DNA of 64,000 nucleotides from a virus (taxonomy: Duplodnaviria; Caudoviricetes). The stretch lies in IMG/VR virus record IMGVR_UViG_3300046318_000374, positions 293 through 64,292 of that record; one strand, 5' to 3'. Made by a program: the position numbers and the translations under genes. The notes beneath the pieces are model-generated. The model was not told where the DNA came from and did no database searches. It worked only from the letters and a program-made list of their open reading frames with translations. Shown here piece by piece: positions 1 through 64,000 of the stretch. Positions within the stretch are counted from its first letter, which is position 1. The number at the start of each line of letters is the position of its first letter.

Positions 1-1
1 T

Positions 2-901
2 CTTTAACTTTTGATTTACTGAAATCTTTGGTTCAGCTAATTGCATTAATGTTTTGTTTCGTAAAATAACATCTTTATTATCAATAATATCGGTGTATAA
101 TTTTGATTGTCCAACTTTACTTTCTGCGATTTGAAAAAACTCATCAAAATCAATAGTTCTATCTTCACTTAACTCTGGAAATCGTTTCATTACTGTCTTT
201 AATCCACATCCTTTTATACCCGGAATATTATCCGAATTATCTCCATCCAACGTTCTAAATAAAAGTAGATTTTGTGGATATAAACCGTAGTCTTCAAATA
301 CAGCTTTCCTATCATATGTTTTCTTTTTACTTGGAGAATAAATTGTGGTTTTATCATCCACTAACTGAAGAAAATCTTTATCCGTAGATGCAATTATACA
401 TTCTTCCCCCTCTCCCAAAATATGTTTAGCAATGTGTCCAATAACATCATCTGCTTCTATCCCATCGTAAATCATTGTTGTAATTGGTAAATTATCTAAA
501 ATATCCACCAACCATACAAATTGACGTTTCATAGAGATATTCTCATCCTCCTGGGTCATCATTTCTGGATACTGCCGATTAACTCTAAATCGATTTTTAC
601 CTCTATCGGCTTTGTATCCTCCATATATTTTTTTTCTACCATCACTACCACCCTTACCATCAAAGACAAGAACTACCCGTGTTGGATTAAATTGTCTGAT
701 TGCGTATGCAATTGATTTTAATGAACCAACAACTCCACCCGTGTGGTCACCATCTTCGTTCATCGTAGGATTGGTTGTCCAACTACGGATGAAGGTGTTT
801 AGTCCATCAATGACAAGAACTCTACTATTCCTTACCCTATCGGCACTAGAATTGTGTTCAGTTTCAACCTCATTAAGTAATTTTTTGTAAAGTTCTTTCA
901 T
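2..901 (-). CDS. 5'-3' exonuclease / flap endonuclease (Pol I N-terminal domain, T4 RNase H-like); truncated by window edge
   Basis: Not in the ORF track; translated by hand from ATG at 901: MKELYKKLL...VLVIDGLNTFIR...VFDGKGGS..RKKIYGGYKADR...EADDVIG...STDKDFLQL...DGDNSDNIPGIKGCGLKT. These are the FEN/PIN acidic motifs plus the H3TH motif. Confidence 0.9.
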   Translation of the reverse strand, partial: MKELYKKLLNEVETEHNSSADRVRNSRVLVIDGLNTFIRSWTTNPTMNEDGDHTGGVVGSLKSIAYAIRQFNPTRVVLVFDGKGGSDGRKKIYGGYKADRGKNRFRVNRQYPEMMTQEDENISMKRQFVWLVDILDNLPITTMIYDGIEADDVIGHIAKHILGEGEECIIASTDKDFLQLVDDKTTIYSPSKKKTYDRKAVFEDYGLYPQNLLLFRTLDGDNSDNIPGIKGCGLKTVMKRFPELSEDRTIDFDEFFQIAESKVGQSKLYTDIIDNKDVILRNKTLMQLAEPKISVNQKLK

Positions 902-924
902 TTTGTTTGTAACATATTAGTTAA

Positions 925-2043
925 TTAATCTCCAATAACTTGTGAATCTACAAATAGTTCATCACTATCGATTGAACCTTTTTTGTATTGTAAGATTGTT
1001 GCCTCACAAATACGCTTGTAGATTTGGTCTTTAACTGATTGATTAGCTTCCAATAATTCAGGAAAATCCTTCGATTGGAACTTAATTTCCTCACCGGTAT
1101 CGGTATCCACATAAGTGTACCAAGCACCAGATTGTTTAAGTAAGTTATTGTCTTTCATACTGCCCAACCAAGCTCCGTAGTTATCAATACCTCTATCAAA
1201 GAAGATATCAAAATCTGCCGAACGTAATGGTGGACCCATACGATTCTTTACAACTTGACAACGAACTTTAATTCCTACAATTTGTTCATTTCCGTTCTTG
1301 TCTTTTGCTTTAATCGTTCCCATACTCTTCAATCGTAAACGAACCGATGCATGGAAAGCAATTGCCTTACCACCAGAAGTTGTCCACGGGTCAGAGAATG
1401 GCATAGCGTTCATCTTTTGTCTTAACTGATTTGTGAAAACCAAAGTGATTTTCTGTCTACCAATTAAGTTAGTGATTTTACGCATTGCTTTTGAGATAAT
1501 GATTGCCTTATCGGTAGCGTATCCATCTTTATCGTAATCAGCATCCATCTCCTTTTTAGTTGATGCTGCTGCTACTGAATCCACTACAATAGTTACATAC
1601 TTATCTTTCGATGCAGTTCTAACTTTTTCGATAATTGTTTCGGTGAACTCAAAACACTCTTCCACAGTTTCAGCTGCTACATAAAGCATTTTAGATACAT
1701 CTACTCCAATTGCGTGTAAGAACTCCGCACTTACTGCATTTTCAGTATCAATTAATACTGCCAATCCACCTAATTTTTGCGTTTCGGCAAGAAGGTGGGC
1801 GGATAGGAGTGATTTACCACTCTGCTCCAACCCAGTAACTTCGGTAATTCTACCAACAGGCAATCCACCATAAGGGCGATTTGAGATAGCCACATCCAAC
1901 AATGATGCTCCGGTTGATACCCAACCCTCCACATTTGTAGGTGCTTCATCCGAATCCAAAAAGAATGCCACTTTCTGGTCTTTAGATTGTTTGTTTAGAG
2001 ATTCGGCAAGTATATCTGCTAACTCTATTTCCTTTTTTGCCAT
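925..2043 (-). CDS. recA: RecA/UvsX recombinase
   Basis: Walker A GLEQSGKS, IDTENA, VVDSVAA, FTNQLR, TSGGKAIAFHASVRL, VVKNR, GAWY motifs. Confidence 0.95.
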   Translation of the reverse strand: MAKKEIELADILAESLNKQSKDQKVAFFLDSDEAPTNVEGWVSTGASLLDVAISNRPYGGLPVGRITEVTGLEQSGKSLLSAHLLAETQKLGGLAVLIDTENAVSAEFLHAIGVDVSKMLYVAAETVEECFEFTETIIEKVRTASKDKYVTIVVDSVAAASTKKEMDADYDKDGYATDKAIIISKAMRKITNLIGRQKITLVFTNQLRQKMNAMPFSDPWTTSGGKAIAFHASVRLRLKSMGTIKAKDKNGNEQIVGIKVRCQVVKNRMGPPLRSADFDIFFDRGIDNYGAWLGSMKDNNLLKQSGAWYTYVDTDTGEEIKFQSKDFPELLEANQSVKDQIYKRICEATILQYKKGSIDSDELFVDSQVIGD

Positions 2044-2055
2044 AACTTACGTTTT

Positions 2056-2892
2056 TTAGTTGTTGAATAGGTCATCAAATGCAGATGTTACATCGTCTAA
2101 TTTTTTAGCCGGTGCTGGTGCTTCCGCTACTGCCTCCACTTTTGGTGTTGGTGTAGGAACTACTGATTCTGCAGGTGATGCGGTAGAAGATAAGGTTTGT
2201 GCCGATGCTGAAGTTACTTCTTCTTCATCACCACCAGCCGATGGATTTAACCAACCTTCTAACACTCCTTTCAACTCACTATAAGTAAGTTCTTGGTAAA
2301 GTTCGGTGATTTCTCTTTGGTTGTTAAGGAACTTTTCAGTATCCTCTTTTGTATCAGCCAAAGGAGTTTCTTTTGGTTTAACGCGGATTGTAGTTACTGG
2401 ATAAGATGTACCACTATCTTCCGCAGATACAATCTCAACAACGATATCTCTACCCTCATTTGGGTCAGTAATATCACCATAATCTGGGTCTGCAATGTAT
2501 CCTAAAATCTCTTGGTACACTGTCTTACCAAATCCCCAAAAACGAACACCTTCTCCTTCTTCTCCACGTACTAATACTGGTACGAATGTACGAAGTTTTG
2601 GCTCCATTTGTTTTGCGGCTTTCCAATCTTCTTTATCACCCATGCGCTTTAGTTTATCGGAAAACTCAACGATTGGGTCAGGACGACCAAACGATTGCGG
2701 AGATAAATAAGATTTGTTGTTAATATTGTAATGAAAATAAAGTTCGATAAAAGGATTATCTTTGTTGAACTTATAGGGAACTAATCGGATTTGATGTTTT
2801 CCCGGTGTTGGTTTCCACAATTCTACTTTTTTAGAAGTTGTGCTTTGTAGTTTGTTCAGTCTACCTCTGATAGCATCTAAATTAATAGCCAT
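2056..2892 (-). CDS. single-stranded DNA-binding protein (T4 gp32-like)
   Basis: IRLVPY..NPF.ELYFHY, WGFGKTVYQ, DITDPNEGRD motifs, an acidic C-terminal tail (AFDDLF) and position next to the recombinase. Confidence 0.85.
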   Translation of the reverse strand: MAINLDAIRGRLNKLQSTTSKKVELWKPTPGKHQIRLVPYKFNKDNPFIELYFHYNINNKSYLSPQSFGRPDPIVEFSDKLKRMGDKEDWKAAKQMEPKLRTFVPVLVRGEEGEGVRFWGFGKTVYQEILGYIADPDYGDITDPNEGRDIVVEIVSAEDSGTSYPVTTIRVKPKETPLADTKEDTEKFLNNQREITELYQELTYSELKGVLEGWLNPSAGGDEEEVTSASAQTLSSTASPAESVVPTPTPKVEAVAEAPAPAKKLDDVTSAFDDLFNN

Positions 2893-2960
2893 TTCGTTTA
2901 AGTTTTAAGAGTTTATGTTTTATGGTTTTATTTGGGTGTCTTTCCTACACCGACGTCTTA

Positions 2961-2968
2961 TATAAATA
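2961..2968 (-). promoter_or_regulatory. putative late promoter motif TATTTATA
   Basis: Recurrent intergenic motif, here about 70 nt upstream of the SSB start. Confidence 0.5.
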
Positions 2969-2979
2969 TAACGATGTCA

Positions 2980-3011
2980 CAAAGATAGGAAGAAAAATCC
3001 ACATATCCAAA
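2980..3011 (-). promoter_or_regulatory. Bacteroidota sigma70-type promoter
   Basis: TTTG (3011-3008), 20-nt spacer, TATCTTTG (2987-2980); matches the -33/-7 consensus TTTG..TAnnTTTG. Confidence 0.8.
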
Positions 3012-3059
3012 TCTTTTTTTAAGTTTTTTTCAATGGTGTTTTTCTTCATATAATTGTAA

Positions 3060-3091
3060 CAAAGATACCAATAATTTGTTACAAATCCAAA
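3060..3091 (-). promoter_or_regulatory. Bacteroidota sigma70-type promoter (second, tandem)
   Basis: TTTG (3091-3088), 20-nt spacer, TATCTTTG (3067-3060). Confidence 0.8.
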
Positions 3092-3092
3092 C

Positions 3093-3122
3093 AAAAAAGG
3101 GAAAACTTTCGTTCTCCCTTTT
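3093..3122 (-). terminator. rho-independent terminator
   Basis: GGGAGAAC-GAAA-GTTTTCCC hairpin followed by a U-run, just after the 3125 stop. Confidence 0.8.
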
Positions 3123-3124
3123 GT

Positions 3125-4270
3125 TTATCGTATGATTGATTCTTTTACTAATTGTTGAAGTTGATTAACTGCCAATCTAGCTTCATTTTGTGTGATACCC
3201 TCACCTTTCTTTTCTGCATTGTATTCTTCAACTGCCTTTGCTAATATTTTAGGTGGTATATCCATTTTTTCTAAATTATCAGCTACTGCTGAAAGAAATT
3301 GTTCCATTGCCTTTTCTTCATCAATATCAGTATCACCGGCAAATAATGCTGCTTTACCAACACCTGCTATGATAGTTTCTTCAACAACGTGTGGTATGAA
3401 ACCACTCATACATTTCATAGCAAATGCACCTGCTCCAGCACCCAATCCACCCGTTACAATACCAATTCCAACACCTAATGCAAACTTTTTAGCAACACTT
3501 TTTACGGCTTTCTTTTGTGGTTCGGTCATTTCAATACCATCTTTCCACATTGCAATTCCGGTTGCAGCATCTTTGAATGTATGAACTTCGTGTTGGAATC
3601 CTTTTTTAAGAGCATGATACGCACCAACTGCTTTATCTTTTAATGCTTTACCCCAACTTCTTCTTTCTGGTGAATTACCTTTATGTACTTTTTCTTTGAA
3701 AAATGCCTTCTCCTCCTCTACCCAATCTTTGATACCATCTTTAATTGCTCTAGCATATACTTTTGGTTTTGTTACTGCGGTTTTCACATTTTTTCTTAAT
3801 CCGGCTTCAGCATCACCACCATCCGATGAATGTGCTGCCTTTTCAGCTTCCGCATCTTTTGCCAATTTAGCTTGTGTTTCTTTTTCAGTATCCATTCTAG
3901 CAGCCATTGCAACATCACCTTTATACATTGCAGCAGGGCTTGCTTTTTGTGGTTCTGCTCCTTTTGCAGCAGGTGCTTCTGGTTTTGTATCTCCACCAAC
4001 TTTTGTATTTTTGGCAGTTGCTACTGATTTACCATCTTTTTCTCTACCCAATGAACGATTTATAGATTTTCTTTCAGGAGTACCTGGCTTTGGAAGTGTT
4101 TTTTCCGCTGCTAATCTACCAGGATTATCTTTTGCTAATCTTAATAAATTACCAACTGAATTTTCTTTTTGTTTACCATCCTTATCGGTATATTTTATCT
4201 TTTTATTTAACGCAGGGTTGGTGAATTGTTTTTCATCTGCCTCCGTTATTAAGTTTGATAATCTAATCAT
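3125..4270 (-). CDS. hypothetical protein, probable head-internal protein with glycine-rich hydrophobic segment
   Basis: 381-aa ORF with its own TATTTATA motif, N-terminal MIRLSNLITE, and a Gly/Ala hydrophobic stretch FALGVGIGIVTGGLGAGAGAFA. Confidence 0.55.
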   Translation of the reverse strand: MIRLSNLITEADEKQFTNPALNKKIKYTDKDGKQKENSVGNLLRLAKDNPGRLAAEKTLPKPGTPERKSINRSLGREKDGKSVATAKNTKVGGDTKPEAPAAKGAEPQKASPAAMYKGDVAMAARMDTEKETQAKLAKDAEAEKAAHSSDGGDAEAGLRKNVKTAVTKPKVYARAIKDGIKDWVEEEKAFFKEKVHKGNSPERRSWGKALKDKAVGAYHALKKGFQHEVHTFKDAATGIAMWKDGIEMTEPQKKAVKSVAKKFALGVGIGIVTGGLGAGAGAFAMKCMSGFIPHVVEETIIAGVGKAALFAGDTDIDEEKAMEQFLSAVADNLEKMDIPPKILAKAVEEYNAEKKGEGITQNEARLAVNQLQQLVKESIIR

Positions 4271-4292
4271 TGAAAATGTGTTTATTATATAC

Positions 4293-4300
4293 TATAAATA
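4293..4300 (-). promoter_or_regulatory. putative late promoter TATTTATA
   Basis: About 23 nt upstream of ATG 4270, immediately after a terminator. Confidence 0.65.
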
Positions 4301-4309
4301 TTGTGAAAT

Positions 4310-4336
4310 AAAAAAGGAGGATTAAATCCCCCTTCT
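4310..4336 (-). terminator. rho-independent terminator
   Basis: GGGGGATT/AATCCTCC hairpin plus U-run after the endolysin stop. Confidence 0.65.
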
Positions 4337-4338
4337 TT

Positions 4339-5205
4339 TTATGCTAATAAGTGATAGTATTCTTTGAAATGTTTAATTCTGTCTGCCAAACCAATTGTAC
4401 CTCCGTTTACTCTTTTAGTAATTTTTGTTACAACTGCATCCGAACTTCCTTCATCTGCTATCTTATGTAATCCGTTTTTAGAAAAGAACCAAGCTGCTGA
4501 TAATAATGCGTATGGACCAGATACTTTATCCTGATTAACTGTCATATCCTCACCGATTGATTTACCAAATGCAGTATAGTTTTCTTTTCCAGTCAATTGG
4601 ATGTATCCTCTTCCTCTAAATTTGTATCCCTCTCCACTACTTTCAGGACCGTTACCCATTCTACCACCATATACTCTATTTGCAATCTTCTCCGGCTTTC
4701 TTTCATAAGCGGCTGCTAATGCTGGAGTTGGGAAATACTTTTTGAATATACCCATCAAACCTTTTGCCGAATAGTTTAAGTTTTCTTGTGTTGCACGGAA
4801 TCCTCCACTTTCGTGTCCACATTGTGCAAGGAAATGTGCTAATCTTAATGGTGTGTTGATACCAAACTTTGCAGCGGTATCAGGTATCATTGCAATTACA
4901 TTATCAGGAACGTGTCCTTTTAATTTTGCCAAATTTAATCCAGCTACACTTGCCACCGGCGCAGATGCAACAGGTTGTGGTGCAGGTGCGGTTGGTTGTG
5001 CTACTGGTTTTGGAACTGTGGTAATACCCATAATTTTGTTCCAAGTATTAGGTCCAACAATACCATCGGCAGTTAAACCATTTTTTGCTTGCCAAGCTTT
5101 TACAGCATCTTCCGTTTTAGGACCAAAGTTACCAATTGGTTCTAAACCCAATTTGGCTTGTAATTTCTTTACATCTTCGTTGTTATCCCCTCTTTTTAAT
5201 AACAT
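4339..5205 (-). CDS. endolysin: peptidoglycan-binding domain + glycoside hydrolase family 19
   Basis: PG_binding_1 motifs (GNFGPKTEDAVKAWQ...ADGIVGPNTW), Pro/Ala linker, and GH19 motifs AHFLAQCGHESGGF..ENLNYS, FRGRGYIQLTG, ITKRVNGG. Confidence 0.92.
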   Translation of the reverse strand: MLLKRGDNNEDVKKLQAKLGLEPIGNFGPKTEDAVKAWQAKNGLTADGIVGPNTWNKIMGITTVPKPVAQPTAPAPQPVASAPVASVAGLNLAKLKGHVPDNVIAMIPDTAAKFGINTPLRLAHFLAQCGHESGGFRATQENLNYSAKGLMGIFKKYFPTPALAAAYERKPEKIANRVYGGRMGNGPESSGEGYKFRGRGYIQLTGKENYTAFGKSIGEDMTVNQDKVSGPYALLSAAWFFSKNGLHKIADEGSSDAVVTKITKRVNGGTIGLADRIKHFKEYYHLLA

Positions 5206-5219
5206 TTCTCAAATATTTT

Positions 5220-5645
5220 TTAATTAGTGGTTGTAACTTCTTCTTTTTCCTCACCAAATGATATTACCTCAAAAACACGAGTTTGTATCTTTTTAGTTCC
5301 GGTTGCATTTGTTAATATGATTGAATTCTTAAATTTAGGCCAATCAATCACAAAGTTAGAATTTAATACCCCACCATTCTCCTCTTTAACTAATTCGTTA
5401 AGAGCATTGATTGTATATAAGGTATTAGATTCCTTCTTTCTATGTATTAATATAGTATTTTCCAACGGAGTTGCCGGTTGGAAAGCTGTATCTATGTTGT
5501 ATGTGATAAACAATTCCTCTAAATTGGATTTGTTTTGTAGAATATAAATATAGTTGTAAACTATATGGTATATTTCTCTAATTTGTTGTAGAGTGTTTTG
5601 TAACTCTTCTTTTGTTGTAAACGTGCAAAGTAACTGTGTCTTCAT
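5220..5645 (-). CDS. hypothetical protein
   Basis: 141-aa ORF in the operon direction with an upstream late-type motif. Confidence 0.6.
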   Translation of the reverse strand: MKTQLLCTFTTKEELQNTLQQIREIYHIVYNYIYILQNKSNLEELFITYNIDTAFQPATPLENTILIHRKKESNTLYTINALNELVKEENGGVLNSNFVIDWPKFKNSIILTNATGTKKIQTRVFEVISFGEEKEEVTTTN

Positions 5646-5675
5646 CTATCTCTCGTTTGTAATTCGATATTCGTA

Positions 5676-5683
5676 AATAAATA
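5676..5683 (-). promoter_or_regulatory. putative late promoter variant TATTTATT
   Basis: About 31 nt upstream of ATG 5645. Confidence 0.45.
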
Positions 5684-5713
5684 TCAAATTACAAATGAAA
5701 GGGCTATTTTGAG

Positions 5714-7921
5714 TTATTTTTTAGGTGCATTATGGAATCTACCTGCACCGGCATTACCACTTCTACCCTCATCTCCCCAAGTTCCAACATTAAATTCTGG
5801 TCTAATATACGCTAAAATAGTAACACCATTTGATGAATCAATCTTAATATCGTGGTTTTTTACTAATTCCGCACCACCTCTATCGCCCGATTGTGAAAGA
5901 ATACTATCATTACTAAAATCTTGCACATCTACATTTGTATTGTATGCTTCGTGAGATAATTGTGAATACATATAGTAACTCTCTAATCTCATACGGATTT
6001 TTTTCATTGTTTCCCCATCAATATCCTTACCTTTTTTAGTTCTTTGTTCTTTTATTGCCGCTTCTGCCGCATTTACCGATTTCCACGCACCATTTGGTTC
6101 TTTAAGGTTATTTTCAACACCTGCAATAAATTCATCACTAACTCCCAAAGATGTTGCTTTATCTTTTAAGGTATTTCTATATTTAGTTTGTAATTCAACG
6201 TGTCCATCCATAGGTTCATCTAATTTCATACGATAGATATCATCGTGCGATTTTGATAATTCTATTATGGCTTCTTTTTTAGTACCATCGGGGTCATCTT
6301 TGTAAGTAGATTTTTCAGTTTTAGATGTTAAAGCACTTGCTCCACCTACACCTTTTTTAACACTCTTACCATCCAATGTTACAATTTTTCTTTCACCTGC
6401 ACCATTTGTATTAATTGTAATCACATCAACAGTTTCCAATGTTGTACTTTCTGGCAATAAAGCACATGCACCATTTTGAGTACCTCTACCACCATCGTGC
6501 ATTTCTACAATTGCAGAATATACCTCTGCATAGTTTGCCCAACATTCTTTTAGCGATGGTTCACCCTCATCATTTGCAATTGAAGACATTAAACCATTCA
6601 AATCCTTAAACCATTGTTCTGGATTTTCATTAGGGTCTCTTTGTGCAAATTCTTCCATTGAATCAATAAGTTTTGTAACTCTTTCATCATTTACACCCTC
6701 TTTTTTGGCTAGATTTCTCAATCTACCTGCCATACCATTCAATGCACCTTTAATAACTGTAACTCTATTTTCTGGAGTATCCGGTGAAACACCATTATCC
6801 ATATCAATGAATTGTAAATCACCTTTTTCAATCGCTTTGGAGTATTCATCCATATTTCGATTGTTTCTTTGTCTTACTTTCTTTTCTTCAGGTGTAATAT
6901 TTGGTTCATTTTCATCCAATCTTGCAATAGTTGTAGCACCAATTTTAACCGCAGTTATTTGGCCATTTTCATCTTTATCAACCGATGCCAATGGTTTACC
7001 ATCTGCACCCTGAATTAATTTTGTTTTACCACTTTCATCCACAAATGTTTGATTTGCAGTTGTTAATTTTGTACCAAAAGTAGATGCTGACATTTGTGAT
7101 AATCCACCTTTTTCGGTAAATTGTCTAAATGCGGCATATGTTGGTGTACTTCCACCTTTACCACCTACCTCAACTTTAACTCGTTTGTTTCCTTTGAAAT
7201 TACCCGGCTCTTTTGCAATATAGTATTTGGCAGTATCCGGCTTTTTTGCAGTTGGTTCGGCAATTCTAACAAATGGTTGTAAAAAATCCTTTTCTTCCTC
7301 CGTTAATTTTTGACCAGCAAACATTTTATTCATTAATGCTTGTACTTTCTTATGAGATTCCGCGTGTGGATTTTTTGGGTCATTTGCCAATTTTTCTAAT
7401 TGGTCATTTATTGCTTGTGCACCTGCTTTTACTGCATCTTTTGCTTTTGTAGTAGCAGCAGTATCATCAATACCGCCTAATAATGAATCTAAACTTTGAA
7501 CTTCACTATCCGTAGATGGTTTAGCCTTTGGTTCTGCTGTTGGTTGTGTAGTTTGTTGTGGGGTTTGTTCTCCCCCACCTCTTTGTGCTTGGTAATCTGC
7601 ACCAAACAAATCCGAACCTGCTGCTTTTTGTGGTGCTTCTTTTTCACCCTTTGGCATTATGTGAGTACCATCTTTTACTGCTGCATCTCTGGCCTCTTTT
7701 GATTTGAATACTGCCGTTTCACCAGTATCTTTTTTGGTTGCAGTAAATGTTTCATCCCCTGCTTCCCTTAAATTTTTTAATAGTTCGTGTTTTATGTTTC
7801 CTAATCCCATTTCACTCAATACGGATGATAATACATCTAAATGTTTTGAGTTTTTTGGGTTTGGCATACCATTATCTACTCTATATGCCCACTCTGCTAT
7901 TATATCGTTAATTAAAGACAT
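5714..7921 (-). CDS. large hypothetical protein, probable head-internal/ejected protein; possible C-terminal PD-(D/E)XK-like motif
   Basis: 735-aa ORF with a short N-terminal domain ending in LREA, a low-complexity linker and a C-terminal VDVI...DGKSVKK pattern. Confidence 0.5.
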   Translation of the reverse strand: MSLINDIIAEWAYRVDNGMPNPKNSKHLDVLSSVLSEMGLGNIKHELLKNLREAGDETFTATKKDTGETAVFKSKEARDAAVKDGTHIMPKGEKEAPQKAAGSDLFGADYQAQRGGGEQTPQQTTQPTAEPKAKPSTDSEVQSLDSLLGGIDDTAATTKAKDAVKAGAQAINDQLEKLANDPKNPHAESHKKVQALMNKMFAGQKLTEEEKDFLQPFVRIAEPTAKKPDTAKYYIAKEPGNFKGNKRVKVEVGGKGGSTPTYAAFRQFTEKGGLSQMSASTFGTKLTTANQTFVDESGKTKLIQGADGKPLASVDKDENGQITAVKIGATTIARLDENEPNITPEEKKVRQRNNRNMDEYSKAIEKGDLQFIDMDNGVSPDTPENRVTVIKGALNGMAGRLRNLAKKEGVNDERVTKLIDSMEEFAQRDPNENPEQWFKDLNGLMSSIANDEGEPSLKECWANYAEVYSAIVEMHDGGRGTQNGACALLPESTTLETVDVITINTNGAGERKIVTLDGKSVKKGVGGASALTSKTEKSTYKDDPDGTKKEAIIELSKSHDDIYRMKLDEPMDGHVELQTKYRNTLKDKATSLGVSDEFIAGVENNLKEPNGAWKSVNAAEAAIKEQRTKKGKDIDGETMKKIRMRLESYYMYSQLSHEAYNTNVDVQDFSNDSILSQSGDRGGAELVKNHDIKIDSSNGVTILAYIRPEFNVGTWGDEGRSGNAGAGRFHNAPKK

Positions 7922-7922
7922 T

Positions 7923-8552
7923 TTACTTAAATTTATATCCGGTCAATTTTTCTATTTGTGCTACTGATACTTCGTTATTTTGGAATCCATCAGGGTTTGA
8001 TACATCATTGTTGAATAGATATGCATGGTATTTACCTGCCACTAAAACTACTTTCCAACATTGAGTAGGAACTGATACTTTACCTATTTTCTTTTGTTCT
8101 CCAACTGAACCACTCCATACTTTTACTTTTGAACTAATCAATGCCCAATCGCGAGTTGCAGTTTCTAATGATTTCCAATCCCCTGCATTTAATCTATGTG
8201 TTTGTGCTACCATATTACTAAAGTAGAAACATTCATCCTGCACCGCCGGAGTTTGGCAAAGGTTATCAGCGGCTGGCATTACGTGTCCTCTATCATATCC
8301 ACTTTTTACATAATCTGCTCCTATATTTGTTTCAGCAGGTAATTGTGGGTCTGGCTTAAAGTTATCCTTTCTTTTTAAGGGAGTTGGGCAACCTACCATT
8401 GCTTTTGTTGTTTCCCATTCTACTAATACTGGGTATCTTTTTGATTTACTGAAGTGTGTTGTGTAGTTTGTGTGTTTGATTACTACGATGTCCTGCGCTT
8501 TTACAACAATTAATGTAAAAAAGAACAATAGACCTAAACCTAATTTTTTCAT
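7923..8552 (-). CDS. DNA/RNA non-specific endonuclease (NucA/Serratia family) with signal peptide
   Basis: GYDRGHV active-site motif, FYFSNMVAQ...LNAGDWKSLE, VPTQCWKV, IEKLTG; N-terminal MKK-hydrophobic-VKAQ. Confidence 0.9.
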   Translation of the reverse strand: MKKLGLGLLFFFTLIVVKAQDIVVIKHTNYTTHFSKSKRYPVLVEWETTKAMVGCPTPLKRKDNFKPDPQLPAETNIGADYVKSGYDRGHVMPAADNLCQTPAVQDECFYFSNMVAQTHRLNAGDWKSLETATRDWALISSKVKVWSGSVGEQKKIGKVSVPTQCWKVVLVAGKYHAYLFNNDVSNPDGFQNNEVSVAQIEKLTGYKFK

Positions 8553-8578
8553 ATGTTATAGTATTGTTTTGTATATAC

Positions 8579-8586
8579 TATAAATA
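8579..8586 (-). promoter_or_regulatory. putative late promoter TATTTATA
   Basis: About 27 nt upstream of the nuclease ATG. Confidence 0.65.
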
Positions 8587-8593
8587 TCCACTT

Positions 8594-9877
8594 TTACACT
8601 TTTCCGTAATCCAATCCCCAACTCGCTTTGATAGGAAACCCACCCACCTCAATGATTTCTTTCAAATCTTTAATCTTATTCTTATCCACATCCATAGGAA
8701 CATCAAATAAGAATGAATCGTATGTATATAAGCTAAAACAAATATCACTACCCTCAATGTAATCCAAAATCCTACGCAATTTATCAATATTCATTTCAGT
8801 TTCAATTGCTTGTAGAAGATAGTTAAATACCTTTTGTGGATTCGGGTCTTCTATTAGGTTTAGTGGTATTTTTCGGTATTGTGTTTGTAAATACCCCTGC
8901 TTTACACTCTTATCCCACAATCCAATAATATAATCAGCTACCCCATTAAGAAATGGTATTTGGCGGAAATCATCATCGATACCTCCATATAGTAAACGGA
9001 ATGTAATACCCTTACCCTCCCCCAACTCACACCCGTATTGGTCTGCTAACCATTGGTGAACGGATGTTTTAGGTAATTCAAACCCAATCAACTTACCAAT
9101 GATGCGGGGGTGATACGCATCATAATCCATTTGTAGAAATATCCCATCACTTACAAAACAATCACGAGAGCCATCGGTTTTGTTTAGGGCAGAGAAGTTA
9201 ATTCCTCCGTGCCGATTGGATGGACGACCGGTGGTGGTGTATGGATTGTATTCGGTATAGATGGTGTTAGATGCGGTTATATGTTTTGTTGATTGAGACC
9301 ATCTATCAATAATTTTTTCCCTGTCGACCCGAACCCCATATTCCTCAATTCTCGATAAAACTGGAATACATATGTTATTATACCAATCAAAGTTAGTAGG
9401 TAATTCACCAATTGGATTTTCATCCATTATTTGCTCTATAACACCTCCTAATTTAAGTAAAGGTAAAGATTGTACTATATCACTATGATAACCCAAGAGA
9501 GTCAAACTATTGATGATTGGTTGGAATGGTTTTTCGTAATCGAATACTGAATGTTTGGATAAGTAATGATATGTATCGAAATCGTTACACTCTTTTTTAC
9601 TTTTAATTGTTTGTAACCATTTTTTCTTTCCAAATACCCACTTTTCACCATCGGTATCCCAAATAGTTTCTAAATCGGCTTTTGTGAGAGGAGATGCATC
9701 GGTATGTTTGAGTGTAATGATATAATCCCCACTATTTACTCTAATAAAAACAAATGAAAGTTGTGTGTTCATAGGGTGTTTGCCCATATCAACCCACATT
9801 GGAAACCAATAAGATGTTTGTGTATTCAGTAAAGGAATAAGGTTTTGTACCTCACTCAATGTTTCTATAACCTGCAT
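8594..9877 (-). CDS. atypical family A polymerase (DNA Pol I-like palm/fingers domain)
   Basis: TTTGRPS, motif A MDYDAYHPR, motif B KGITFRLLYGG, NYLLQAIE, motif C YTYDSF. Start moved to ATG 9877 (MQVIE) because the track's upstream start lies inside the promoter and terminator. Confidence 0.8.
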   Translation of the reverse strand: MQVIETLSEVQNLIPLLNTQTSYWFPMWVDMGKHPMNTQLSFVFIRVNSGDYIITLKHTDASPLTKADLETIWDTDGEKWVFGKKKWLQTIKSKKECNDFDTYHYLSKHSVFDYEKPFQPIINSLTLLGYHSDIVQSLPLLKLGGVIEQIMDENPIGELPTNFDWYNNICIPVLSRIEEYGVRVDREKIIDRWSQSTKHITASNTIYTEYNPYTTTGRPSNRHGGINFSALNKTDGSRDCFVSDGIFLQMDYDAYHPRIIGKLIGFELPKTSVHQWLADQYGCELGEGKGITFRLLYGGIDDDFRQIPFLNGVADYIIGLWDKSVKQGYLQTQYRKIPLNLIEDPNPQKVFNYLLQAIETEMNIDKLRRILDYIEGSDICFSLYTYDSFLFDVPMDVDKNKIKDLKEIIEVGGFPIKASWGLDYGKV

Positions 9878-9881
9878 TTTA

Positions 9882-9913
9882 CAAATATACAAAAAAAATC
9901 CCACAAATCCAAA
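9882..9913 (-). promoter_or_regulatory. Bacteroidota sigma70-type promoter
   Basis: TTTG (9913-9910), 20-nt spacer, TATATTTG (9889-9882); only about 4 nt before ATG 9877, so possibly a near-leaderless mRNA. Confidence 0.75.
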
Positions 9914-9927
9914 TGGAAAAGTGGGAT
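9891..9927 (-). terminator. terminator downstream of tmRNA (overlaps the polymerase promoter)
   Basis: ATCCCAC...GTGGGAT stem followed by a U8 run. Confidence 0.7.
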
Positions 9928-10308
9928 TGGTGGAGATGGCGGGATTCGAACCCGCGTCCAGATAAGTTTCTAATGTAAATCGTTCACAAGTTTAGGATAG
10001 TGTTTTATCTTACTAACACTCCAAAAGAATTGGGGCCGACTGGTTAAGTCAGCAGATTCCACCAACCGATTTAGAGTTTCGGTAAACTTAAAATTTTCAC
10101 TTCTTTTTAATTCCCACGAGTGATGCGGGAGCGATTAGGCAGCTACTGCGTAATCGAAAGACTCCATCCATGCCATAGCATCTCCGAAAGTCATTGTAGA
10201 TAATTCTACGTCTGCACTTATTGTTTGATAGGTCTTCAAAGGTTTCCATCTAACCTTACTTGCATCAATACAACCAGTCTTCATACCTGTCAAAAGCCGG
10301 TCATCCCC
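9928..10308 (-). ncRNA. ssrA: tmRNA (transfer-messenger RNA)
   Basis: 5' GGGGATGACCGGCTTTTGACAGG; 3' GACGCGGGTTCGAATCCCGCCATCTCCACCA with T-arm and encoded CCA; acceptor stem with G3:U alanine determinant; tag ORF 10215-10135 ADVELSTMTFGDAMAWMESFDYAVAA*. Confidence 0.95.
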
Positions 10309-10327
10309 ATATATTAAAGAACTTTTA

Positions 10328-10359
10328 CAAATATACGATAAATATTTGTAATTTCCAAA
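10328..10359 (-). promoter_or_regulatory. Bacteroidota sigma70-type promoter for tmRNA
   Basis: TTTG (10359-10356), 20-nt spacer, TATATTTG (10335-10328); the spacer also contains ATATTTAT (late-type motif). Confidence 0.8.
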
Positions 10360-10713
10360 TTATCTTTTATAGAATTGTAAAAAGTTTGGAAGATATAATT
10401 GTACTGCGGGTAATTTTTGTGATGCGTACTTAACTGATTTGAAATTCATCTCTTTTACTTTACTCTCATCACCACTAATAACCCAATCTAAATCAACTGA
10501 TATATAAAATGTATTATCTATTAACGATGAAAATTCTTTTCTATCAATTTCAATTACCGGTGAATTTTTATCATTTACCTTTTGAGCAAAATATCTAACA
10601 ACATACCCTTGCTCATAATCACTTTTTTTAGGAGTAGCAACGGATGGTTTAATATCACTTTTTTTAAATTCGGTTGGTAATTTAACTAATTTATCAAATC
10701 TATTAATATTCAT
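10360..10713 (-). CDS. hypothetical protein (end of baseplate operon)
   Basis: 117-aa ORF starting 2 nt after the upstream stop. Confidence 0.6.
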   Translation of the reverse strand: MNINRFDKLVKLPTEFKKSDIKPSVATPKKSDYEQGYVVRYFAQKVNDKNSPVIEIDRKEFSSLIDNTFYISVDLDWVISGDESKVKEMNFKSVKYASQKLPAVQLYLPNFLQFYKR

Positions 10714-10715
10714 AG

Positions 10716-13340
10716 TTATTTTTTATTGTTTTTAACATTTGCTTGAGCAGTTTTTATTGAAACTTGTCTAAAACCTCCTTTTATTTCCGTTTTCCACAAC
10801 ATACCATCAATTGTATGTTTTATTGACATTACTTGAAAAAATCCAGCAGTTGAATACTTTGCAGGTAAACCTAATATTCTAAATTTATCACCACGTTTCA
10901 TTCCACTAATACCATGCACCGTAAATGTAAATTCAATTGGCATTATAGGACCGGTATTATTATCAGCAACATCACTTATGATTTCATATCCTAATTTTAA
11001 ATGTTCAAAAACTGTCAAATCATTTAAAGCACCAATATATACAGTATCATATAAATTAAAACCTTCTGCAGTTGCATCTACCGAATAATCTTTTGTAAAT
11101 TGAACTCTAGGGTAAACACCTACTTTATCTAAAAATAATTTAAAATTTCTTTCTTTTTCTTGTTCAATTGCAGCATTAGTTTCATCTACTTTTGCCTGTT
11201 CTAATCCCATTGTAAACATTTTATCCTTGTCATCGGTAAAAACACCAGCAACTGAATTGTAACCTTTAGCCAGTTTCCCTAGTGCTTTATCAAAAGGGTT
11301 TTGTTCAATTGTACCATCTGGTTTTTTAACTTGTCCACTTTCTTCTTTTTTTACGGAAGATTCATCCGTTGTACCTGCCGATTCTGCTAATTTTAAAGTT
11401 TCTTCTTTTTCCATTTGAATACCATTTAGCACCATATCGGTTAATCCAACTGCAAACAAAGCACCGGTTGTTGATGGAGAAGATGAGTTATTTTTAGTAC
11501 CTAATCTAGAACCTATTATTTGATTCATTTTTGCACCACTAATATCTAAATCTAAAGATGCATCTATAAAAACGGAATTTGGACCAGTCATTGGTAATGC
11601 CATAACACCGGCCAACGGATTATCTTGTTTTGCTACAAAATTCAAATCAACAATTTTTAAAATCACATCCGTACCGGCTGCATTTGATTGTTCTACAATT
11701 TGAAAATCCCAAACTGAACCAGCTGCCGATGATATACCATTTAATATTTGGTATAACGCATCTTTCATTAAAAAGTTTTTAGTTTCTACTATACCTTTTA
11801 CAAAATCAAAATTTACATAAAGGTCATCTAAAAATCCAAATTCACCAGTTGGTTTTGTTACACCAGTTGTACCTAATGATTTATCTACAAGTCCAACTTT
11901 AAACCCACCTTTACTTCCACCACTTACTACTCCATTTGTAAGTGTACCTTTATATGGGAAAGTTATTTCTATTCCACCAAATTTTACAGAGTTGTCTTGT
12001 ACGGCTGTAAAATCAGTTTGTGGTTTTGGTGAATTAAGAGCTTCTGCTATTGAAAACTTTGGTGTATTTGCGTTTGGTATAAATAATTTTGTTTTATCCG
12101 TACTAAATATTTTTTTAAATGCAGAACATATACATTCTCTACTTTCTATTCTAAATTTTACTAGTTTACCACCAACTACATAACCAACTGCACCAACATT
12201 ATTTATGATTTCCATTACAGCACCAAATCTAATAAATTTTTCTTCTCCAATTAACTTTGTGCCATCTGGTATTTCAACCGAATCAACTTTTTCCGTTGCA
12301 ACCGGCTCACCGCTTTCTCCGTCTTTTACTTGATATGAATCTTGCACTCCAACTGTTGTAGTTCCATTAACCAATCCAAATGAAAGAAACCCCTCTGCCT
12401 TTGCCAATACACTATCACCTGCAATTGATTGGAAATTTTCTCTAACCGCTTCATCAAAATTTACATAATTGATTGCGGCTAACATATTAGGATTTTTAAA
12501 TAGTTTTGCTTGTAACGCCGCACTTCTTCGATTTGATGGTAATTGATTAAACATCATCATAAATCTTTTTTTACCCAAATCCGTTTCATTTTGTATAGTA
12601 GATGTTACAAAACTAACTGCAGCCGGTCCTTTATTTACATCGGATTTTTTTGATGTAACTTTGTCAGAAACCATCAAATATGCAGGTAATTCTGGAAATC
12701 CCGTACAATTTACCGTTATTTCCCATTTATCACCATTAGCAGCAACACTACCACCTGTAATAAATCCTAAATAGTTATCGTATAAACCCTTACACTTTTG
12801 TCTTCTACTTTGTAAATTTTTAATTGAATTAAAACTTACAACATAGGCTGCTGATAATTTATCACTATATCCCGTAAATGCCTCTGGTTGATTCCAACCC
12901 CACTCTATAAAAACAGTAAATCCTGGCTCTAAAAAGTATTTACAAACCGCATCACATTGTTTTTGCGTAAATGTTGTAATTTTAAATGTTGCTTTTCTAG
13001 AAAGAGTTGCAGTACCACCACCCTCTTCACATTCAAATGATGATACAATTGGAGATGGTTTTAATCCAACATCCACACCAACACTTACTGCATTACCAGA
13101 CCAATCTACCCCTAACACACCACTTTCTGCGGCATTACCATAGATAGCACCAGTTTTAACACCTGCCGCTTTTAATAAACTAAAATTTGCATTTGATTGC
13201 ATTATCAAACCGGCACCTACACCAGAGGAAACGCGTATCCAACTATTTAAGCTAGATACATATTGTGTATTATCCATTCTACGATTAAATTCGGATACTA
13301 CAAAGCCGTTTACATTTGAAAAATCTGGAAATATTGCCAT
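10716..13340 (-). CDS. putative baseplate hub / tail protein
   Basis: 874 aa following the LysM gene; C-terminal FTVHGISGMKRGDKFRI...FFQVMSIKHTI...WKTEIKG resembles the gp27/gpD hub C-terminus. Confidence 0.6.
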   Translation of the reverse strand: MAIFPDFSNVNGFVVSEFNRRMDNTQYVSSLNSWIRVSSGVGAGLIMQSNANFSLLKAAGVKTGAIYGNAAESGVLGVDWSGNAVSVGVDVGLKPSPIVSSFECEEGGGTATLSRKATFKITTFTQKQCDAVCKYFLEPGFTVFIEWGWNQPEAFTGYSDKLSAAYVVSFNSIKNLQSRRQKCKGLYDNYLGFITGGSVAANGDKWEITVNCTGFPELPAYLMVSDKVTSKKSDVNKGPAAVSFVTSTIQNETDLGKKRFMMMFNQLPSNRRSAALQAKLFKNPNMLAAINYVNFDEAVRENFQSIAGDSVLAKAEGFLSFGLVNGTTTVGVQDSYQVKDGESGEPVATEKVDSVEIPDGTKLIGEEKFIRFGAVMEIINNVGAVGYVVGGKLVKFRIESRECICSAFKKIFSTDKTKLFIPNANTPKFSIAEALNSPKPQTDFTAVQDNSVKFGGIEITFPYKGTLTNGVVSGGSKGGFKVGLVDKSLGTTGVTKPTGEFGFLDDLYVNFDFVKGIVETKNFLMKDALYQILNGISSAAGSVWDFQIVEQSNAAGTDVILKIVDLNFVAKQDNPLAGVMALPMTGPNSVFIDASLDLDISGAKMNQIIGSRLGTKNNSSSPSTTGALFAVGLTDMVLNGIQMEKEETLKLAESAGTTDESSVKKEESGQVKKPDGTIEQNPFDKALGKLAKGYNSVAGVFTDDKDKMFTMGLEQAKVDETNAAIEQEKERNFKLFLDKVGVYPRVQFTKDYSVDATAEGFNLYDTVYIGALNDLTVFEHLKLGYEIISDVADNNTGPIMPIEFTFTVHGISGMKRGDKFRILGLPAKYSTAGFFQVMSIKHTIDGMLWKTEIKGGFRQVSIKTAQANVKNNKK

Positions 13341-13344
13341 AACA

Positions 13345-13671
13345 TTAGAGTTCTAAATTATCATTTTCTATATCTTCTGAATTTGATATAAACGCAGAGC
13401 TTATTTGAATATAATTTTGTGGAATTCGTAATACTGTCCCATCGGGTACTGCAAACATAGCACCATGCAAATTGTTGGCAGCTGCAATTATCCACCACAA
13501 AGATGAATTACCATAAAATTGGTTTGCTAATGTATCTAATCTATCACCCGTTTCGGTTGCAACATAGATATCATCATCTCTTAATGGAATATTTGGTGGT
13601 ATTACTGGTTTAAACACAGTTCTACCATCTATTGTAGTTTTTGTACTATTAAATTCGTATCTATTATCCAT
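13345..13671 (-). CDS. LysM-like baseplate wedge protein (gp53/tail protein X-like)
   Basis: GDRLDTLANQFYGNSSLWWIIAAAN...GTVLRIP. Confidence 0.85.
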   Translation of the reverse strand: MDNRYEFNSTKTTIDGRTVFKPVIPPNIPLRDDDIYVATETGDRLDTLANQFYGNSSLWWIIAAANNLHGAMFAVPDGTVLRIPQNYIQISSAFISNSEDIENDNLEL

Positions 13672-13679
13672 TATTTAAT

Positions 13680-16217
13680 TTATTTTCCTAAACCAGATAA
13701 ATTTAAAGCAGAATTTCTTAAAGATTCATATGCAGCTTTATTATTAATTAATGTTTGTTCTGCCAATCGTTTTTCTAATTCTTTTGTTTCTCGTCTACTT
13801 AATTTTGCTGGTTTTTCACTTTTACTCACATTATTATTAACCGTAGTTAGTGTTGGTAAACTAAATGAGTTTGTCTTTAAGTTTGGTGCAAATGGACTAG
13901 CAATTGTACCATTTGCGTTAAATGGAGATGCGCTAGGTTTTATAGCACTTCCTACATTAAATGGTGGTATTGATAAAGTAGATGGTATTGATGGTGTTTG
14001 GAATTTACCAGTTATGCCCTGTACTGATTTCATACCATCAAACTTCATAGTAGCTGCTGCAAATTCTTTTGATAATGCAGGACCTGCTATACCTAAACCA
14101 GCAACTTGCGTACCAGTTGTTTTACCTACACCAGTTAAACCAGATAAACCTTTTAAGTATGAATCAGTTTTTGCAACAATTGTAGTATCAACACCTCCCA
14201 ATATTCCTTTAGAATCAATATTAGCAGCTGCTACCACACTTCCTGCGGTTGTTGTATTTGTATTACTTCCGGCAATATCAGTACTAGTATCTTTTTTATC
14301 TTCTGCTTGTTTTAAGGCAACTTTTTTATATGGTTTAATCCCATATAAAGTTACCGAAGTACCAATCGTATTTGTAGTTGATTTATTTTCAATAAACTTA
14401 ACAGTTATGGAAACATCTACAACTCTAGGTAATTTATAGTTCTTTAAATCACCATCTCTATTTCCATTTTCATCTAAACCAATTTCCCAAGGTGCATTAT
14501 CATCAATTGTATATGATAAACTTTCTACAAATCCAGTTTTACCAACATACATATTACCCAATGTTAATTTAATAATTGGTGCAATTACACCAACTGTTTG
14601 ATATCCTTGTGGGTATGCTAATGATGTTAAGAAATCTAATTTATTCCAAGCAGCCATATGTTCTTGCGCATTTAAAGAATAAACTTTAAAATTAAACTGA
14701 ACACTTCTTTCAATACCTGTATATGTGTAATAATTAAAAGGAGAACCCATAAATTTATTACTATCCCACGATGGAGATGTTGTTTCAGATAATCCACTTA
14801 ATGTTGCTCTAAATTGAACTGTTTTATTTTGAGCTACTGAATAGAACTTTAATGGTATAAAATCATAATCATCTAAATCACCACCTCTTGCATCTTTACC
14901 AGATTGACCACTATATTCTAATGTATTGTTTATTATATCACCAGTATCAGCTAAATCTCTACCATAACCAAATCCCATTCTACGTGCAACCGCCATCGAA
15001 ACTCTTTCTTCATTTTTTAATTTAGAATATTTTTTTGTTTCATCTTTTGTTGGACCGGTAGTTGCATATGCAGGATTCTTTTCATTATACAACATCATTA
15101 TCTTTGAAGATAAATCATTTCTTAACTTAATATCATCTGCAGATGCATCAATAGTTTCCGATTTTTTTACCGGCGTTCCATCATCTTTTTGTGGAACTTT
15201 ATCTAATGGTGTTCTTGCTAATATTTGTTGCCCTTCTTTTCTACCAGCAGTTAAACTACTTAACATACTACCTCTTACGGAATTAATTTTATCCGTTATT
15301 GATGCAAATGGTTGATTTGCAGTATTTAATGGTGCAGTTTCTTTCGGTGGTTCTGGTAATCTACTACCAGCTTTTAATTTATCAGTAGAACTTCCACCTT
15401 TATCAGCTGTTTTTTGATTTGAATCTCTTTGAACTAATAATGATGATAAATCGTGTCTAGTTAAAGCATCTGCAGATTTAGCATCTACTGTCTTTGAATA
15501 AGGTGCAACTCTATCGTATTGAATTTGAGTTGGGGATTTTGCAGCATATACTTTTTGGTCTGGTAATCCACTTCCCAATAATTTCTTTTTTACTTCGTTT
15601 TTAAGTAAATCTATCCCACCACCAATAATAGCATTTCCAATTTGAGATGGTGTACCGGTTGCATTATTTGCTAAAAATTTACCAACTAAATTACCCGCAC
15701 TATCTCCTTTAATTTTAGCCAAAGTAAGCATCGTATCTGATTCTTTACCTGCTAAAAACTCATTATCTTGAACTATTCGGGTTGGAATTAACTCATATGG
15801 TAGTTTAATACCTATTTTTGATGCTAATTCTAATCCTTTTAATTTTACTTTAGATACTAAATCCCCAATAATACCATTACCACTTCCTACTGCACCAGTA
15901 CCACCTTTCATAACATCTTTCATTGTGGTAGTTTGAGTGTTGATACGAATTATATCAGTACCATAGATGATTGGTTCGGAAAGTAATCTTAAAGGTCTTA
16001 AACCAGTTGTTTCTTGTTCAATAAATGTTTCTCCTCTTTGTACGGATAATTTACCTTTTCTTATTTTATTTACCGCAGCAAAGGATGTTGCGTTTAGAGC
16101 ACCATTTGATGATGATATATCAATATCTTTACTATTACGAATATCATATTGTTTTTCACCAGTTTGACCACTAGTTAATTTTTGGTTTTTAAAAAGTTCT
16201 AATATCGATTTACCCAT
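13680..16217 (-). CDS. baseplate / tail tube initiator-like protein
   Basis: Directly after tape measure; FRATLSGLSET..W....MG....YTYTGIERSVQFNF...LTLGNMY...ESLSYTI...PW is a tube-fold-type domain. Confidence 0.6.
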   Translation of the reverse strand: MGKSILELFKNQKLTSGQTGEKQYDIRNSKDIDISSSNGALNATSFAAVNKIRKGKLSVQRGETFIEQETTGLRPLRLLSEPIIYGTDIIRINTQTTTMKDVMKGGTGAVGSGNGIIGDLVSKVKLKGLELASKIGIKLPYELIPTRIVQDNEFLAGKESDTMLTLAKIKGDSAGNLVGKFLANNATGTPSQIGNAIIGGGIDLLKNEVKKKLLGSGLPDQKVYAAKSPTQIQYDRVAPYSKTVDAKSADALTRHDLSSLLVQRDSNQKTADKGGSSTDKLKAGSRLPEPPKETAPLNTANQPFASITDKINSVRGSMLSSLTAGRKEGQQILARTPLDKVPQKDDGTPVKKSETIDASADDIKLRNDLSSKIMMLYNEKNPAYATTGPTKDETKKYSKLKNEERVSMAVARRMGFGYGRDLADTGDIINNTLEYSGQSGKDARGGDLDDYDFIPLKFYSVAQNKTVQFRATLSGLSETTSPSWDSNKFMGSPFNYYTYTGIERSVQFNFKVYSLNAQEHMAAWNKLDFLTSLAYPQGYQTVGVIAPIIKLTLGNMYVGKTGFVESLSYTIDDNAPWEIGLDENGNRDGDLKNYKLPRVVDVSITVKFIENKSTTNTIGTSVTLYGIKPYKKVALKQAEDKKDTSTDIAGSNTNTTTAGSVVAAANIDSKGILGGVDTTIVAKTDSYLKGLSGLTGVGKTTGTQVAGLGIAGPALSKEFAAATMKFDGMKSVQGITGKFQTPSIPSTLSIPPFNVGSAIKPSASPFNANGTIASPFAPNLKTNSFSLPTLTTVNNNVSKSEKPAKLSRRETKELEKRLAEQTLINNKAAYESLRNSALNLSGLGK

Positions 16218-18745
16218 TATTTTTTATGATACGCGTTTGTGCTTGTATTAGCTACTACTCTTGAAACTCCGGCGGTTACTTTCTTACCATCCATATTTAC
16301 ACCAATCTTACCTGATGCCATATCTTCTCTTAAACCTTTTATTTCGGCAATTAACTCATCCATTTTAGCATCTTCTCCACCACCAATCGCACCACCTACT
16401 GCTGCACCCATTCCACCAAAGAAACTTAATGCTGCTAATGCAGGTAAAGCCATCATACCAGTAACCGCTATGGCTGCTAATGCAACCGATAATGCCATCA
16501 ATGCACCTGCTAATCCTAATATTGGTAAGAAATCTATGGCTGCAATAGCCGCTATATTATCAAGTATCATAGGTAACGAACCACTAATTGATGCAAATCC
16601 AGCACCAGTTGTTTGTAAACCAAGTCCCAATATTGTTAATGCACCACCCATTGCAATTAGAGCAACGATACCTGCACCAAATACGGCTGCACCCACTCCA
16701 GTCAACATTGCTGCACCTAATATACCAATTGCAACACTAAATCCAATTAGAGCAAGACCGGCAGCTGCTACACTACTCCAATCCACACTACCAAACATTT
16801 GCATTGCATACGCAAATGGTATCAATGCCACACCTAATATTGCAATAGCGAGTGCACCAGTTATCATATCACCAGATATTTTTGATAACACATATGCAAT
16901 ACCAACCAATCCCATCAATCCAACTAATCCCTTTGCAACACTTTCCCATTCAACACTTCCAAACTCTTGGAATGCTTTTGCTGCTATATATAATGCTCCT
17001 GCTAATATTATTAATGCCAATGCTGCTTTAATAAGCGCATTTCCATTTATCTTACTCATTTTATTAGCACTATCAACTGGTGTTTTTTTGTTATCTACAG
17101 GTGGTGGAGTTGCCGAATCACTAACACTAGGAGATTTTCCAAATATACCCTTTACTTTGTTTATAGGCCACATCAATAAATTTTTAAGTGTATTGGCAGT
17201 TTTAGTACCAATATTACCCATAAAATCATCCATAGCCTTAAAACCAGTACCAAGTTGTCCGGCCGCAATAACCATACCACTTAAACCTTGTAATGATGTT
17301 CCTAAATATTTGTTTAATCCTGCATTAATACCCTCACCCATCATACTGAACTTTTCGTTCAATTGTCCACCTACCGTATTTGCATTTTCTTGTTGAGTAA
17401 CCATCTTTTGTAGTTCCTCAACAGTTGTTCCCATCAATTCTGCCGTTGCTTTCTTTTGGAAATAATCCATTTTATTGAAAGCATCTATACCACCTACGGC
17501 ACGTAATGTTTCTTGCGTTGCTCCTACAATATCACCCTGATATGCCAATGCTCTGGCCTTATCTAAATTAATATTTCTACCTAGCATTGCACCCAACTCC
17601 AATTCTTTACTTATTGATGTTTCAAAATCCAATAAGTTATCGGCAACATTGGTCATAGTTTTCAAACTAACACCCATTTTTGCTGCTGCCCCAGCTGCAG
17701 TAATTAAATTTTTACCACCATCTTTACCAAACAATGCAAACTCTTCGGTAGAATTTGCCACATCTTGCATTAAATCGGCAGGAACTAAACCATTTTGTTT
17801 TGCAAACTCTTGTGTTGATTTTGTTAAATTTAGAGCCGCTTCGGCACTATTACCATTTAATCTAGCAAATGAACCTAATAATTTAGCACCTTCTACCCCA
17901 CTAATGCCCATATTGGTAGATATTAATGATGTTGCTGCTTGCAATTCACCACTAACATTATTTATTCCACCAAAGTTTTTAGCTAACTCCCTTGCATTAG
18001 TAACTGCATTATCATCAATAAAAGAAAGTGCAGTAGTACCAATTTCACTTATACCACCTAATTCACCTCTAACCTTACCCCATTGAGTAGCAAATGCACC
18101 AGCACCTGCTAATGCGGTTGCTAAAAATCCTTTGAACCCACTAGTTAAAACGCCTAATGTATCTAAAACACCATCTATTGATTTTCTAATAGCTTCATAT
18201 GCTGCTACTTGCCCATCTAATACTTCTTTTTGATTTTTATTTAAGGATGCTAATGAATTTGCTATTGCAAATTGAGTATCTAAATTATCAAGTATATGTT
18301 TATCCGTTTCTTCTATATAACCAAGTGAGCTTCTAAGGTCATTAAATTGGTTTGTAAGAGCAGCTCTAGCAGCAACATCTTCAATAGTAGTTTGTGCAAA
18401 ACTTCTATTTACATCTGCCATTTGTTGCATAATAGATTCTTGTTCGGTAGTAAGAGATGTCCCCTTCACCATTGCATTAATTCTATTTTGCTCTGCCTGA
18501 CTTAATTTAGTATATATGCCAGTTAAACTATTATTTGATGCCTCTGCATCTTTTAGTCCATCTAATCGTGATTGATTTACTTTTTTTAATTCTTTTGCTA
18601 ATTCTTTTACTTGATTTTTTTGTTCCTCAATCAAATCGCGTAAATTAGCCTCACCCGCCGCTCTACGACGCTGTAAGGTTTCTATATTTGATTCAGTTTC
18701 CTCAATCTGTCTTAATAAAGAAAGTCTATCCGATTCTCCTGCCAT
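16217..18745 (-). CDS. tape measure protein
   Basis: 842 aa; coiled-coil N-terminus and Ala/Gly/Leu-rich helical repeats; position after tube and chaperone-like genes. Confidence 0.8.
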   Translation of the reverse strand: MAGESDRLSLLRQIEETESNIETLQRRRAAGEANLRDLIEEQKNQVKELAKELKKVNQSRLDGLKDAEASNNSLTGIYTKLSQAEQNRINAMVKGTSLTTEQESIMQQMADVNRSFAQTTIEDVAARAALTNQFNDLRSSLGYIEETDKHILDNLDTQFAIANSLASLNKNQKEVLDGQVAAYEAIRKSIDGVLDTLGVLTSGFKGFLATALAGAGAFATQWGKVRGELGGISEIGTTALSFIDDNAVTNARELAKNFGGINNVSGELQAATSLISTNMGISGVEGAKLLGSFARLNGNSAEAALNLTKSTQEFAKQNGLVPADLMQDVANSTEEFALFGKDGGKNLITAAGAAAKMGVSLKTMTNVADNLLDFETSISKELELGAMLGRNINLDKARALAYQGDIVGATQETLRAVGGIDAFNKMDYFQKKATAELMGTTVEELQKMVTQQENANTVGGQLNEKFSMMGEGINAGLNKYLGTSLQGLSGMVIAAGQLGTGFKAMDDFMGNIGTKTANTLKNLLMWPINKVKGIFGKSPSVSDSATPPPVDNKKTPVDSANKMSKINGNALIKAALALIILAGALYIAAKAFQEFGSVEWESVAKGLVGLMGLVGIAYVLSKISGDMITGALAIAILGVALIPFAYAMQMFGSVDWSSVAAAGLALIGFSVAIGILGAAMLTGVGAAVFGAGIVALIAMGGALTILGLGLQTTGAGFASISGSLPMILDNIAAIAAIDFLPILGLAGALMALSVALAAIAVTGMMALPALAALSFFGGMGAAVGGAIGGGEDAKMDELIAEIKGLREDMASGKIGVNMDGKKVTAGVSRVVANTSTNAYHKK

Positions 18746-18762
18746 ATTTTTTTAATATACTA

Positions 18763-18978
18763 TTATGAATATTTTTTAATAATATTATCTAATCTATTTC
18801 TTTCAGCCTCAATTCGCTCCATTGCATCAATAATATCGGCAGGTAATTTATTGTGTTTTGCCTTTTCCAATGCAGCATTCACAGTATTTGTTTTTAATCC
18901 ATCAAAAAACGCATCAGTAAATTTTCTAACACCGGCAAATAAACCTTCATTAATGGGTTTTTTATTATTATTTGACAT
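18763..18978 (-). CDS. small hypothetical protein
   Basis: 71-aa ORF with its own TATTTATA motif. Confidence 0.6.
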   Translation of the reverse strand: MSNNNKKPINEGLFAGVRKFTDAFFDGLKTNTVNAALEKAKHNKLPADIIDAMERIEAERNRLDNIIKKYS

Positions 18979-18999
18979 AATTTATACGTGTTTATATAG

Positions 19000-19007
19000 T
19001 ATAAATA
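19000..19007 (-). promoter_or_regulatory. putative late promoter TATTTATA
   Basis: About 22 nt upstream of ATG 18978, after a terminator. Confidence 0.65.
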
Positions 19008-19013
19008 TTGAAT

Positions 19014-19046
19014 AAAAAAAAAGTGAGGACTATCCCATCCTCACTC
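19014..19046 (-). terminator. rho-independent terminator
   Basis: AGTGAGGA...TCCTCACT stem followed by a long U-run. Confidence 0.75.
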
Positions 19047-19260
19047 TTCCTCCTTTTGATTTACTTTGAGCGGCTTTCATCTCATCCGCCTCTTTCTTTT
19101 TAACATCAATCAACTTCTTAAAATAGAACCTTCGAAGATGTATTGGCATTGTATAAACCTCTGTCCAATTAAATCCGTTACCGAAATGAACCATTTCCCA
19201 AATTTGGTTATGAAGAATGGTTTTGTAATCAGGCGGTAGGGTAAAAAAAGTTAATCCCAA
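19030..19260 (-). CDS. gp51-like baseplate hub assembly / tail chaperone C-terminal ORF, probably reached by frameshift
   Basis: FNWTEVYTMPIHLRRFY resembles the T4 gp51-type motif; overlaps the upstream gene across a T7 run. Confidence 0.65.
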   Translation of the reverse strand: MGLTFFTLPPDYKTILHNQIWEMVHFGNGFNWTEVYTMPIHLRRFYFKKLIDVKKKEADEMKAAQSKSKGGRVRMG

Positions 19261-20017
19261 ATGGGATATCTAGTGCCTCCACTTCACCTGTTATATCTGA
19301 TACAAAATCGAATTTAAGGTCTAAATCTGGGCTAATCTCCTTCACATACTTTCTAAATGCTTTTGTATCTAATGCTAAAAACCCATTTTGAATCCATTTG
19401 TTGATAAATCCTCTATCAGTATTACCATCAACCGATAAAATCATATATCTAAAACGTGTTGTTACATCAGATGTATTACCATTTCCCTTACTTAACCTTT
19501 CTAATGCCTGATTATCTTTGTTAATATCTTGCTCATCTCCGTGAGTCAATAATTTGAATTCAATTACTTTTTTAGATTGTGGTAATGTAAATTTGTAAAC
19601 ATTTTGAGGATTTAATAATGATTCATCAATATCTTTTGTTTGTACTTTCGATAAATCAATTGTTACTTCTTGCTTTTCTAATGTAAATGGGTCAGTAATT
19701 TCTACTGTATAATCTGCCCCATAACCTAAAATACGGGTTGCCAATAAGATTGCATTCTTATCACCAATAAAAATATCATTTATGTTTACACCCGGTTCAA
19801 CAACAACTGATTCAAATAACTTATCCAACACAACACCTTTTTTAATAAGATTTTGTGATGCCAAAATATCTTCCTCTCTTGCCGTCATATATTTAATTTC
19901 AACCGTCCCTTTACTCAATGGATTATCTTTTGAATATATCAATCCTTTTGATGGTAATTCAATAATTTCGGTTGGAAATTCAAATTTACTTGTAGTTGCA
20001 TTTGCACTTTCTGCCAT
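19229..20017 (-). CDS. gp26-like baseplate hub subunit / tail assembly chaperone
   Basis: IELPSKG..Y, MTAREEDIL, GDKNAILLATRILGYG, C-terminal INFF; located between tube and tape measure. Confidence 0.75.
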   Translation of the reverse strand: MAESANATTSKFEFPTEIIELPSKGLIYSKDNPLSKGTVEIKYMTAREEDILASQNLIKKGVVLDKLFESVVVEPGVNINDIFIGDKNAILLATRILGYGADYTVEITDPFTLEKQEVTIDLSKVQTKDIDESLLNPQNVYKFTLPQSKKVIEFKLLTHGDEQDINKDNQALERLSKGNGNTSDVTTRFRYMILSVDGNTDRGFINKWIQNGFLALDTKAFRKYVKEISPDLDLKFDFVSDITGEVEALDIPFGINFFYPTA

Positions 20018-20042
20018 AACTTTAATAATTTAGTTTTATATA

Positions 20043-20050
20043 TATAAATA
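20043..20050 (-). promoter_or_regulatory. putative late promoter TATTTATA
   Basis: About 26 nt upstream of ATG 20017. Confidence 0.65.
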
Positions 20051-20073
20051 CATCAAAATAAAAAAATTGACAC

Positions 20074-20105
20074 AAAAAAAGGGATAACCAATTGGAAATC
20101 CCTTT
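20074..20105 (-). terminator. rho-independent terminator after tail tube gene
   Basis: AAGGGAT...ATCCCTT stem followed by a U-run. Confidence 0.7.
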
Positions 20106-20123
20106 TCTTTTTATTATATTTGA

Positions 20124-20612
20124 TTAGAATTCTAATACAGCATAATCATATGTTAATGTTACAGTAACTTGAGCTGGGTCATTAGAAGAAAAATCTAAAT
20201 CTCCAAAGTTTGCCGAAGTGATGAATGCACCTTTCAATTTCCATTGTTCGATTTTATCACCAACCGGTCCTAACATATAGATATCTACATCTTTTTTGTA
20301 CATATCAGCATATCCTTTTCTACCAGTGATTGATTCGTGTGATAAACGAACCCATTCCATAACTGCTTGTGCAGCTGAAGGTACGATTGGGTCATAAAGA
20401 GTAATCTCTAAATCTTGCCACTCACCTTTTCCTTGCAATTGTCTTTTGATGTTGATATGGTCTAATGTTACCTTCTCAAATTGAATTGTAGGTCTATTTG
20501 CTGCCTTTATTGTGTATGATTCGATTCCATCAATTACCATGATGAAACGATTTTTCATTTTAGGTTCGAAGTTCGTATAGAACATCTTATCAAACTCTAG
20601 TATCTCTGCCAT
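20124..20612 (-). CDS. tail tube protein (T4 gp19-like)
   Basis: EPKMKNRF, W..LEITLYDP, EQWKLKGAF..SANFGDLD, VTLTYDYA; follows the sheath gene. Confidence 0.9.
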   Translation of the reverse strand: MAEILEFDKMFYTNFEPKMKNRFIMVIDGIESYTIKAANRPTIQFEKVTLDHINIKRQLQGKGEWQDLEITLYDPIVPSAAQAVMEWVRLSHESITGRKGYADMYKKDVDIYMLGPVGDKIEQWKLKGAFITSANFGDLDFSSNDPAQVTVTLTYDYAVLEF

Positions 20613-20635
20613 TTTTTAATTTCTATTTTGTTATT

Positions 20636-20643
20636 AATAAATA
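20636..20643 (-). promoter_or_regulatory. putative late promoter variant TATTTATT
   Basis: About 24 nt upstream of the tube ATG. Confidence 0.5.
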
Positions 20644-20665
20644 TTAGTTTTTCGTTTTTTCCTAA

Positions 20666-23002
20666 TTATGCATTAAATGATGCACCTGTTGGTAAAATGT
20701 TGAAGTCAATTATGATGAATTCAGCAGTTTTAGCAGGTTGTAAGAAAATCTGTCCAGCCAATATGTTTCTGTCAATTACATCCGGTGTGTTGTTAGATTC
20801 ATCCATCACCACTTTGAATGCATAAAGACCTTGTCTTTGTTGGATAGCTTCTAAATAAGGATTAACCGTATTTAAGAATCTATTTCTTGTTGTTGAAGTA
20901 TTTTGTTCAAACAATAAGTAACGTGAAGTAGATGCGATAAATTTCTTAACCGTAATCAATAATCTTCTTACGTTGATTCTATCCAATGCAGATGCTTTAT
21001 CTTGTAAAGTTTTTTGTCCAAATGCTACGATACCCTGACCAGGGAAAGCTGCGATTGGGTTTACTTTGTTCTCATATAAAGTATCTCTTTCAGAGTGAGT
21101 TAATCTATTTAATACACTAACCGCGCCAGTAATTCCACCTCTATTCAAACCTGCTGGTGCGAACCATTCTGCTGCTAATCTATCATTAGCTGCAAATACT
21201 GCTGGTAATAATACCGATGGTGGTACTGAAGTTAATTTGTTTGTGTTGTTATCAACCGTCTTAACCCAAGGGTAGTAAGTTGCTACATAGTTTGAATCTA
21301 CCGAGTTAGATTTTTCAGTTGCAGTTGTAATATCTGCATCTACATCAGTAAAGTCTGCAATATAGAAACAATCTTGTCTATTCTCAACCATATCGATTAC
21401 CTTTTGAACAACCGATGGGTGTGATTGGTAAGTGATACCCGGTGCAACAACCATATTGATATCCCACTCATCTGGATTAGATACAGCGTTGATACCTCTA
21501 GTGTATGCTAAACTACCACCTGCTCCTGCCGATGAACAATCAAATCCTTGTGTGTTAGCAGCTGTAATATCAGCTCCTTTTTTGTTTTCAATTGTTGGGT
21601 TGTTACCATCAAATCCACCTTGGAAAGCCAAAATGAATTGTCTCTTAACCATATCATCCGATTTAGAACCAGTCATTTGTAATGTTAATTGAGCATCAAA
21701 GCCAAAATCAACGTTAGCACCAGTTTGTGGATTATTAGTTAATGGTTTTAAGTATTGTTTGTTATCGGTTTTGATACCAGATGTTTCAAAATCAAATCCA
21801 GCGTAATAAATTGGAGATGATGCTGAGTTAGTCATTGAACCAGTTTGGTAAACTACCGCTGGAACTTTAGTTGCATCTGCATCTGCAGTTCTAATTGGGT
21901 TTACATATGCTCCGTGTCCAAATGGTGCAGCAGAAATAGGGAATGAACCTTGCTCTGTTACTGCTACTCTAATATATTTTGATTTGTTTGAGTAATCACC
22001 ATTTTCAGTAATTTTTCCGTTATCATCGATAGTAATGTATCTGTCACCAATTCTTCTAGCAATATAGTTTGTAGAAGATGGGTCTAAATTCACATTGTTA
22101 AATGTTTCGTAAACTACTTTTCTCTTATCAGTATCACTATAAGAACGAACAGTTATTGTAAATGTTGCGTAATCAGTTGCTCCATCTTCACCGGCTGCTT
22201 TAACATTAGAAATACCAATCTTAAATTTAGTATTGTACATATTTCCATGTCCTAATGTGTGGAACTTAAATAAATCATATCTTTGTCCACTAATCAATTG
22301 TGATTTAACAAATGGAGTAGAAGCTGCTTGGTATGCAGGGTCAATAGTTGTTCCAGTGTAATCTTGCGTTGGAAGAACTTTTGAATAAATTGAACCAGTT
22401 GTGTTTAATGAGAATAATGATGCACTATTTTCAAAGTAAACATAAGTATAAACCGGCTTACCAGATGCACCAACGATTACTGATTCTCCGTAGATATCAG
22501 AAAGGTCATTTGCGTCTGAAGGAACGATTGAAGCAGATGTTGCAGCTAAAATATTGTTTGCGCCAGAACCAGAGATACTGATTTGGAATCTACCTACACT
22601 AGATGGGTTACTATCAATTGAACCTGAAATTTGAACATCTTCCGCACCTGTGTTAGTTGCATATAATACACCAATTAGTTTATCATCTGCACCACTACCA
22701 CTAGCAAAGATACCCAAAGGACCAATTTGCTCATATCCAGTAATACCCGCTACTCTTACGATAGTTGCTTGCCCAGCTTCTCTCAAATAATTTTGTACTG
22801 CGTATTCAGTATAATATGTTCCATCAGGAGTACCGAAGATATCTTCAAACTCTGATTGCGTTCTAACAATAGTTGGAACGAACGCCGGCCCTTGCTTAAA
22901 AGGACCTATAAATGCTGCGCCGATTTCACCGATTCCTTGCGATAAGAAGGATAAATCGTTTTCTCTTGTGAATACACCGGGTGATACAATTCTTTCTGCC
23001 AT
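20666..23002 (-). CDS. tail sheath protein (T4 gp18-like)
   Basis: SPGVFTREND, WFAPAGLNRG, LYENKVNPI, GQKTLQ, DRINVRRL, FEQN, LQPAKTAEFI. Confidence 0.95.
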   Translation of the reverse strand: MAERIVSPGVFTRENDLSFLSQGIGEIGAAFIGPFKQGPAFVPTIVRTQSEFEDIFGTPDGTYYTEYAVQNYLREAGQATIVRVAGITGYEQIGPLGIFASGSGADDKLIGVLYATNTGAEDVQISGSIDSNPSSVGRFQISISGSGANNILAATSASIVPSDANDLSDIYGESVIVGASGKPVYTYVYFENSASLFSLNTTGSIYSKVLPTQDYTGTTIDPAYQAASTPFVKSQLISGQRYDLFKFHTLGHGNMYNTKFKIGISNVKAAGEDGATDYATFTITVRSYSDTDKRKVVYETFNNVNLDPSSTNYIARRIGDRYITIDDNGKITENGDYSNKSKYIRVAVTEQGSFPISAAPFGHGAYVNPIRTADADATKVPAVVYQTGSMTNSASSPIYYAGFDFETSGIKTDNKQYLKPLTNNPQTGANVDFGFDAQLTLQMTGSKSDDMVKRQFILAFQGGFDGNNPTIENKKGADITAANTQGFDCSSAGAGGSLAYTRGINAVSNPDEWDINMVVAPGITYQSHPSVVQKVIDMVENRQDCFYIADFTDVDADITTATEKSNSVDSNYVATYYPWVKTVDNNTNKLTSVPPSVLLPAVFAANDRLAAEWFAPAGLNRGGITGAVSVLNRLTHSERDTLYENKVNPIAAFPGQGIVAFGQKTLQDKASALDRINVRRLLITVKKFIASTSRYLLFEQNTSTTRNRFLNTVNPYLEAIQQRQGLYAFKVVMDESNNTPDVIDRNILAGQIFLQPAKTAEFIIIDFNILPTGASFNA

Positions 23003-23058
23003 TTTTTTATCTCTAAAATTCTATTTTGTGTGTGTAAAAAGGTTTTCCAATTTACACA

Positions 23059-23066
23059 TATAAATA
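23059..23066 (-). promoter_or_regulatory. putative late promoter TATTTATA
   Basis: About 57 nt upstream of the sheath ATG. Confidence 0.6.
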
Positions 23067-23143
23067 TAAACAAAATGTCCAAAACACAATTTTTATATTA
23101 AAATTATGAATTGGACACTTAATGATTGTTTTAAGAAACCCTT

Positions 23144-23548
23144 TTAGTTGCCGGGAACACCATTTGGAGTTGCAGGTGTATCAATTGAATGAGAAGCCCA
23201 AGGCAAATCACCAGATAATAACTCTACGTGAACTTGTGTATTTTTAGTAATTTCTTTTTCAATTTGACCCTGAATATGGTCCCAATAATTAGTTGCTCTA
23301 TTTGAACCACTAACAACTCCTTTAATCCATCCAACTACTTGCTCTTCGGTTAAATCTTCAAATGCAGTAAAATTCTCAGGGTCTACATCAGCCGGTTTGA
23401 ATGGAGTTGCACCATTAAAAGAAGCAGAGTATCCATTTTCATTTATTGCAGTAACAATCCATTGAGTTCCAATAATAACATCGGATAAATCATTTGCATT
23501 TACTGCTTTTTTTAAGTTTTTTATTTTCCACTCGTATGTATAAGCCAT
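23144..23548 (-). CDS. small fibre-associated protein
   Basis: YTYEWKI..L...DVIIGTQW...FTAFEDLTEEQVVGW...LPW; paralog of 23896-24285. Confidence 0.6.
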   Translation of the reverse strand: MAYTYEWKIKNLKKAVNANDLSDVIIGTQWIVTAINENGYSASFNGATPFKPADVDPENFTAFEDLTEEQVVGWIKGVVSGSNRATNYWDHIQGQIEKEITKNTQVHVELLSGDLPWASHSIDTPATPNGVPGN

Positions 23549-23570
23549 AATTCTATTTGTTTGTATATAC

Positions 23571-23578
23571 TATAAATA
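23571..23578 (-). promoter_or_regulatory. putative late promoter TATTTATA
   Basis: About 23 nt upstream of ATG 23548. Confidence 0.65.
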
Positions 23579-23593
23579 TTATTTATTTTAATT

Positions 23594-23884
23594 TTAGTAA
23601 TTGGTGTGTTCAATTGGGGTTAAATCAAAAGATTCACATATTTTTTCTGCTAAATAGGTATTAGTACCTGTCCAACCATCTAAAATTTCTTGCGGAACTT
23701 GCCAAATACCTGAATTAATAATTGTATCAGGTACTGCAGTTGATTCCCTATTTGGGTCTCTAAATCGTAATTCATATCGTAATCTACAATCATCTTTACC
23801 CAAATCGTAACTTAATACATTTGTTAAAATTACGTTTATTGTTTGTCCAAAAAGGTTTTTATCCTCTATTGTTGTAATTATCAT
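23594..23884 (-). CDS. small hypothetical protein (fibre-associated)
   Basis: 96-aa ORF directly downstream of the fibre cluster. Confidence 0.55.
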   Translation of the reverse strand: MIITTIEDKNLFGQTINVILTNVLSYDLGKDDCRLRYELRFRDPNRESTAVPDTIINSGIWQVPQEILDGWTGTNTYLAEKICESFDLTPIEHTNY

Positions 23885-23895
23885 TTTTTTATTAA

Positions 23896-24285
23896 TTAAA
23901 TACTTCCACTAGTTTCGTTTGCAATCGATTTGCCATTAAAATACCACGGCATTATTTCATTTTGTACTGGTTCGGGTTCTGAATTAGGAATTTGTGCAAA
24001 TAATCTAGCTACACTGTCCTTATGCACATCCATATTTGTAGTTGATTCTAAAAAAGTATGTATATCTCTTTCACCTAAATTATTAAATGCTATAAAACTA
24101 CCAGTATGTCTAGTCTTAAAATTCAAAAATGTTGTAACATCTTTTAATTCTTTTGTATCACCATTTTCATCCGTACCAACCAAATCCCAAATAATAGCTC
24201 TAATAGTATTTGGAAACTCTTGTTTGTTTATTCGTTCGGTTCCGGTTGCTAATGATTTTATTTTATATTCGTATGTAATTGCCAT
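23896..24285 (-). CDS. small fibre-associated protein
   Basis: ITYEYKIKSL...IIWDLVGTDENG...FIAFNNL...MPW; paralog of 23144-23548. Confidence 0.6.
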   Translation of the reverse strand: MAITYEYKIKSLATGTERINKQEFPNTIRAIIWDLVGTDENGDTKELKDVTTFLNFKTRHTGSFIAFNNLGERDIHTFLESTTNMDVHKDSVARLFAQIPNSEPEPVQNEIMPWYFNGKSIANETSGSI

Positions 24286-24308
24286 AATTTTTACTTATAT
24301 AACTATAA

Positions 24309-27300
24309 TTATTGATTTTCCAAATTTTGAATTCTACCTTCAATTTGTTCAAGTTTAGATTCTAAGAAAGCAATTCTTTCTTCTAATGCCACACTTTTAG
24401 CTTCCAATTCTTTAATACCCTGAACTGTTAGACCGTGAATACCATTATAGTTCAAACTCTTATAGTATCTACCCGGTGTATCAGGTCCATCATCAACCCA
24501 TTGGTCTCTTACAATAGTAGGTAGAATAGCTTCAACCTCCTGTGCAATTAAACCTGCTGAATAATTTTCTGCACCATCAATATCGTGCATTGGATGGTTT
24601 GTCATTGGAGTATTTTCAGCAAATTCGTAAGTGTATCCACTAATTTGTGAAATTTTCTCTAATGCGTTTTCAATTACATTTAGGTTGGTTTTCAAATCTC
24701 TATCAGAGAAACCATTCCACTCCCATTGTGCACCTCTTGTTCTTAAATGTCCACCATTTTCCAATGACATAGTTTGTGTGTAGTAGTTAAACCACTCATA
24801 AACTTGTCCAGCGTTATTGTATGTATTTCTAGAACCATAATCACCTTGTCCATATACCGCATTAAAGAATGGACCATTTGAGTTAGAGTTACCCAATGAC
24901 CAACCACAACCCATAAACGCACCATAGTTTGCTTGGAAACCAAATTGGTACATTGCTGTTGTTGCAATGAAGTTTACGTTGGCGTTATTAAAACGAGAGA
25001 ATGAGTTAAAATCACCATACCAACTACCATCTTCTCTATCATAGTACACACCAGAGTACATATAGTTCAAACGAGTTAAACCATTAGGGTCAACCTGATA
25101 ATATGTATCATTTGAATCGTAGAATATAGGACTTCTCATTGAACCTACTGAATAGGTATATCCTCTATATACGTTAAATGCACCACCATCCCAATACCAG
25201 TTCCAACTATATCTATTGTCGTGTAAACCAAAGTTATCGCCGGTTGTAGTCATTAAACAATGTGTAGATGCTACACCCCATCCATACCAACCACTACGTC
25301 CACCACCATATGTTGAAACGTGACCATATGAGTTTCCAGCACCTTCCGGTGACATAAATCCTCTACCATATGGTTGCCAATACATACCATTAGCCGTATT
25401 TTGTCTAAACCAATCGTTTATGTATATGTTTGTAAATGTTGGATTACCATCAGTTCTTACCGATTGGTTGACGTGACTACTCATCCAACCCAAATATCCT
25501 AACCAAAGGTCACCACTTCTATTGATATATGCTCTTTCCGCACCACTATCAGTTCTGAAGATAAAGTATCCAGATGATTGTTGTTGGAAATACATATGGG
25601 TTGAGTGCCATTGAATCTTATTGTATTCACCTTGCCAACCTCCCATATCACTATACAACATATAACCCGGTTGAATATAATGGTTATTTGAGTTTACAAA
25701 GTTTAATCTATTTGTACCATCTGGGTCACAATAATATCCAGTATTGTTTGAATCATAAAAAATAGTTCCATATAATGAAGAGCCATAATTGTATCCATAT
25801 GTTACTACTCTATATCCGTTTGCATATAAATCGTTTACATTGAAATAGAAGTTAGAACGGTCAGTATAAATGTGAGCATGTCCAGTATTTGCAGGTCCAA
25901 ACTGAATCCAACCTGATGAAGTATTATGTCTCCAACCCCAATCACCACCGGCAAAGTAAAAACTACCATTACCATAATCTATTGATGCCAAACGAGAACG
26001 ACCGTTGGGGTCTACAAAATAGCCAGTATCATTTTGGTCATACATTATAGTACCTCTCAAATATCCAGATGCTATTATATTACCACTACCCCAGTTTGTA
26101 CCAGATGCTTGGAAACCAACCAAAGAAGAACCATTTATGATTTGATGATGCCAAGTGGCAGAGTTTTGAAAATTCCATAAAGCTCCATAAGATTCACTTA
26201 ATCTCGCACCAACACCATTATCAAATGTTGCACCAGAACCTCCTAATACTAATTGAGCACCACCATTAAGAGTTAAACCTCCACCACTTACAGTGAAAAT
26301 TCTATACATATTTGAAGTACTGGTTGGGTCTACATAATATCCAGTATTATCATTATCATAGAAAATTGGTGCCTGAATTGAACTTCTAAACCAACCTCTA
26401 GATGAAATGGCTGCGAATGTAGTACCATAGTTCATCACCAATAATCCGTGGTCATTTAAGAATCCGGCCTGTCCTCCTGCGTTTGGATGTGACCAAGCTA
26501 ATCCATATAAGTTACCAGTAGATGCACCATCAATTGATAATTTGTATGCATTACCCATTGCGAATACACCCTGATATCTAATCGATGTATAAACACCAAC
26601 GATTGATTGTCCGTAGTTGTAATCTAAATAAATATTTTCGTTACCATCAACTCTAATACCACCATTGGCTGCCACATAAGATAATCTAGCAGTACCAGTA
26701 GGGTCAGTATAATATCCGGTGTTATCTAAATCGTAATAGATTGGAGAACGCATATCGGCAGTACCATAAACACGTCCCATATATGATGTATAACCATCCA
26801 TATAGTATGATGATTGGTTATTTAAGTATAAACCACCACCATTTGCTTTCCTTAAATCCCAACTTGCCCAAACACCATTTAGGAAACCATAGCTACCGCC
26901 ACCATCTCCATATAATTGATATTGGAATTGTCCACCACTACCTCTACCATAGATACCACCATCTCCTTGTGATGAACGGATGTACATAGTACCATTGTTC
27001 CAACTATTAACATAGTGTGTACCACCATTGTAGTTGATACCACCCATTACAGAATCTCCATTAGGATTTACATAATATGCACCATTGTTTGAATCATAGT
27101 AAATAGGTGCGTACATTGCATTACCTGCCGTAATATTAGTTCCGGCAGTAAATGATGCAGGTGTTCTTAAATTACGAAGGTCACCAGAAATCCAAGAGTA
27201 AGAATCGGATTCAATTGCTACTGAATATCCTTCGGCAACATCCATTACTCCACTATAATACGAACCATTTTGAATTTTTCGTAATACCACTTGTCCATAA

Positions 27301-30300
27301 GACCAGCTAGATGAACCATTACCAATTACAATACAATATCGTCCATCCTTAAAACCAACTCTTACTGGTTTATCAGTTTGTCCAACTACCTCCGCATTAT
27401 AGTTATACCAGTTACCATTCCAATTGTGTCCACCAACTATTACAGTTGCCGCGGCATTTCCACTATATTCATACAGGTCAATTTCCGCATGAACCATACC
27501 ATAGTTATTGATATTACCAGGAAATTTAATAACTACTGCACCAGTTGCTCCACCACTTGCTCCCCAAACTGCATATGGTCTACCTACTAAATTTTGTTGT
27601 TTTATACCACCTGCTATTCTTAATGAAGTTGCAGTTGTACCTGGGTCTAAAAAGTATCCAGTATCATTGTAATCATAGAATATTGGTGCTCTAAATGAAC
27701 CAGCAGCAATTGCAGTACCACCATGTTCAACTCCAAAATTGGCTGTCCAACCAGATGAGAATATATGGAATGCTTTGCTTGAATCCATATGGATACCAAA
27801 TCCAGCTTTAGCAAAGAAACCTCTACTACTACTATTTTTAATTAATCCTTCATCCCAACCAGCGCCTGTATTTCTTAACCAATAAATATATGGCCATTGG
27901 TCTGCATTTGATGTATCATATCCAGTACCATTTACATAAAAATTACCACTTTGTAAAGCTACAATATTGGATGTAGACGCTGGGTCCATATAATAACTTG
28001 TGTTGTTATTATCATAGAATATTGGAGAACGCGTATCTATATAAGAATATAATCTACCATCACTATCCAAACGCATTCCTTCCGTGCCATTGATAGATGT
28101 AAAATCCGATGTATTATTTACAAAGAATCTTAATCTACCACCAGTATTTGTTCTACCGGCTATAATATAGTTATCACCATTGTTACCCAATTGTAAACCA
28201 TACCAGTTAAGAGATGCGTGATAAATATCAGAACCAGTTGAATATCTAGCTCTAAAGTAGTTACCAGAACCGGGAACGTAAATATCACCATTAGCAACAT
28301 TTCCTCTAGCAGTTACTGTTGCCAATGTTTCACTACCAGCAGTTCCACTAATATTTGTATTTATTGAGTTTTTAGGGACAGTTACTACTCTACTCAAACC
28401 AGAAGTTGTTGCTGTGCTAATTGACCAGTTTTCTAAATAAGCAGCACCCTGGTCATATATACATCTTACATTAAATCTACCATAGTAGATGTTATTTGAT
28501 AAATGAATACATACTTTATTACTACCATTAGTACCAATTGAAATGGTACCAGGGTCCCAAGCTCCTAAATTATCATATGAATAACTAACCCAACTATTAT
28601 TATATGCATACCAAACAATTTCTAAATGTATAGGTACACCACTACCATACGCATAACCTTCAATAATAACCGTTGGCATATTAAAAGTTCCATAATCAAT
28701 ATTTGTGGTGATTAAATATCCAGTTGTTGGAGTTGAACTACCACCATAATATGCTGATGTTAAACTATGATATGGTGTTGTTACTTGTTGTGTTCTTAAT
28801 ATGTTTAAGTTTGATGTAGAAGCAGGATTTACATAATACCCGGCATCATCATTATCATAAAAAATAGGTGCTCTAAATGATGTTGGTGCGTACACATTAC
28901 CATCATTATTTGCTTGTAATCTCCAAGTAAACGTACTACCATCCCAACTTCCCAATTGTACACCATTACCAGATGGATGTGCCGATAATCTTGTATATGC
29001 ACCACTTACACCCAATGCATATCTACCACTTGCTCCCATAGTTAATAATGGGAATGTTTCAACAGTATTTCCTAATGCTAATGAATTTAAGTTAGATGTA
29101 CCATTATTGATATAATAAGTTGTACCACCACCAACATATAAAGTTGTACCAGTTATTGTACCAATCGCTGAAAAGTTACCGGCATTTGATAGTGTTGCTA
29201 ATGTAGTAAGAGTACCTGCCGAAATACTAGCAGGCGTTATAGTTGCTTGATTTAATTTTGAAAATACAATATCAGCACTATTGTTTGTTGTAATATGTGC
29301 AGCAAATCCACCTTTTTTAACAAATCCTAAATTTCTATCATTACCAGCAACAATACCAGTGTTATCCAATGGATTTTCAATTGAACCTAATACTTGTAAA
29401 AGACTTCCATTAAATGTTAAATTACTTTCAACCGTTGCATTTGGTGCTGAACCATTTAATGTAATTACACCATTATCGGTTGTACCAGTTAAAGAAAGTA
29501 ATCCACTACTACCAGATGAACCACTACTTCCACTACTTCCGCTTGAGCCGGATGTACCTCCACTACCAGCAGTTCCGCGTGTTCCAGAAGAACCAGAAGA
29601 ACCACCACTACCAGCCGTACCGCTTGTTCCAGAAGAACCAGATGTTCCACTACTTCCACTTGCTCCAGTTGCGCCAGAAGTACCAGATGTACCATTTGCT
29701 CCTGCAGGTCCTGATGTACCAGATGTTCCTGCCGTTCCGCGTGTTCCGGAAGAACCACTACTACCACTTGAACCAGATGTACCACCACTTCCGGCAGTTC
29801 CCATAGTACCACTACTTCCACTTGAACCAGAAGAACCAGATGTACCAGAAGAACCAGCAGTACCAGATGTTCCAGCTGCCGATAACCAAGCCGAACCATT
29901 CCATCTATAAATGTTGGTATCTGCCGTATTGTAATATAATTGTCCTACTGCAACTCCAGTTGGTGCATTTGCTGCCGTTGGAATTACGATTGAACCTGAA
30001 ATTCTTAGTGAACCTGTAACTTCGTGTATATCGTTCATTGCATCACCAAACTTATTACTTCCACTTGCGTAGATTAATGATGATGAAATGTATTGTACAA
30101 ATAATTCAGTTGTTTGGATTCTACCACCAACAGTTAAGTTACCAGTAATTGTTTCATTACCAGTTACGGATAGAACTGTCCCATCAAATTTAAGATTTGC
30201 CTCCGCAGTTACGTTTGGTGCTGAACCATTAAGTGTAATTACACCATTATCAGTTGTACCAGTTATAGATAATGCACCAGAAGAACCAGATGTACCACCA

Positions 30301-32318
30301 CTTCCTGCACTACCGCTTGTACCAGATGTTCCGCCAGTTCCAGCAGTTCCGTTCGTACCACTCGTTCCGCCAGTTCCATTTGTACCACTCGTTCCGCCAC
30401 TACCCGCAGTACCTGTTGTACCACTACTACCGGCAGTTCCTCTTGTTCCAGAAGAACCAGATGTACCTCCACTACCAGTTGAACCAGCTGCGCCTGATGT
30501 ACCACTACTTCCACTTGTTCCACCACTTCCTGCAGTTCCCATTGTACCAGATGTACCTCCGCTACCAGCAGTTCCATTTGTACCAGATGTACCACCACTA
30601 CCACTTGTTCCGCTAGTTCCACCAGTACCAGAAGAACCCGCAGTACCACCACTACCCCCTGCACCAGTTATACCAGATGTACCGCCAGAACCAGCACTAC
30701 CGCTTGTCCCAGATGTACCACCACTACCAGCAGTTCCGTTTGTTCCAGAAGTTCCTCCAGTACCTGATGTACCAGATGTGCCACCGGCTCCACTTATACC
30801 AGATGTACCACCACTACCACTACTTCCGTTTGTTCCAGATGTACCGCTACTTCCGTTTGTTCCAGATGAACCACTACTTCCGCTTGAGCCAGATGAACCC
30901 GTTGTACCAGAAGAACCCGTTGTACCAGATGAACCAGTTGTACCGGATGAGCCTGTTGTACCAGAAGACCCCGTTGAACCAGATGAACCAGATGAACCAG
31001 AAGAGCCAGATGAACCAGAAGTTCCGGATGAACCTCCACTTCCACTTGTACCAGATGTACCACCACTACCGGCAGTTCCTCTCGTTCCACTACTTCCGCT
31101 TGAGCCAGATGTTCCACTACTTCCAGTTGTTCCAGATGAGCCAGTTGAACCACTACTTCCACTACTTCCACTACTACCTGATGAACCACCACTACCAGAT
31201 GTACCGGATGTACCTGATGTACCACCACTACCACTTGTACCAGATGTTCCAGATGTTCCACCACTACCAGATGTTCCAGAAGTACCTGAAGTACCTGAAG
31301 TACCTGAAGTACCAGATGATGCGGCTGCCGTTCTTCTACCAACAACACCAGTAGTTGTATTAAGTACCAAAAACTCTTCAGTTGTATCGTCTGTTCTTGT
31401 GTTACCACTATCTAGTCTAACACTACCAGAAACTGATAAACTACCACTTATACCTAATGAACCTGTAATTTCTTGTTTATCAGTTGTTGTATCACCAAAT
31501 TTGTTTGAACCAGATGCGTAAATAATTGAAGATGATATGTAAGTAGCAAATAATTCCGTTGTGTTTATTTTTCCACCAACATTTAAGTTACCACTAAATA
31601 CAGCGTTTGAACCTGTAATGTTTCTTAGTATTAAATCGCGTCTGTTAGCTACTGAACCATCGGCAGTATTACCATCATATATTTCTAAAGAACCAGTTGT
31701 GTTTCTTCGAATACCCAAATCTCGCGTACCATTGGAATCGGTTGTTTGACTCCATACATGTGTAATATTATTACCACCTCTAAATTGAGTTTGTGATATT
31801 CTAATTTCTCCACCATTTGAACCTAATGTACCACTCCAAGTAATATTTGGACCAACAATAGCAGTAGTAGCTCTAATATTTGATGCGGTTGCATTTGCTG
31901 TAATATTTAGTGAACCGTTTACATCCCCACTACCACTAACTCTCAATGAACCACTTATTGTTGTATTTGTATTTACAACTAATCCTAAATTTGGAGAAAT
32001 TACCGCTTGAGCCGAACCAGATTTTATTCTATCGATATCACCAATTGAAGATGCATTAATATTTGTTATACCACTACCATCTCCTATAAATGCAGATGCC
32101 GATACTGAACCACTAAATTGTGTGTTTGCGTTTACTTGTAATGTACCATTATTAGGTGTCCCAATAATATTTGTTTGTACCGATGAACCAGTTACACCAC
32201 CAAATACATTTAATGAACCAGATGATGCATTAAATACCGATGAACCGCTCACATTTAGTGATATAACACTAGCACTTACTTGATTTAACCCGTTAGGACT
32301 CTTACCGCTGAATACCAT
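24309..32318 (-). CDS. long tail fibre protein with C-terminal intramolecular chaperone (peptidase S74)
   Basis: C-terminal FSDRDLKTN..ALEKISQISGYTY..GLIAQEVEAILP..LNYNG..QGIKEL plus coiled coil; two Gly-X-Y Ser/Thr tracts; about 10 PIFYD..TGYY.DP repeats. Confidence 0.85.
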   Translation of the reverse strand: MVFSGKSPNGLNQVSASVISLNVSGSSVFNASSGSLNVFGGVTGSSVQTNIIGTPNNGTLQVNANTQFSGSVSASAFIGDGSGITNINASSIGDIDRIKSGSAQAVISPNLGLVVNTNTTISGSLRVSGSGDVNGSLNITANATASNIRATTAIVGPNITWSGTLGSNGGEIRISQTQFRGGNNITHVWSQTTDSNGTRDLGIRRNTTGSLEIYDGNTADGSVANRRDLILRNITGSNAVFSGNLNVGGKINTTELFATYISSSIIYASGSNKFGDTTTDKQEITGSLGISGSLSVSGSVRLDSGNTRTDDTTEEFLVLNTTTGVVGRRTAAASSGTSGTSGTSGTSGTSGSGGTSGTSGTSGSGGTSGTSGTSGSGGSSGSSGSSGSSGSTGSSGTTGSSGTSGSSGSSGTRGTAGSGGTSGTSGSGGSSGTSGSSGSSGSSGSSGSTGSSGTTGSSGTTGSSGTTGSSGTTGSSGSSGSSGSSGTNGSSGTSGTNGSSGSGGTSGISGAGGTSGTSGTGGTSGTNGTAGSGGTSGTSGSAGSGGTSGITGAGGSGGTAGSSGTGGTSGTSGSGGTSGTNGTAGSGGTSGTMGTAGSGGTSGSSGTSGAAGSTGSGGTSGSSGTRGTAGSSGTTGTAGSGGTSGTNGTGGTSGTNGTAGTGGTSGTSGSAGSGGTSGSSGALSITGTTDNGVITLNGSAPNVTAEANLKFDGTVLSVTGNETITGNLTVGGRIQTTELFVQYISSSLIYASGSNKFGDAMNDIHEVTGSLRISGSIVIPTAANAPTGVAVGQLYYNTADTNIYRWNGSAWLSAAGTSGTAGSSGTSGSSGSSGSSGTMGTAGSGGTSGSSGSSGSSGTRGTAGTSGTSGPAGANGTSGTSGATGASGSSGTSGSSGTSGTAGSGGSSGSSGTRGTAGSGGTSGSSGSSGSSGSSGSSGLLSLTGTTDNGVITLNGSAPNATVESNLTFNGSLLQVLGSIENPLDNTGIVAGNDRNLGFVKKGGFAAHITTNNSADIVFSKLNQATITPASISAGTLTTLATLSNAGNFSAIGTITGTTLYVGGGTTYYINNGTSNLNSLALGNTVETFPLLTMGASGRYALGVSGAYTRLSAHPSGNGVQLGSWDGSTFTWRLQANNDGNVYAPTSFRAPIFYDNDDAGYYVNPASTSNLNILRTQQVTTPYHSLTSAYYGGSSTPTTGYLITTNIDYGTFNMPTVIIEGYAYGSGVPIHLEIVWYAYNNSWVSYSYDNLGAWDPGTISIGTNGSNKVCIHLSNNIYYGRFNVRCIYDQGAAYLENWSISTATTSGLSRVVTVPKNSINTNISGTAGSETLATVTARGNVANGDIYVPGSGNYFRARYSTGSDIYHASLNWYGLQLGNNGDNYIIAGRTNTGGRLRFFVNNTSDFTSINGTEGMRLDSDGRLYSYIDTRSPIFYDNNNTSYYMDPASTSNIVALQSGNFYVNGTGYDTSNADQWPYIYWLRNTGAGWDEGLIKNSSSRGFFAKAGFGIHMDSSKAFHIFSSGWTANFGVEHGGTAIAAGSFRAPIFYDYNDTGYFLDPGTTATSLRIAGGIKQQNLVGRPYAVWGASGGATGAVVIKFPGNINNYGMVHAEIDLYEYSGNAAATVIVGGHNWNGNWYNYNAEVVGQTDKPVRVGFKDGRYCIVIGNGSSSWSYGQVVLRKIQNGSYYSGVMDVAEGYSVAIESDSYSWISGDLRNLRTPASFTAGTNITAGNAMYAPIYYDSNNGAYYVNPNGDSVMGGINYNGGTHYVNSWNNGTMYIRSSQGDGGIYGRGSGGQFQYQLYGDGGGSYGFLNGVWASWDLRKANGGGLYLNNQSSYYMDGYTSYMGRVYGTADMRSPIYYDLDNTGYYTDPTGTARLSYVAANGGIRVDGNENIYLDYNYGQSIVGVYTSIRYQGVFAMGNAYKLSIDGASTGNLYGLAWSHPNAGGQAGFLNDHGLLVMNYGTTFAAISSRGWFRSSIQAPIFYDNDNTGYYVDPTSTSNMYRIFTVSGGGLTLNGGAQLVLGGSGATFDNGVGARLSESYGALWNFQNSATWHHQIINGSSLVGFQASGTNWGSGNIIASGYLRGTIMYDQNDTGYFVDPNGRSRLASIDYGNGSFYFAGGDWGWRHNTSSGWIQFGPANTGHAHIYTDRSNFYFNVNDLYANGYRVVTYGYNYGSSLYGTIFYDSNNTGYYCDPDGTNRLNFVNSNNHYIQPGYMLYSDMGGWQGEYNKIQWHSTHMYFQQQSSGYFIFRTDSGAERAYINRSGDLWLGYLGWMSSHVNQSVRTDGNPTFTNIYINDWFRQNTANGMYWQPYGRGFMSPEGAGNSYGHVSTYGGGRSGWYGWGVASTHCLMTTTGDNFGLHDNRYSWNWYWDGGAFNVYRGYTYSVGSMRSPIFYDSNDTYYQVDPNGLTRLNYMYSGVYYDREDGSWYGDFNSFSRFNNANVNFIATTAMYQFGFQANYGAFMGCGWSLGNSNSNGPFFNAVYGQGDYGSRNTYNNAGQVYEWFNYYTQTMSLENGGHLRTRGAQWEWNGFSDRDLKTNLNVIENALEKISQISGYTYEFAENTPMTNHPMHDIDGAENYSAGLIAQEVEAILPTIVRDQWVDDGPDTPGRYYKSLNYNGIHGLTVQGIKELEAKSVALEERIAFLESKLEQIEGRIQNLENQ
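29505..31320 (-). repeat. two Gly-X-Y (G-S-S/G-T-S/G-T-A) coding repeat tracts (about 29505-29875 and 30275-31320)
   Basis: 9-nt periodic ACCAGATGA/ACCACTACT-type units. Confidence 0.9.
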
Positions 32319-32336
32319 TCAATTTATATTTTTATT

Positions 32337-32669
32337 TTATGTCAATTCTAATATAGAAACAATCACATCTGCCGATGTTGCTAATGAAGATGTTACCGAA
32401 AGAAAATCTCCTGCTTCTAATACTAATTTTTGGTCTCCACCAACTAAAACGGCAGACCCACCTTGCGTTACTAATGCATCTTTTACTAAATATGCCACTT
32501 TGTTTGCAGATGTATCTCTTACCATCACATTAACACTAATATTTTGTGAATTTGTGTTAGCAACATTTACCCCAATGATAGTTGATGTGGTTTGGGCCGG
32601 GACTTGATATACTATTGTTCCTGCCGTACCAATTGAACCTGTTATACTATTCTTAAATACGTTTGCCAT
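32337..32669 (-). CDS. small structural protein (fibre adaptor-like)
   Basis: VYQVPA.TTSTIIG..VAN...KLVLEAGD...VSILE; paralogous to the outer halves of 43983-44846. Confidence 0.65.
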   Translation of the reverse strand: MANVFKNSITGSIGTAGTIVYQVPAQTTSTIIGVNVANTNSQNISVNVMVRDTSANKVAYLVKDALVTQGGSAVLVGGDQKLVLEAGDFLSVTSSLATSADVIVSILELT

Positions 32670-32676
32670 CTTTTAT

Positions 32677-33006
32677 TTATCCTAATGCAATAGCATATGC
32701 TAATGCGGTATCTAATACATTTACCCCCTCTACCTGAAATTGTCCTCCATCTACTACATTTATATTACCAATTACTTCTTCTGAACCAGTTATGAATATT
32801 GAACCCGTTATTCGTTGTCTATCGGTTGAAAAAGTACCAACACTTACAGTTCTCGTAATTGTTAAGTTTTCAAATGTTGCTTGTGCTACTTCAATTTCTC
32901 CTTTGAAAGAACCCGTAAACGAACCAGTAAACGAACCACTTAAATTTGCATATGCGGTTGATGATTGGGTAATTGAGCCAGAAAAAATTGGACTTTGTAT
33001 TTTCAT
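32677..33006 (-). CDS. short fibre-like protein
   Basis: SGSFTGSFTGSF repeats and C-terminal ALAYAIALG. Confidence 0.6.
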   Translation of the reverse strand: MKIQSPIFSGSITQSSTAYANLSGSFTGSFTGSFKGEIEVAQATFENLTITRTVSVGTFSTDRQRITGSIFITGSEEVIGNINVVDGGQFQVEGVNVLDTALAYAIALG

Positions 33007-33032
33007 CTATACTATTTTCAATGTATTATAGA

Positions 33033-33040
33033 TATAAATA
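33033..33040 (-). promoter_or_regulatory. putative late promoter TATTTATA
   Basis: About 27 nt upstream of ATG 33006. Confidence 0.65.
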
Positions 33041-33055
33041 TAAGTTATCTATCTT

Positions 33056-33499
33056 TTATGGTTTTACCGGCCAAACTAAATTAAAAGGATTTGATTGAGA
33101 TGTAATATCTCTTAAATCTTGTCTATAAGATGTGTATAATGCTTTTGTTTCTGTTGGAATATCACCTAATTGTGTCCAATCTGTCTCTGCTAATAATTGA
33201 CTACGGATTTCTCTTACTTCAATCCATTTATTTTCAATTTTATCTGCGATTTCCGCTTCAGTAGCATCATTTTGTACCCAATTTTGATAATATATCCCAT
33301 CAATTAGGGTTGGAGTACCTTCAACGATGTTTTTTGTGTAATCGTTGGGTTTTGTTGTTTGTTGAACGGCAAATACACCCCACTCACTCAATAATTCGGT
33401 TGTTAAATTGGTAGGAAAGCTAACATTATAGTTATCTTCTCTCAATTGTTCTATTGAGTATGGATATGTTATGTTTTCGTTTACTATTCTTAAATACAT
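33056..33499 (-). CDS. tail fibre assembly chaperone-like protein
   Basis: VREIRSQLLAETDWTQLGD...YRQDLRDITSQ...WPVKP. Confidence 0.8.
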   Translation of the reverse strand: MYLRIVNENITYPYSIEQLREDNYNVSFPTNLTTELLSEWGVFAVQQTTKPNDYTKNIVEGTPTLIDGIYYQNWVQNDATEAEIADKIENKWIEVREIRSQLLAETDWTQLGDIPTETKALYTSYRQDLRDITSQSNPFNLVWPVKP

Positions 33500-33501
33500 A
33501 A

Positions 33502-34416
33502 TTATTTGAAGTTAGTTGGTATAGCTGCGTAGTTAGATAAGTTAATACAATTGTTAAATGCGTTTGTACCAGTTGGAGTTGGTGTTCTTAACCATATTTC
33601 CGGCGCAGTACCTGTAAGTGCATTTGTTGTTGTACTCATATTATATATATTACTAAATAATGTTACTGAATTATTGTAAGTAAATTGTAATACATTTGTC
33701 AATGTACGGCAGTTCTGAAATGTTGATGAAAAGTTAATCACATTTGTATTTGTATCAAATAATGTAGATGGAACACTTGTTAATCCCGTACACGCTAAAA
33801 AACAAGAGGCAAATGATGTTGCTAATGTATTATATTGGAATATATTTGTACCAATTGATGTTATTTGAGTTGTTGCAAATGCGTTGGCAAAATCAGTTGC
33901 TCTTGTTGAGTATTGGAATATATCAGTTGGTATAGATGTTATACCTGTATTTCTCATAAATGAACCAAATGTTTCTATATCTGCCAATCCCTCATATCCA
34001 CCAACTGCACTCATCGATGTCGATGATGGAATTGATGTTAAATTAGTACATCCATAGAAATTAAGAGTTCTCAATCCAACTGTCCCAAACTGAACAATAC
34101 CATTTACCAAACTTCGTATTGATGAATTGTTATTAACCCTAAAACCAGGCATAAATCCATAAATAGTTATAGTGTATGTTGTAGGAGAACCAACTGCCGA
34201 ATATGTATGTATTCTACTTGCTGAAGTTGATGACGAAATTGCAGTTGTTGCAGAACCATCACCCCAATCTACAACAATATTAGGAGTTAGAGCACCAAAA
34301 TCAACAATTGGTAACGTAAATGTTACACCCGCCGTTGGTACTAATATTGTAAATTTGAAAGGGTAGGTTGTACTACCCTCTCCACCTGATGTTGTCAATC
34401 TTCTAAATATTCCCAT
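33502..34416 (-). CDS. PKD-like + BspA/DUF285-type leucine-rich-repeat protein (putative receptor binding)
   Basis: VDWGDG...HTY PKD motif followed by about 24-aa repeats such as F..CT.LTSIP..IFQYNT. Confidence 0.7.
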   Translation of the reverse strand: MGIFRRLTTSGGEGSTTYPFKFTILVPTAGVTFTLPIVDFGALTPNIVVDWGDGSATTAISSSTSASRIHTYSAVGSPTTYTITIYGFMPGFRVNNNSSIRSLVNGIVQFGTVGLRTLNFYGCTNLTSIPSSTSMSAVGGYEGLADIETFGSFMRNTGITSIPTDIFQYSTRATDFANAFATTQITSIGTNIFQYNTLATSFASCFLACTGLTSVPSTLFDTNTNVINFSSTFQNCRTLTNVLQFTYNNSVTLFSNIYNMSTTTNALTGTAPEIWLRTPTPTGTNAFNNCINLSNYAAIPTNFK

Positions 34417-34420
34417 AACA

Positions 34421-37400
34421 TTACGCCATATTTAATCCTGTCACAAATCCATAATAAGTTGTTCCTCCATCATAAGTATAGAATACCAAAATATCAGTTC
34501 CACTTGCAGTTAATGCAGGTGCACCAGTTCCACCAGCCCATCTAACAGTTCCTGGCCAAGTTATTGTACCACTTCCACCATTTACAATCAACAATGTAAA
34601 ACCAAATGCCTTACCTGCAGGTGGATTTGTGAATGTTACAGCCGCTGATGATGTAAATTGTCTTCTAAAGTTGTTTGCAGTTGATAAATCAATTGTAACA
34701 TTTGTACCCGAACCTAAATTTGAGTATGTTTCTCTAAATACAGTTGTTGTTACATAAGTACTAGCATCTACTGCACCTGTGATTGTTAGTATTGTACCAT
34801 CAAATGTTAAGTTTGATTCAACCGTTGCATTTGGAGCAGTTCCATCTAACGTAATAATACCATTATCGGTTGTACCAGTTAAAGAAAGAAGACCAGATGT
34901 ACCTGCTGAACCAGTTGAGCCAGATGAACCAGATGTACCACCGCTACCAGCAGTACCACCTGCAGATGTACCAGATGAACCGGTAGTACCAGAAGTTCCG
35001 TTTGTACCATTAGTTCCAAAGAATGTACCATCTACACCAGATGAGCCAGATGAACCATTTGTACCAATACCTGATGTTCCACTACTTCCACTTGAACCCG
35101 ATGTGCCTGAAGAACCACTACTTCCAAAGAATGTACCATCTAAACCAGAAGAGCCAGTTGTACCAGATGTTCCATCAGTACCAGTTGAACCAGATGTACC
35201 TGTTGAACCACTACTTCCGCTACTTCCGCTTGAACCACTACTTCCAAAATAAGTACCATCTAAACCACTACTTCCACTTGAACCAGATGTGCCAGTTGAA
35301 CCACTGCTTCCACTTGAACCACTACTTCCACTTGAGCCTGAAGAACCACTACTTCCAAAATATGTACCATCTAAACCAGATGAACCACTACTTCCGCTTG
35401 TACCGGATGTACCATTTGATGCAGAAGAACCACTACTACCAGAAGAACCTGCAGTTCCACTACTTCCAAAGAAAGTACCATCTAAACCAGAAGAACCAGA
35501 TGTACCTGTACTTCCGGACGAACCAGATGTACCCATTTCACCACTACTTCCACTTGAACCACTACTTCCACTAGAACCAAAGTAAGTACCATCTAAACCA
35601 CTACTTCCACTTGAACCAGTTGTACCAGATGTACCATCAGTACCAGTTGAACCAGATGAACCACTACTTCCACTTGAACCTGCAGTACCACTACTTCCAA
35701 AGAATGTACCATCTAAACCACTACTTCCACTAGAACCTGTTGAACCAGATGAACCTGTTGTACCAGAAGTTCCTTCAGAACCACTACTTCCGCTCGAGCC
35801 ACTACTTCCACTTGTACCAGATGAACCAAAGTATGTACCATCTAAACCAGATGAACCACTACTTCCACTTGAGCCACTACTTCCGCTACTTCCACTACTT
35901 CCACTTGAGCCACTACTTCCACTTGTTCCAGATGAACCAAAGAAAGTTCCATCTACCCCACTACTTCCGCTAGTTCCATTTGTTCCGCTTGAACCCGAAG
36001 AACCACTACTTCCACTTGAACCAGATGAACCACTACTTCCAAAATATGTACCATCAAATCCACTACTACCGCTTGAACCCGATGTTCCATCAGTACCAGT
36101 TGAACCACTACTTCCACTTGAGCCAGATGAACCATCGATTCCAGATGTACCATCTACACCACTACTTCCACTACTTCCGCTTGAGCCAGAAGAACCGCTT
36201 GAACCACTACTTCCACTACTACCAGAAGAACCAGAAGAGCCTGATGTACCAGATGAACCAAAATATGTACCATCTTGTCCTGATGTACCAGATGTTCCTG
36301 CTGCTCCGGCTACTCCACTACTACCCGCAGTTCCCGGTGTACCCGCAGTACCACTTGAACCAGTAGCGCCAGATGTACCACTTACACCTGAAGAACCTGA
36401 TGAACCACTACTTCCAAAATATGTACCATCTAAACCACTACTTCCACTACTTCCGCTTGAGCCAGATGTACCACTAGAGCCACTACTTCCACTACTTCCG
36501 CTTGAGCCAGAAGTTCCATCGCTACCAGTTGTACCAGATGAACCGCTACTACCACTTGAGCCAGATGTACCGCTTGTTCCTGCCGTACCAGTTGAACCAT
36601 CAGTTCCACTACTTCCACTAGAACCATCAATACCAGAAGAACCAGAAGAACCGCTACTTCCACTTGAACCAGAAGAACCGCTACTTCCACTTGAACCACT
36701 GCTTCCACTACTTCCATCTAATCCAGATGAACCAGATGAACCAGATGTTCCTTCACTACCAGTTGTACCACTACTACCGGTTGAACCACTACTGCCACTA
36801 CTTCCACTACTTCCGCTAGTTCCGCTGCTTCCACTTGAGCCAGATGAGCCTGATGTTCCTTCACTACCAGTTGTACCAGATGAGCCACTACTTCCACTAC
36901 TTCCGCTACTTCCGCTTGAACCACTACTTCCACTACTTCCACTACTTCCGCTTGAACCAGATGAACCAGTTGTACCAGAAGAACCTGTTGTACCACTACT
37001 TCCACTACTTCCGCTGCTTCCACTACTTCCGCTTGAACCACTAGAACCAGATGTTCCACTAGAACCAGTTGTACCACTACTGCCCGAAGAGCCAGAAGAG
37101 CCTGAAGTTCCGTTTGAACCGGATGTACCTGATGTACCATCTTCACCGCTAGTTCCACTACTACCAGCCGAACCTGCCGAACCATTTGAACCAGATGAGC
37201 CAGAAGAACCTGAAGTTCCATCAAAACCAGATGTACCGGCTGAACCACCCGAACCAGCAGAACCCGCCGAACCAGTTGTACCACTACTACCAGATGAACC
37301 ACTACTTCCACTACTTCCCGCAGTTCCACTTGAGCCAGAAGAACCATCTACTCCACTACTTCCGCTTGAACCAGATGAACCGCTTGTAGCAGATGTACCA

Positions 37401-40400
37401 GAAGAACCAGCAGTTCCCGTTGAACCAGATGTACCTGCCGTACCGCGTGTTCCAGAAGAACCAGATGTACCTCCACTACCAGATGTACCACTTGTACCAG
37501 AAGTACCAGCAGACCCCGTTGTTCCACTACTACCAGATGTTCCACTACTTCCGCTAGTTCCACTTGAGCCGGATGTTCCACTTGTTCCACTACTACCAGA
37601 TGTTCCGCTTGAACCAGTTGTACCACTTGAACCAGATGTTCCACTACTTCCAGATGTTCCGCTTGAGCCAGATGTACCACTACTTCCAGATGTTCCACTA
37701 CTTCCAGATGTTCCACTACTTCCAGATGTACCACTACTTCCGCTTGTTCCGCTTGAACCAGATGAGCCAGATGAACCGCTACTTCCACTACTTCCACTTG
37801 AACCAGAAGAACCGCTAGAACCAGTTGAACCACTACTTCCACTAGAGCCACTACTTCCACTACTTCCGCTTGAACCAGATGTTCCATCAATACCAGATGA
37901 ACCAGATGAACCAGATGAACCACTACTTCCGCTACTTCCACTTGAACCAGAAGAACCACTGCTTCCACTTGAACCAGAAGAACCAGAAGAACCATTTGTA
38001 CCAGATGTACCTGCTGCCTGCTGAACGTCTCTAGCTTCTAATTTTTTTGTTGTTTCATTCCAAACTACTACTAAATTTGAATTAGAGCCAGTGTTGAATG
38101 AATTAACATATATACTTCCACTTGCACCCAAACTACCACTAACTACAAAGTTTGCGTTAATTGTACTGTCTTGATTTGCTTGTACAAATGATGCAGTATC
38201 TACGTTTGTTGCGTTTAGTGCAAATTGTGCAACTGATGCAAATGATGATGAGTAAACATACATTGATGCAGTTTGCTCATTTTTAATAAATCCTTCCGCC
38301 GTTAATGCTCCACCTAATACATAAGATGCAGTTACGGCGTATGATGCTGATAATGCAAACGATGCAGTACCAACTGTCATTGAAGCAGTTTGTGAATTTT
38401 GTATAAAGTTTGCCGTATCTACATTGGCTGCATTAGCTGCAAACAATGCATACGATGATGATTCTGCAAAATACACACTCATCGAAGATGTTTGTGAATT
38501 AAGAACAAATTGACCTGTGTTAGCAGATGCAGATATTAATGCTTCTAATGAACCACTACTTAAACCCTGAACATTTGCTGCTACTTCTGCAAATCCTGCT
38601 CTTTCAGCATATGATGAAGAAAGTACAGTACCTATTACTCTATCACCCTGAATTGTTCCATTTATTAAAGAACCACCACTACCGATTACCGCGTGTCCAC
38701 TTGTTAAACCACTAAAGTTAATTTGGACAGTATCGTTATCAATTGCTAAAATTGATGCCGGTAGAATCATTTCTTCAGAGCCAGTTGCATAGACCTGAAC
38801 CATTGGATAACGAATATCCAAATTATGAACAATTGTTACCGAACTTACATTATTAAATGATACTGTCTCCGTTAAAGTAGTTTCTGGTTGAGGAATATAG
38901 TATCCTCTATTTTCATCCCATCTTAAAATATCGTATTCTACACTAGCAGTTGGTCCTCCACCTGTAAATGTGTAAGTACCATATAATGAACCACTTAAAT
39001 ATGGAGAGTATAGGAAACTAGCCGTTAATTCCGGCGTTACTAATCTATCAGTATATGTTGTACCATAAATACTTGCCGATGTATTAACTACAAACCCATT
39101 ATCAGGCGAAATTGATGCAGTAAATGAACCGGATTTTAATATTGGAGTTTCAAATGCTAAATTAGCAATGTTGATATTTGTTAAACCACTACCATCTCCC
39201 ACATAACGTGAACCAGATGCTGCAACTACATCACTACCAGTAATAAAGATACCGCCGGTAACATACAATGAACCAGTTATAGAAACATCCGTATCAACTT
39301 GCAACCCTTTGTTTGGTGAAATTACAGCAGTTACCGAACCAGAAGTAATTCTATCTAATTTAAGGTCTTGCAATGCTTCAGCAGGGATGTTAAACAAACC
39401 ACCACCATCACCAGAATAATATGCCGCCGTTACCGGTACATTTATAGTTAATAATTCAGGGTCAATTAACGCAACTGCAGAACCAGATTGAATTCTATCT
39501 ATTTCTAAATCTTGTAAAGCAGATGCTGGGATGTTAAATAATCCACCACCATCTCCTTTATATAGAGATGCAGTTATCGAACCGCTGAATGCAACTGAAC
39601 CACTAATAACTAAACTTAATGAAGATGTACTAACAGTTCCAGTTACAGTTATTGGTACATTTGATACAAATCCTAAATTTGGAGAAATAGAAGCAGTTGC
39701 ACTACCACTAGCAATACGAGGTGTATCACCAGAACGTTCTGCAATTACACCTGTCAATTGAGAACCATCTCCAAAATAAGTTATTGCCGTTACTGAACCA
39801 CTTACATTAACCGAACCTGTAAATTGTGAACCACTTTCGGGTGAAAATACAATAAGACCAGTTTCGGGCGATACGGAAGCAGTTACCGAACCACTAGCAA
39901 TACGAGGCGAATCGGCTGAACGTTCAGCGATTACACCGGTTAATTGAGAACCATCTCCATAATATGTAAATGCTCTTACCGAACCACTAACATTAACTGA
40001 ACCAGTGAATTGTGAACCACTTTCTAGTGATAAAACTACAAATCCGTTTTCCGGCGTTACCGAGGCAGTTACACTACCAGTTGCAATTAAATTAGCCGTT
40101 AATGCATCAGGAGTTAGGGCAGAACGAGGGATGTTAAATAATCCAGCACCACTACCACTAAAGAACGATGCAGTTGTTGCTAACTGAACAAGTCCATCTA
40201 CAAATATACTACCAGTAAATTGTGAACCACTTTCTAACGATATTACTCTGAACCCATCTTCAGGTGATACCGAAGCAGTTACACTACCCGTTGCAATTAA
40301 AGTTGCCGTTAATGCATCCGGAGTTAGAGCAGAACGAGGAATATTGAATAATCCCTCACCACTACCGGAGTAGAATGAACCAGATGATAATTGAACACCA

Positions 40401-43400
40401 CCACTTACAAATAAAGAACCTGTAAATTGTGAACCACTATCTAACGCCTCTACTTTGAAACCATATTCAGGACTTACCGAAGCAGTTATTGAACCACTAG
40501 CAATCTTAAACGCATCAGTTGATAGAGCAGATATTGGTATATCAAATAAATTAGCACCACTACCACTAAAACCAGATGCAGATACTGCTACATTAACAAC
40601 CATCCCAGCTTCAGGTGATATAGATGCCGAAGCAGAGCCTGAAATTATCTTTGAGGAATCAATTGCTAAATTAGCTAATGTAATATTGGTTAATTGAGAA
40701 CCATCTCCAACAAAATATGAACCAGTTGGTACATATAAGTTACCACTTACAATCGTTTCTCCAATAAATTCAATTTTTTGAGGTACTTCATATTGATTTA
40801 CAATATTGATTGTACCACCCATTGTTTGGTGTATTTGACAATTGTAATAAAGCGTATCAGGAGAACCACTAGGTGGTGTAAATGTGATAACACCAACATC
40901 ATCACCACCATTTGTTACACCATCACTATATACATTAGTTAATCCTGCACCATACACTGTCTTAAATAAGAATGGGTGCCCTGTTGCGTTTATGTTAAAT
41001 GTATAAGTTACTCCTCTTACTAATTTTAATGTTGGATTATCACCAACTATTGCACCATCAAATGTATATGCGGACATACCATTTGCAGTTACATCAAATG
41101 TAGTTAGTAAAGAACCAGTTGGTATTATTACAATTGAAGAAGAAACTGTCAATCCACCACTAATAAATGTATTAGTATTGATTTCCAATCCTCTATCCGG
41201 CGAAATTGATGCAGTTGCACTACCACTTGCTATTCTAAATGCTTCTTCCGATAATGCATTTAATGGAATATTAAATAAACCCTCTCCACTACCAGTAAAT
41301 GCAGATGCAGATACAGTATTTTGGAAATATGCAGGTACATTTGTTGTAAATCCACTAATTGGAGATACTGAAGCAGATGCCGAACCTGAAATTATTTGTG
41401 TAGAATCAATAGCTAAATTAGCTAATGAAATATTTCTTAATTTTGAACCATCTCCAACAAAGAATGAACCAGTTTCGGTGTAAATGTTACCATTTACTCT
41501 TAAACTACCAGTAAATTGTGAACCACTTATAGTAGATTCAACTCTAAATCCAAATTCTGGCGATACTGAAGCAGTTACTGAACCACTTACTATTCTAAAT
41601 GCCTCACTTGTTAAGGCAGATTGTGGGATATTAAATAAACCCTCACCAGAACCAGTAAACGCAGAAGCAGAAACCGTTGTATTAACTACTAATCCTCTAT
41701 CAGGTGATATTGAAGCAGTTGCCGAACCACTAGCAATTCTAAATGAATCACCAGAGATAGCAGATTGTGGAATATTGAATAATCCCTCACCAGAACCAGT
41801 AAATGCCGAAGCGGAAACTGTATTTGTGAAGTATGCGTCCACATTTACATTAAATCCTTCTACCGGAGAAATAGATGCAGTAGCAGAACCACTAGCAATC
41901 TTATTAATTTCAAAAGATAAAGCAGATTGTGGGATATTAAATAAACCCTCACCACTACCAGAGAAATAACCAGAGCCAGATGGTATAGTTGTTATACCAC
42001 TTATGTTAATACTACCAGTAAATTGTGAACCACTTACTAAAGATTCAACTCTAAACCCATTTTGTGGTGTTACCGAAGCAGTTACCGAACCAGATGTTAT
42101 TTGAGTACTAATTAATGCGTCTGGTGTTAGGGCAGTACGTGGTATATTAAATAATTTTTCACCAGAGCCACTAAAGAATGAACCAGAGTCAATAAATACA
42201 CTACCACTAATGGTTAAACTACCACTAATTGTTGCAAAAGTATTAACAACTAAACCAGTTGATGGTTCAATTGATGCAGTTGCACTACCACTTGCTATTA
42301 AAGTTGATGTTAATGATGGTATGTTTGTTAATCTACTACCATCACCCTGAAATGAACCACTAAATGAACCGCTAAACTCAATTGCAGTTATTGAACCACT
42401 TACTTCAATAGAACCTGTAAATTCTGAACCACTTTCTGATGATTCAACTCTAAATCCATATTCAGGGTTTACCGAAGCAGTTACCGAACCACTTGCTATG
42501 AAAGAACTAATTAAAGCATCTTGCGTTAAAGCAGTTCTAGGAATATTAAATAATCTTTCTCCACTACCACTAAATGATGAACCTGAAACTAATTCAATTC
42601 CACCACTTACAAATAAAGAACCAGTAAATTGTGAACCACTATCTATTGAAATTACTCTAAATCCATATTCAGGAGCAACTGATGCAGTAATACTACCACT
42701 TTTGATTTCAGTTGATATCAAAGCATCCTGCGTTAAGGCAGAACGAGGAATATCAAATAATTGTTGTCCACTACCACTAATGAACGAACCAGATGCCATA
42801 AAAATGCTTCCACTAAACGTAGAACCACTTGCAGTTGATTGAACTACAAATCCAAACTCATCAGTTACCGATGCAGTTACCGAACCACTAGCAATTAAAT
42901 TAGATAAAAGGGCATCTGGTGTTAAAGCAGAACGAGGAATATCAAATAAACCTCTACCGCTACCACTATATTGTGATGCCGATACCGAACCTTCAAAACT
43001 TGCCGAAGTATTAACTACTAAACCAAAATTAGGAGAAATAGATGCAGTTGCACTACCACTTGCAATTAAAGTACTAATTAATGCATCGGGAGTTAGAGCA
43101 GAACGTGGTATATCAAATAAATTTCTACCAGAACCACTAAATGATGAACCAGAATTGAGTAAAACACTACCACTTACACGTAAACTTCCACTTATTTCTG
43201 CAAAAGTATTAACAACTAAACCCCTATCAGGAGATATTGATGCAGTTGCACTACCACTAGCAATACGAGGAGCTACTGTTGATGGTACATTTAATAATTG
43301 TGAACCATCACCAACAAAAGAGCCAGTGAATGAACCACTTGCACTATTAACAATTAAAATATCTCTGATTTCAACCGAACCTGTGAATTCTTGTCTATCG

Positions 43401-43918
43401 GTTAATTCATCACCAAACTTATTAGAGCCAGATGAATAAATTACCGATGAAGAAACATATGATACGATTAGTTGTTCGGCAAATATAGATTGTGATACAT
43501 ATAAGTTACCCTGAACTGATGTATTACCCTGAATTACTGCGTTTGTATTTACAACCAAAGAAGTTCCATCAAACGATGCAGTTTGTGAACCACTTGCAAT
43601 AAATGGTGCTACAACCGATGGTACATTAATTAAACCACTACCATCTCCAAAGAAAGCACCACTAAATGAACCAGTTAAATCTGCAGTTCCTTTGAATGAT
43701 GATGTTATTGATGTTAATACTAATGTTTGAACAAACGCTCTATTACCCTCACTATCAGAAACTACAATTGCTGGATTTGTATCCAACGATGACGAGAATG
43801 TAGGAACACCCAAATTTGGTTCAACTTGGGATAAATCTACGAATTCATATCTGTCTGATGTTACATTTTTCGGTCCTTTTAATCGAACGCGTCCACTTAA
43901 TAGATTGCTTATTGCCAT
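34421..43918 (-). CDS. giant fibre protein (3165 aa): about 22 beta-rich repeats, cupredoxin domain, about 1000-aa Gly-X-Y tract, C-terminal knob
   Basis: Repeats G(S/D)G..L.NIP..AL...IASGS.TAS(I/V)SP; GHPF...LYYNCQIHQTMGG; long SSG/TSG tract; C-terminal TIDLS..N...ITWP..VRW.GG..P.LT.SGTDIL.F. Confidence 0.8.
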   Translation of the reverse strand: MAISNLLSGRVRLKGPKNVTSDRYEFVDLSQVEPNLGVPTFSSSLDTNPAIVVSDSEGNRAFVQTLVLTSITSSFKGTADLTGSFSGAFFGDGSGLINVPSVVAPFIASGSQTASFDGTSLVVNTNAVIQGNTSVQGNLYVSQSIFAEQLIVSYVSSSVIYSSGSNKFGDELTDRQEFTGSVEIRDILIVNSASGSFTGSFVGDGSQLLNVPSTVAPRIASGSATASISPDRGLVVNTFAEISGSLRVSGSVLLNSGSSFSGSGRNLFDIPRSALTPDALISTLIASGSATASISPNFGLVVNTSASFEGSVSASQYSGSGRGLFDIPRSALTPDALLSNLIASGSVTASVTDEFGFVVQSTASGSTFSGSIFMASGSFISGSGQQLFDIPRSALTQDALISTEIKSGSITASVAPEYGFRVISIDSGSQFTGSLFVSGGIELVSGSSFSGSGERLFNIPRTALTQDALISSFIASGSVTASVNPEYGFRVESSESGSEFTGSIEVSGSITAIEFSGSFSGSFQGDGSRLTNIPSLTSTLIASGSATASIEPSTGLVVNTFATISGSLTISGSVFIDSGSFFSGSGEKLFNIPRTALTPDALISTQITSGSVTASVTPQNGFRVESLVSGSQFTGSINISGITTIPSGSGYFSGSGEGLFNIPQSALSFEINKIASGSATASISPVEGFNVNVDAYFTNTVSASAFTGSGEGLFNIPQSAISGDSFRIASGSATASISPDRGLVVNTTVSASAFTGSGEGLFNIPQSALTSEAFRIVSGSVTASVSPEFGFRVESTISGSQFTGSLRVNGNIYTETGSFFVGDGSKLRNISLANLAIDSTQIISGSASASVSPISGFTTNVPAYFQNTVSASAFTGSGEGLFNIPLNALSEEAFRIASGSATASISPDRGLEINTNTFISGGLTVSSSIVIIPTGSLLTTFDVTANGMSAYTFDGAIVGDNPTLKLVRGVTYTFNINATGHPFLFKTVYGAGLTNVYSDGVTNGGDDVGVITFTPPSGSPDTLYYNCQIHQTMGGTINIVNQYEVPQKIEFIGETIVSGNLYVPTGSYFVGDGSQLTNITLANLAIDSSKIISGSASASISPEAGMVVNVAVSASGFSGSGANLFDIPISALSTDAFKIASGSITASVSPEYGFKVEALDSGSQFTGSLFVSGGVQLSSGSFYSGSGEGLFNIPRSALTPDALTATLIATGSVTASVSPEDGFRVISLESGSQFTGSIFVDGLVQLATTASFFSGSGAGLFNIPRSALTPDALTANLIATGSVTASVTPENGFVVLSLESGSQFTGSVNVSGSVRAFTYYGDGSQLTGVIAERSADSPRIASGSVTASVSPETGLIVFSPESGSQFTGSVNVSGSVTAITYFGDGSQLTGVIAERSGDTPRIASGSATASISPNLGFVSNVPITVTGTVSTSSLSLVISGSVAFSGSITASLYKGDGGGLFNIPASALQDLEIDRIQSGSAVALIDPELLTINVPVTAAYYSGDGGGLFNIPAEALQDLKLDRITSGSVTAVISPNKGLQVDTDVSITGSLYVTGGIFITGSDVVAASGSRYVGDGSGLTNINIANLAFETPILKSGSFTASISPDNGFVVNTSASIYGTTYTDRLVTPELTASFLYSPYLSGSLYGTYTFTGGGPTASVEYDILRWDENRGYYIPQPETTLTETVSFNNVSSVTIVHNLDIRYPMVQVYATGSEEMILPASILAIDNDTVQINFSGLTSGHAVIGSGGSLINGTIQGDRVIGTVLSSSYAERAGFAEVAANVQGLSSGSLEALISASANTGQFVLNSQTSSMSVYFAESSSYALFAANAANVDTANFIQNSQTASMTVGTASFALSASYAVTASYVLGGALTAEGFIKNEQTASMYVYSSSFASVAQFALNATNVDTASFVQANQDSTINANFVVSGSLGASGSIYVNSFNTGSNSNLVVVWNETTKKLEARDVQQAAGTSGTNGSSGSSGSSGSSGSSGSSGSSGSSGSSGSSGSSGIDGTSGSSGSSGSSGSSGSSGSTGSSGSSGSSGSSGSSGSSGSSGSSGTSGSSGTSGSSGTSGSSGTSGSSGTSGSSGTSGSSGTSGSSGTTGSSGTSGSSGTSGTSGSSGTSGSSGTSGSSGTTGSAGTSGTSGTSGSGGTSGSSGTRGTAGTSGSTGTAGSSGTSATSGSSGSSGSSGVDGSSGSSGTAGSSGSSGSSGSSGTTGSAGSAGSGGSAGTSGFDGTSGSSGSSGSNGSAGSAGSSGTSGEDGTSGTSGSNGTSGSSGSSGSSGTTGSSGTSGSSGSSGSSGSSGSSGSSGTTGSSGTTGSSGSSGSSGSSGSSGSSGSSGSSGSSGSSGTTGSEGTSGSSGSSGSSGTSGSSGSSGSSGSTGSSGTTGSEGTSGSSGSSGLDGSSGSSGSSGSSGSSGSSGSSGSSGSSGIDGSSGSSGTDGSTGTAGTSGTSGSSGSSGSSGTTGSDGTSGSSGSSGSSGSSGTSGSSGSSGSSGLDGTYFGSSGSSGSSGVSGTSGATGSSGTAGTPGTAGSSGVAGAAGTSGTSGQDGTYFGSSGTSGSSGSSGSSGSSGSSGSSGSSGSSGSSGVDGTSGIDGSSGSSGSSGSTGTDGTSGSSGSSGFDGTYFGSSGSSGSSGSSGSSGSSGTNGTSGSSGVDGTFFGSSGTSGSSGSSGSSGSSGSSGSSGSSGSSGLDGTYFGSSGTSGSSGSSGSSGSEGTSGTTGSSGSTGSSGSSGLDGTFFGSSGTAGSSGSSGSSGSTGTDGTSGTTGSSGSSGLDGTYFGSSGSSGSSGSSGEMGTSGSSGSTGTSGSSGLDGTFFGSSGTAGSSGSSGSSASNGTSGTSGSSGSSGLDGTYFGSSGSSGSSGSSGSSGSSGSTGTSGSSGSSGLDGTYFGSSGSSGSSGSSGSTGTSGSTGTDGTSGTTGSSGLDGTFFGSSGSSGTSGSSGSSGTSGIGTNGSSGSSGVDGTFFGTNGTNGTSGTTGSSGTSAGGTAGSGGTSGSSGSTGSAGTSGLLSLTGTTDNGIITLDGTAPNATVESNLTFDGTILTITGAVDASTYVTTTVFRETYSNLGSGTNVTIDLSTANNFRRQFTSSAAVTFTNPPAGKAFGFTLLIVNGGSGTITWPGTVRWAGGTGAPALTASGTDILVFYTYDGGTTYYGFVTGLNMA
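34890..38012 (-). repeat. about 3.1-kb Gly-X-Y Ser/Thr-rich coding repeat with about 12 DGT(Y/F)FG interruptions
   Basis: 9-nt periodicity; the translation is nearly pure GSS/GTS/GTT triplets. Confidence 0.92.
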
Positions 43919-43937
43919 TAGTACTTTCTAGCTTTGA

Positions 43938-43963
43938 TATAAATATTCAATTACATATAAATA
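43938..43963 (-). promoter_or_regulatory. tandem putative late promoters TATTTATA (43938-43945, 43956-43963)
   Basis: Two exact copies 20 and 38 nt upstream of ATG 43918. Confidence 0.65.
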
Positions 43964-43982
43964 TAATTGAAAAATATAATCG

Positions 43983-44846
43983 TTATTCGTTTGCACTCTC
44001 TAATAAAGAAAGAACTACACTTAAATTTGGTGAGCCAGAAACTATAAAACCATAACTTTCTTCTAATACCAATTTACCAGAAACTACGGGTGATAATGAA
44101 TCAGCAGGTGGAATTAAAACATTTGTTACCAATTGTATTGGGTCTTGCGCAACTAATACCGGATTTTCAATCGTATCTAATACCACATTTGTAAACGCAT
44201 TAATTAAATAACCACTGCCACTACCGGCCGTAGCATATGTTGAATTAAGAGATTGTGATACTGCCGTTTGATATATTCTTTCAACGGAAGCAGAACCAGT
44301 TATTGATTCATTTTTAATAATTTGTTGTGCTAATGTGTTTGTATATTGAATTGCTAATAAAGATGCACTATATTCGGTTGGGTCAATAGTTGATACACCA
44401 TTTTTAGTATAAAAAGATTTTGCGTATTTGTTAGTTCGTATTGTTTTATTATTTTTTATATCATACGCATATGCATCAATAGCATCCAATGCAATATTCT
44501 CATATATAGATGATGTAAATGCAATTGGAGTTTCTAATAAATTATTTTGAAAGGAAGTATATGCCGCAACTTCCTTTCTAATAAATTGTCTATTCGCTGT
44601 TAATAGGATTGACGCACTATCAAAACTACCAGTAGATTCAATTGAACCAAATTGTGGTATTGCTAATTCTCTATTTGATGTTACAAATATTGTCACCGGT
44701 TGTGTTACTAAACTATTATTAGTAATTTGTGCCGAAAGTACAATAGATGATACACCTGCAGGAGTTGCATAAATTTCATCTTGCTCACCAGTCAATGTTG
44801 TTACCACCGACTGAAACCTATTAAGAGGTACGAATACACTTGCCAT
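43983..44846 (-). CDS. structural adaptor-like protein containing one Cys-less globin/phycobiliprotein-like repeat
   Basis: The ends resemble 32337-32669; the middle (LTANRQFIRKEV...DAIDAYAYDI...AIQYTNTLAQQII) resembles the repeats of the upstream giant protein. Confidence 0.65.
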   Translation of the reverse strand: MASVFVPLNRFQSVVTTLTGEQDEIYATPAGVSSIVLSAQITNNSLVTQPVTIFVTSNRELAIPQFGSIESTGSFDSASILLTANRQFIRKEVAAYTSFQNNLLETPIAFTSSIYENIALDAIDAYAYDIKNNKTIRTNKYAKSFYTKNGVSTIDPTEYSASLLAIQYTNTLAQQIIKNESITGSASVERIYQTAVSQSLNSTYATAGSGSGYLINAFTNVVLDTIENPVLVAQDPIQLVTNVLIPPADSLSPVVSGKLVLEESYGFIVSGSPNLSVVLSLLESANE

Positions 44847-44865
44847 TTTTTTCTATTTTATCTTT

Positions 44866-47800
44866 TTATATTTGTAGTGCTAATGAGAACGGAGTTACTA
44901 ATGAGAACAATGATTTACTAAATGTTCTACCAACTAAAGTTCCAGTAGCTTGGTTGATACTTAATCCAGTACCAATTCTAAAGTCACCAGTTTCGTTACC
45001 AGATGTAAAGTAAATTCTACCTCCACCTAATTCCGTAATTTCATACGCAGGGTCCGCAGTTCCACTACCACCCTGATTAGAAGGCAGTGCCTTAAATGTT
45101 ACACCGGCTCCGTTATATGAGTAGTCAATACCAGTTGCCACAATTAAAGAACCAAATGATTCTAATGGTGCACCGGCTGCAACGAACTCAGCTCTTGTTC
45201 TTAAATATCTATTAGTTTCCAAAGTCTCTAATAGTTGGTCTCTTGTTACTGCAATTGCACTTCCATATTGACCATTGTAATAAGATGATGCCGCCGCTAT
45301 TCCTCTTTCGTTTCCACCATATAGTAAATCAGTTGCTACTGCATCAACAATCAAACCTGTATCACGAGAACAACTAGCCTCATTATATACTAAATATGGG
45401 AATGCTCCATTTGTGTATCCAATTGCTCTTTGTTTCAATTCATCTTTTGCTGCAATTAATCTATTGTATGCTGCTCTTCGTTTTGTGCCAGGGAACACCA
45501 TTTGTGTTTGGTTTACAATTTTTTCAGCCACACCTCTAGCAAAGTTAATTCCATCAACCGTTTGAATTTTTTGTCCAACAGTTCCATTGTCAGTATAAGA
45601 TGGTTTAATTGCTACTGATGGAATTTTATAGTAGTAAGAACCTGCCTCAATACTTCTTTCGTTTCCACCATACACTAAATCAGTTTTAACCGCATCTATA
45701 ATAAATCCTACATCACGAGAACAACTTACTTCGTTATATTGTAAAGTACTCCACGATGATGATAAGAATGCAATCGTTTCTTTTTGGATAAACAATCTAT
45801 TTCTTGTCAACAATTCTCTACCACCTAATGCAGAACCAGATGGTGATACAAAAGTTGGGTTAGTAATTACTTTGGTTGCTAACTTACCACCATATCTTAC
45901 ACCAGTAAGTGTTGGGTCTAATTGATTTGCTTCCGAAGGTACACCTGCTACCGTTGCTTTTGATGGGAATAGGTAATAATATGTGCCAGCAGTTACTGCT
46001 CTTTCAGTTCCACCATATAGTAAATCCGTTGCAGCCGCATCCGTTATATATCTTACATCACGAGAACAACTTGCCTCATTGTAGTAAACAGTACTCCAAG
46101 ATGAAGATACATATGCAATTACTTCTGCTGCTATGAAATCTTTATTTCTTCTTAATAAATCAAATGATGAAGAAACTTCTAATGATGCAGTATGGAACAC
46201 AATATTTTGTGCAATTTTTTGAGATATTCTACTTGCGTAATCAATACCCTCATTGGTTTGTTTTAATTGTCCTACGCTATCACCATCTCCCAATAAAGTT
46301 GCCTTTGATGGATATTTGTAATAGAATTCTCCACTTAAAACAGTTCTTTCGTTTCCACCATATAATAAATCAGTTGCTACACCATCAATAATGTATCCAA
46401 CATCTCTCTTACACTTATCTTTATTGTAAACAAAGAAACTCCATGCTGAATCTAACCAAGCCATTGTTTCGTTTTGGATAAATCCTCTATTGCTTCTTAA
46501 CAATTCAACTGATGCCGATACTGATTGAGATGCGGTTACAAATGTTTTGTTTGTAATTACATTTGCTGCCACACCACCTGCAAAATCAATTGCATTTAAT
46601 GTAGAATCTAATTGAGAGCCAGTTGCTTGTGATGGATACTTAAAGTAGTACTCACCGGCAGTTACACTTCTTTGATTTCCACCATAAAGAATATCAGTTG
46701 CCACCGCATCCACAATTAATCCAACATCTCTTCTACATTTAGATTCACTATATGCCAATGTACTCCAAGAAGAAGATACAAATGCAATTGTTTCCGCTTG
46801 AATGAATGGTTTGTTTTGTTTCAATGCATTGTAAACAGCAGATGCCGAAGCAGATGCAGTTACAAATGTTGTACCCAATACAATCTTTTGTGCCAATTGA
46901 GATGCGTAAATTATACCATCTAATGTTTCATCTAATTGAGAATCAGTTGCTTGTGATGGGTATAAATAATAATAATATCCATTATGAACTGATGCAGAGT
47001 TGCTATTCCAATATAAATCCTCTGCTGCACCACTTACAATTAAACCTACATCGCGAGAACAACTTGCCTCATTGTAAAGGAATGCAGTATCCGAATTAGA
47101 ACCAGTTACCCACGATGAACTAATGTATGCAATAGTTTCAGCCTGAATGAACGGAATGTTTGCTTTTAATAAGTTGTAAGCATTTATCACATTCGGGTCA
47201 GTTGATGGAGTTGTATATGGTATTGTTGCTGGTAATGAACCAGTACCATTTGTTACAATATCCGTAACTATACTAATTGATGCCGAAATTGCAGTTGCTT
47301 CAGTTTGTGTACCTGCACTTCCACTAATTTGTGGAGTGTTTGTTACTTTAATATTATTGTATGTGTTAGATACAAATTGTGGTGCACTAACTACATTACT
47401 TTGGATAATATTATCACTAAATCTTCTTGCGTAATCAATTGCCGTAGTTGTTTCAACTATTTGGTCACTTTCAATCGCCAACGATGGATATAGATAGTAG
47501 AACTCACCTGCTTTAGCTGCTCTTTGATTTCCACCATATAATAAATCAGTTGCAACCGCATCTACAATGTATCCAACATCTCTTCTACAAGATGTTTCAT
47601 TGTAGTATAGTTGTGGATATTTAGCATTTACAAATGCAACAGTTTCATTTTGGATAAATTCTTTATTACTTAATAATAAATCATAAGAATATTGAGTATT
47701 TGCATTTGGTGTTACAAATGTAGTGTTTTTTGCTACATTCATTGCCACACCTTTACCATATCTTATACCATCTAATGTTGGTTGTAATTGAGAATCAGTT

Positions 47801-50800
47801 GCCTGTGATGGGAATCTAAAATAGTAATCACCAGCAGTAAGACTTCTTTCATTTCCACCATATAATAAATCGGTTGCTACCGCATCTACAATATATGCAA
47901 TATCACGAGAACAACTTGCTTCGTTGTAATCAAATGTACTCCAAGAAGAACTTACATAAGCAATTACTTCGTTTTGGATAAATGGTTTATTTTTTATCAA
48001 CGATACATACGATGCCGAAGTTGATTGTGATGCTGATATATGAGCTAAAGTTGTATTTCTTACCACTCTTTCTGCCAATCCACTTGCGTATCTAATTGCA
48101 GTTAATGTTTGGTCTAATTGAGAACCAGTTGCTTCCGATGGGAAATCATAATAGTACTTACCATTTACATAAGAACCAGAATTACCACCATATAATAAAT
48201 CATAAGCAGCTCCATCGATAATGAATCCTAAATCTCTACTGCAACTTGCCTCATTGTAATCAAATGTACTCCAAGATGAACTTACAAATGCAATAGTTTC
48301 ATCTATAATCATTTGTTTGTTACCCAACAACAAATTGTATGCAGATACCATTTTAGTATTTGTATTTGCAGTTGCCGAAGAGGATATAAATGTAGTAGAA
48401 CCAGTTCCATTTGCTATAATATTAGCAACAATTGCAAATGATGCAGATACTAATGAAGCCTGAACTCTTCCTCCGGCACTTCCACTTATTAATTGTGGAG
48501 TATTTGTTACTTTAACACCATTTTGATTGTTTGATACTAATGTTGGATAAGTTCCCTCAATAATATCCATTACAATCTCAAATCCACTACCAATTTTTTG
48601 AATATCTGCTTCACTACCAGAAGATATTGATTGGAATAGTGTACCACCACTAATATTTAATGATGATGATGTATTTTCTATAATATTTGGTATAGAACCA
48701 GTTCCATTATTAACAATATCAATGATTGTTGCGTAAGAAGAACTTACTTTTGTTAAATCACTACCATTATATGTACCACTACCTGTAATTTGAGTTGTAG
48801 ATGTGATATGTAATAAAGTTGGAGTTGCTAATTGGAAACCATATTCAAAATTTCTTGCCAATGAATCCGGCGTACCATTCACACCAAAGTGAATAATATC
48901 TCTTACCAAACTAAACGATGAAGTTACCAAATCAGCATAAGTACTACCACCACTTATTGATGATGTAGTTGGTGTTTCATTTGTTACTTTTATTCCACTT
49001 TCAGTATTTTTAACAACTTCAGGTAAATATGATATACCATTTGATATAATTTCAGTTACCAATGCAAATGAAGAACTAATTTTAGTTAATTCAGTATTAC
49101 CAACACTTATCGATGATGTATATTGAGCAGTATTTGTTGCTTTTATATTATTATCCGTATTTTTACCAAAATTAACTGTATCTAATGTAATATTTGATAC
49201 CAATTTGTTCACTAAACTATTTGCATAATCTATTGAATCTATCGTTTGTCCTTTTTGTTCTACCGAAGTTGCCTTTGATGGGAATTTGTAATAATATACG
49301 CCAGATTCCACACTTCTTTCATTACCACCATAAACAATATCAGTTGCTACACTATCCACAATAAATCCAACATCTCTACTACAAGAAGCTTGGTTATATA
49401 CTAAATCAGGATAAAATGCGTTAGTATATTGAATAGTTTCTGCTTGAATAAATGCTCTATTTGCTTGTACTAAATTTCTTACATTTAATTTTTCTTTTGA
49501 AGCAGTTACAAATGTATTACCCAATATAATTTTTTGAGCCAAACCACTACCATACTTAATACCAGTGATTGTTGGGTCTAATTGTTGAGTAACCGATGGT
49601 ACTCCACCAACAGTTGCAGCAGATGGATATAAATAATAGAATAATCCGGCAGTAGATGTTCTTTCATTACCACCATAAACCAAATCCGTTCTTACCGCAT
49701 CAAGTATATACTTTACATCTCTTTCACATTTTGCTTGATTGTATGAAACACCATACCAAGACGATGATACATACTCAACAACTTCTCTTGCTATTAAATC
49801 TTTATTTAATGATAATAAATTACTAGCATTTGTTTTATTTTGTGAAGCAGTTACAAAAGTAGTACCAACAACAATTTTTTGTGTCATTCTACCTGCGTAA
49901 TCAATACCATCTATTGTTTGTACTAATTGAGAACCAGTTGCCTGCGATGGATATAGGTAATAGAATGTTCCAGCTGCCACAGCTCTTTCATTCCCACCAT
50001 AAACTAAATCGGTTCTTACTGCATCAATAACGTGTCCAATATCTCTCTTACACTTAACATCATCGTAATCAAAATTACCCCACGAAGATGATAAGTAAGT
50101 AATAGTTTCACTTTGAATAAATTCTCTATTGTTCTTTAATTGTAAAGAAGCATTTTGTACTTGTTCGTTTGGATAAGTGTAAACTATATTTTGTAAAGTT
50201 TTTTGTGCTAATTTACTAGCATACTTTATACCATCCACAGTTTGATTTAATTGAGAACCAGTTGCTGCTGATGGATATTCTAAATAGTACTTACCACTTA
50301 CTAACGAAGCAGAATATGAATTAAATAATAAATCTTCTGCTGCACCACTTACAATTAAACCAATATCTCTACTACAACTTGCTTCATTATATTCAAACCC
50401 ATTCCAAGATGAAGATAGGTAAGCAATAGTTTCCGCCTGAATAAACGGAATATTTTGTTTTAACAAATTATATGCATAATATACAACCGATGCAGTTTGC
50501 GCAGTTGTATATGATGATGTTGGTAAACTTAAAGATGCGGTCACACCACTATTTCCACTTAAAATATCAACAACTAACGATATAGATGCGGATATTGCAG
50601 ATGCCTGTGTGGAAGAACCACTATAAGATGCCGAAACATATTGTGGTGTATTTGATACTTTGATATTTTGTAATGTGTTTAGGGTAATTGTAGGAACTAC
50701 ACCTAAACCATTTTTAATAATATTTTTAATTGTTTCAACCGATGAACTAACCGCAGTTGCCTGTGTTTGAGTTGCATTACTACCAGTCCATTGACTTAAA

Positions 50801-53800
50801 TTTGTAACTTTAATATTTTGTAAAGTGTTTGATTGGTATGTTGGTATTGAACCTGTTCCATTTAGTACAATATTTACAATCGTACCAATAGAAGAACTAA
50901 TTGCATTAGCTTCCGTTTGAGATGCAGATGCCGCACTAACTAAATTTAATCCACTTACAACAATTAAATCTCCGTGTGATGAAGTTATAGCAGGTTTTGC
51001 AGAACTACCACTTTCTATAATTTTAGTAATTATATCAAATTTAGTATCAATTGATGATGTTAAATTAGCAGATGATGTTACTGATGTTATTTGAGTACCA
51101 TTGGTAATATTTAATGGATTTCTAGTATTCCAATCTTGCCCATTTTGTTGTGCTACAATTGAATTTAATACACCGGTTCCTCTTTTAATAATTTTTTCAA
51201 CAATATTGAATGAACTACTAATTGAACTAATTTCTGCTGCAGTACCTGAAATAGATGATGTTACATTTGTTAATGCAGTTACTTTAATATTTTTTTCATC
51301 ATTACCAATAATACGTGGAGTATCTAACAATATGTTTTGTACTACATAATCACCAATAATTTTTGTATATTGTATTGCACCAGATGTTTCTTTCTTTTGT
51401 GTAGAAGTTGCAATTGATGGGTAATAATAATAATTTCTACCAGCAGTTACACTTCTTTCGTTTCCACCATACAATAAATCCGTTGCAATTGCATCTACAA
51501 TATATCCAACATCTCTTCTACATTTTGTAGTACTATATTTTAATTGAGGATATGCAACATTAATAAATTGAATTGTTTCATTTTGAATTAATTCTTTGTT
51601 TGCTCTCAATAAATCATAAGCTGCTTGTGTGGATGAAGAAGCAGTTACAAATGTTGTGTTTGTGATTAAATTACCAACAACACCTTTTGCATATCGAATA
51701 CCAGTTAAAGTTTGTTCTAACTGATTTGTAGATGATGGAACACCACCAACAACAGCTGCCGATGGGTATAGGTAATAAAATTGACCAGCAATTGTACTTC
51801 TTTCATTTCCACCATATTTCAAATCAGTTGAAACTGCATCTAAAATATGTCCAATATCTCTTTTACATTTAACCTCATCATAATAGAAACCATCACCACC
51901 ACTCCAAGAAGAAGAAATAAATGCAATAGTTTCATTTTGTACAAAACTTCTATTATCAATTATAGATTGCCAAACTGCATCTATTTCAGTTGATGGATAA
52001 TTAAAGGTTACATTTTTTACAACTTTTTCAGCCATTCCAGCTGCATATTTTACAGCAGTTAAAGTTGGTGTTAATTCAGTTGTAATTGCGTTTGATGGGT
52101 ATAAGTAATAGTACAAACCACTTCTAATAGATTCTTCATTACCACCATATAACAAGTCTTTTGCTACACCATCTATGATGTATCCAATATCTCTTTTACA
52201 AGTTGTTTGATTATATGAAAACGCACTCCACGATGATGATAAGAATGCAATGGTTTCCTCCTGAATAAATTCTTTATTATTTACCAATTGGTCATATGCG
52301 TTTATCACATCCACATTTTGACTTGGATTTGATGAACTATAAAAAGTGTCCGGATATGTAATTGTACTAGCAATTAATTCTCTAGGAGTATCGTTTGAGT
52401 TTACAATATGAAACTCACCAATCATATCCTCACTATTTTGAGCTACATAATATAATTTATTTGGTGCATCGTATGGAACTTCAAATGTTATATTACCAAC
52501 ACTATCTCCATTATTCACTACACCAAAATCATAATCATATGAATCAGTTATTCCGCTAATTGGTGATTTTCTAATGAAGAATGGATAGTTGTTTGGACCA
52601 GCTGCTTCGGATGCGGAAACATAGAACTTATACTCTTCACCTCTAAACAAAGTAATTGTAGGATTACCACTAACTCCATCAAATGAATAAGATGAACTAC
52701 CATTATTTGTTATAGTATATGCTCTTTTATGATTAGTAGGAATATCTTCAAACGCACTACCAGTACCATTTGCTAATATATTATATACAATACTAAAACT
52801 GGCACTTATTGCGCTTACAGTAGATAACGATGATGAAATACCGGTTGTAAATTGTGGTGTATCGGTTACTTTTATACTTGCACTATTATTTGATACAATT
52901 GTAGGTGCTACACTTAATCCATTTGTTACAATATTAATTATATTATCAAATGATGCACTTACACTACCAGTTGTAATATCACCAGCAGGATATGCAGATG
53001 GTTCTATTGTAATATCAGTTACTTTTATTGCATCTTCAGTATTTGATTTGAAAACATATGAACCAGTACCATTTGAGAATATACTTAATATAGTTCCAAA
53101 TGATTGACTGATATGTGTTAAATCACTTAATGATGCCGAATCAATTGATGATGTAATTTGAGTTGCACCTAAAATATTATATGGCGAATCAAACCCATAT
53201 CCTTTGTTTGAACTTTTAGCTAAAAGAGTTGGAAAATTACCAATTCCGTTTTCAACAATTGCACTAACTAAATTAAAATCTGCAACTACTTGCGCAGTTG
53301 TTTCGGTAGTTGGTGTTAAGGCAGATTCACTACCTGATAAGTATCGTTGTAATTCACTAGTTACTTTAATTCCTTCGGCAGTATTTAGAGTTGTAATTGT
53401 AGGTAATCCATCCTCTAATCCTTTATTAAGAACATCTACAACACAACTCCAACTTGCTCTTACTTTATCACGTGCATCAATATTACCACCCTGACTACTA
53501 CTAATAAAGCGAGAACCAGATGCATACATACCATATAAACCAAACGAAATATTTGAGTTGTTTAGTGTAGCATGTCCACCATTGTTTACTCTAATTGCAT
53601 AGTATGAGAAGTTATTAAAGAAAGATACCAACTGAATGAATCCTCTACCATTTACCAAACATCCCACACCATTAGGAGAAATTTGTGTATAAGCATCCAA
53701 TACCATAGATGCCAATGGTGAATCAGGATGAACCGCATCTCCGTTTACATACAATCCACCACCCCCCGGTGGAATCTCTTCGTAGAGTTCAGTAAATGAG

Positions 53801-54576
53801 TTCTCTTGGTTTGAAATTTGTGAGCAGTTCTGAACATATGGCGAGGTTGTAATAAACGCTCCTGGTTGAAAAGCTACACCAAAACCTTTTTCAGGATTTA
53901 TTTGGTCTGGATATAATCTCAATCCACCCATTGTAATTTCAGCGATATAACAACCACTATTTACCCAAAATAAATCCTCCCCTTTGTTCTTTGCATTAAT
54001 TTTTGTAATACGCAGACCAGACCCCCAAATTGTAGAGTTTTTTGGAAGTATTACAGGATTATCTTCATAGTATGTACCTGCTTGCACTCTAATTACATAA
54101 CCACTATAACTTGATTTAGGGTCTAACCCATATCTACCATCATATCCCGGTGTTGCTAATTGAGCTGCTCTTTTTACTGTTCTTAAAGGGTATTGAATTG
54201 AACGTCCATCGTTATTATCATCACCATCGGTAGAAGATACATAAAGGGTTGGGACGTTAGCACCAAAATCTTTTGAACGAATACCATCATATAATACCGT
54301 ATCGCTTGCTAACAATGCATTTGATGCAGTTGCAGATAATTGAGTTAATCTTGTAAGATTTAATTCACCATCAAATGTTAAAGAACCAGTAAGAAAAACG
54401 GAACCTGTAATTTCACCTCTATCAGTTAATTCATTACCTAAAAAGAAATCATTATCTACCTGTAAAGAACCACTCAATAAGGAACTTCCGGTAACAATTA
54501 AATCTCCACCAATTCGCAATGAGCCGGATATATCCTGTTGTTCTTCAATTTGTTTACGCGGTATTAATCTTGCCAT
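44866..54576 (-). CDS. giant structural protein (3236 aa): pectin-lyase-like beta-helix with 16 inserted phycobiliprotein/globin-like CxRD repeats
   Basis: LYVS..GDDNNDG.S...P.RTVKRA and SPYVQNC beta-helix N-terminus; 16 x N..FIQ.E.....CxRD.G.I.D....DL.YGGN; C-terminal GGRIYFTS...GDFRIG.GL.INQATG. Confidence 0.8.
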   Translation of the reverse strand: MARLIPRKQIEEQQDISGSLRIGGDLIVTGSSLLSGSLQVDNDFFLGNELTDRGEITGSVFLTGSLTFDGELNLTRLTQLSATASNALLASDTVLYDGIRSKDFGANVPTLYVSSTDGDDNNDGRSIQYPLRTVKRAAQLATPGYDGRYGLDPKSSYSGYVIRVQAGTYYEDNPVILPKNSTIWGSGLRITKINAKNKGEDLFWVNSGCYIAEITMGGLRLYPDQINPEKGFGVAFQPGAFITTSPYVQNCSQISNQENSFTELYEEIPPGGGGLYVNGDAVHPDSPLASMVLDAYTQISPNGVGCLVNGRGFIQLVSFFNNFSYYAIRVNNGGHATLNNSNISFGLYGMYASGSRFISSSQGGNIDARDKVRASWSCVVDVLNKGLEDGLPTITTLNTAEGIKVTSELQRYLSGSESALTPTTETTAQVVADFNLVSAIVENGIGNFPTLLAKSSNKGYGFDSPYNILGATQITSSIDSASLSDLTHISQSFGTILSIFSNGTGSYVFKSNTEDAIKVTDITIEPSAYPAGDITTGSVSASFDNIINIVTNGLSVAPTIVSNNSASIKVTDTPQFTTGISSSLSTVSAISASFSIVYNILANGTGSAFEDIPTNHKRAYTITNNGSSSYSFDGVSGNPTITLFRGEEYKFYVSASEAAGPNNYPFFIRKSPISGITDSYDYDFGVVNNGDSVGNITFEVPYDAPNKLYYVAQNSEDMIGEFHIVNSNDTPRELIASTITYPDTFYSSSNPSQNVDVINAYDQLVNNKEFIQEETIAFLSSSWSAFSYNQTTCKRDIGYIIDGVAKDLLYGGNEESIRSGLYYYLYPSNAITTELTPTLTAVKYAAGMAEKVVKNVTFNYPSTEIDAVWQSIIDNRSFVQNETIAFISSSWSGGDGFYYDEVKCKRDIGHILDAVSTDLKYGGNERSTIAGQFYYLYPSAAVVGGVPSSTNQLEQTLTGIRYAKGVVGNLITNTTFVTASSSTQAAYDLLRANKELIQNETIQFINVAYPQLKYSTTKCRRDVGYIVDAIATDLLYGGNERSVTAGRNYYYYPSIATSTQKKETSGAIQYTKIIGDYVVQNILLDTPRIIGNDEKNIKVTALTNVTSSISGTAAEISSISSSFNIVEKIIKRGTGVLNSIVAQQNGQDWNTRNPLNITNGTQITSVTSSANLTSSIDTKFDIITKIIESGSSAKPAITSSHGDLIVVSGLNLVSAASASQTEANAISSSIGTIVNIVLNGTGSIPTYQSNTLQNIKVTNLSQWTGSNATQTQATAVSSSVETIKNIIKNGLGVVPTITLNTLQNIKVSNTPQYVSASYSGSSTQASAISASISLVVDILSGNSGVTASLSLPTSSYTTAQTASVVYYAYNLLKQNIPFIQAETIAYLSSSWNGFEYNEASCSRDIGLIVSGAAEDLLFNSYSASLVSGKYYLEYPSAATGSQLNQTVDGIKYASKLAQKTLQNIVYTYPNEQVQNASLQLKNNREFIQSETITYLSSSWGNFDYDDVKCKRDIGHVIDAVRTDLVYGGNERAVAAGTFYYLYPSQATGSQLVQTIDGIDYAGRMTQKIVVGTTFVTASQNKTNASNLLSLNKDLIAREVVEYVSSSWYGVSYNQAKCERDVKYILDAVRTDLVYGGNERTSTAGLFYYLYPSAATVGGVPSVTQQLDPTITGIKYGSGLAQKIILGNTFVTASKEKLNVRNLVQANRAFIQAETIQYTNAFYPDLVYNQASCSRDVGFIVDSVATDIVYGGNERSVESGVYYYKFPSKATSVEQKGQTIDSIDYANSLVNKLVSNITLDTVNFGKNTDNNIKATNTAQYTSSISVGNTELTKISSSFALVTEIISNGISYLPEVVKNTESGIKVTNETPTTSSISGGSTYADLVTSSFSLVRDIIHFGVNGTPDSLARNFEYGFQLATPTLLHITSTTQITGSGTYNGSDLTKVSSSYATIIDIVNNGTGSIPNIIENTSSSLNISGGTLFQSISSGSEADIQKIGSGFEIVMDIIEGTYPTLVSNNQNGVKVTNTPQLISGSAGGRVQASLVSASFAIVANIIANGTGSTTFISSSATANTNTKMVSAYNLLLGNKQMIIDETIAFVSSSWSTFDYNEASCSRDLGFIIDGAAYDLLYGGNSGSYVNGKYYYDFPSEATGSQLDQTLTAIRYASGLAERVVRNTTLAHISASQSTSASYVSLIKNKPFIQNEVIAYVSSSWSTFDYNEASCSRDIAYIVDAVATDLLYGGNERSLTAGDYYFRFPSQATDSQLQPTLDGIRYGKGVAMNVAKNTTFVTPNANTQYSYDLLLSNKEFIQNETVAFVNAKYPQLYYNETSCRRDVGYIVDAVATDLLYGGNQRAAKAGEFYYLYPSLAIESDQIVETTTAIDYARRFSDNIIQSNVVSAPQFVSNTYNNIKVTNTPQISGSAGTQTEATAISASISIVTDIVTNGTGSLPATIPYTTPSTDPNVINAYNLLKANIPFIQAETIAYISSSWVTGSNSDTAFLYNEASCSRDVGLIVSGAAEDLYWNSNSASVHNGYYYYLYPSQATDSQLDETLDGIIYASQLAQKIVLGTTFVTASASASAVYNALKQNKPFIQAETIAFVSSSWSTLAYSESKCRRDVGLIVDAVATDILYGGNQRSVTAGEYYFKYPSQATGSQLDSTLNAIDFAGGVAANVITNKTFVTASQSVSASVELLRSNRGFIQNETMAWLDSAWSFFVYNKDKCKRDVGYIIDGVATDLLYGGNERTVLSGEFYYKYPSKATLLGDGDSVGQLKQTNEGIDYASRISQKIAQNIVFHTASLEVSSSFDLLRRNKDFIAAEVIAYVSSSWSTVYYNEASCSRDVRYITDAAATDLLYGGTERAVTAGTYYYLFPSKATVAGVPSEANQLDPTLTGVRYGGKLATKVITNPTFVSPSGSALGGRELLTRNRLFIQKETIAFLSSSWSTLQYNEVSCSRDVGFIIDAVKTDLVYGGNERSIEAGSYYYKIPSVAIKPSYTDNGTVGQKIQTVDGINFARGVAEKIVNQTQMVFPGTKRRAAYNRLIAAKDELKQRAIGYTNGAFPYLVYNEASCSRDTGLIVDAVATDLLYGGNERGIAAASSYYNGQYGSAIAVTRDQLLETLETNRYLRTRAEFVAAGAPLESFGSLIVATGIDYSYNGAGVTFKALPSNQGGSGTADPAYEITELGGGRIYFTSGNETGDFRIGTGLSINQATGTLVGRTFSKSLFSLVTPFSLALQI

Positions 54577-54959
54577 TATTCTATGTCTGCTATTTTTCCT
54601 TTAATTTCAAAATCGGTTGCCTTTACTTCGGCAGGTAATCTAGTTATATCTGCCGTAAATGTAATTATTATATCATTATCAGTTACTATTGCATCGTATC
54701 TGTCCTGTGGCTGTTTAACTCCATATAAATAGACATCAACATAATCTTTTACATTATCTACCTCCAAAATATCAAAAATAAATCTTTTATTTCTTAAATA
54801 TAAAGTAAAATAAACCCCATCTGTCAATTGAATTGAGTTTGGAGTGTATTGATATATGAAAGTATCAGTATTAACTTGTAATACAAAATCTTTGAATCCC
54901 ATCCTATCTCTTTTCTTTAGAGTGGAAGCTATGTTAATATTTGGTAATGGTCTACTCAT
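54576..54959 (-). CDS. small structural protein (beta-sandwich shared with gp15 C-terminal extension)
   Basis: VDVYLYG...Y...DIIITF...FEIKGK. Confidence 0.6.
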   Translation of the reverse strand: MSRPLPNINIASTLKKRDRMGFKDFVLQVNTDTFIYQYTPNSIQLTDGVYFTLYLRNKRFIFDILEVDNVKDYVDVYLYGVKQPQDRYDAIVTDNDIIITFTADITRLPAEVKATDFEIKGKIADIE

Positions 54960-55312
54960 GATATATACTCAACATCTCCGTTTATTTTTACTTCATCACT
55001 TTCTTCGATTTGATATTCGTTACCAAATCTATCTAATGGTGGAAAGTTTGCTCTTTTGAACTTTATATAAAAATTATTATCTATCATTTCAAACACATAA
55101 TCAACATCTCTTTGCAATAAACCATTTATATAAACATCAAATCTAGCCGATGGTTTTCTATATTCTTCTAATTTTGAATATAGTGTTTTAAGTCTAACAT
55201 TCTTTGCTTCAAAAATCCAATAATAAGGATGCATTAAATCAAACGGAAACATTTCTATTTCGTTTGGTGCATTTACCTCTTTCATTATATTTTTAAGTTG
55301 TCTTATGTTCAT
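54956..55312 (-). CDS. small structural protein (paralog of 54576-54959)
   Basis: FDVYING...Y...NFYIKF...DEVKINGD. Confidence 0.6.
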   Translation of the reverse strand: MNIRQLKNIMKEVNAPNEIEMFPFDLMHPYYWIFEAKNVRLKTLYSKLEEYRKPSARFDVYINGLLQRDVDYVFEMIDNNFYIKFKRANFPPLDRFGNEYQIEESDEVKINGDVEYIS

Positions 55313-56373
55313 ATCTCTTGAAATTTACCAGTTATTGAAATTTCATCTTCCGTATCTAATTGGTATGGTAAATTTTCAAATGTAAATATAATTTCATTCA
55401 AAGTACCATTGTAAGAATATGTGTAAAGTGATGGGGAAATAAATTCACCATTTATATAAATTCTAAACCAGTTTACAATATCAAATACACCAACTAATTC
55501 GGATGGTAATATTGGTTTTTTAACATTGGTTAATTTGGCAGTATTTCCATTTACAAACTCTGCCATTTGAGAACCTCTAACTGCTACGAAATCAATTACT
55601 TGCGCGTATTCGTTATATAGTGATGGTTGATTTCCTAATATACCACCAGTTAAATCGGTTTCAATTCCAAATACTACTTTTTTAGCAGTAAATGATTTTT
55701 TAGTTGTTGCTTTATTACCATATTGTTCAGGCAATAAGTACGCATTAACAGCCATAGTAAATGTAGTGCGGATAATTCTTTCAGTACCATCACCAACTTC
55801 CTGCTGATTTTCAAATGATTCAATACGAGTTCTAAACTTAAACCCACTTTCACTTCCCCAATATCTATCAGTTGCATATTGAAATGCTTCAACAATTTTA
55901 TTCATATGTTCCGTAAATGATGTCCAAATCATTACTTCATATGTTACTGTCACATAAGCAGGTACTGCCACATCATATTGTTGATATACCGGCTTTGCAC
56001 CATTTTGTAAACTAAATCTTTCGTATCTATTTTTTTGAGAATACTTTTGAATAGATGGCATTGATAACTGCTCTCTAAAGTGTTGCATTGTAGCATCTCT
56101 TTCGATTGAGTTTCTCTTAAACATTATGATTGGTATTTGTATTCTACCTCTCTGGTCTCTTAAATACCCATCCTTTCTTGCGTTATTCCATCTTTCCGAA
56201 TTTCCGTATATAAGTGGAACTTTAAGACTATTTCCCTGCTCTTCTAATTCAGGTATGATAGTATTAGTCATATATTCGGCAATAGTGGTATCGATATCAA
56301 TTAAGTTTACACTTCTTTGAGCTTCTTTTTCTATTGGAATTTGTTTACCTCTATTTGTTTCTCTTATATTCAT
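55309..56373 (-). CDS. tail terminator / sheath stabilizer (T4 gp15-like) with C-terminal extension
   Basis: KVPLIYGNSERW, IQIPII...R..IERD, P.YVTVTYE..IWT...HMNKIVE, RTTFTM...AYLLP; follows the gp13- and gp14-like genes. Confidence 0.75.
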   Translation of the reverse strand: MNIRETNRGKQIPIEKEAQRSVNLIDIDTTIAEYMTNTIIPELEEQGNSLKVPLIYGNSERWNNARKDGYLRDQRGRIQIPIIMFKRNSIERDATMQHFREQLSMPSIQKYSQKNRYERFSLQNGAKPVYQQYDVAVPAYVTVTYEVMIWTSFTEHMNKIVEAFQYATDRYWGSESGFKFRTRIESFENQQEVGDGTERIIRTTFTMAVNAYLLPEQYGNKATTKKSFTAKKVVFGIETDLTGGILGNQPSLYNEYAQVIDFVAVRGSQMAEFVNGNTAKLTNVKKPILPSELVGVFDIVNWFRIYINGEFISPSLYTYSYNGTLNEIIFTFENLPYQLDTEDEISITGKFQEI

Positions 56374-56834
56374 TATACTACTCTATCTTCAGTTTGAATT
56401 GTAGTTCTTCTACTCATAAATGCAGAACAAATAATTGAGAAGTGTTCCTGCTCACCAGTTCTACCACCTATTAATTGGTCTTCTCTTACATTATCAATTT
56501 CAAAGTAGGCATTATTGTGAAAAATAAAATCACCAATTTCTGGGTAAATGTCTTTATCTTTTAATGTAAAACGATTAAAACGGAAATCAACTGTTTGAGT
56601 TATATCTGAACCAAATCCTTCATAAGTTGCAGTTGTATCCTGTCTTTCAATCATAGCATTACATTCAACGCCCTGATAATACGTTTTCGAAAGTGATTCT
56701 CCATAAAGATTTGTTTTTGAACTTTCTATGACAAGTTTATATAGTACAACAGCCGTTGTTACAACTGCATCTACCAATTCTCTTGATATTCCCTCGAAAA
56801 AATTTATATCACGTTGAAGTGTAAAGCGAGCCAT
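56373..56834 (-). CDS. neck / head closure protein (T4 gp14-like)
   Basis: NLYGES..K.Y, YPEIGDFI...YFEIDNV; gene order. Confidence 0.75.
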   Translation of the reverse strand: MARFTLQRDINFFEGISRELVDAVVTTAVVLYKLVIESSKTNLYGESLSKTYYQGVECNAMIERQDTTATYEGFGSDITQTVDFRFNRFTLKDKDIYPEIGDFIFHNNAYFEIDNVREDQLIGGRTGEQEHFSIICSAFMSRRTTIQTEDRVV

Positions 56835-56837
56835 ATT

Positions 56838-57995
56838 TTATCCTATATAAATTGCTAACGGGACCTTTCTTAACATCTCTTGATGCTGATTTGCCTCATT
56901 ATTTCTATTTTCAAATTGAACTTTTCTGCTCAACTCTTCCAAATTTTCTCTTAATTGAGTCATTAAGGCTTCTTTTTCCGTTTGGGCTTCTGCTCTTAAT
57001 GCAGCACCATCCAATGATACCTCACTACCGGGAATTGGTATTGTAGAATACTTTTCTCTAATTGCTCCCAATAATTCTTTAACCAATGCAAGAGTGTATT
57101 TTCTAATCCATTGTTTTCCCACATCATTTATGTTAGAATATGGTAAAAAATCATATCCAACATTTGAATAATCGGCAACAACATCGGATTGAACTCCAAC
57201 TGAATTTTCTATGAAATCTTTTCTTACATAATAATCCAACCACAACTCTTTTAGTGTTGATGCAGCCGGAATTGGGAAAATTGTCAGTTTATTATCTACA
57301 ATATTGAATGTATGTGCAGATTTTCTTATCTGGTCATTAAATTCAATTTGTTGGATACGAAGTAAATCTTCAAATATTGGCATTAATACGAATTGTGCAG
57401 CCGGAGAGAACGAACCAAATCCAAATTCATCAATTAAGTTCAATGTACCTTGTCCAGAAACAGAATATGGGTCAAAAAATCTATTAATTGCCGGTGTTGG
57501 TTCAAAATATACCTTTGCTACATCAATTGCTTCACCATTTTCTAACTGATTTGATATTATTTCTTTCAAATCATATTCTTGCTTACTAGCAGTAAGCATT
57601 ATTTTTACTTTTTTGTATTCAGTATTACCACCTGCACCAACTAATGTACCATAAGCACTTGAAATTGCAACTAATTGACCTAAATTAGTACCATTTACTA
57701 ATTTTTGAGAATAGTTAGTTCCAGCTGCCTTACCCTTTAAGGTCTCCAGATTGTTTCGGATATTAAATTGATTAACTTGTGCCCCATATTCAGATGTTGC
57801 CTCTTCAAAACATGCGTAGAAGTTTTCATCTACCAATTCCACATTTTGGATTGGATAACCTAATCTTCTAGCACACCATAAAGCAACTTTAGGTGCATCC
57901 ATTTGAAATTGTGTATCACTATCATAAATTCCAAAGGGAGTTTGACTTCCAGAATCAAATGATGATGAACCGGGATATATTAATTCTTGTGCCAT
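56838..57995 (-). CDS. neck protein (T4 gp13-like adaptor)
   Basis: RRLGYPIQNVEL, QWIRKYTLALVKELLG.IREKY..IPIPG.EVSLDG..L..EA..EKE.L. Confidence 0.85.
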   Translation of the reverse strand: MAQELIYPGSSSFDSGSQTPFGIYDSDTQFQMDAPKVALWCARRLGYPIQNVELVDENFYACFEEATSEYGAQVNQFNIRNNLETLKGKAAGTNYSQKLVNGTNLGQLVAISSAYGTLVGAGGNTEYKKVKIMLTASKQEYDLKEIISNQLENGEAIDVAKVYFEPTPAINRFFDPYSVSGQGTLNLIDEFGFGSFSPAAQFVLMPIFEDLLRIQQIEFNDQIRKSAHTFNIVDNKLTIFPIPAASTLKELWLDYYVRKDFIENSVGVQSDVVADYSNVGYDFLPYSNINDVGKQWIRKYTLALVKELLGAIREKYSTIPIPGSEVSLDGAALRAEAQTEKEALMTQLRENLEELSRKVQFENRNNEANQHQEMLRKVPLAIYIG

Positions 57996-58022
57996 TTATA
58001 TGTGTTCGTAATTGATGTTACA

Positions 58023-58030
58023 TATAAATA
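58023..58030 (-). promoter_or_regulatory. putative late promoter TATTTATA
   Basis: About 28 nt upstream of ATG 57995. Confidence 0.65.
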
Positions 58031-58055
58031 TAAAAAAATTGGAAAGGGGTAAAAT

Positions 58056-58082
58056 AAAAAGGGAGAACGTTTCCATTCTCCC
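58056..58082 (-). terminator. rho-independent terminator
   Basis: GGGAGAA...TTCTCCC stem plus U-run. Confidence 0.75.
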
Positions 58083-58109
58083 AAATCAGTTGTGAAGGCT
58101 GATTATATC

Positions 58110-59216
58110 TTAACTTATTTGTGTTACCGTTAATATTACCGATGGTGTTGCAGGTCTTGTTGGAGTTGATTGAGTTCCCTTTGCCTGAATTTGTCCATTT
58201 GCGGTAGTTTTAGAATAATACAATTGAATATAACTACCACTATCTATTGGAATTAGATAATTTAATGCAGCTACCATATATCCACCACCACTTATTTTTT
58301 CAACAGTAAAATCAGTATTTGAATTATCCACATTAGAACCTGTCATAGCAAACCAAATTGAAAAATCACATGCTTCATTTACAGTTGTATGTAGTTGTGC
58401 CGAAAATTGAACGTTGTAAACTCCCGTATGTTTTACATATATTCTACTATTGTTACCCACATAAATCGTTCCGTTTGTTACTGATGTATCCGTTGTATTG
58501 TATTGTAATGGGTATGCCGTATTTGCCGAACCCGATAGAGTTGCTGTATGATAAAACTGCCCTCTATTAAATAATTTATTTCCATAGTAATAAAAACCAC
58601 TTCCACTTGCCACATTTATATTACCAGTTACATTTAATGAACCGGTTATAGTTTGATTACCTTTGAAATCCGAAGAACCTGTATAAAATTGAGAACCAGT
58701 TACGATGAATATTGAATTATGAAAATTAGAACTACCACTCACATCAATACTACCACTCATTTGTGTATTACCAATAATAGTATTAGTTCCTATCATTAAA
58801 GTATTACCAACAATAGTATTACTACCACTTAAAGTATGTACTCCTAAAAATGATGTAGAACCAGTTACATTAACAGAACCAGTAAATATATGTCTATCAT
58901 CCAATGAATCACCTAATATTGTTGAACCAGATGAGAAAAGTATTGATGATGAATATATAGTTACATAATATTCATTTGCCGTAAGTGTATTGAATGATGC
59001 ATTAAGAGTACCACCTGTTAAATCGGAATCTTTTACATATCCTTTTGTATATTTTAATGAACCAGAATCAATTACTGCGTCTAATGTTGTTTGGTCATCA
59101 ATCATAACGGGCTTTGTACCCATATCTCTATGCTCTCTGGCATTGGTGTTTGGCCATAATACTTCATACGCTTGATTTTGATATGATGGTATTGGATTTC
59201 CTTTTTGTTGCCCCAT
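58110..59216 (-). CDS. putative capsid decoration / head fibre protein with C-terminal C1q/BclA-like domain
   Basis: Directly after the MCP; TGS-type beta repeats; GVYNVQFSAQL...PATPSVILTVTQ C-terminus. Confidence 0.6.
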   Translation of the reverse strand: MGQQKGNPIPSYQNQAYEVLWPNTNAREHRDMGTKPVMIDDQTTLDAVIDSGSLKYTKGYVKDSDLTGGTLNASFNTLTANEYYVTIYSSSILFSSGSTILGDSLDDRHIFTGSVNVTGSTSFLGVHTLSGSNTIVGNTLMIGTNTIIGNTQMSGSIDVSGSSNFHNSIFIVTGSQFYTGSSDFKGNQTITGSLNVTGNINVASGSGFYYYGNKLFNRGQFYHTATLSGSANTAYPLQYNTTDTSVTNGTIYVGNNSRIYVKHTGVYNVQFSAQLHTTVNEACDFSIWFAMTGSNVDNSNTDFTVEKISGGGYMVAALNYLIPIDSGSYIQLYYSKTTANGQIQAKGTQSTPTRPATPSVILTVTQIS

Positions 59217-59239
59217 TTTAATTTATTAGTGTGTATAGG

Positions 59240-59247
59240 TATAAATA
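59240..59247 (-). promoter_or_regulatory. putative late promoter TATTTATA
   Basis: About 24 nt upstream of ATG 59216. Confidence 0.65.
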
Positions 59248-59270
59248 TACGAAAAAATATTGAAAACAAT

Positions 59271-59298
59271 AAAAAAGGGAGATGATTTCTCACCTCCC
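59271..59298 (-). terminator. terminator after major capsid gene
   Basis: GGGAGGTGA-GAAA-TCATCTCCC plus U6. Confidence 0.85.
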
Positions 59299-59325
59299 AA
59301 TTTTATTTACACTAAATTATGTTAA

Positions 59326-60954
59326 TTAGATATTTTGTAAATCCTTAACATAAATTTTCCCGTAGTATTCCGGTCTCACCATTTTCTTTGCGTATCTCGT
59401 CATAACGCCACGTCTTGGTGTGAAATTTTGAGGGTCATACACTAATGGTGTCATGATTAAAGGTACATATGGAGCATAAACCGCACCAGTCTCTAAGAAG
59501 TTGTTACCTCTAAATCCTAATAAGATTTCGTTAGAAGTCATATAAGGGTTTTTGTAAACTGTGTAGCGATTAGCCATTGAACCAACTTGAGTTACACCAG
59601 CTGCGAAAGATGAAGCATCTTTGTCAGCAGAAACAACGAATCCAGGAATAGATTCTAAAATTGTACATACGTCTGGAGAAGCTACAATGAAGTTAGCACC
59701 ACCACGTAATGTTAATTGGTGAATCTTGTTAGATACTTTGTTGATTTTAGTTCCTAAAGTCTGGAACCAAGTGTTCTTTTGGTAAGCTAATGAAGAGTTA
59801 CCAGTAGACCATGCACCAACACCTGTTTGGCCATTGTTTAAGTATTCTTCACCGATTGTTGCAGACCAGTATTCAGTAGTCAATGCGTTAGACTTTAACA
59901 TATCTAAGATTTCTAAGTCAATCTCTAATGAGATATAATCAGATAACATAGAAGTTAATTCAGCTTCAGCATCGATTGAGTGATACGCATTTAAGTCTTG
60001 CGCTAATTCAGGAGTCCAAACTGCTTTCAACTTACGAGTCTTGGCAACGATTGCCTCTGATTTCAATTCTAAGTCGATTTCTGGAATATCCAAAGCAGTA
60101 GTTGTGTTACCAGCAGAGTTTGGAGTTGAATCTTCGAAATCACCTCTATCGTAAGCAACTGGTACATCAGAGTAAACGATGTCAGCAGCAGTTCTAGTTA
60201 CACCATTAGATGCAGAGATAAATAAAGTTACGTTAGCACCAGATAGGTAGTTGAACTGACCTAAGTTAGAGTATTGTCCAGTTGCACCATCAACTTGGAA
60301 TGAACGAACTGCTTCAGTATCAGCAGTTGCAGAAATTGCAGATTTAGCTGCAGTTAATTTAATGATACGACCAGCAGCTGCAGAAGCAGATAATGCTGCA
60401 TCGAATCCTAAATCAGCCCAAGAAGCAGAAGCTGCAGTAACAGTTACTGAAGTTGCTTTTTGGTCATTTACTGAATAGCCATAACGTCCTTCACCATAAA
60501 GACCGCCAGTAGCTGCGTTAGTTCTACCAAAGTTAGAAGCAGAACCAGTTACGTTAGTACCACCGAAAAGTGATTGACCAGCGTATTGTCCGTTACTTCC
60601 TTGAGAAGAACCATATTTGAAATCTAAGAAGAATACAAGACCTGAAGGTAAGTTCATAGGTTGTACACTAACGAATTCTTTAGATGCAATCTCACCAAAG
60701 ATACGACGTACCAAAGGTAAAGCTACACCACTCCACTCTTCAGAACCAGAAGAAGTACCAGTTTGAGTTGCCTCATCTAATAATTGCTTTGCTTGGTTCT
60801 CTAACAACACTGCCATTGAGTGTTGGTCTCTTTCTTTCATTCCTTCTAAAAGGCCTGTTTTTTGCCACTTGTTTTTCAATTGACGTGTTTCAGCCAACAT
60901 TACTGCTTGTGGGTTTTTGCCTTCCATTAATTTGGATAAATCAAAATTTGCCAT
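59326..60954 (-). CDS. major capsid protein (T4 gp23-like)
   Basis: LLENQ, PLVRR, VQPMNLPSGLVF, AKTRKLKAVWTPELAQDLNAYH.IDAEAEL, YAPYVPL, PRRGVMTRY. Confidence 0.97.
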   Translation of the reverse strand: MANFDLSKLMEGKNPQAVMLAETRQLKNKWQKTGLLEGMKERDQHSMAVLLENQAKQLLDEATQTGTSSGSEEWSGVALPLVRRIFGEIASKEFVSVQPMNLPSGLVFFLDFKYGSSQGSNGQYAGQSLFGGTNVTGSASNFGRTNAATGGLYGEGRYGYSVNDQKATSVTVTAASASWADLGFDAALSASAAAGRIIKLTAAKSAISATADTEAVRSFQVDGATGQYSNLGQFNYLSGANVTLFISASNGVTRTAADIVYSDVPVAYDRGDFEDSTPNSAGNTTTALDIPEIDLELKSEAIVAKTRKLKAVWTPELAQDLNAYHSIDAEAELTSMLSDYISLEIDLEILDMLKSNALTTEYWSATIGEEYLNNGQTGVGAWSTGNSSLAYQKNTWFQTLGTKINKVSNKIHQLTLRGGANFIVASPDVCTILESIPGFVVSADKDASSFAAGVTQVGSMANRYTVYKNPYMTSNEILLGFRGNNFLETGAVYAPYVPLIMTPLVYDPQNFTPRRGVMTRYAKKMVRPEYYGKIYVKDLQNI

Positions 60955-60980
60955 TGTTTATATTTTTTTTGTTTAGTTTG

Positions 60981-62090
60981 TTATTTTCTAGTGATACCAG
61001 CTAACTCTTGGAATCTTTTAGCTAATTCATTAGTGTTTTCTGAAATAATTTGTTTCTTTGGTGCAGTAGATGCAGATGGCTTAGATGCTAACCCTTCAGT
61101 TATGCTTTTCTTAGCTGCTACTTTTCTTTCAGTACCAGTGAATTTCATTGATTCAGATAATGTTGCGTAAACCAATTTAACTTCTCTTACATTAGAAGTT
61201 CTGTCTAAATTCTCAACAACTTTAACTTTTTGCTCATTAGTTAAGTTATATCCTCTGAACAATTTGTTTGTGTATAATAATTTAGCGTTTAATAAGTTTA
61301 CTTCGTTGATAGTTTTTCTTAATGATTGAATAGTTCTCAATGCTTCTTTCAACTCTGCTTGAACTGCTGCCAATTCTTCTTCGTTTCCAGCATCTTCTCC
61401 TTCACTAACTTCTTCCTCATCATCTCCGTATCCCATTTCGCGTAAGATTTCATCTAAATCAATAGTATCTTCTTCCGCAGGAGCATCTTCACCTTCAGTT
61501 GCGTATTCGCCAGCGTCTTCAGCCGCATCTTCAGCAGAACCTTCGTCCTCACCTTCATATGCTTGCTCAACACCTGTTGGGTCTTCATATCCTAATTCTT
61601 CAGATTCATCTACTCCGATTTCATCTTCTAATTCTCTAATGATAGATTCTAAATCTAATTCATCTTCATCAGCTTCTGGTGCCATTTCTTCACCTTCTGC
61701 TGCGTACTCAGCCTCTTCTTCACCTTCAAATGCAGGTGCTTCTTCGTCTTCGCCTTCCATTAAATCATCTACTTCTTCGTGTCCTTCTAACTCATCACCA
61801 GCTTCTGCTGATTGGTTAGCAATTCCACTTAAGTCAGTGTCAGCATCGTTTGCTTTTGCAGCAGGCTCTGCGTTATCACCTTTACCAATTTCACTAGATA
61901 CATCATTATCTTCGTTCATATCTGCTTCTTCTTCATCACCTTCCATTTCGGCTTGTAATTTTCTAGAAAGAATAGATTGTAAACGAGGAGTAAATGCTTC
62001 TTCTAAAGCGATTTTAGCGTTGGCAATAGCAGTCTCTCTTACAGCTTTAGCGTCAGCGATAGCTTCTTTTAATAATTTTGAACTTGCCAT
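60981..62090 (-). CDS. prohead core scaffolding protein (gp22-like)
   Basis: Highly acidic, immediately upstream of the MCP; LLKEAIADAKAVRETAIANAKIALEE, NEVNLLNAKLLY, RFQELAG. Confidence 0.8.
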   Translation of the reverse strand: MASSKLLKEAIADAKAVRETAIANAKIALEEAFTPRLQSILSRKLQAEMEGDEEEADMNEDNDVSSEIGKGDNAEPAAKANDADTDLSGIANQSAEAGDELEGHEEVDDLMEGEDEEAPAFEGEEEAEYAAEGEEMAPEADEDELDLESIIRELEDEIGVDESEELGYEDPTGVEQAYEGEDEGSAEDAAEDAGEYATEGEDAPAEEDTIDLDEILREMGYGDDEEEVSEGEDAGNEEELAAVQAELKEALRTIQSLRKTINEVNLLNAKLLYTNKLFRGYNLTNEQKVKVVENLDRTSNVREVKLVYATLSESMKFTGTERKVAAKKSITEGLASKPSASTAPKKQIISENTNELAKRFQELAGITRK

Positions 62091-62233
62091 TCTTTTTACT
62101 TTGTTTTTGCTTATTCTGAAGTCATTAGATTTGGGACTTCAATGTAGGTAGTTCGGTTGTTCGGTCACCTCATAATAATGGGTATTCATTAACCAACTTG
62201 TCTTAAACCTATATGGAATAGGTTATTGTTATC

Positions 62234-62241
62234 AATAAGTA
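62234..62241 (-). promoter_or_regulatory. late promoter variant TACTTATT preceding a long structured leader
   Basis: Lies right after a terminator, about 145 nt upstream of the scaffold ATG. Confidence 0.45.
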
Positions 62242-62244
62242 TAT

Positions 62245-62279
62245 AAAAAAAAATTAAACATAAAATTATGTTTAATTTT
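62245..62279 (-). terminator. AT-rich inverted repeat / terminator
   Basis: AAAATTAAACATAA...TTATGTTTAATTTT inverted repeat plus U-run. Confidence 0.55.
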
Positions 62280-62311
62280 CTTTAGTTTTTTCTATATTTT
62301 TAAAAATGGTA

Positions 62312-63370
62312 TTAGTGAACTTTAATACCAGTCTTATTTACATTGTTTGCTAATCCCTTATCAAACAAATATTTAACCTTTTCTTCCCAAGTTGGTTTGT
62401 TAGCATTAACCCACATATTAAAATCAACTTTTTTATTAAATTGATTGATTTGTCTTACTAATGCAGATAATACCAATTCTTTTGAGTTATCAGATGATTT
62501 ATCTTTAATAGTTGATTTTAACCAAGCCTTTGCATCAACATCCGTTACCTTATCAGTTTCATCATCAACTAAACTAAAGAATAACTTTCCTTTGTTATTT
62601 GATAAAATTGATTTGTAAACACCTTCTTTGATTACCGATTCGCTTGCGTAATTCTTTACATACCATTTGAAAGAAGAATTACCCGGTGTTCCAACTAATG
62701 CCTGAATGAAACGAACTCTTTCCGGCAATTTACCTTTGGTAACATCTTTTAATATTGTTTGTGCATCTAAATTATTATCATCAATAAACTTTTGAACTGC
62801 TTCTTTTCTTGTGTTAGTGATTGAAGCAATTCCCATCGCCTCATGTGATATTGCTTCGTTTACCGATTCTTTGATTACCACAATTCCGTTTTCATCATCT
62901 CTCTTTGCAGTTTTGATACCACCTTCGATTGAATCTAATTTATGTCTAACTTTTGATGAACCTTTTACATTACCACTTTTATCGGATGGGACTAATGTTG
63001 CCGAATAATCATCAATAGCAACTACTTTGTAGTATTTACCACCTTCGATTCCTTTTAACATTGTAAATCCTTGTCCTAAAATTACCGAACCTACTTTAAG
63101 GTCAGTTGGGTATTTTACTTCATTTACCGATTCTCTCAAACTTTCTCTATATGTTTGACGGATAATCTCTTTTAGTTGTTTTTCCATATTTTCTTTTTTC
63201 ACGTGGTTGGGTAAACCTTTGTGTTTAGTTGATGCGTAATCTTTTGCGTCTGCATCACTCATAGAATCGGCAGCTTTTTCAACTTCCTTTGATGGATTTT
63301 CTAATTCACCCTTTTGAGTGGCGTGAACCATACCCATAAATCGTTGTTGTGCTTTACTTTGTGCAGGCAT
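62312..63370 (-). CDS. DUF3008-like N-terminus, probable processed head-internal protein
   Basis: MPAQSKAQQRFMGMVHA...AKDYASTKHKGLP; repeated (I/L/V)xE junctions (LRESVNE, IKESVNE, VIKEG). Confidence 0.65.
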   Translation of the reverse strand: MPAQSKAQQRFMGMVHATQKGELENPSKEVEKAADSMSDADAKDYASTKHKGLPNHVKKENMEKQLKEIIRQTYRESLRESVNEVKYPTDLKVGSVILGQGFTMLKGIEGGKYYKVVAIDDYSATLVPSDKSGNVKGSSKVRHKLDSIEGGIKTAKRDDENGIVVIKESVNEAISHEAMGIASITNTRKEAVQKFIDDNNLDAQTILKDVTKGKLPERVRFIQALVGTPGNSSFKWYVKNYASESVIKEGVYKSILSNNKGKLFFSLVDDETDKVTDVDAKAWLKSTIKDKSSDNSKELVLSALVRQINQFNKKVDFNMWVNANKPTWEEKVKYLFDKGLANNVNKTGIKVH

Positions 63371-63394
63371 AATATTATTCGTTTGGTTATATGG

Positions 63395-63402
63395 AATAAA
63401 TA
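63395..63402 (-). promoter_or_regulatory. putative late promoter variant TATTTATT
   Basis: About 25 nt upstream of ATG 63370. Confidence 0.5.
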
Positions 63403-63999
63403 TTATTTTTTAGTAAAAAGATAAAAATAATTTGGGTGCTTGGAGGATTGTAACTTTTGACGTATCCTCTCATCCGAACAATTGAAGTATTCGGCCGCTT
63501 CTTTCATTGAATAGAACATCAAATCATCACAACTGATAGTGTGTACCTTATCTCTTACACTACAATCCTTTAATGTTTCTTCGTGTTCTTCGTATGTCCA
63601 GTCAATTATGGGTTTTTCCAACTTTTTCCAATGCGAATAGTACTCAGCTTTTGATTCTAAGCGATTACGGATTTCAGTTTCACTATATGGTAGGTAAAGT
63701 GCCGCTTGTACAGGAGATTCAAAATAAACCCCATCTATTGAGTACTTTAAGACCGGGTGAGTTTCCTCTCCTACAATCTGCCACCCCTTATATTTGGTTT
63801 TTGGTGATTTACATCGTCTTTCTACCTCACTTGCCACTAATTCGTTGGGATTTAGTGAAATTGCGGCTTCTCTAAATGATTTGAACTGCATTCCATCCAC
63901 TTTACATTGATATGTACCATCCCATTCAATATCTTCGGTTGCTAAATCAGGATTTCCCTTAACAAATACCAAAACATTTTGATGTACGGAGGCAATTTT
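63403..63999 (-). CDS. C-terminal part of a probable DNA methyltransferase fused to three NUMOD1-like HTH repeats; start outside window
   Basis: The frame is open to the window edge: KIASVHQNVLVFVKGNP resembles a phage methylase C-terminal motif, followed by 3 x (V/I/C)D(G/D)..F.S...AA..(L/F) repeats. Confidence 0.55.
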   Translation of the reverse strand, partial: KIASVHQNVLVFVKGNPDLATEDIEWDGTYQCKVDGMQFKSFREAAISLNPNELVASEVERRCKSPKTKYKGWQIVGEETHPVLKYSIDGVYFESPVQAALYLPYSETEIRNRLESKAEYYSHWKKLEKPIIDWTYEEHEETLKDCSVRDKVHTISCDDLMFYSMKEAAEYFNCSDERIRQKLQSSKHPNYFYLFTKK

Positions 64000-64000
64000 A

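Follow-up and report, generated by a model that had tools for sequence, protein, structure and literature searches.

A giant gene in the structural module

The window analysed here is a stretch of 64,000 nucleotides from a tailed-phage record of IMG/VR (IMGVR_UViG_3300046318_000374, positions 293 to 64,292). It contains a gene, P0001, that sits in the phage structural module, with head and connector genes on one side and two collagen-like tail-fibre genes, sheath and tape measure on the other (Table 1). The capsid protein of the source record is nearest to those of Flavobacterium and Microcystis phages. Profile searches with the 3236-aa product gave matches to PHROG 4527 (E 5.3e-138, 14 stretches) and PHROG 5342 (E 4.9e-137, 17 stretches); the names of these families, 'short tail fiber protein' and 'tail fiber protein', are annotations. 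From its sequence matches the product seems to be a virion protein and a putative fibre. The gene had no megablast match among 50,697 phage records; tblastn of the protein matched 291 phage records, whose names are without exception Synechococcus, Cyanophage, Prochlorococcus or Marine. The Pfam search of P0001 returned nothing beyond sub-threshold matches to Wza_C and RT_RNaseH_2, which were taken as noise.

Table 1. The gene and the segments of its product, in window coordinates (H, strand-helix unit; C, core)
Feature	Residues	Position	Strand	Remarks
Whole gene, P0001	1-3236	44866..54576	(-)	single ORF; putative giant virion appendage protein; PHROG 4527/5342 matches
N-terminal part, beta-helix-like	1-352	53521..54576	(-)	common to 427-aa relatives that have no array
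H1-H5	353-613	52738..53520	(-)	H1 divergent; H3 of long-linker (branch-base) type
Beta-rich insert, ~140 aa, tip of branch A	614-755	52312..52737	(-)	between H5 and core 1; gap between profile units
Cores 1-3	756-1089	51310..52311	(-)	branch A, predicted pairs C1-H5, C2-H4, C3-H3, from junction markers and co-divergence
H6-H10	1090-1351	50524..51309	(-)	H7 of long-linker type
Cores 4-7	1364-1803	49168..50487	(-)	side branch, predicted pairs C4-H10, C5-H9, C6-H8, C7-H7
H11-H15	1804-2066	48379..49167	(-)	H13 of long-linker type; H11-H12 used in complex prediction
Cores 8-10	2075-2401	47374..48354	(-)	side branch, predicted pairs C8-H15, C9-H14, C10-H13; modelled with H13-H15
H16, trunk-tip helix unit	2402-2453	47218..47373	(-)	helix block pLDDT 96 in tip model
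Cores 11-16	2462-3143	45148..47193	(-)	trunk, predicted pairs C11-H16, C12-H12, C13-H11, C14-H6, C15-H2, C16-H1
C-terminal part, conserved	3144-3236	44869..45147	(-)	PHROG 3442 best stretch 3142-3234; adjoins the N-terminal part in short relatives

Two kinds of repeat unit

Between its end parts the protein is an array of two kinds of unit. Cores are marked by a C-x-R-D motif, of which a pattern search (C.RD) finds exactly 16 sites (residues 793, 904, 1019, 1401, 1509, 1617, 1732, 2112, 2222, 2330, 2506, 2614, 2722, 2837, 2952 and 3069). With a profile built from these sites the cores resolve into 16 units, each about 105-114 aa long (~108 aa), with four to five helices per core and core-to-core linkers mostly of 3-7 aa. 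The 16 motif cysteines are the only cysteines in the array. The H unit, a strand plus a helix, is about 52 aa long and reads '..NIKVT..' followed by 'AISASFSIV..I..NG'. The H profile finds 16 such units, 15 of them strong (39.7 to 69.2 bits), and a weak one, H1, at residues 353-387 (4.4 bits, E 0.023). At E <= 0.05, a second profile, rebuilt with 1811 units taken from relatives, missed H1. Its position scored as a fifth H in part of the relatives; because H1 is weak, the strict count is 15 H units to 16 cores.

An earlier note on this DNA, made from the letters alone, had read the unit order as 5H,3C,5H,4C,5H,3C,1H,6C. The pattern and profile searches reproduce this order, with 15 clear H units and one divergent, and the running excess of H is, as that note wrote, 5,2,7,3,8,5,6,0, never negative and ending at zero. 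The span given for the array, 45170-53475 (residues 368-3136), lacks the initial 15 residues of H1 as well as the framing N- and C-terminal parts. The insert of ~140 aa between H5 and core 1 had no Pfam match; a protein atlas, whose assignments are leads only, placed it with viral hypothetical clusters (0.93) and, at rank 13, with a cluster in which 17% of members carry Copper-bind (PF00127).

Balance and order across relatives

An equality of counts could arise by chance in one protein. Of 150 distinct relatives that are complete, 126 show it exactly, with an excess that is never negative; they represent 21 balanced architectures with 12 to 28 cores, and this recurrence argues against chance. 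A minimal form is 4H,4C (P0156, P0161). Among the unbalanced relatives, 21 are one H short, one is two short and two are of a tandem type, and none of the 150 has an excess of H. The 22 that lack one or two H units at the profile threshold are read as containing divergent units that were missed. The co-variation of the two counts in homologs, which the earlier note had put forward as a check, is found.

The order of the units obeys a further rule. The H unit that bracket matching assigns to the last core of a block lies 56-67 aa from the preceding H in 278/299 cases, as against 47-55 aa for the remaining H units (1288/1346 cases). From this long-linker marker onward, a block contains as many H units as the following block has cores, and the marker is located where bracket matching predicts the base of a branch. 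Growth at the tip is seen in the mapped relatives P0115, P0013 and P0003, in which the tip takes the forms 0H/5C, 1H/6C, 2H/7C and 3H/8C, with the extra cores placed after the H block and before the orthologue of core 11.

Co-divergence and structure prediction

Co-divergence of H units and cores was followed in 49 proteins of one architecture, with 43 units each, after removal of the common signal; these proteins share ancestry, as the relatives overall are kin. The nested partner of each core had a mean rank of 1.81 of 21 H units and came first in 12 of 21 cases, compared with mean ranks of 6.14 for the nearest upstream H, 8.38 for pairing the k-th H with the k-th core and 8.05 for reversed order. 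Not one of 20,000 random assignments matched the nested result. The signal persisted over distance, with a mean nested-partner rank of 1.67 for six pairs that lie 9-41 units apart. It could also come from recombination that swaps whole balanced hairpins, without direct contact between the paired units.

Balanced fragments were predicted with confidence by AlphaFold2. The innermost pair, H16 with core 11 (179 aa, 56 sequences), which the earlier note had proposed for such a prediction, gave a pLDDT of 85.6 and a pTM of 0.84. A whole branch, H13-H15 with cores 8-10 (aa 1905-2402, 498 aa, 38 sequences), gave 84.8 and 0.82, and both models are almost wholly helical by DSSP. The aligned ranges of fold matches in the branch model fit the nested pairs H15+C8 (113..270, 132..271), H14+C9 (85..377, 89..382) and H13+C10 (29..491, 33..487), and no ranges of the type 30..270 or 132..490 occurred; pairing within the models is deduced solely from these ranges together with pTM and pLDDT.

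For the trunk, a two-chain prediction combined cores 12-13 with H11-H12, which lie ~700 residues upstream, and scored 0.55; the best of three controls scored 0.01. The pass mark of this procedure was reached by 58/80 solved complexes and 2/110 mismatched pairs, and passes at 0.60 or under comprised 7/80 solved complexes plus both of the mismatches, counts that hold only roughly here because the run used self-made alignments. Contact agreement between runs was at least 83% and partner pLDDT at least 69; the cores reached a pLDDT of 75-77 with their H partner and 44-45 with an unrelated one. This result weakly supports docking of trunk pieces that are far apart in sequence. The outgoing-helix/returning-core pairing that the earlier note had suggested thus draws support from balance, junction markers, tip growth, co-divergence and fragment pTM, together with the weak two-chain pass.

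Alternative explanations

Phage fibres are usually oligomers, and H units and cores might pair one-to-one between chains, by domain swapping in an oligomeric fibre, with no single-chain tree. Count balance alone fits such trans pairing equally well, and H11-H12 and cores 12-13 dock, if weakly, as separate chains. Pairing between chains, however, needs equal totals only and not an order that is never negative; pairing within a chain calls for bracket order, for markers at branch bases and for growth at the tips of hairpins, and the single-chain balanced fragments are confident (pTM 0.82 and 0.84). Domain swapping is considered improbable.

Slightly less credence is given to separate arrays, in which closed helical cores stand beside a strand-helix solenoid and counts are equal through the equal length of side-by-side arrays or through the mode of duplication. 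The core linkers of only 3-7 aa, the four to five helices that each core has of its own and the best fold matches, which align the core without the H helix, all speak for this arrangement. It is harder to reconcile with an H helix at pLDDT 96 inside a tip model of pTM 0.84, with the drop in core pLDDT when the H partner is replaced, with co-divergence that singles out one H per core even over 9-41 units, and with distant tandem relatives that hold one H-like helix per core. A coincidental 16 = 16, from two repeat families independent of each other, is scarcely credible: the weak H1 would make the strict count 15 to 16, but the balance in relatives, none of which has excess H, and a co-divergence signal that no random pairing reached led to its rejection.

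Probable insertion into a beta-helix protein and proposed architecture

Both end parts of the protein, the N-terminal one sought by phmmer with aa 1-395, are present in 64 of 120 shorter relatives. In relatives of 427-463 aa about 77 aa separate the one part from the other, from which it follows that the array is probably an insertion; homology thus supports the claim of the earlier note that it was inserted into a beta-helix protein. Some of the short relatives carry Pfam PF07602/PF22842 in precomputed annotation.

We favour, with a probability of roughly 85%, nested pairing of H units and cores into a branched trunk that stands on a beta-helix base and would belong to the virion of a T4-like myophage as an appendage. 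A beta-helix protein of the 427-aa type would be split by an insert of 2,790 residues, comprising 16 globular domains, each about 160 aa long and made from two pieces far apart in sequence. The outgoing piece would be the short strand and amphipathic helix of the H unit, and the returning piece the four-to-five-helix core, of phycobiliprotein/globin type, with its invariant C-x-R-D. Paired as brackets, these would give a six-domain trunk bearing three side branches (3, 4 and 3 domains), and the two ends of the chain would both lead back to the beta-helix base.

Each joint between adjacent domains would be crossed by two strands of the chain, so the rod should be stiff, and it could grow either at a hairpin tip, where an H+core pair is added, or through duplication of a whole hairpin. 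Extra domains at the hairpin tips and the outgoing linkers probably bind the host surface; the likely function is the display of binding domains on a rigid, branched appendage of the virion. No published description of a nested half-domain architecture was found in searches of the literature on cyanophage and pelagiphage fibres, giant repeat proteins of myophages and phycobiliprotein-like phage proteins.

Relation to known repeat proteins

A close parallel is Si3, an insert that cyanobacterial RNA polymerase carries in its trigger loop and which according to the available part of PMC10895346 has eight SBHM domains, four of them built from sequence-distant elements. Like the phage array, Si3 as described there is a long insert in a host domain, with repeats of one fold and a chain that folds back on itself, and the assembly of domains from distant elements by chain fold-back is, by prediction and comparison, common to both. 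Si3 has a beta (SBHM) fold and belongs to RNA polymerase, whereas the phage array is helical and lies in a phage structural module. Four of eight Si3 domains are discontinuous and branching is not described in that part of the source; in the phage array, with 12-28 domains, nearly all would be discontinuous and several branches would form. A strict bracket grammar kept across many relatives is a feature of the phage array and not of Si3. The likeness to Si3 is one of topology and does not make the array a member of that kind.

Giant 'short tail fiber' or structural proteins of T4-like cyanophages (PHROG 4527, 5342, 701) are relatives, only 23-35% identical, and the literature yielded no study of how they are built. 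Among these SRSM4_214 of S-RSM4 (4482 aa) also has C-x-R-D cores, but its domain seems to be split after the first helix and not before it, with seven helix-A units balanced by seven remainders, a count read from the printed sequence because the helix-A and rest-of-core sub-profiles are too insensitive there. The tandem relatives L067, L068 and L070 (27% identical) have the same beta-helix ends and cores and one H-like helix per core, but helix and core alternate like beads, with no separate blocks, and hence without nesting. They space the H-like helix before the next core as the tip module does, and the description of the array as circularly permuted, made in the earlier note, is not borne out.

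Likeness to phycobiliproteins

The top eight matches of the single-domain model in a VIA search are phycobiliprotein-family chains (Z 7.7-9.2, 98-118 aligned), with 5aqd_M (Z 9.2, rmsd 2.8, 118 aligned), 8imk_G (9.2), 8or7_A (8.9), photocobilin 8j2y_B (8.9) and ApcE 4xxi_A (8.6) among the named matches. Phycobiliprotein families lead the matches of the branch model too. For helical folds a Z under about 13 may reflect a common arrangement only, and Z 9 is reachable without kinship. Foldseek of the tip-module model against the PDB gave no match at E <= 0.001 (phycocyanins appeared only at E about 0.7-1.6), and a sequence-profile search of PDB chains gave none at E <= 1 with the branch alignment or at E <= 10 with the core alignment. 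The idea that the core is a globin fold without its last helix holds in part: phycobiliproteins and sensor globins match best (Z 7-9.2), over residues 1 to about 150 of their chains of 158-184, and the H helix falls outside the aligned range.

PF00502 did not match P0001 at E <= 0.1, nor any of the 16 individual cores at E <= 10, nor the record in a six-frame search. Two relatives, P0009 and P0037, pass its cut-off of 22.2 bits, with 36.4 and 26.2 bits, although no single stretch passes alone. The motif is kept in 16/16 cores here and in 3057 of 3067 distinct cores of relatives, 2947 of which have exactly one cysteine. By hmmsearch and hhalign, C-x-R-D aligned to Cys84/Cys82 of four phycocyanin subunits (NC_009928), weakly in both cases (7.3 bits by hmmsearch; 79% probability and P 1.6e-5 by hhalign onto Cys82).

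The available text of PMC10151467 describes CXRD as the usual bilin-attachment motif and reports attachment without a lyase in some bilin-binding globins of heterotrophs. The phage core may share the helical fold of phycobiliproteins and other bilin-binding globins (PF00502; BBAGs, photoglobins), and its C-x-R-D is placed on the equivalent helix. Phycobiliproteins are about 160-170 aa long, compared with about 108 aa for the core, which is without part of the fold and, unlike them, is apparently completed by a helix encoded elsewhere. They are antenna subunits, and the phage core is a repeat in a virion protein with a putative bilin site.

Whether each C-x-R-D is a working attachment site, such that the particle carries a covalent bilin array on its fibre, is doubtful. 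Conservation of the motif, its lone cysteine, the lyase-free attachment in some globins and the bilin genes in related records count in favour; the shortness of the core, the affinity of the capsid protein to Flavobacterium and Microcystis phages and the lack of bilin genes in the source record count against. Of 29 records with a relative, four have genes for heme oxygenase and Fe_bilin_red next to each other, as do two of the three records that are at least 90% complete; CpeT occurs in 4/29. No bilin-related genes were found in the source record, which is 32% complete. Literature linking PF00502 with phage was not found, and the globin tree of PMC10151467 (SI Fig. S11) could hold phage sequences; in what is available of PMC2984593, cpeT and bilin genes appear, but a virion protein resembling a pigment protein does not.

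Implications

In repeat proteins the domains are normally contiguous and strung one after another. In this array two half-domains are ordered by a bracket grammar from which, on sequence alone, a branched tree of 12 to 28 domains in one chain is predicted; many relatives from marine and other metagenomes keep the grammar. It would provide a simple rule by which a large rigid appendage grows through nested insertion without unfolding the parts that exist. Protein design would gain a new type of scaffold, and cryo-EM of phages of uncultured type a concrete target. If bilins were attached, the array would give the phage-borne heme oxygenase, bilin reductase and CpeT genes an acceptor. Some cyanophages adsorb in a light-dependent way, for which the array would then be a candidate photoreceptor; the available part of PMC6628666 calls the cause unknown and suggests tail fibres. 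The likeness to bilin-binding globins and a near-universal motif would make testable why phages carry genes for bilin synthesis and why some adsorb only in the light.

The helix/core array and its genomic setting

The 3236-residue giant P0001 carries two kinds of unit, a helical core (C) bearing a C-x-R-D motif and a strand-plus-helix unit (H), framed by N-terminal (aa 1-352) and C-terminal (aa 3144-3236) end parts. The earlier note had read 16 of each in the N-to-C order 5H,3C,5H,4C,5H,3C,1H,6C, and this observation is confirmed. A C.RD regular expression finds exactly 16 sites, and a profile delimits 16 cores of ~105-114 aa, joined by linkers mostly 3-7 aa long; of 20 cysteines, 16 lie in the motif and four in the N-terminal part. 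The H unit (~52 aa) is also present in 16 copies by profile, 15 of them at 39.7-69.2 bits. The sixteenth, H1 (aa 353-387), reaches no more than 4.4 bits, and a broader profile does not detect it, so that a strict count gives 15 to 16 units.

Every large ORF of the window, which takes up the greater part of an IMG/VR virus record of 64,292 bases with a rated completeness of 32%, lies on the minus strand, and the genes around P0001 are a myophage structural module (see table), with a weakly matched head-tail adaptor among the neighbours and a tape-measure-like protein also encoded downstream. The capsid protein has its nearest matches in an uncultured phage (54.8%), Flavobacterium phage vB_FspM_immuto (51.7%) and Microcystis phage Mel-JY01 (51.6%). 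P0001 itself matches PHROG 4527 and 5342, families of giant "tail fibre" proteins, and tblastn of its gene matched 291 phage records at below 60% identity (23-35% among the 30 matches listed), all named Synechococcus, Cyanophage, Prochlorococcus or Marine. Neither H units nor cores were found in the two collagen-like giants; G+C rises to 0.48 at 36-38 kb, inside the longer of them. The small protein P0242 has one diverged core-like stretch without cysteine (aa 78-182, 20.2 bits, E 3.1e-7) flanked by beta-rich ends, and an apparent H-like helix follows that stretch at about aa 212-230, as judged by eye.

Features of the structural module in the window
Feature	Coordinates	Strand	Remarks
P0001 gene	44866-54576	minus	one ORF, 3236 aa, containing all H units and cores
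Major head protein	59326-60954	minus	PHROG 138, E 3.5e-72
P0242	43983-44846	minus	287 aa; directly downstream of P0001
Collagen-like tail-fibre giant	34421-43918	minus	3165 aa; family match; downstream of P0001
Collagen-like tail-fibre giant	24309-32318	minus	2669 aa; family match; downstream of P0001
Sheath	20666-23002	minus	downstream of P0001

Balance between helices and cores

The earlier note had proposed that each domain joins an outgoing helix to a returning core, the chain pairing like nested brackets from the innermost outwards, and had suggested examining whether the two counts co-vary in homologs. A search with aa 1085-2460 recovered at least 120 relatives of 2389-5154 aa, and two scans of the collection gave 148 loci. 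Among 150 distinct proteins counted as complete by their matches to both end parts of P0001, 126 have equal numbers of H units and cores with a running count that never falls below zero, an H1-like stretch upstream of the first detected H (phmmer) being scored as one H; none has an excess of H in total. The remainder are one H short (21), two short (1) or of a tandem type in which the H profile finds nothing (2). Most of the deficits occur where close relatives have a 6H block, and they are therefore taken as probable missed units.

The balanced proteins represent 21 architectures, which have from 12 to 28 cores and always differ in paired H/core steps. Thus the last blocks read 5H,8C, or 5H,3C,1H,6C, or end in 2H,7C or 3H,8C; the second hairpin ranges from 4H,3C up to 8H,7C; and some architectures have an extra module of 6H,6C, 7H,7C, 6H,4C,4H,6C or 4H,2C,4H,6C. 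The minimal family members, P0156 and P0161 (~1,090 aa), consist of one single 4H,4C hairpin.

Choice of partner

The units also show a co-divergence signal. The test drew on 49 distinct proteins that share a single architecture of 43 units and are kin of one another; pairwise distances were computed per unit, the mean signal was subtracted and the residuals were correlated. The nested partner had a mean rank of 1.81 of 21, was first in 12 of 21 cases and gave a mean correlation of 0.366. The corresponding ranks and correlations were 6.14 and 0.158 for the nearest upstream H, 8.38 and 0.048 when the k-th H was joined to the k-th core, and 8.05 and 0.098 for the same partners in reversed order; the nested pairing was not equalled once in 20,000 random one-to-one assignments. 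The six nested pairs lying 9-41 units apart had a mean rank of 1.67, and the first detected H ranked first (r 0.56) with the next-to-last core, 41 units away, whereas non-partner pairs more than five units apart averaged correlations of -0.05 to -0.09. Swapping of whole balanced hairpins could contribute to this signal and, if so, would itself mirror nested modules.

Structure prediction points the same way. The tip module of H16 and core 11 (aa 2400-2578; 56 sequences), for which innermost pairing had been predicted, gave pLDDT 85.6 and pTM 0.84, with the H helix at a block pLDDT of 96. The branch of H13-H15 and cores 8-10 (aa 1905-2402; 38 sequences) gave pLDDT 84.8 and pTM 0.82; its fold-match ranges, from which the pairing was read, agree with H15+C8, H14+C9 and H13+C10, and none of them fits a forward pairing. 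Cores 12-13, run as a second chain against H11-H12 about 700 residues upstream, scored 0.55 (best of three controls, 0.01), which is weak support. Among the reference cases, 58 of 80 solved complexes pass the mark adopted, as do 2 of 110 mismatched pairs; those passing at 0.60 or below comprise only seven of the 80 complexes and both mismatches. Since custom alignments were supplied for the pair tested, these counts apply to it only roughly. The runs agreed in at least 83% of contacts with partner pLDDT at least 69, and cores 12-13 reached pLDDT 75-77 beside H11-H12 versus 44-45 beside an unrelated partner. The nested-domain reading is supported, with a probability of about 0.85.

Joints, tip growth and insertion

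The joints of the predicted hairpins are marked. A block usually closes with a core of a distinct type, in which [YF]PxL replaces SSSW. For the H that bracket matching assigns to the closing core, the distance from the preceding H is 56-67 aa in 278 of 299 cases, against 47-55 aa for 1288 of the 1346 other H units. Counted from the long-linker unit onwards, its block has as many H units as the next block has cores (3:3, 4:4, 6:6, 3:3). In P0001 this type comprises H3, H7 and H13, for which nesting predicts pairing with cores 3, 7 and 10. When relatives' units are mapped onto those of P0001, H16 and core 11 have no counterpart in the 5H,8C form, and the 2H,7C and 3H,8C forms have additional cores that follow the H block and precede the core 11 orthologue, which amounts to growth at the hairpin tip.

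To judge from the relatives' sequences, the whole array is an insert in a small beta-helix-type protein, as had been claimed, since the end parts lie ~77 aa apart in array-free relatives of 427-463 aa (e.g. P0213) versus ~2,790 aa in P0001. Among 120 shorter proteins related to the N-terminal part, 64 have the C-terminal part as well. In some relatives of 550-650 aa (e.g. P0183) a gap of ~170 aa resembles, by eye, one core without cysteine.

Probable distant kinship of the core with phycobiliproteins

Foldseek gave no significant match to the single-domain model. The top eight VIA fold matches of this model are all phycobiliprotein-family chains, led by 5aqd_M (Z 9.2, rmsd 2.8, 118 aligned) and including 8imk_G, 8or7_A, photocobilin 8j2y_B and ApcE 4xxi_A, and are followed by colicin pore domains and sensor globins; the aligned ranges begin past the H helix. 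A profile of 3067 distinct cores, 3057 of which keep C-x-R-D, aligns the motif, weakly (at most 7.3 bits), onto the Cys84/Cys82 sites of four of four phycocyanin subunits, the phycocyanin genes of NC_009928 reading KCVRDIGYY (alpha Cys84) and ACLRDMEII (beta Cys82). By hhalign, core against phycocyanin has a probability of 79% (P 1.6e-5, 54 columns). PMC10151467 describes CXRD as the usual bilin-attachment motif, and related globins from heterotrophs as binding bilins, some without lyases. On these grounds the core is named phycobiliprotein-like and is probably a distant relative not filed in PF00502, whose threshold P0001 does not reach, although two of its relatives do.

Pigment genes accompany some relatives. 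Among 29 records that contain a relative, four have adjacent genes for heme oxygenase and ferredoxin-dependent bilin reductase (Fe_bilin_red), as do two of the three records that are at least 90% complete; the four are G001, G002, G004 and G008, behind loci L016, L042, L039 and L046, respectively. CpeT is found in four of the 29 (G002, G004, G007 and G008). None of the three genes was found in the window's own record, 32% complete. Bilin binding by the cores is an attractive possibility, though an improbable one.

Other layouts and the predicted shape

The domain also occurs in a non-nested form. Three loci of distant relatives (L067, L068, with its giant ORF from 6272, and L070; 27% identical) have 15-19 detected cores in simple tandem succession, with an H-like helix (AFDEIIDILNNGTGNADPI) behind each; the spacing of this helix to the next core resembles that in the P0001 tip module. 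Such a layout agrees with a basic domain of one core and one helix. In SRSM4_214 of the cultured Synechococcus phage S-RSM4 (4482 aa; L159 6922-20370) seven first-helix units (A) and seven C-x-R-D remainders (R) can be traced by eye in the balanced order A A R A A A A R R R R A R R, which suggests a domain split elsewhere, after its first helix. A CpeT-like gene lies ~1 kb upstream of SRSM4_214, separated from it by tRNA genes and an HNH gene.

No paper on a nested H/core phage architecture was found in the literature searched. Si3 of cyanobacterial RNA polymerase is the nearest architectural precedent found; according to PMC10895346, it has eight SBHM domains, four of them made from distant elements. 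For P0001 we infer a branched shape, a six-domain trunk with side branches of three, four and three domains. Accessory domains take up fixed positions in the array: an insert of ~140 aa (aa 614-755) lies at the tip of the first branch (H3-H5 and cores 1-3), inserts of ~150 aa or 431-437 aa occur at H-to-core turns in other relatives, and an F5/8 type C (galactose-binding type) domain stands between a trunk H and a branch-base H in the relatives P0010 (aa 3507-3622) and P0020 (aa 2855-2970). In the predicted tree these accessory domains would face outwards, from which we infer that the protein may serve in binding.

Follow-up and report, generated by a model that had tools for sequence, protein, structure and literature searches.

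The window analyzed here, a 64,000-nucleotide stretch of a Caudoviricetes virus (IMG/VR record IMGVR_UViG_3300046318_000374), encodes a giant fiber-type protein in which 16 repeats are distantly related to phycobiliproteins and keep the Cys-x-Arg-Asp (CxRD) motif. We consider it somewhat probable that these repeats form a branch, shortened and multiplied in tandem, of the bilin-binding globin superfamily, taken here to include phycobiliproteins, globins associated with bilin biosynthesis (BBAGs) and photoglobins, and that they hold a phage-made bilin on the fiber. Judging from the sequence, virions of this phage may contain a bile pigment. The evidence comprises homology, the predicted fold, site conservation, the gene's place in a virion structural module and the bilin-synthesis genes of the closest complete relatives.

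Organization of the giant protein and its gene neighborhood

The ORF list and its translation place the giant gene (P0001) at 44866–54576 on the minus strand, with a product of 3236 aa in which a script scan found exactly 16 C.RD motifs. This bears out the first-pass annotation, which had described 16 repeats each with C-x-R-D, located them within 45170–52310 and listed the variants CKRD, CRRD, CSRD and CERD: the scan returned the same set of variants, and the 16 Cys codons, spanning window positions 52200 down to 45372, all lie inside that interval. The peptide given there as an example is repeat 3.

The repeats are approximately 110 aa long, and the 16 copies, aligned as 112-aa units, have a mean column identity of 52%. 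They are grouped as 3, 4, 3 and 6 in four blocks, between which lies a second repeat type of approximately 50 aa (all features described here are on the minus strand). The N-terminal part (aa 1–756; 52309..54576) has no phycobiliprotein-like repeat and contains the four other Cys of the protein, and copies of the ~50-aa 'IKVT' repeat first appear in it; no Pfam family was matched at E≤5 by aa 1–420, and aa 400–760 gave a single chance-level Pfam match only. Block 1 (units 1–3, aa 757–1094; 51295..52308), with its CxRD Cys at residues 793, 904 and 1019, is followed by a spacer block (aa 1095–1364; 50485..51294) of ~50-aa 'IKVT...ISSSF..V..II.NGTG' repeats with no Pfam family above chance. Block 2 (units 4–7, aa 1365–1807; 49156..50484; Cys 1401, 1509, 1617 and 1732) leads to a second spacer block of 'IKVT'-type repeats (aa 1808–2075; 48352..49155), block 3 (units 8–10, aa 2076–2405; 47362..48351; Cys 2112, 2222 and 2330) to a short spacer with one 'IKVT' unit (aa 2406–2469; 47170..47361), and block 4 (units 11–16, aa 2470–3144; 45145..47169; Cys 2506, 2614, 2722, 2837, 2952 and 3069) to the C-terminal tail (aa 3145–3236; 44869..45144). 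The tail matches no Pfam family and is common to the C-terminus of phrog_3442, the best stretch being aa 3142–3234 on profile positions 3875–3965 of 3967.

The whole protein contains 20 Cys, of which the four outside the motif (209, 251, 306 and 378) are all in the N-terminal part; no repeat has a second Cys, as had been noted earlier for the repeat cores. With only 20 Cys in 3236 residues, 16 matches to C.RD cannot be put down to chance. What counts as a test of the motif is whether it is conserved after duplication, and, at the level of sequence, this holds in 150 other proteins too. The motif had been presented as the invariant feature of the repeats; it is indeed present in 16 of 16 copies but is not the sole such feature, because eight columns (Y32, C37, R39, D40, D51, Y67, S72 and T82) are invariant.

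The gene lies in the structural module, with head/neck genes on one side and collagen-like fiber, sheath and tube genes on the other; its neighborhood includes genes for the major head protein, a head-tail adaptor, collagen-like fibers, sheath, tube and baseplate. The protein matches the PHROG tail-fiber families phrog_4527 (E 5.3e-138) and phrog_5342 (E 4.9e-137). Gene position and these matches point to a fiber-type protein with a predicted location in the virion, and the annotations of the cyanophage homologues disagree among tail fiber, short tail fiber and baseplate wedge. The downstream gene P0152 (43983..44846, minus strand; 287 aa) carries a degenerate 17th copy of the domain at aa 78–183 (window 44298–44615; 31.8 bits, E 7e-12 by hmmsearch with a profile of 1091 copies), in which I-Y-E-N replaces C-x-R-D and no Cys is present. 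The domain position is also matched in the relatives G002 and G004, and the orthologue in G020, the closest complete relative, is 65% identical.

Homology to phycobiliproteins

To compare the family with phycobiliproteins, the profile built from 1091 repeat copies, 163 of which remained on filtering, was aligned by hhalign with a profile of 11 Synechococcus phycobiliproteins. The alignment (Prob 93.3, P 2.7e-7, 93 columns) covered positions 34–140 of the 155 in the phycobiliprotein profile and paired the Cys, Arg, Asp, GG and Tyr of the repeat with the same residues of the phycobiliproteins, so that C37, R39 and D40 fell on the bilin-attachment CXRD and the GG located 18–19 residues further on fell on the phycobiliprotein GG. 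Reversed profiles scored 10.5–11.8 and the best of 30 column permutations 15.5. When CxRD was masked on both sides the register was unchanged, with a score of 24.0 and P 0.0012. The relationship is remote: overall identity is approximately 16%, and the 16 repeats of this protein by themselves reached a Prob of only 20. PF00502 was matched neither by the whole giant protein at E≤1 nor by its 16 repeats individually at E≤10, nor in a six-frame search of the record; the orthologue in G020 gave 12.2 bits, below the cut-off of 22.2. From these alignments we conclude that the repeat is a real but distant phycobiliprotein relative.

Predicted fold of the repeat

AlphaFold models were obtained for a single repeat (unit 9, aa 2186–2297; pLDDT 78.7) and for two repeats (units 9–10; pLDDT 69.6), both from input alignments consisting only of 12–16 rows of this protein's own paralogous repeats. 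In a structure comparison of the single-repeat model, bilin-binding globins made up 9 of the 11 top chains among 48,161, and the best matches were 8j2y_B (Z 11.6, rmsd 2.5 Å, 96 residues), 8or7_A (Z 10.9) and 4xxi_A (Z 10.2), although Z values of 10–11.6 fall under the caution line of the structure tool, which is at about 13 for helical bundles. A photocobilin was again the top match of the two-repeat model (Z 10.3). Z≥8 was reached by 100 of the 274 aligned Foldseek candidates, and all 50 of the 50 matches listed were phycobiliproteins or derived fluorescent proteins. Helices B, E, F and G aligned with those of phycobiliproteins at Z 10–10.9 and an rmsd of 2.2–3.2 Å over 97–103 residues, with C-x-R-D at the start of helix E. 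The models thus predict a Cys84 pocket enclosed by a globin-like core made up of helices B, E, F and G, in agreement with the bilin-binding-globin fold that had been anticipated for the repeat.

For one-unit and two-unit models alike, the structural alignment spans only phycobiliprotein residues ~30–150, and the X-Y helix hairpin and the C-terminal helix H are absent from the phage unit. The X-Y hairpin and helix H are the basis of phycobiliprotein alpha/beta assembly. The B-E loop is also approximately 9 residues shorter than in phycobiliproteins. Of the earlier proposal that the unit reproduces the order and spacing of phycobiliproteins, the CXRD and the downstream GG stand, but the spacing is not identical, given the shorter loop and the missing helices.

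Could a common five-helix bundle with a chance C-x-R-D account for these matches, with no shared descent? The Foldseek E-values, at about 1, are not significant, colicin domains also reach Z 8.7–9.1, PF00502 goes unmatched, and the look-alikes found by a protein language model are Gp6-like helical-domain clusters (score 0.77). Such convergence is nevertheless very improbable in view of the profile-profile significance, which extends over 93 columns and survives masking of the motif, the lower score of every reversed or permuted control, the sub-threshold PF00502 match inside the orthologous ORF of G020, and the agreement of the sequence and structure registers, in both of which model residue 1 corresponds to phycobiliprotein residue ~37.

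Among known proteins, phycobiliproteins (PF00502; phycocyanin, allophycocyanin and phycoerythrin subunits, and the ApcE bilin-binding domain) resemble the phage units in helices B/E/F/G, CXRD, GG and Tyr. They are, however, alpha/beta antenna subunits, whereas the phage units are 16 tandem copies in one 3236-aa chain of a structural module, and the relatives of this phage lack both lyase genes (CpeT/CpeS) and psbA. The best single structural match is the globin domain of photocobilins/photoglobins (PDB 8j2y and 8j2w). Unlike the phage units, photoglobins are cellular photoreceptors fused to a B12-binding domain, and, as described in PMC10151467, they carry CXQD where the phage units have CXRD.

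Conservation of the site across the repeat family

A survey of the kind suggested in the first-pass annotation revealed a family of 1321 cluster representatives, with up to 36 copies per protein in fiber-type proteins. Frequent loss of the Cys in homologous repeats, which that annotation had named as evidence against its reading, was not observed: in 1605 foreign repeats from 150 other proteins, the Cys was kept in 95%, the Arg in 95% and the Asp in 98%. All three residues were retained in 1457 of 1571 repeats and all three were gone in 27. The joint-loss odds ratios were 61 for Cys-Arg and 894 for Cys-Asp, as compared with 9.6 for Cys and the unrelated invariant D51.

These figures bear on the possibility that the repeats descend from bilin-binding globins but are now pigment-free, rigid helical beads that lengthen the fiber, with C-x-R-D, D51 and Y67 holding the bundle by capping and a buried salt bridge. 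We regard this as possible, although doubtful. It would fit a truncated unit without helices X, Y and H that is multiplied up to 36 times in fiber-type proteins, and it would fit the stricter conservation of D51 (99%) and Y67 (98%) than of the Cys, which is missing from 5% of repeats and from the copy that persists in P0152 and its orthologues. By contrast, it does not readily explain why it is precisely the chromophore-contacting triad of phycobiliproteins that persists at 95–98% when overall identity is so low, nor why Cys, Arg and Asp are lost jointly while D51 is retained in 77 of 80 repeats that lack the Cys.

Bilin genes in the record and its relatives

The earlier statement that the window has no bilin-synthesis or lyase gene extends to the whole record, which is 32% complete and in which no heme oxygenase, bilin reductase, lyase or other bilin gene was found. 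The closest complete relative, G020, which is 100% complete and whose capsid protein shows 85% identity, carries a syntenic orthologue of the giant gene with CxRD intact at 22 of 22 sites, and in its genome a heme oxygenase gene (56.5 bits) adjoins a PcyA-like reductase gene (80.7 bits), the cassette lying ~116 kb from the giant gene and not adjacent to it. Heme oxygenase and bilin reductase occurred in 4 of 4 repeat-bearing genomes that are ≥90% complete (G002, G019, G020 and G021) and in 0 of 5 complete genomes of relatives that lack the repeat, a co-occurrence that comes from few, partly interrelated genomes, G020 and G002 belonging to the capsid lineage of the window. In six of these records a PF00502-like signal (12.2 bits) was confined to the giant ORF, and no small globin flanks the bilin cassette in the relatives. 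The presence of the cassette in the closest complete relatives strengthens the case for tetrapyrrole binding, and with no other candidate acceptor it also argues against pigment-free beads. On the side of the latter, a CpeT/CpeS lyase was not found in four relatives (two of them complete), and P-SSM2, which encodes bilin reductases (PMC2984593), had no repeat in a six-frame profile search. The repeat was found in none of nine records with a related reductase, all of them fragments 18–79% complete.

BBAGs, which come from non-photosynthetic bacteria (Rockwell, Martin and Lagarias 2023; PMC10151467), provide a further comparison, made here by their published description. Like the phage units, they are remote paralogues of phycobiliproteins that occur outside the antennae of cyanobacteria; that account gives CXRD as the bilin-attachment motif of phycobiliproteins and describes BBAG-1 and BBAG-3 as having CXRD and binding bilins without lyases. 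BBAGs are linked to heme oxygenase and a PcyA-type reductase; for the phage, the counterpart would be the genome-level co-occurrence in complete relatives. As described, BBAGs are single-domain, cellular and encoded beside bilin genes, whereas the phage domains are multiplied inside a virion protein, with the cassette of G020 far from it.

The ligand of the pocket could also be something other than a covalent phage-made bilin, namely non-covalent biliverdin or heme, or a tetrapyrrole from the host surface or the environment, with a role in adsorption or scavenging. In favor of this are the biliverdin-binding globin domain of photocobilins as best structural match, the biliverdin specificity described for BBAG-2 proteins (PMC10151467) and the matches to heme-binding globin sensors (Z 7.5–8). 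We consider it quite improbable, because CXRD is present in the phage units, retention of the Cys in 95% of repeats would be unnecessary for a non-covalent site, and the reductase that the relatives have besides the oxygenase points beyond biliverdin.

In our preferred reading, that of a covalently held phage-made bilin, each ~110-aa unit would retain helices (A)B-E-F-G around the Cys84-bilin pocket of phycobiliproteins, together with the Cys-x-Arg-Asp triad. During infection, phage heme oxygenase and the PcyA-like reductase, which the two thirds of the genome absent from this record are expected to encode, would turn host heme into bilin, and each chain of the assembled fiber would bear as many as 16 chromophores. 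The most speculative step is that the pigment would render the fiber light-responsive or shield it from light.

Host, cyanophage homologues and light

A Bacteroidota host had been proposed from promoters, but the motif TAnnTTTG, with 114 occurrences as compared with 94.9±9.5 in shuffled sequence (4 of 100 shuffles reach 114), does not sustain this. By capsid protein, its closest cultured relatives are one Flavobacterium phage and one Microcystis phage, each at ~52% identity. For the repeat family, tblastn returned 109 phage records, of which 108 bear cyanophage names (Synechococcus, Cyanophage or Prochlorococcus) and one is labeled 'Marine', and the BFVD fold matches of the repeat were giant cyanophage fiber/structural proteins. 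The giant proteins of T4-like cyanophages (S-PM2p091 and S-RSM4_214; PHROGs 4527, 5342 and 701) thus belong to the same family, with five KC[KR]RD-type sites in S-PM2p091 and at least six in S-RSM4_214; by comparison, this phage has more, and more uniform, copies, with 16 of 16 sites intact. It differs from a typical cyanomyovirus in that its capsid is closest to the Flavobacterium and Microcystis phages and in that psbA, CpeT and CpeS are absent from its complete relatives. A literature search found no published account of a phycobiliprotein-like repeat in phage fibers.

A bolder proposal, which we rate as unlikely, is that a pigmented particle with up to 16 covalent phage-made bilins per chain acts as a photoreceptor on the virion, with light gating adsorption. 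If true, it would explain bilin synthesis in phages, including those without photosynthesis genes, and the light-only adsorption of some cyanophages. The profile search did not find the repeat in the dark-adsorbing P-SSM2 and P-SSP7. As a lead for light gating, the repeat is present in P-HM2, P-HM1 and S-PM2, all reported as light-dependent adsorbers (PMC6628666).

A giant fibre-type protein with 16 intact C-x-R-D sites

The window represents almost the entire 64,292-base IMG/VR virus record, which is estimated to be 32% complete and carries all of its long genes on the minus strand. These genes make up a myovirus-type structural module, including a major head protein, a head-tail adaptor, sheath, tube, baseplate parts and three giant proteins. 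Two of the giant proteins (3165 aa, 34421-43918, minus strand; 2669 aa, 24309-32318, minus strand) contain collagen-like tail-fibre repeats and match PHROGs 5073, 6320 and 1806. The third, a 3236-aa protein encoded by a giant fibre-type gene (ORF 44866-54576, minus strand), matches PHROG families of giant proteins annotated as 'tail fiber / short tail fiber / virion structural protein' (phrog_4527, E 5.3e-138; phrog_5342, E 4.9e-137). Megablast found nothing in the phage collection that matches this gene, a phmmer search of PDB sequences with the protein returned chance-level rows only, and Pfam yielded nothing usable for the whole protein, each repeat or four sub-regions, with no PF00502 among the results. 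A profile of the 16 repeats likewise found no PDB sequence at E<=10.

The giant protein contains exactly 16 C.RD motifs, whose Cys codons lie between window positions 52200 and 45372, and only four other Cys residues, all before residue 380. When aligned as 112-aa units (alignment A2), the 16 copies showed a mean column identity of 52% and eight invariant columns (Y32, C37, R39, D40, D51, Y67, S72 and T82). The copies are grouped as blocks of three, four, three and six, and the spaces between these blocks are taken up by a second repeat type, about 50 aa long (aa 400-620, 1095-1364, 1808-2075 and 2406-2469), which has the pattern 'IKVT...ISSSF.IV..II.NGTG..P' and matched no Pfam family. The first-pass annotation had described 16 phycobiliprotein-like repeats, each with C-x-R-D; because the 16 motifs, the number and positions of the Cys residues, the alignment of the copies and the block layout all agree, that description is correct, and the attachment site is intact in 16 of 16 copies of the giant protein.

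A degenerate 17th copy, lacking Cys and with I-Y-E-N replacing C-x-R-D, was detected at aa 78-183 of P0152, the 287-aa product of the gene just downstream (43983-44846, minus strand). It is conserved in the relatives G002, G004 and G020, and this Cys-less copy might be used as a natural 'apo' control.

The predicted fold of the repeat resembles bilin-binding globins

Repeat 9 was modelled using the 16 paralogues of its own protein as the alignment. The resulting model (pLDDT 78.7, pTM 0.71) has five helices, and the Cys opens the third. Foldseek searches of the model against PDB and BFVD gave no match at E<=0.001; here the order of the rows is informative and the E-values are not, phycocyanins and phycoerythrins standing at the top of the PDB rows at E ~1 and the BFVD rows being cyanophage tail proteins. 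When the model was compared with 48,161 representative chains by VIA-align, nine of the 11 highest-ranking chains were bilin-binding globins. Photocobilin 8j2y_B came first (Z 11.6, rmsd 2.5 Å, 96 residues), followed by allophycocyanin 8or7_A (Z 10.9) and ApcE 4xxi_A (Z 10.2), while two colicins (Z 8.7-9.1) and the haem globin sensors and RsbR (Z 7.5-8) ranked below the bilin-binding globins. When the Foldseek candidates were realigned, 100 chains reached Z>=8, and among the matches listed 50 of 50 were phycobiliproteins or fluorescent derivatives thereof. The check for a globin fold proposed at first pass thus placed the predicted model closest to bilin-binding globins, with Z of 10.2-11.6; because a Z below about 13 can, as the tool cautions, reflect an arrangement common to helical bundles, sequence evidence was sought.

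Model residues 1-104 superpose on phycobiliprotein residues 37-150. The helices of the unit are (A)B-E-F-G only, and it lacks the X-Y hairpin and helix H. These were also missing when two repeats were modelled together (pLDDT 69.6); this second model, whose units separately matched the same globins as the single repeat, otherwise added little. The only look-alikes in the ESM Atlas were Gp6-like helical-domain clusters (0.77, below the tool's 0.9 line). This resemblance is a weak lead, and PF21379 was absent from the Pfam scan of the repeats.

Repeat and phycobiliproteins align across the attachment site

The sequence comparison used an alignment of 11 phycobiliprotein genes from one marine Synechococcus genome (A3). 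With the 16 window repeats as query, hhalign gave Prob 20 and E 0.0011, with Cys on Cys. A broad profile, built from 1091 repeat copies of the best 150 library matches plus the giant protein and reduced to 163 sequences by filtering, reached Prob 93.3 (P 2.7e-7, 93 columns), bearing out the phycobiliprotein likeness claimed at first pass. In this register C37, R39 and D40 coincide with the C, R and D that are invariant at the phycobiliprotein attachment site, GG falls on GG 18-19 residues downstream, and the invariant Tyr falls on a conserved phycobiliprotein Tyr. Controls with reversed query or template gave 10.5-11.8, and the best of 30 column permutations gave 15.5. Masking the four motif columns on both sides left the register unchanged (score 24.0, P 0.0012). 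Since structure and sequence share one register, homology is well supported, and on the strength of profiles and model together we consider it very probable that the repeat is homologous to phycobiliproteins. Among the bilin-binding globins it is a new branch, truncated and multiplied in tandem within a phage fibre-type protein.

The putative site is conserved, and lost, as a unit across a large family

A profile search of 1.84 billion representatives detected the repeat in 1321 proteins at E<=0.001 and in 969 at E<=1e-10. Among the best 150 of the 1321, most exceed 1000 aa, the shortest has about 500 aa, and there are up to 36 copies in each. The first-pass annotation had asked whether homologous repeats often lose the Cys: in 1605 foreign copies, from the best 150 other proteins, it was kept in 95%, together with Arg in 95%, Asp in 98%, D51 in 99%, Y67 in 98% and T83 in 91%. 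Residues were present at all three motif positions in 1571 copies, of which 1457 kept C, R and D, 27 had lost all three and 20 had lost C and R. Odds ratios for joint loss were 61 for C-R, 894 for C-D and 78 for C-Y67, but only 9.6 for C-D51, with D51 retained in 77 of 80 Cys-less copies; the P values of joint loss are overstated because repeat copies are not independent events. The contrast with D51 argues that C, R, D and Y67 would form one functional site.

When aa 2076-3144 were searched by tblastn against 50,697 phage records, 109 matched, all at less than 60% identity; 108 of them are named Synechococcus, Cyanophage or Prochlorococcus and one 'Marine'. Sites of the KC[KR]RD type occur in the same context in S-PM2p091 (five) and S-RSM4_214 (at least six). 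In Synechococcus phage S-RSM4 (L001), a CpeT-like bilin lyase gene (2444-2968) is found upstream of SRSM4_214, the giant gene with the repeats (3922 onward), at a distance of about 1 kb, with only tRNAs and an HNH gene in between.

Near-complete relatives with the repeat encode a bilin-synthesis cassette

As the first-pass annotation had stated, neither a heme oxygenase nor a bilin reductase gene was found in the 32%-complete record. We searched 17 IMG/VR relatives chosen via the capsid protein. The repeat was present in two of them, G002 (100% complete, 25 profile matches) and G004 (41% complete, 23 matches), each count including one match in a separate small downstream ORF, and only G002 had adjacent genes for heme oxygenase and a ferredoxin-dependent bilin reductase. 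Among 13 larger repeat-bearing records, both genes were found in four, including all three that are at least 90% complete (G019, G020 and G021); psbA was found in none of the 13.

In G020 (274 kb, 100% complete) the capsid protein shares 85% identity with that of the window (77% for G002). The G020 orthologue of the giant gene (L214) has the same starting residues, is collinear at 54-61% identity, shares its neighbours on both sides and carries 22 repeats, with CxRD in 22 of 22. Since copy number is unequal among close relatives (16 in the window phage, 22 in G020 and the match counts of G002 and G004), the arrays must expand and contract quickly. The G020 heme oxygenase has 187 aa (PF01126, 56.5 bits) and the reductase 209 aa (PF05996, 80.7 bits), the latter being closest to PcyA (97 bits, under the equivalog cut-off). 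Both genes were missing from all five complete relatives without the repeat, namely G007, Flavobacterium phage immuto, Microcystis phage Mel-JY01, Rhodothermus phage RM378 and an uncultured 484-kb phage. The cassette is thus present in four of four near-complete repeat carriers versus none of five repeat-less genomes (Fisher P 1/126, from few genomes, two of them of the window's lineage). Neither CpeT nor CpeS genes were detected in four relatives, and the cassettes of G020 and G002 have no small globin or lyase gene next to them; in six records the sole PF00502-like signal (12.2 bits) comes from within the giant ORF.

Judging translations by eye, the G002 cassette (L098, G002:C1:242482-246033) has a thymidylate-synthase-like ORF on one side and a GroES/GroEL-like pair on the other. 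The G020 cassette adjoins an AdoMet decarboxylase-like gene and a sugar epimerase gene.

Other results argue against a simple link between bilin synthesis and the repeat. A reverse co-occurrence test from relatives of the reductase found 12 loci, and the repeat was in none of the nine searched records with a related reductase, all of them fragments (18-79% complete). In G020, the giant gene and the cassette are about 116 kb apart. P-SSM2 carries pebS and pcyA, according to PMC2984593, and a six-frame search of this phage with the broad profile found no repeat (positive control S-PM2p091, 250 bits). Given these nine records and P-SSM2, phage bilin genes do not solely serve the repeat.

Bilin carriage and light-dependent adsorption

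Considering the conservation of the site and the presence of the cassette in every near-complete repeat-bearing relative, we lean slightly towards the view that the giant protein actually carries bilin. According to PMC10151467, CXRD is the motif at which phycobiliproteins attach bilin; two groups of bilin biosynthesis-associated globins of non-photosynthetic bacteria, BBAG-1 and BBAG-3, also have it and bind bilins independently of lyases, whereas photoglobins have CXQD.

The A2 profile matched five repeats in each of P-HM2 and P-HM1 and nine in S-PM2, and none in P-SSM2 and P-SSP7. Adsorption of S-PM2 is reportedly light-dependent, for which PMC6628666 cites work by Jia et al. in 2010. PMC6628666 itself describes light-dependent adsorption of P-HM2 and P-HM1 and adsorption in the dark of P-SSM2 and P-SSP7, and refers to a light-sensitive tail-fibre component proposed for light-dependent cyanophage adsorption. 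With five phages, two of one species, the parallel between adsorption and the repeat is a lead only. The repeat protein is a concrete candidate for the proposed component; a light-sensing role of the fibre repeats is speculative, and we regard it as unlikely.

The known phycobiliprotein-type globins serve cells as antenna or bilin-binding proteins and are not known to build virus particles, and in the literature outside subscription journals we found no paper that describes globin domains of this kind, phycobiliprotein-like or bilin-binding, in the structural proteins of phages. Why phages carry genes for heme oxygenase and bilin reductase is described as still enigmatic where they infect heterotrophs (PMC11480375) and as unclear in Prochlorococcus phages (PMC2984593). 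The repeat provides a phage-encoded candidate acceptor, with its site intact, in cassette-bearing genomes without other phycobiliprotein-like sequence, so that the purpose of the cassette is now a question for a simple bench test. Because the family is large (1321 cluster representatives), the answer would bear on many aquatic phages.

Host and other features of the record

The Bacteroidota host suggested at first pass is not established. The -7 promoter motif of Bacteroidota, TAnnTTTG, shows weak enrichment at most. Among cultured phages, the nearest capsid proteins belong to a Flavobacterium phage and a Microcystis phage (each about 52%), and psbA was not found in the complete relatives. A full-length tmRNA is encoded at 9928-10308 (minus strand; Rfam RF00023, 97.1 bits versus a gathering score of 47), with the tag peptide ADVELSTMTFGDAMAWMESFDYAVAA according to ARAGORN. 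GC content rises to 0.41-0.48 at 34-38 kb, coinciding with the gene for the 3165-aa giant protein, and a smaller rise (0.43) at 30-32 kb lies inside the gene for the 2669-aa protein.
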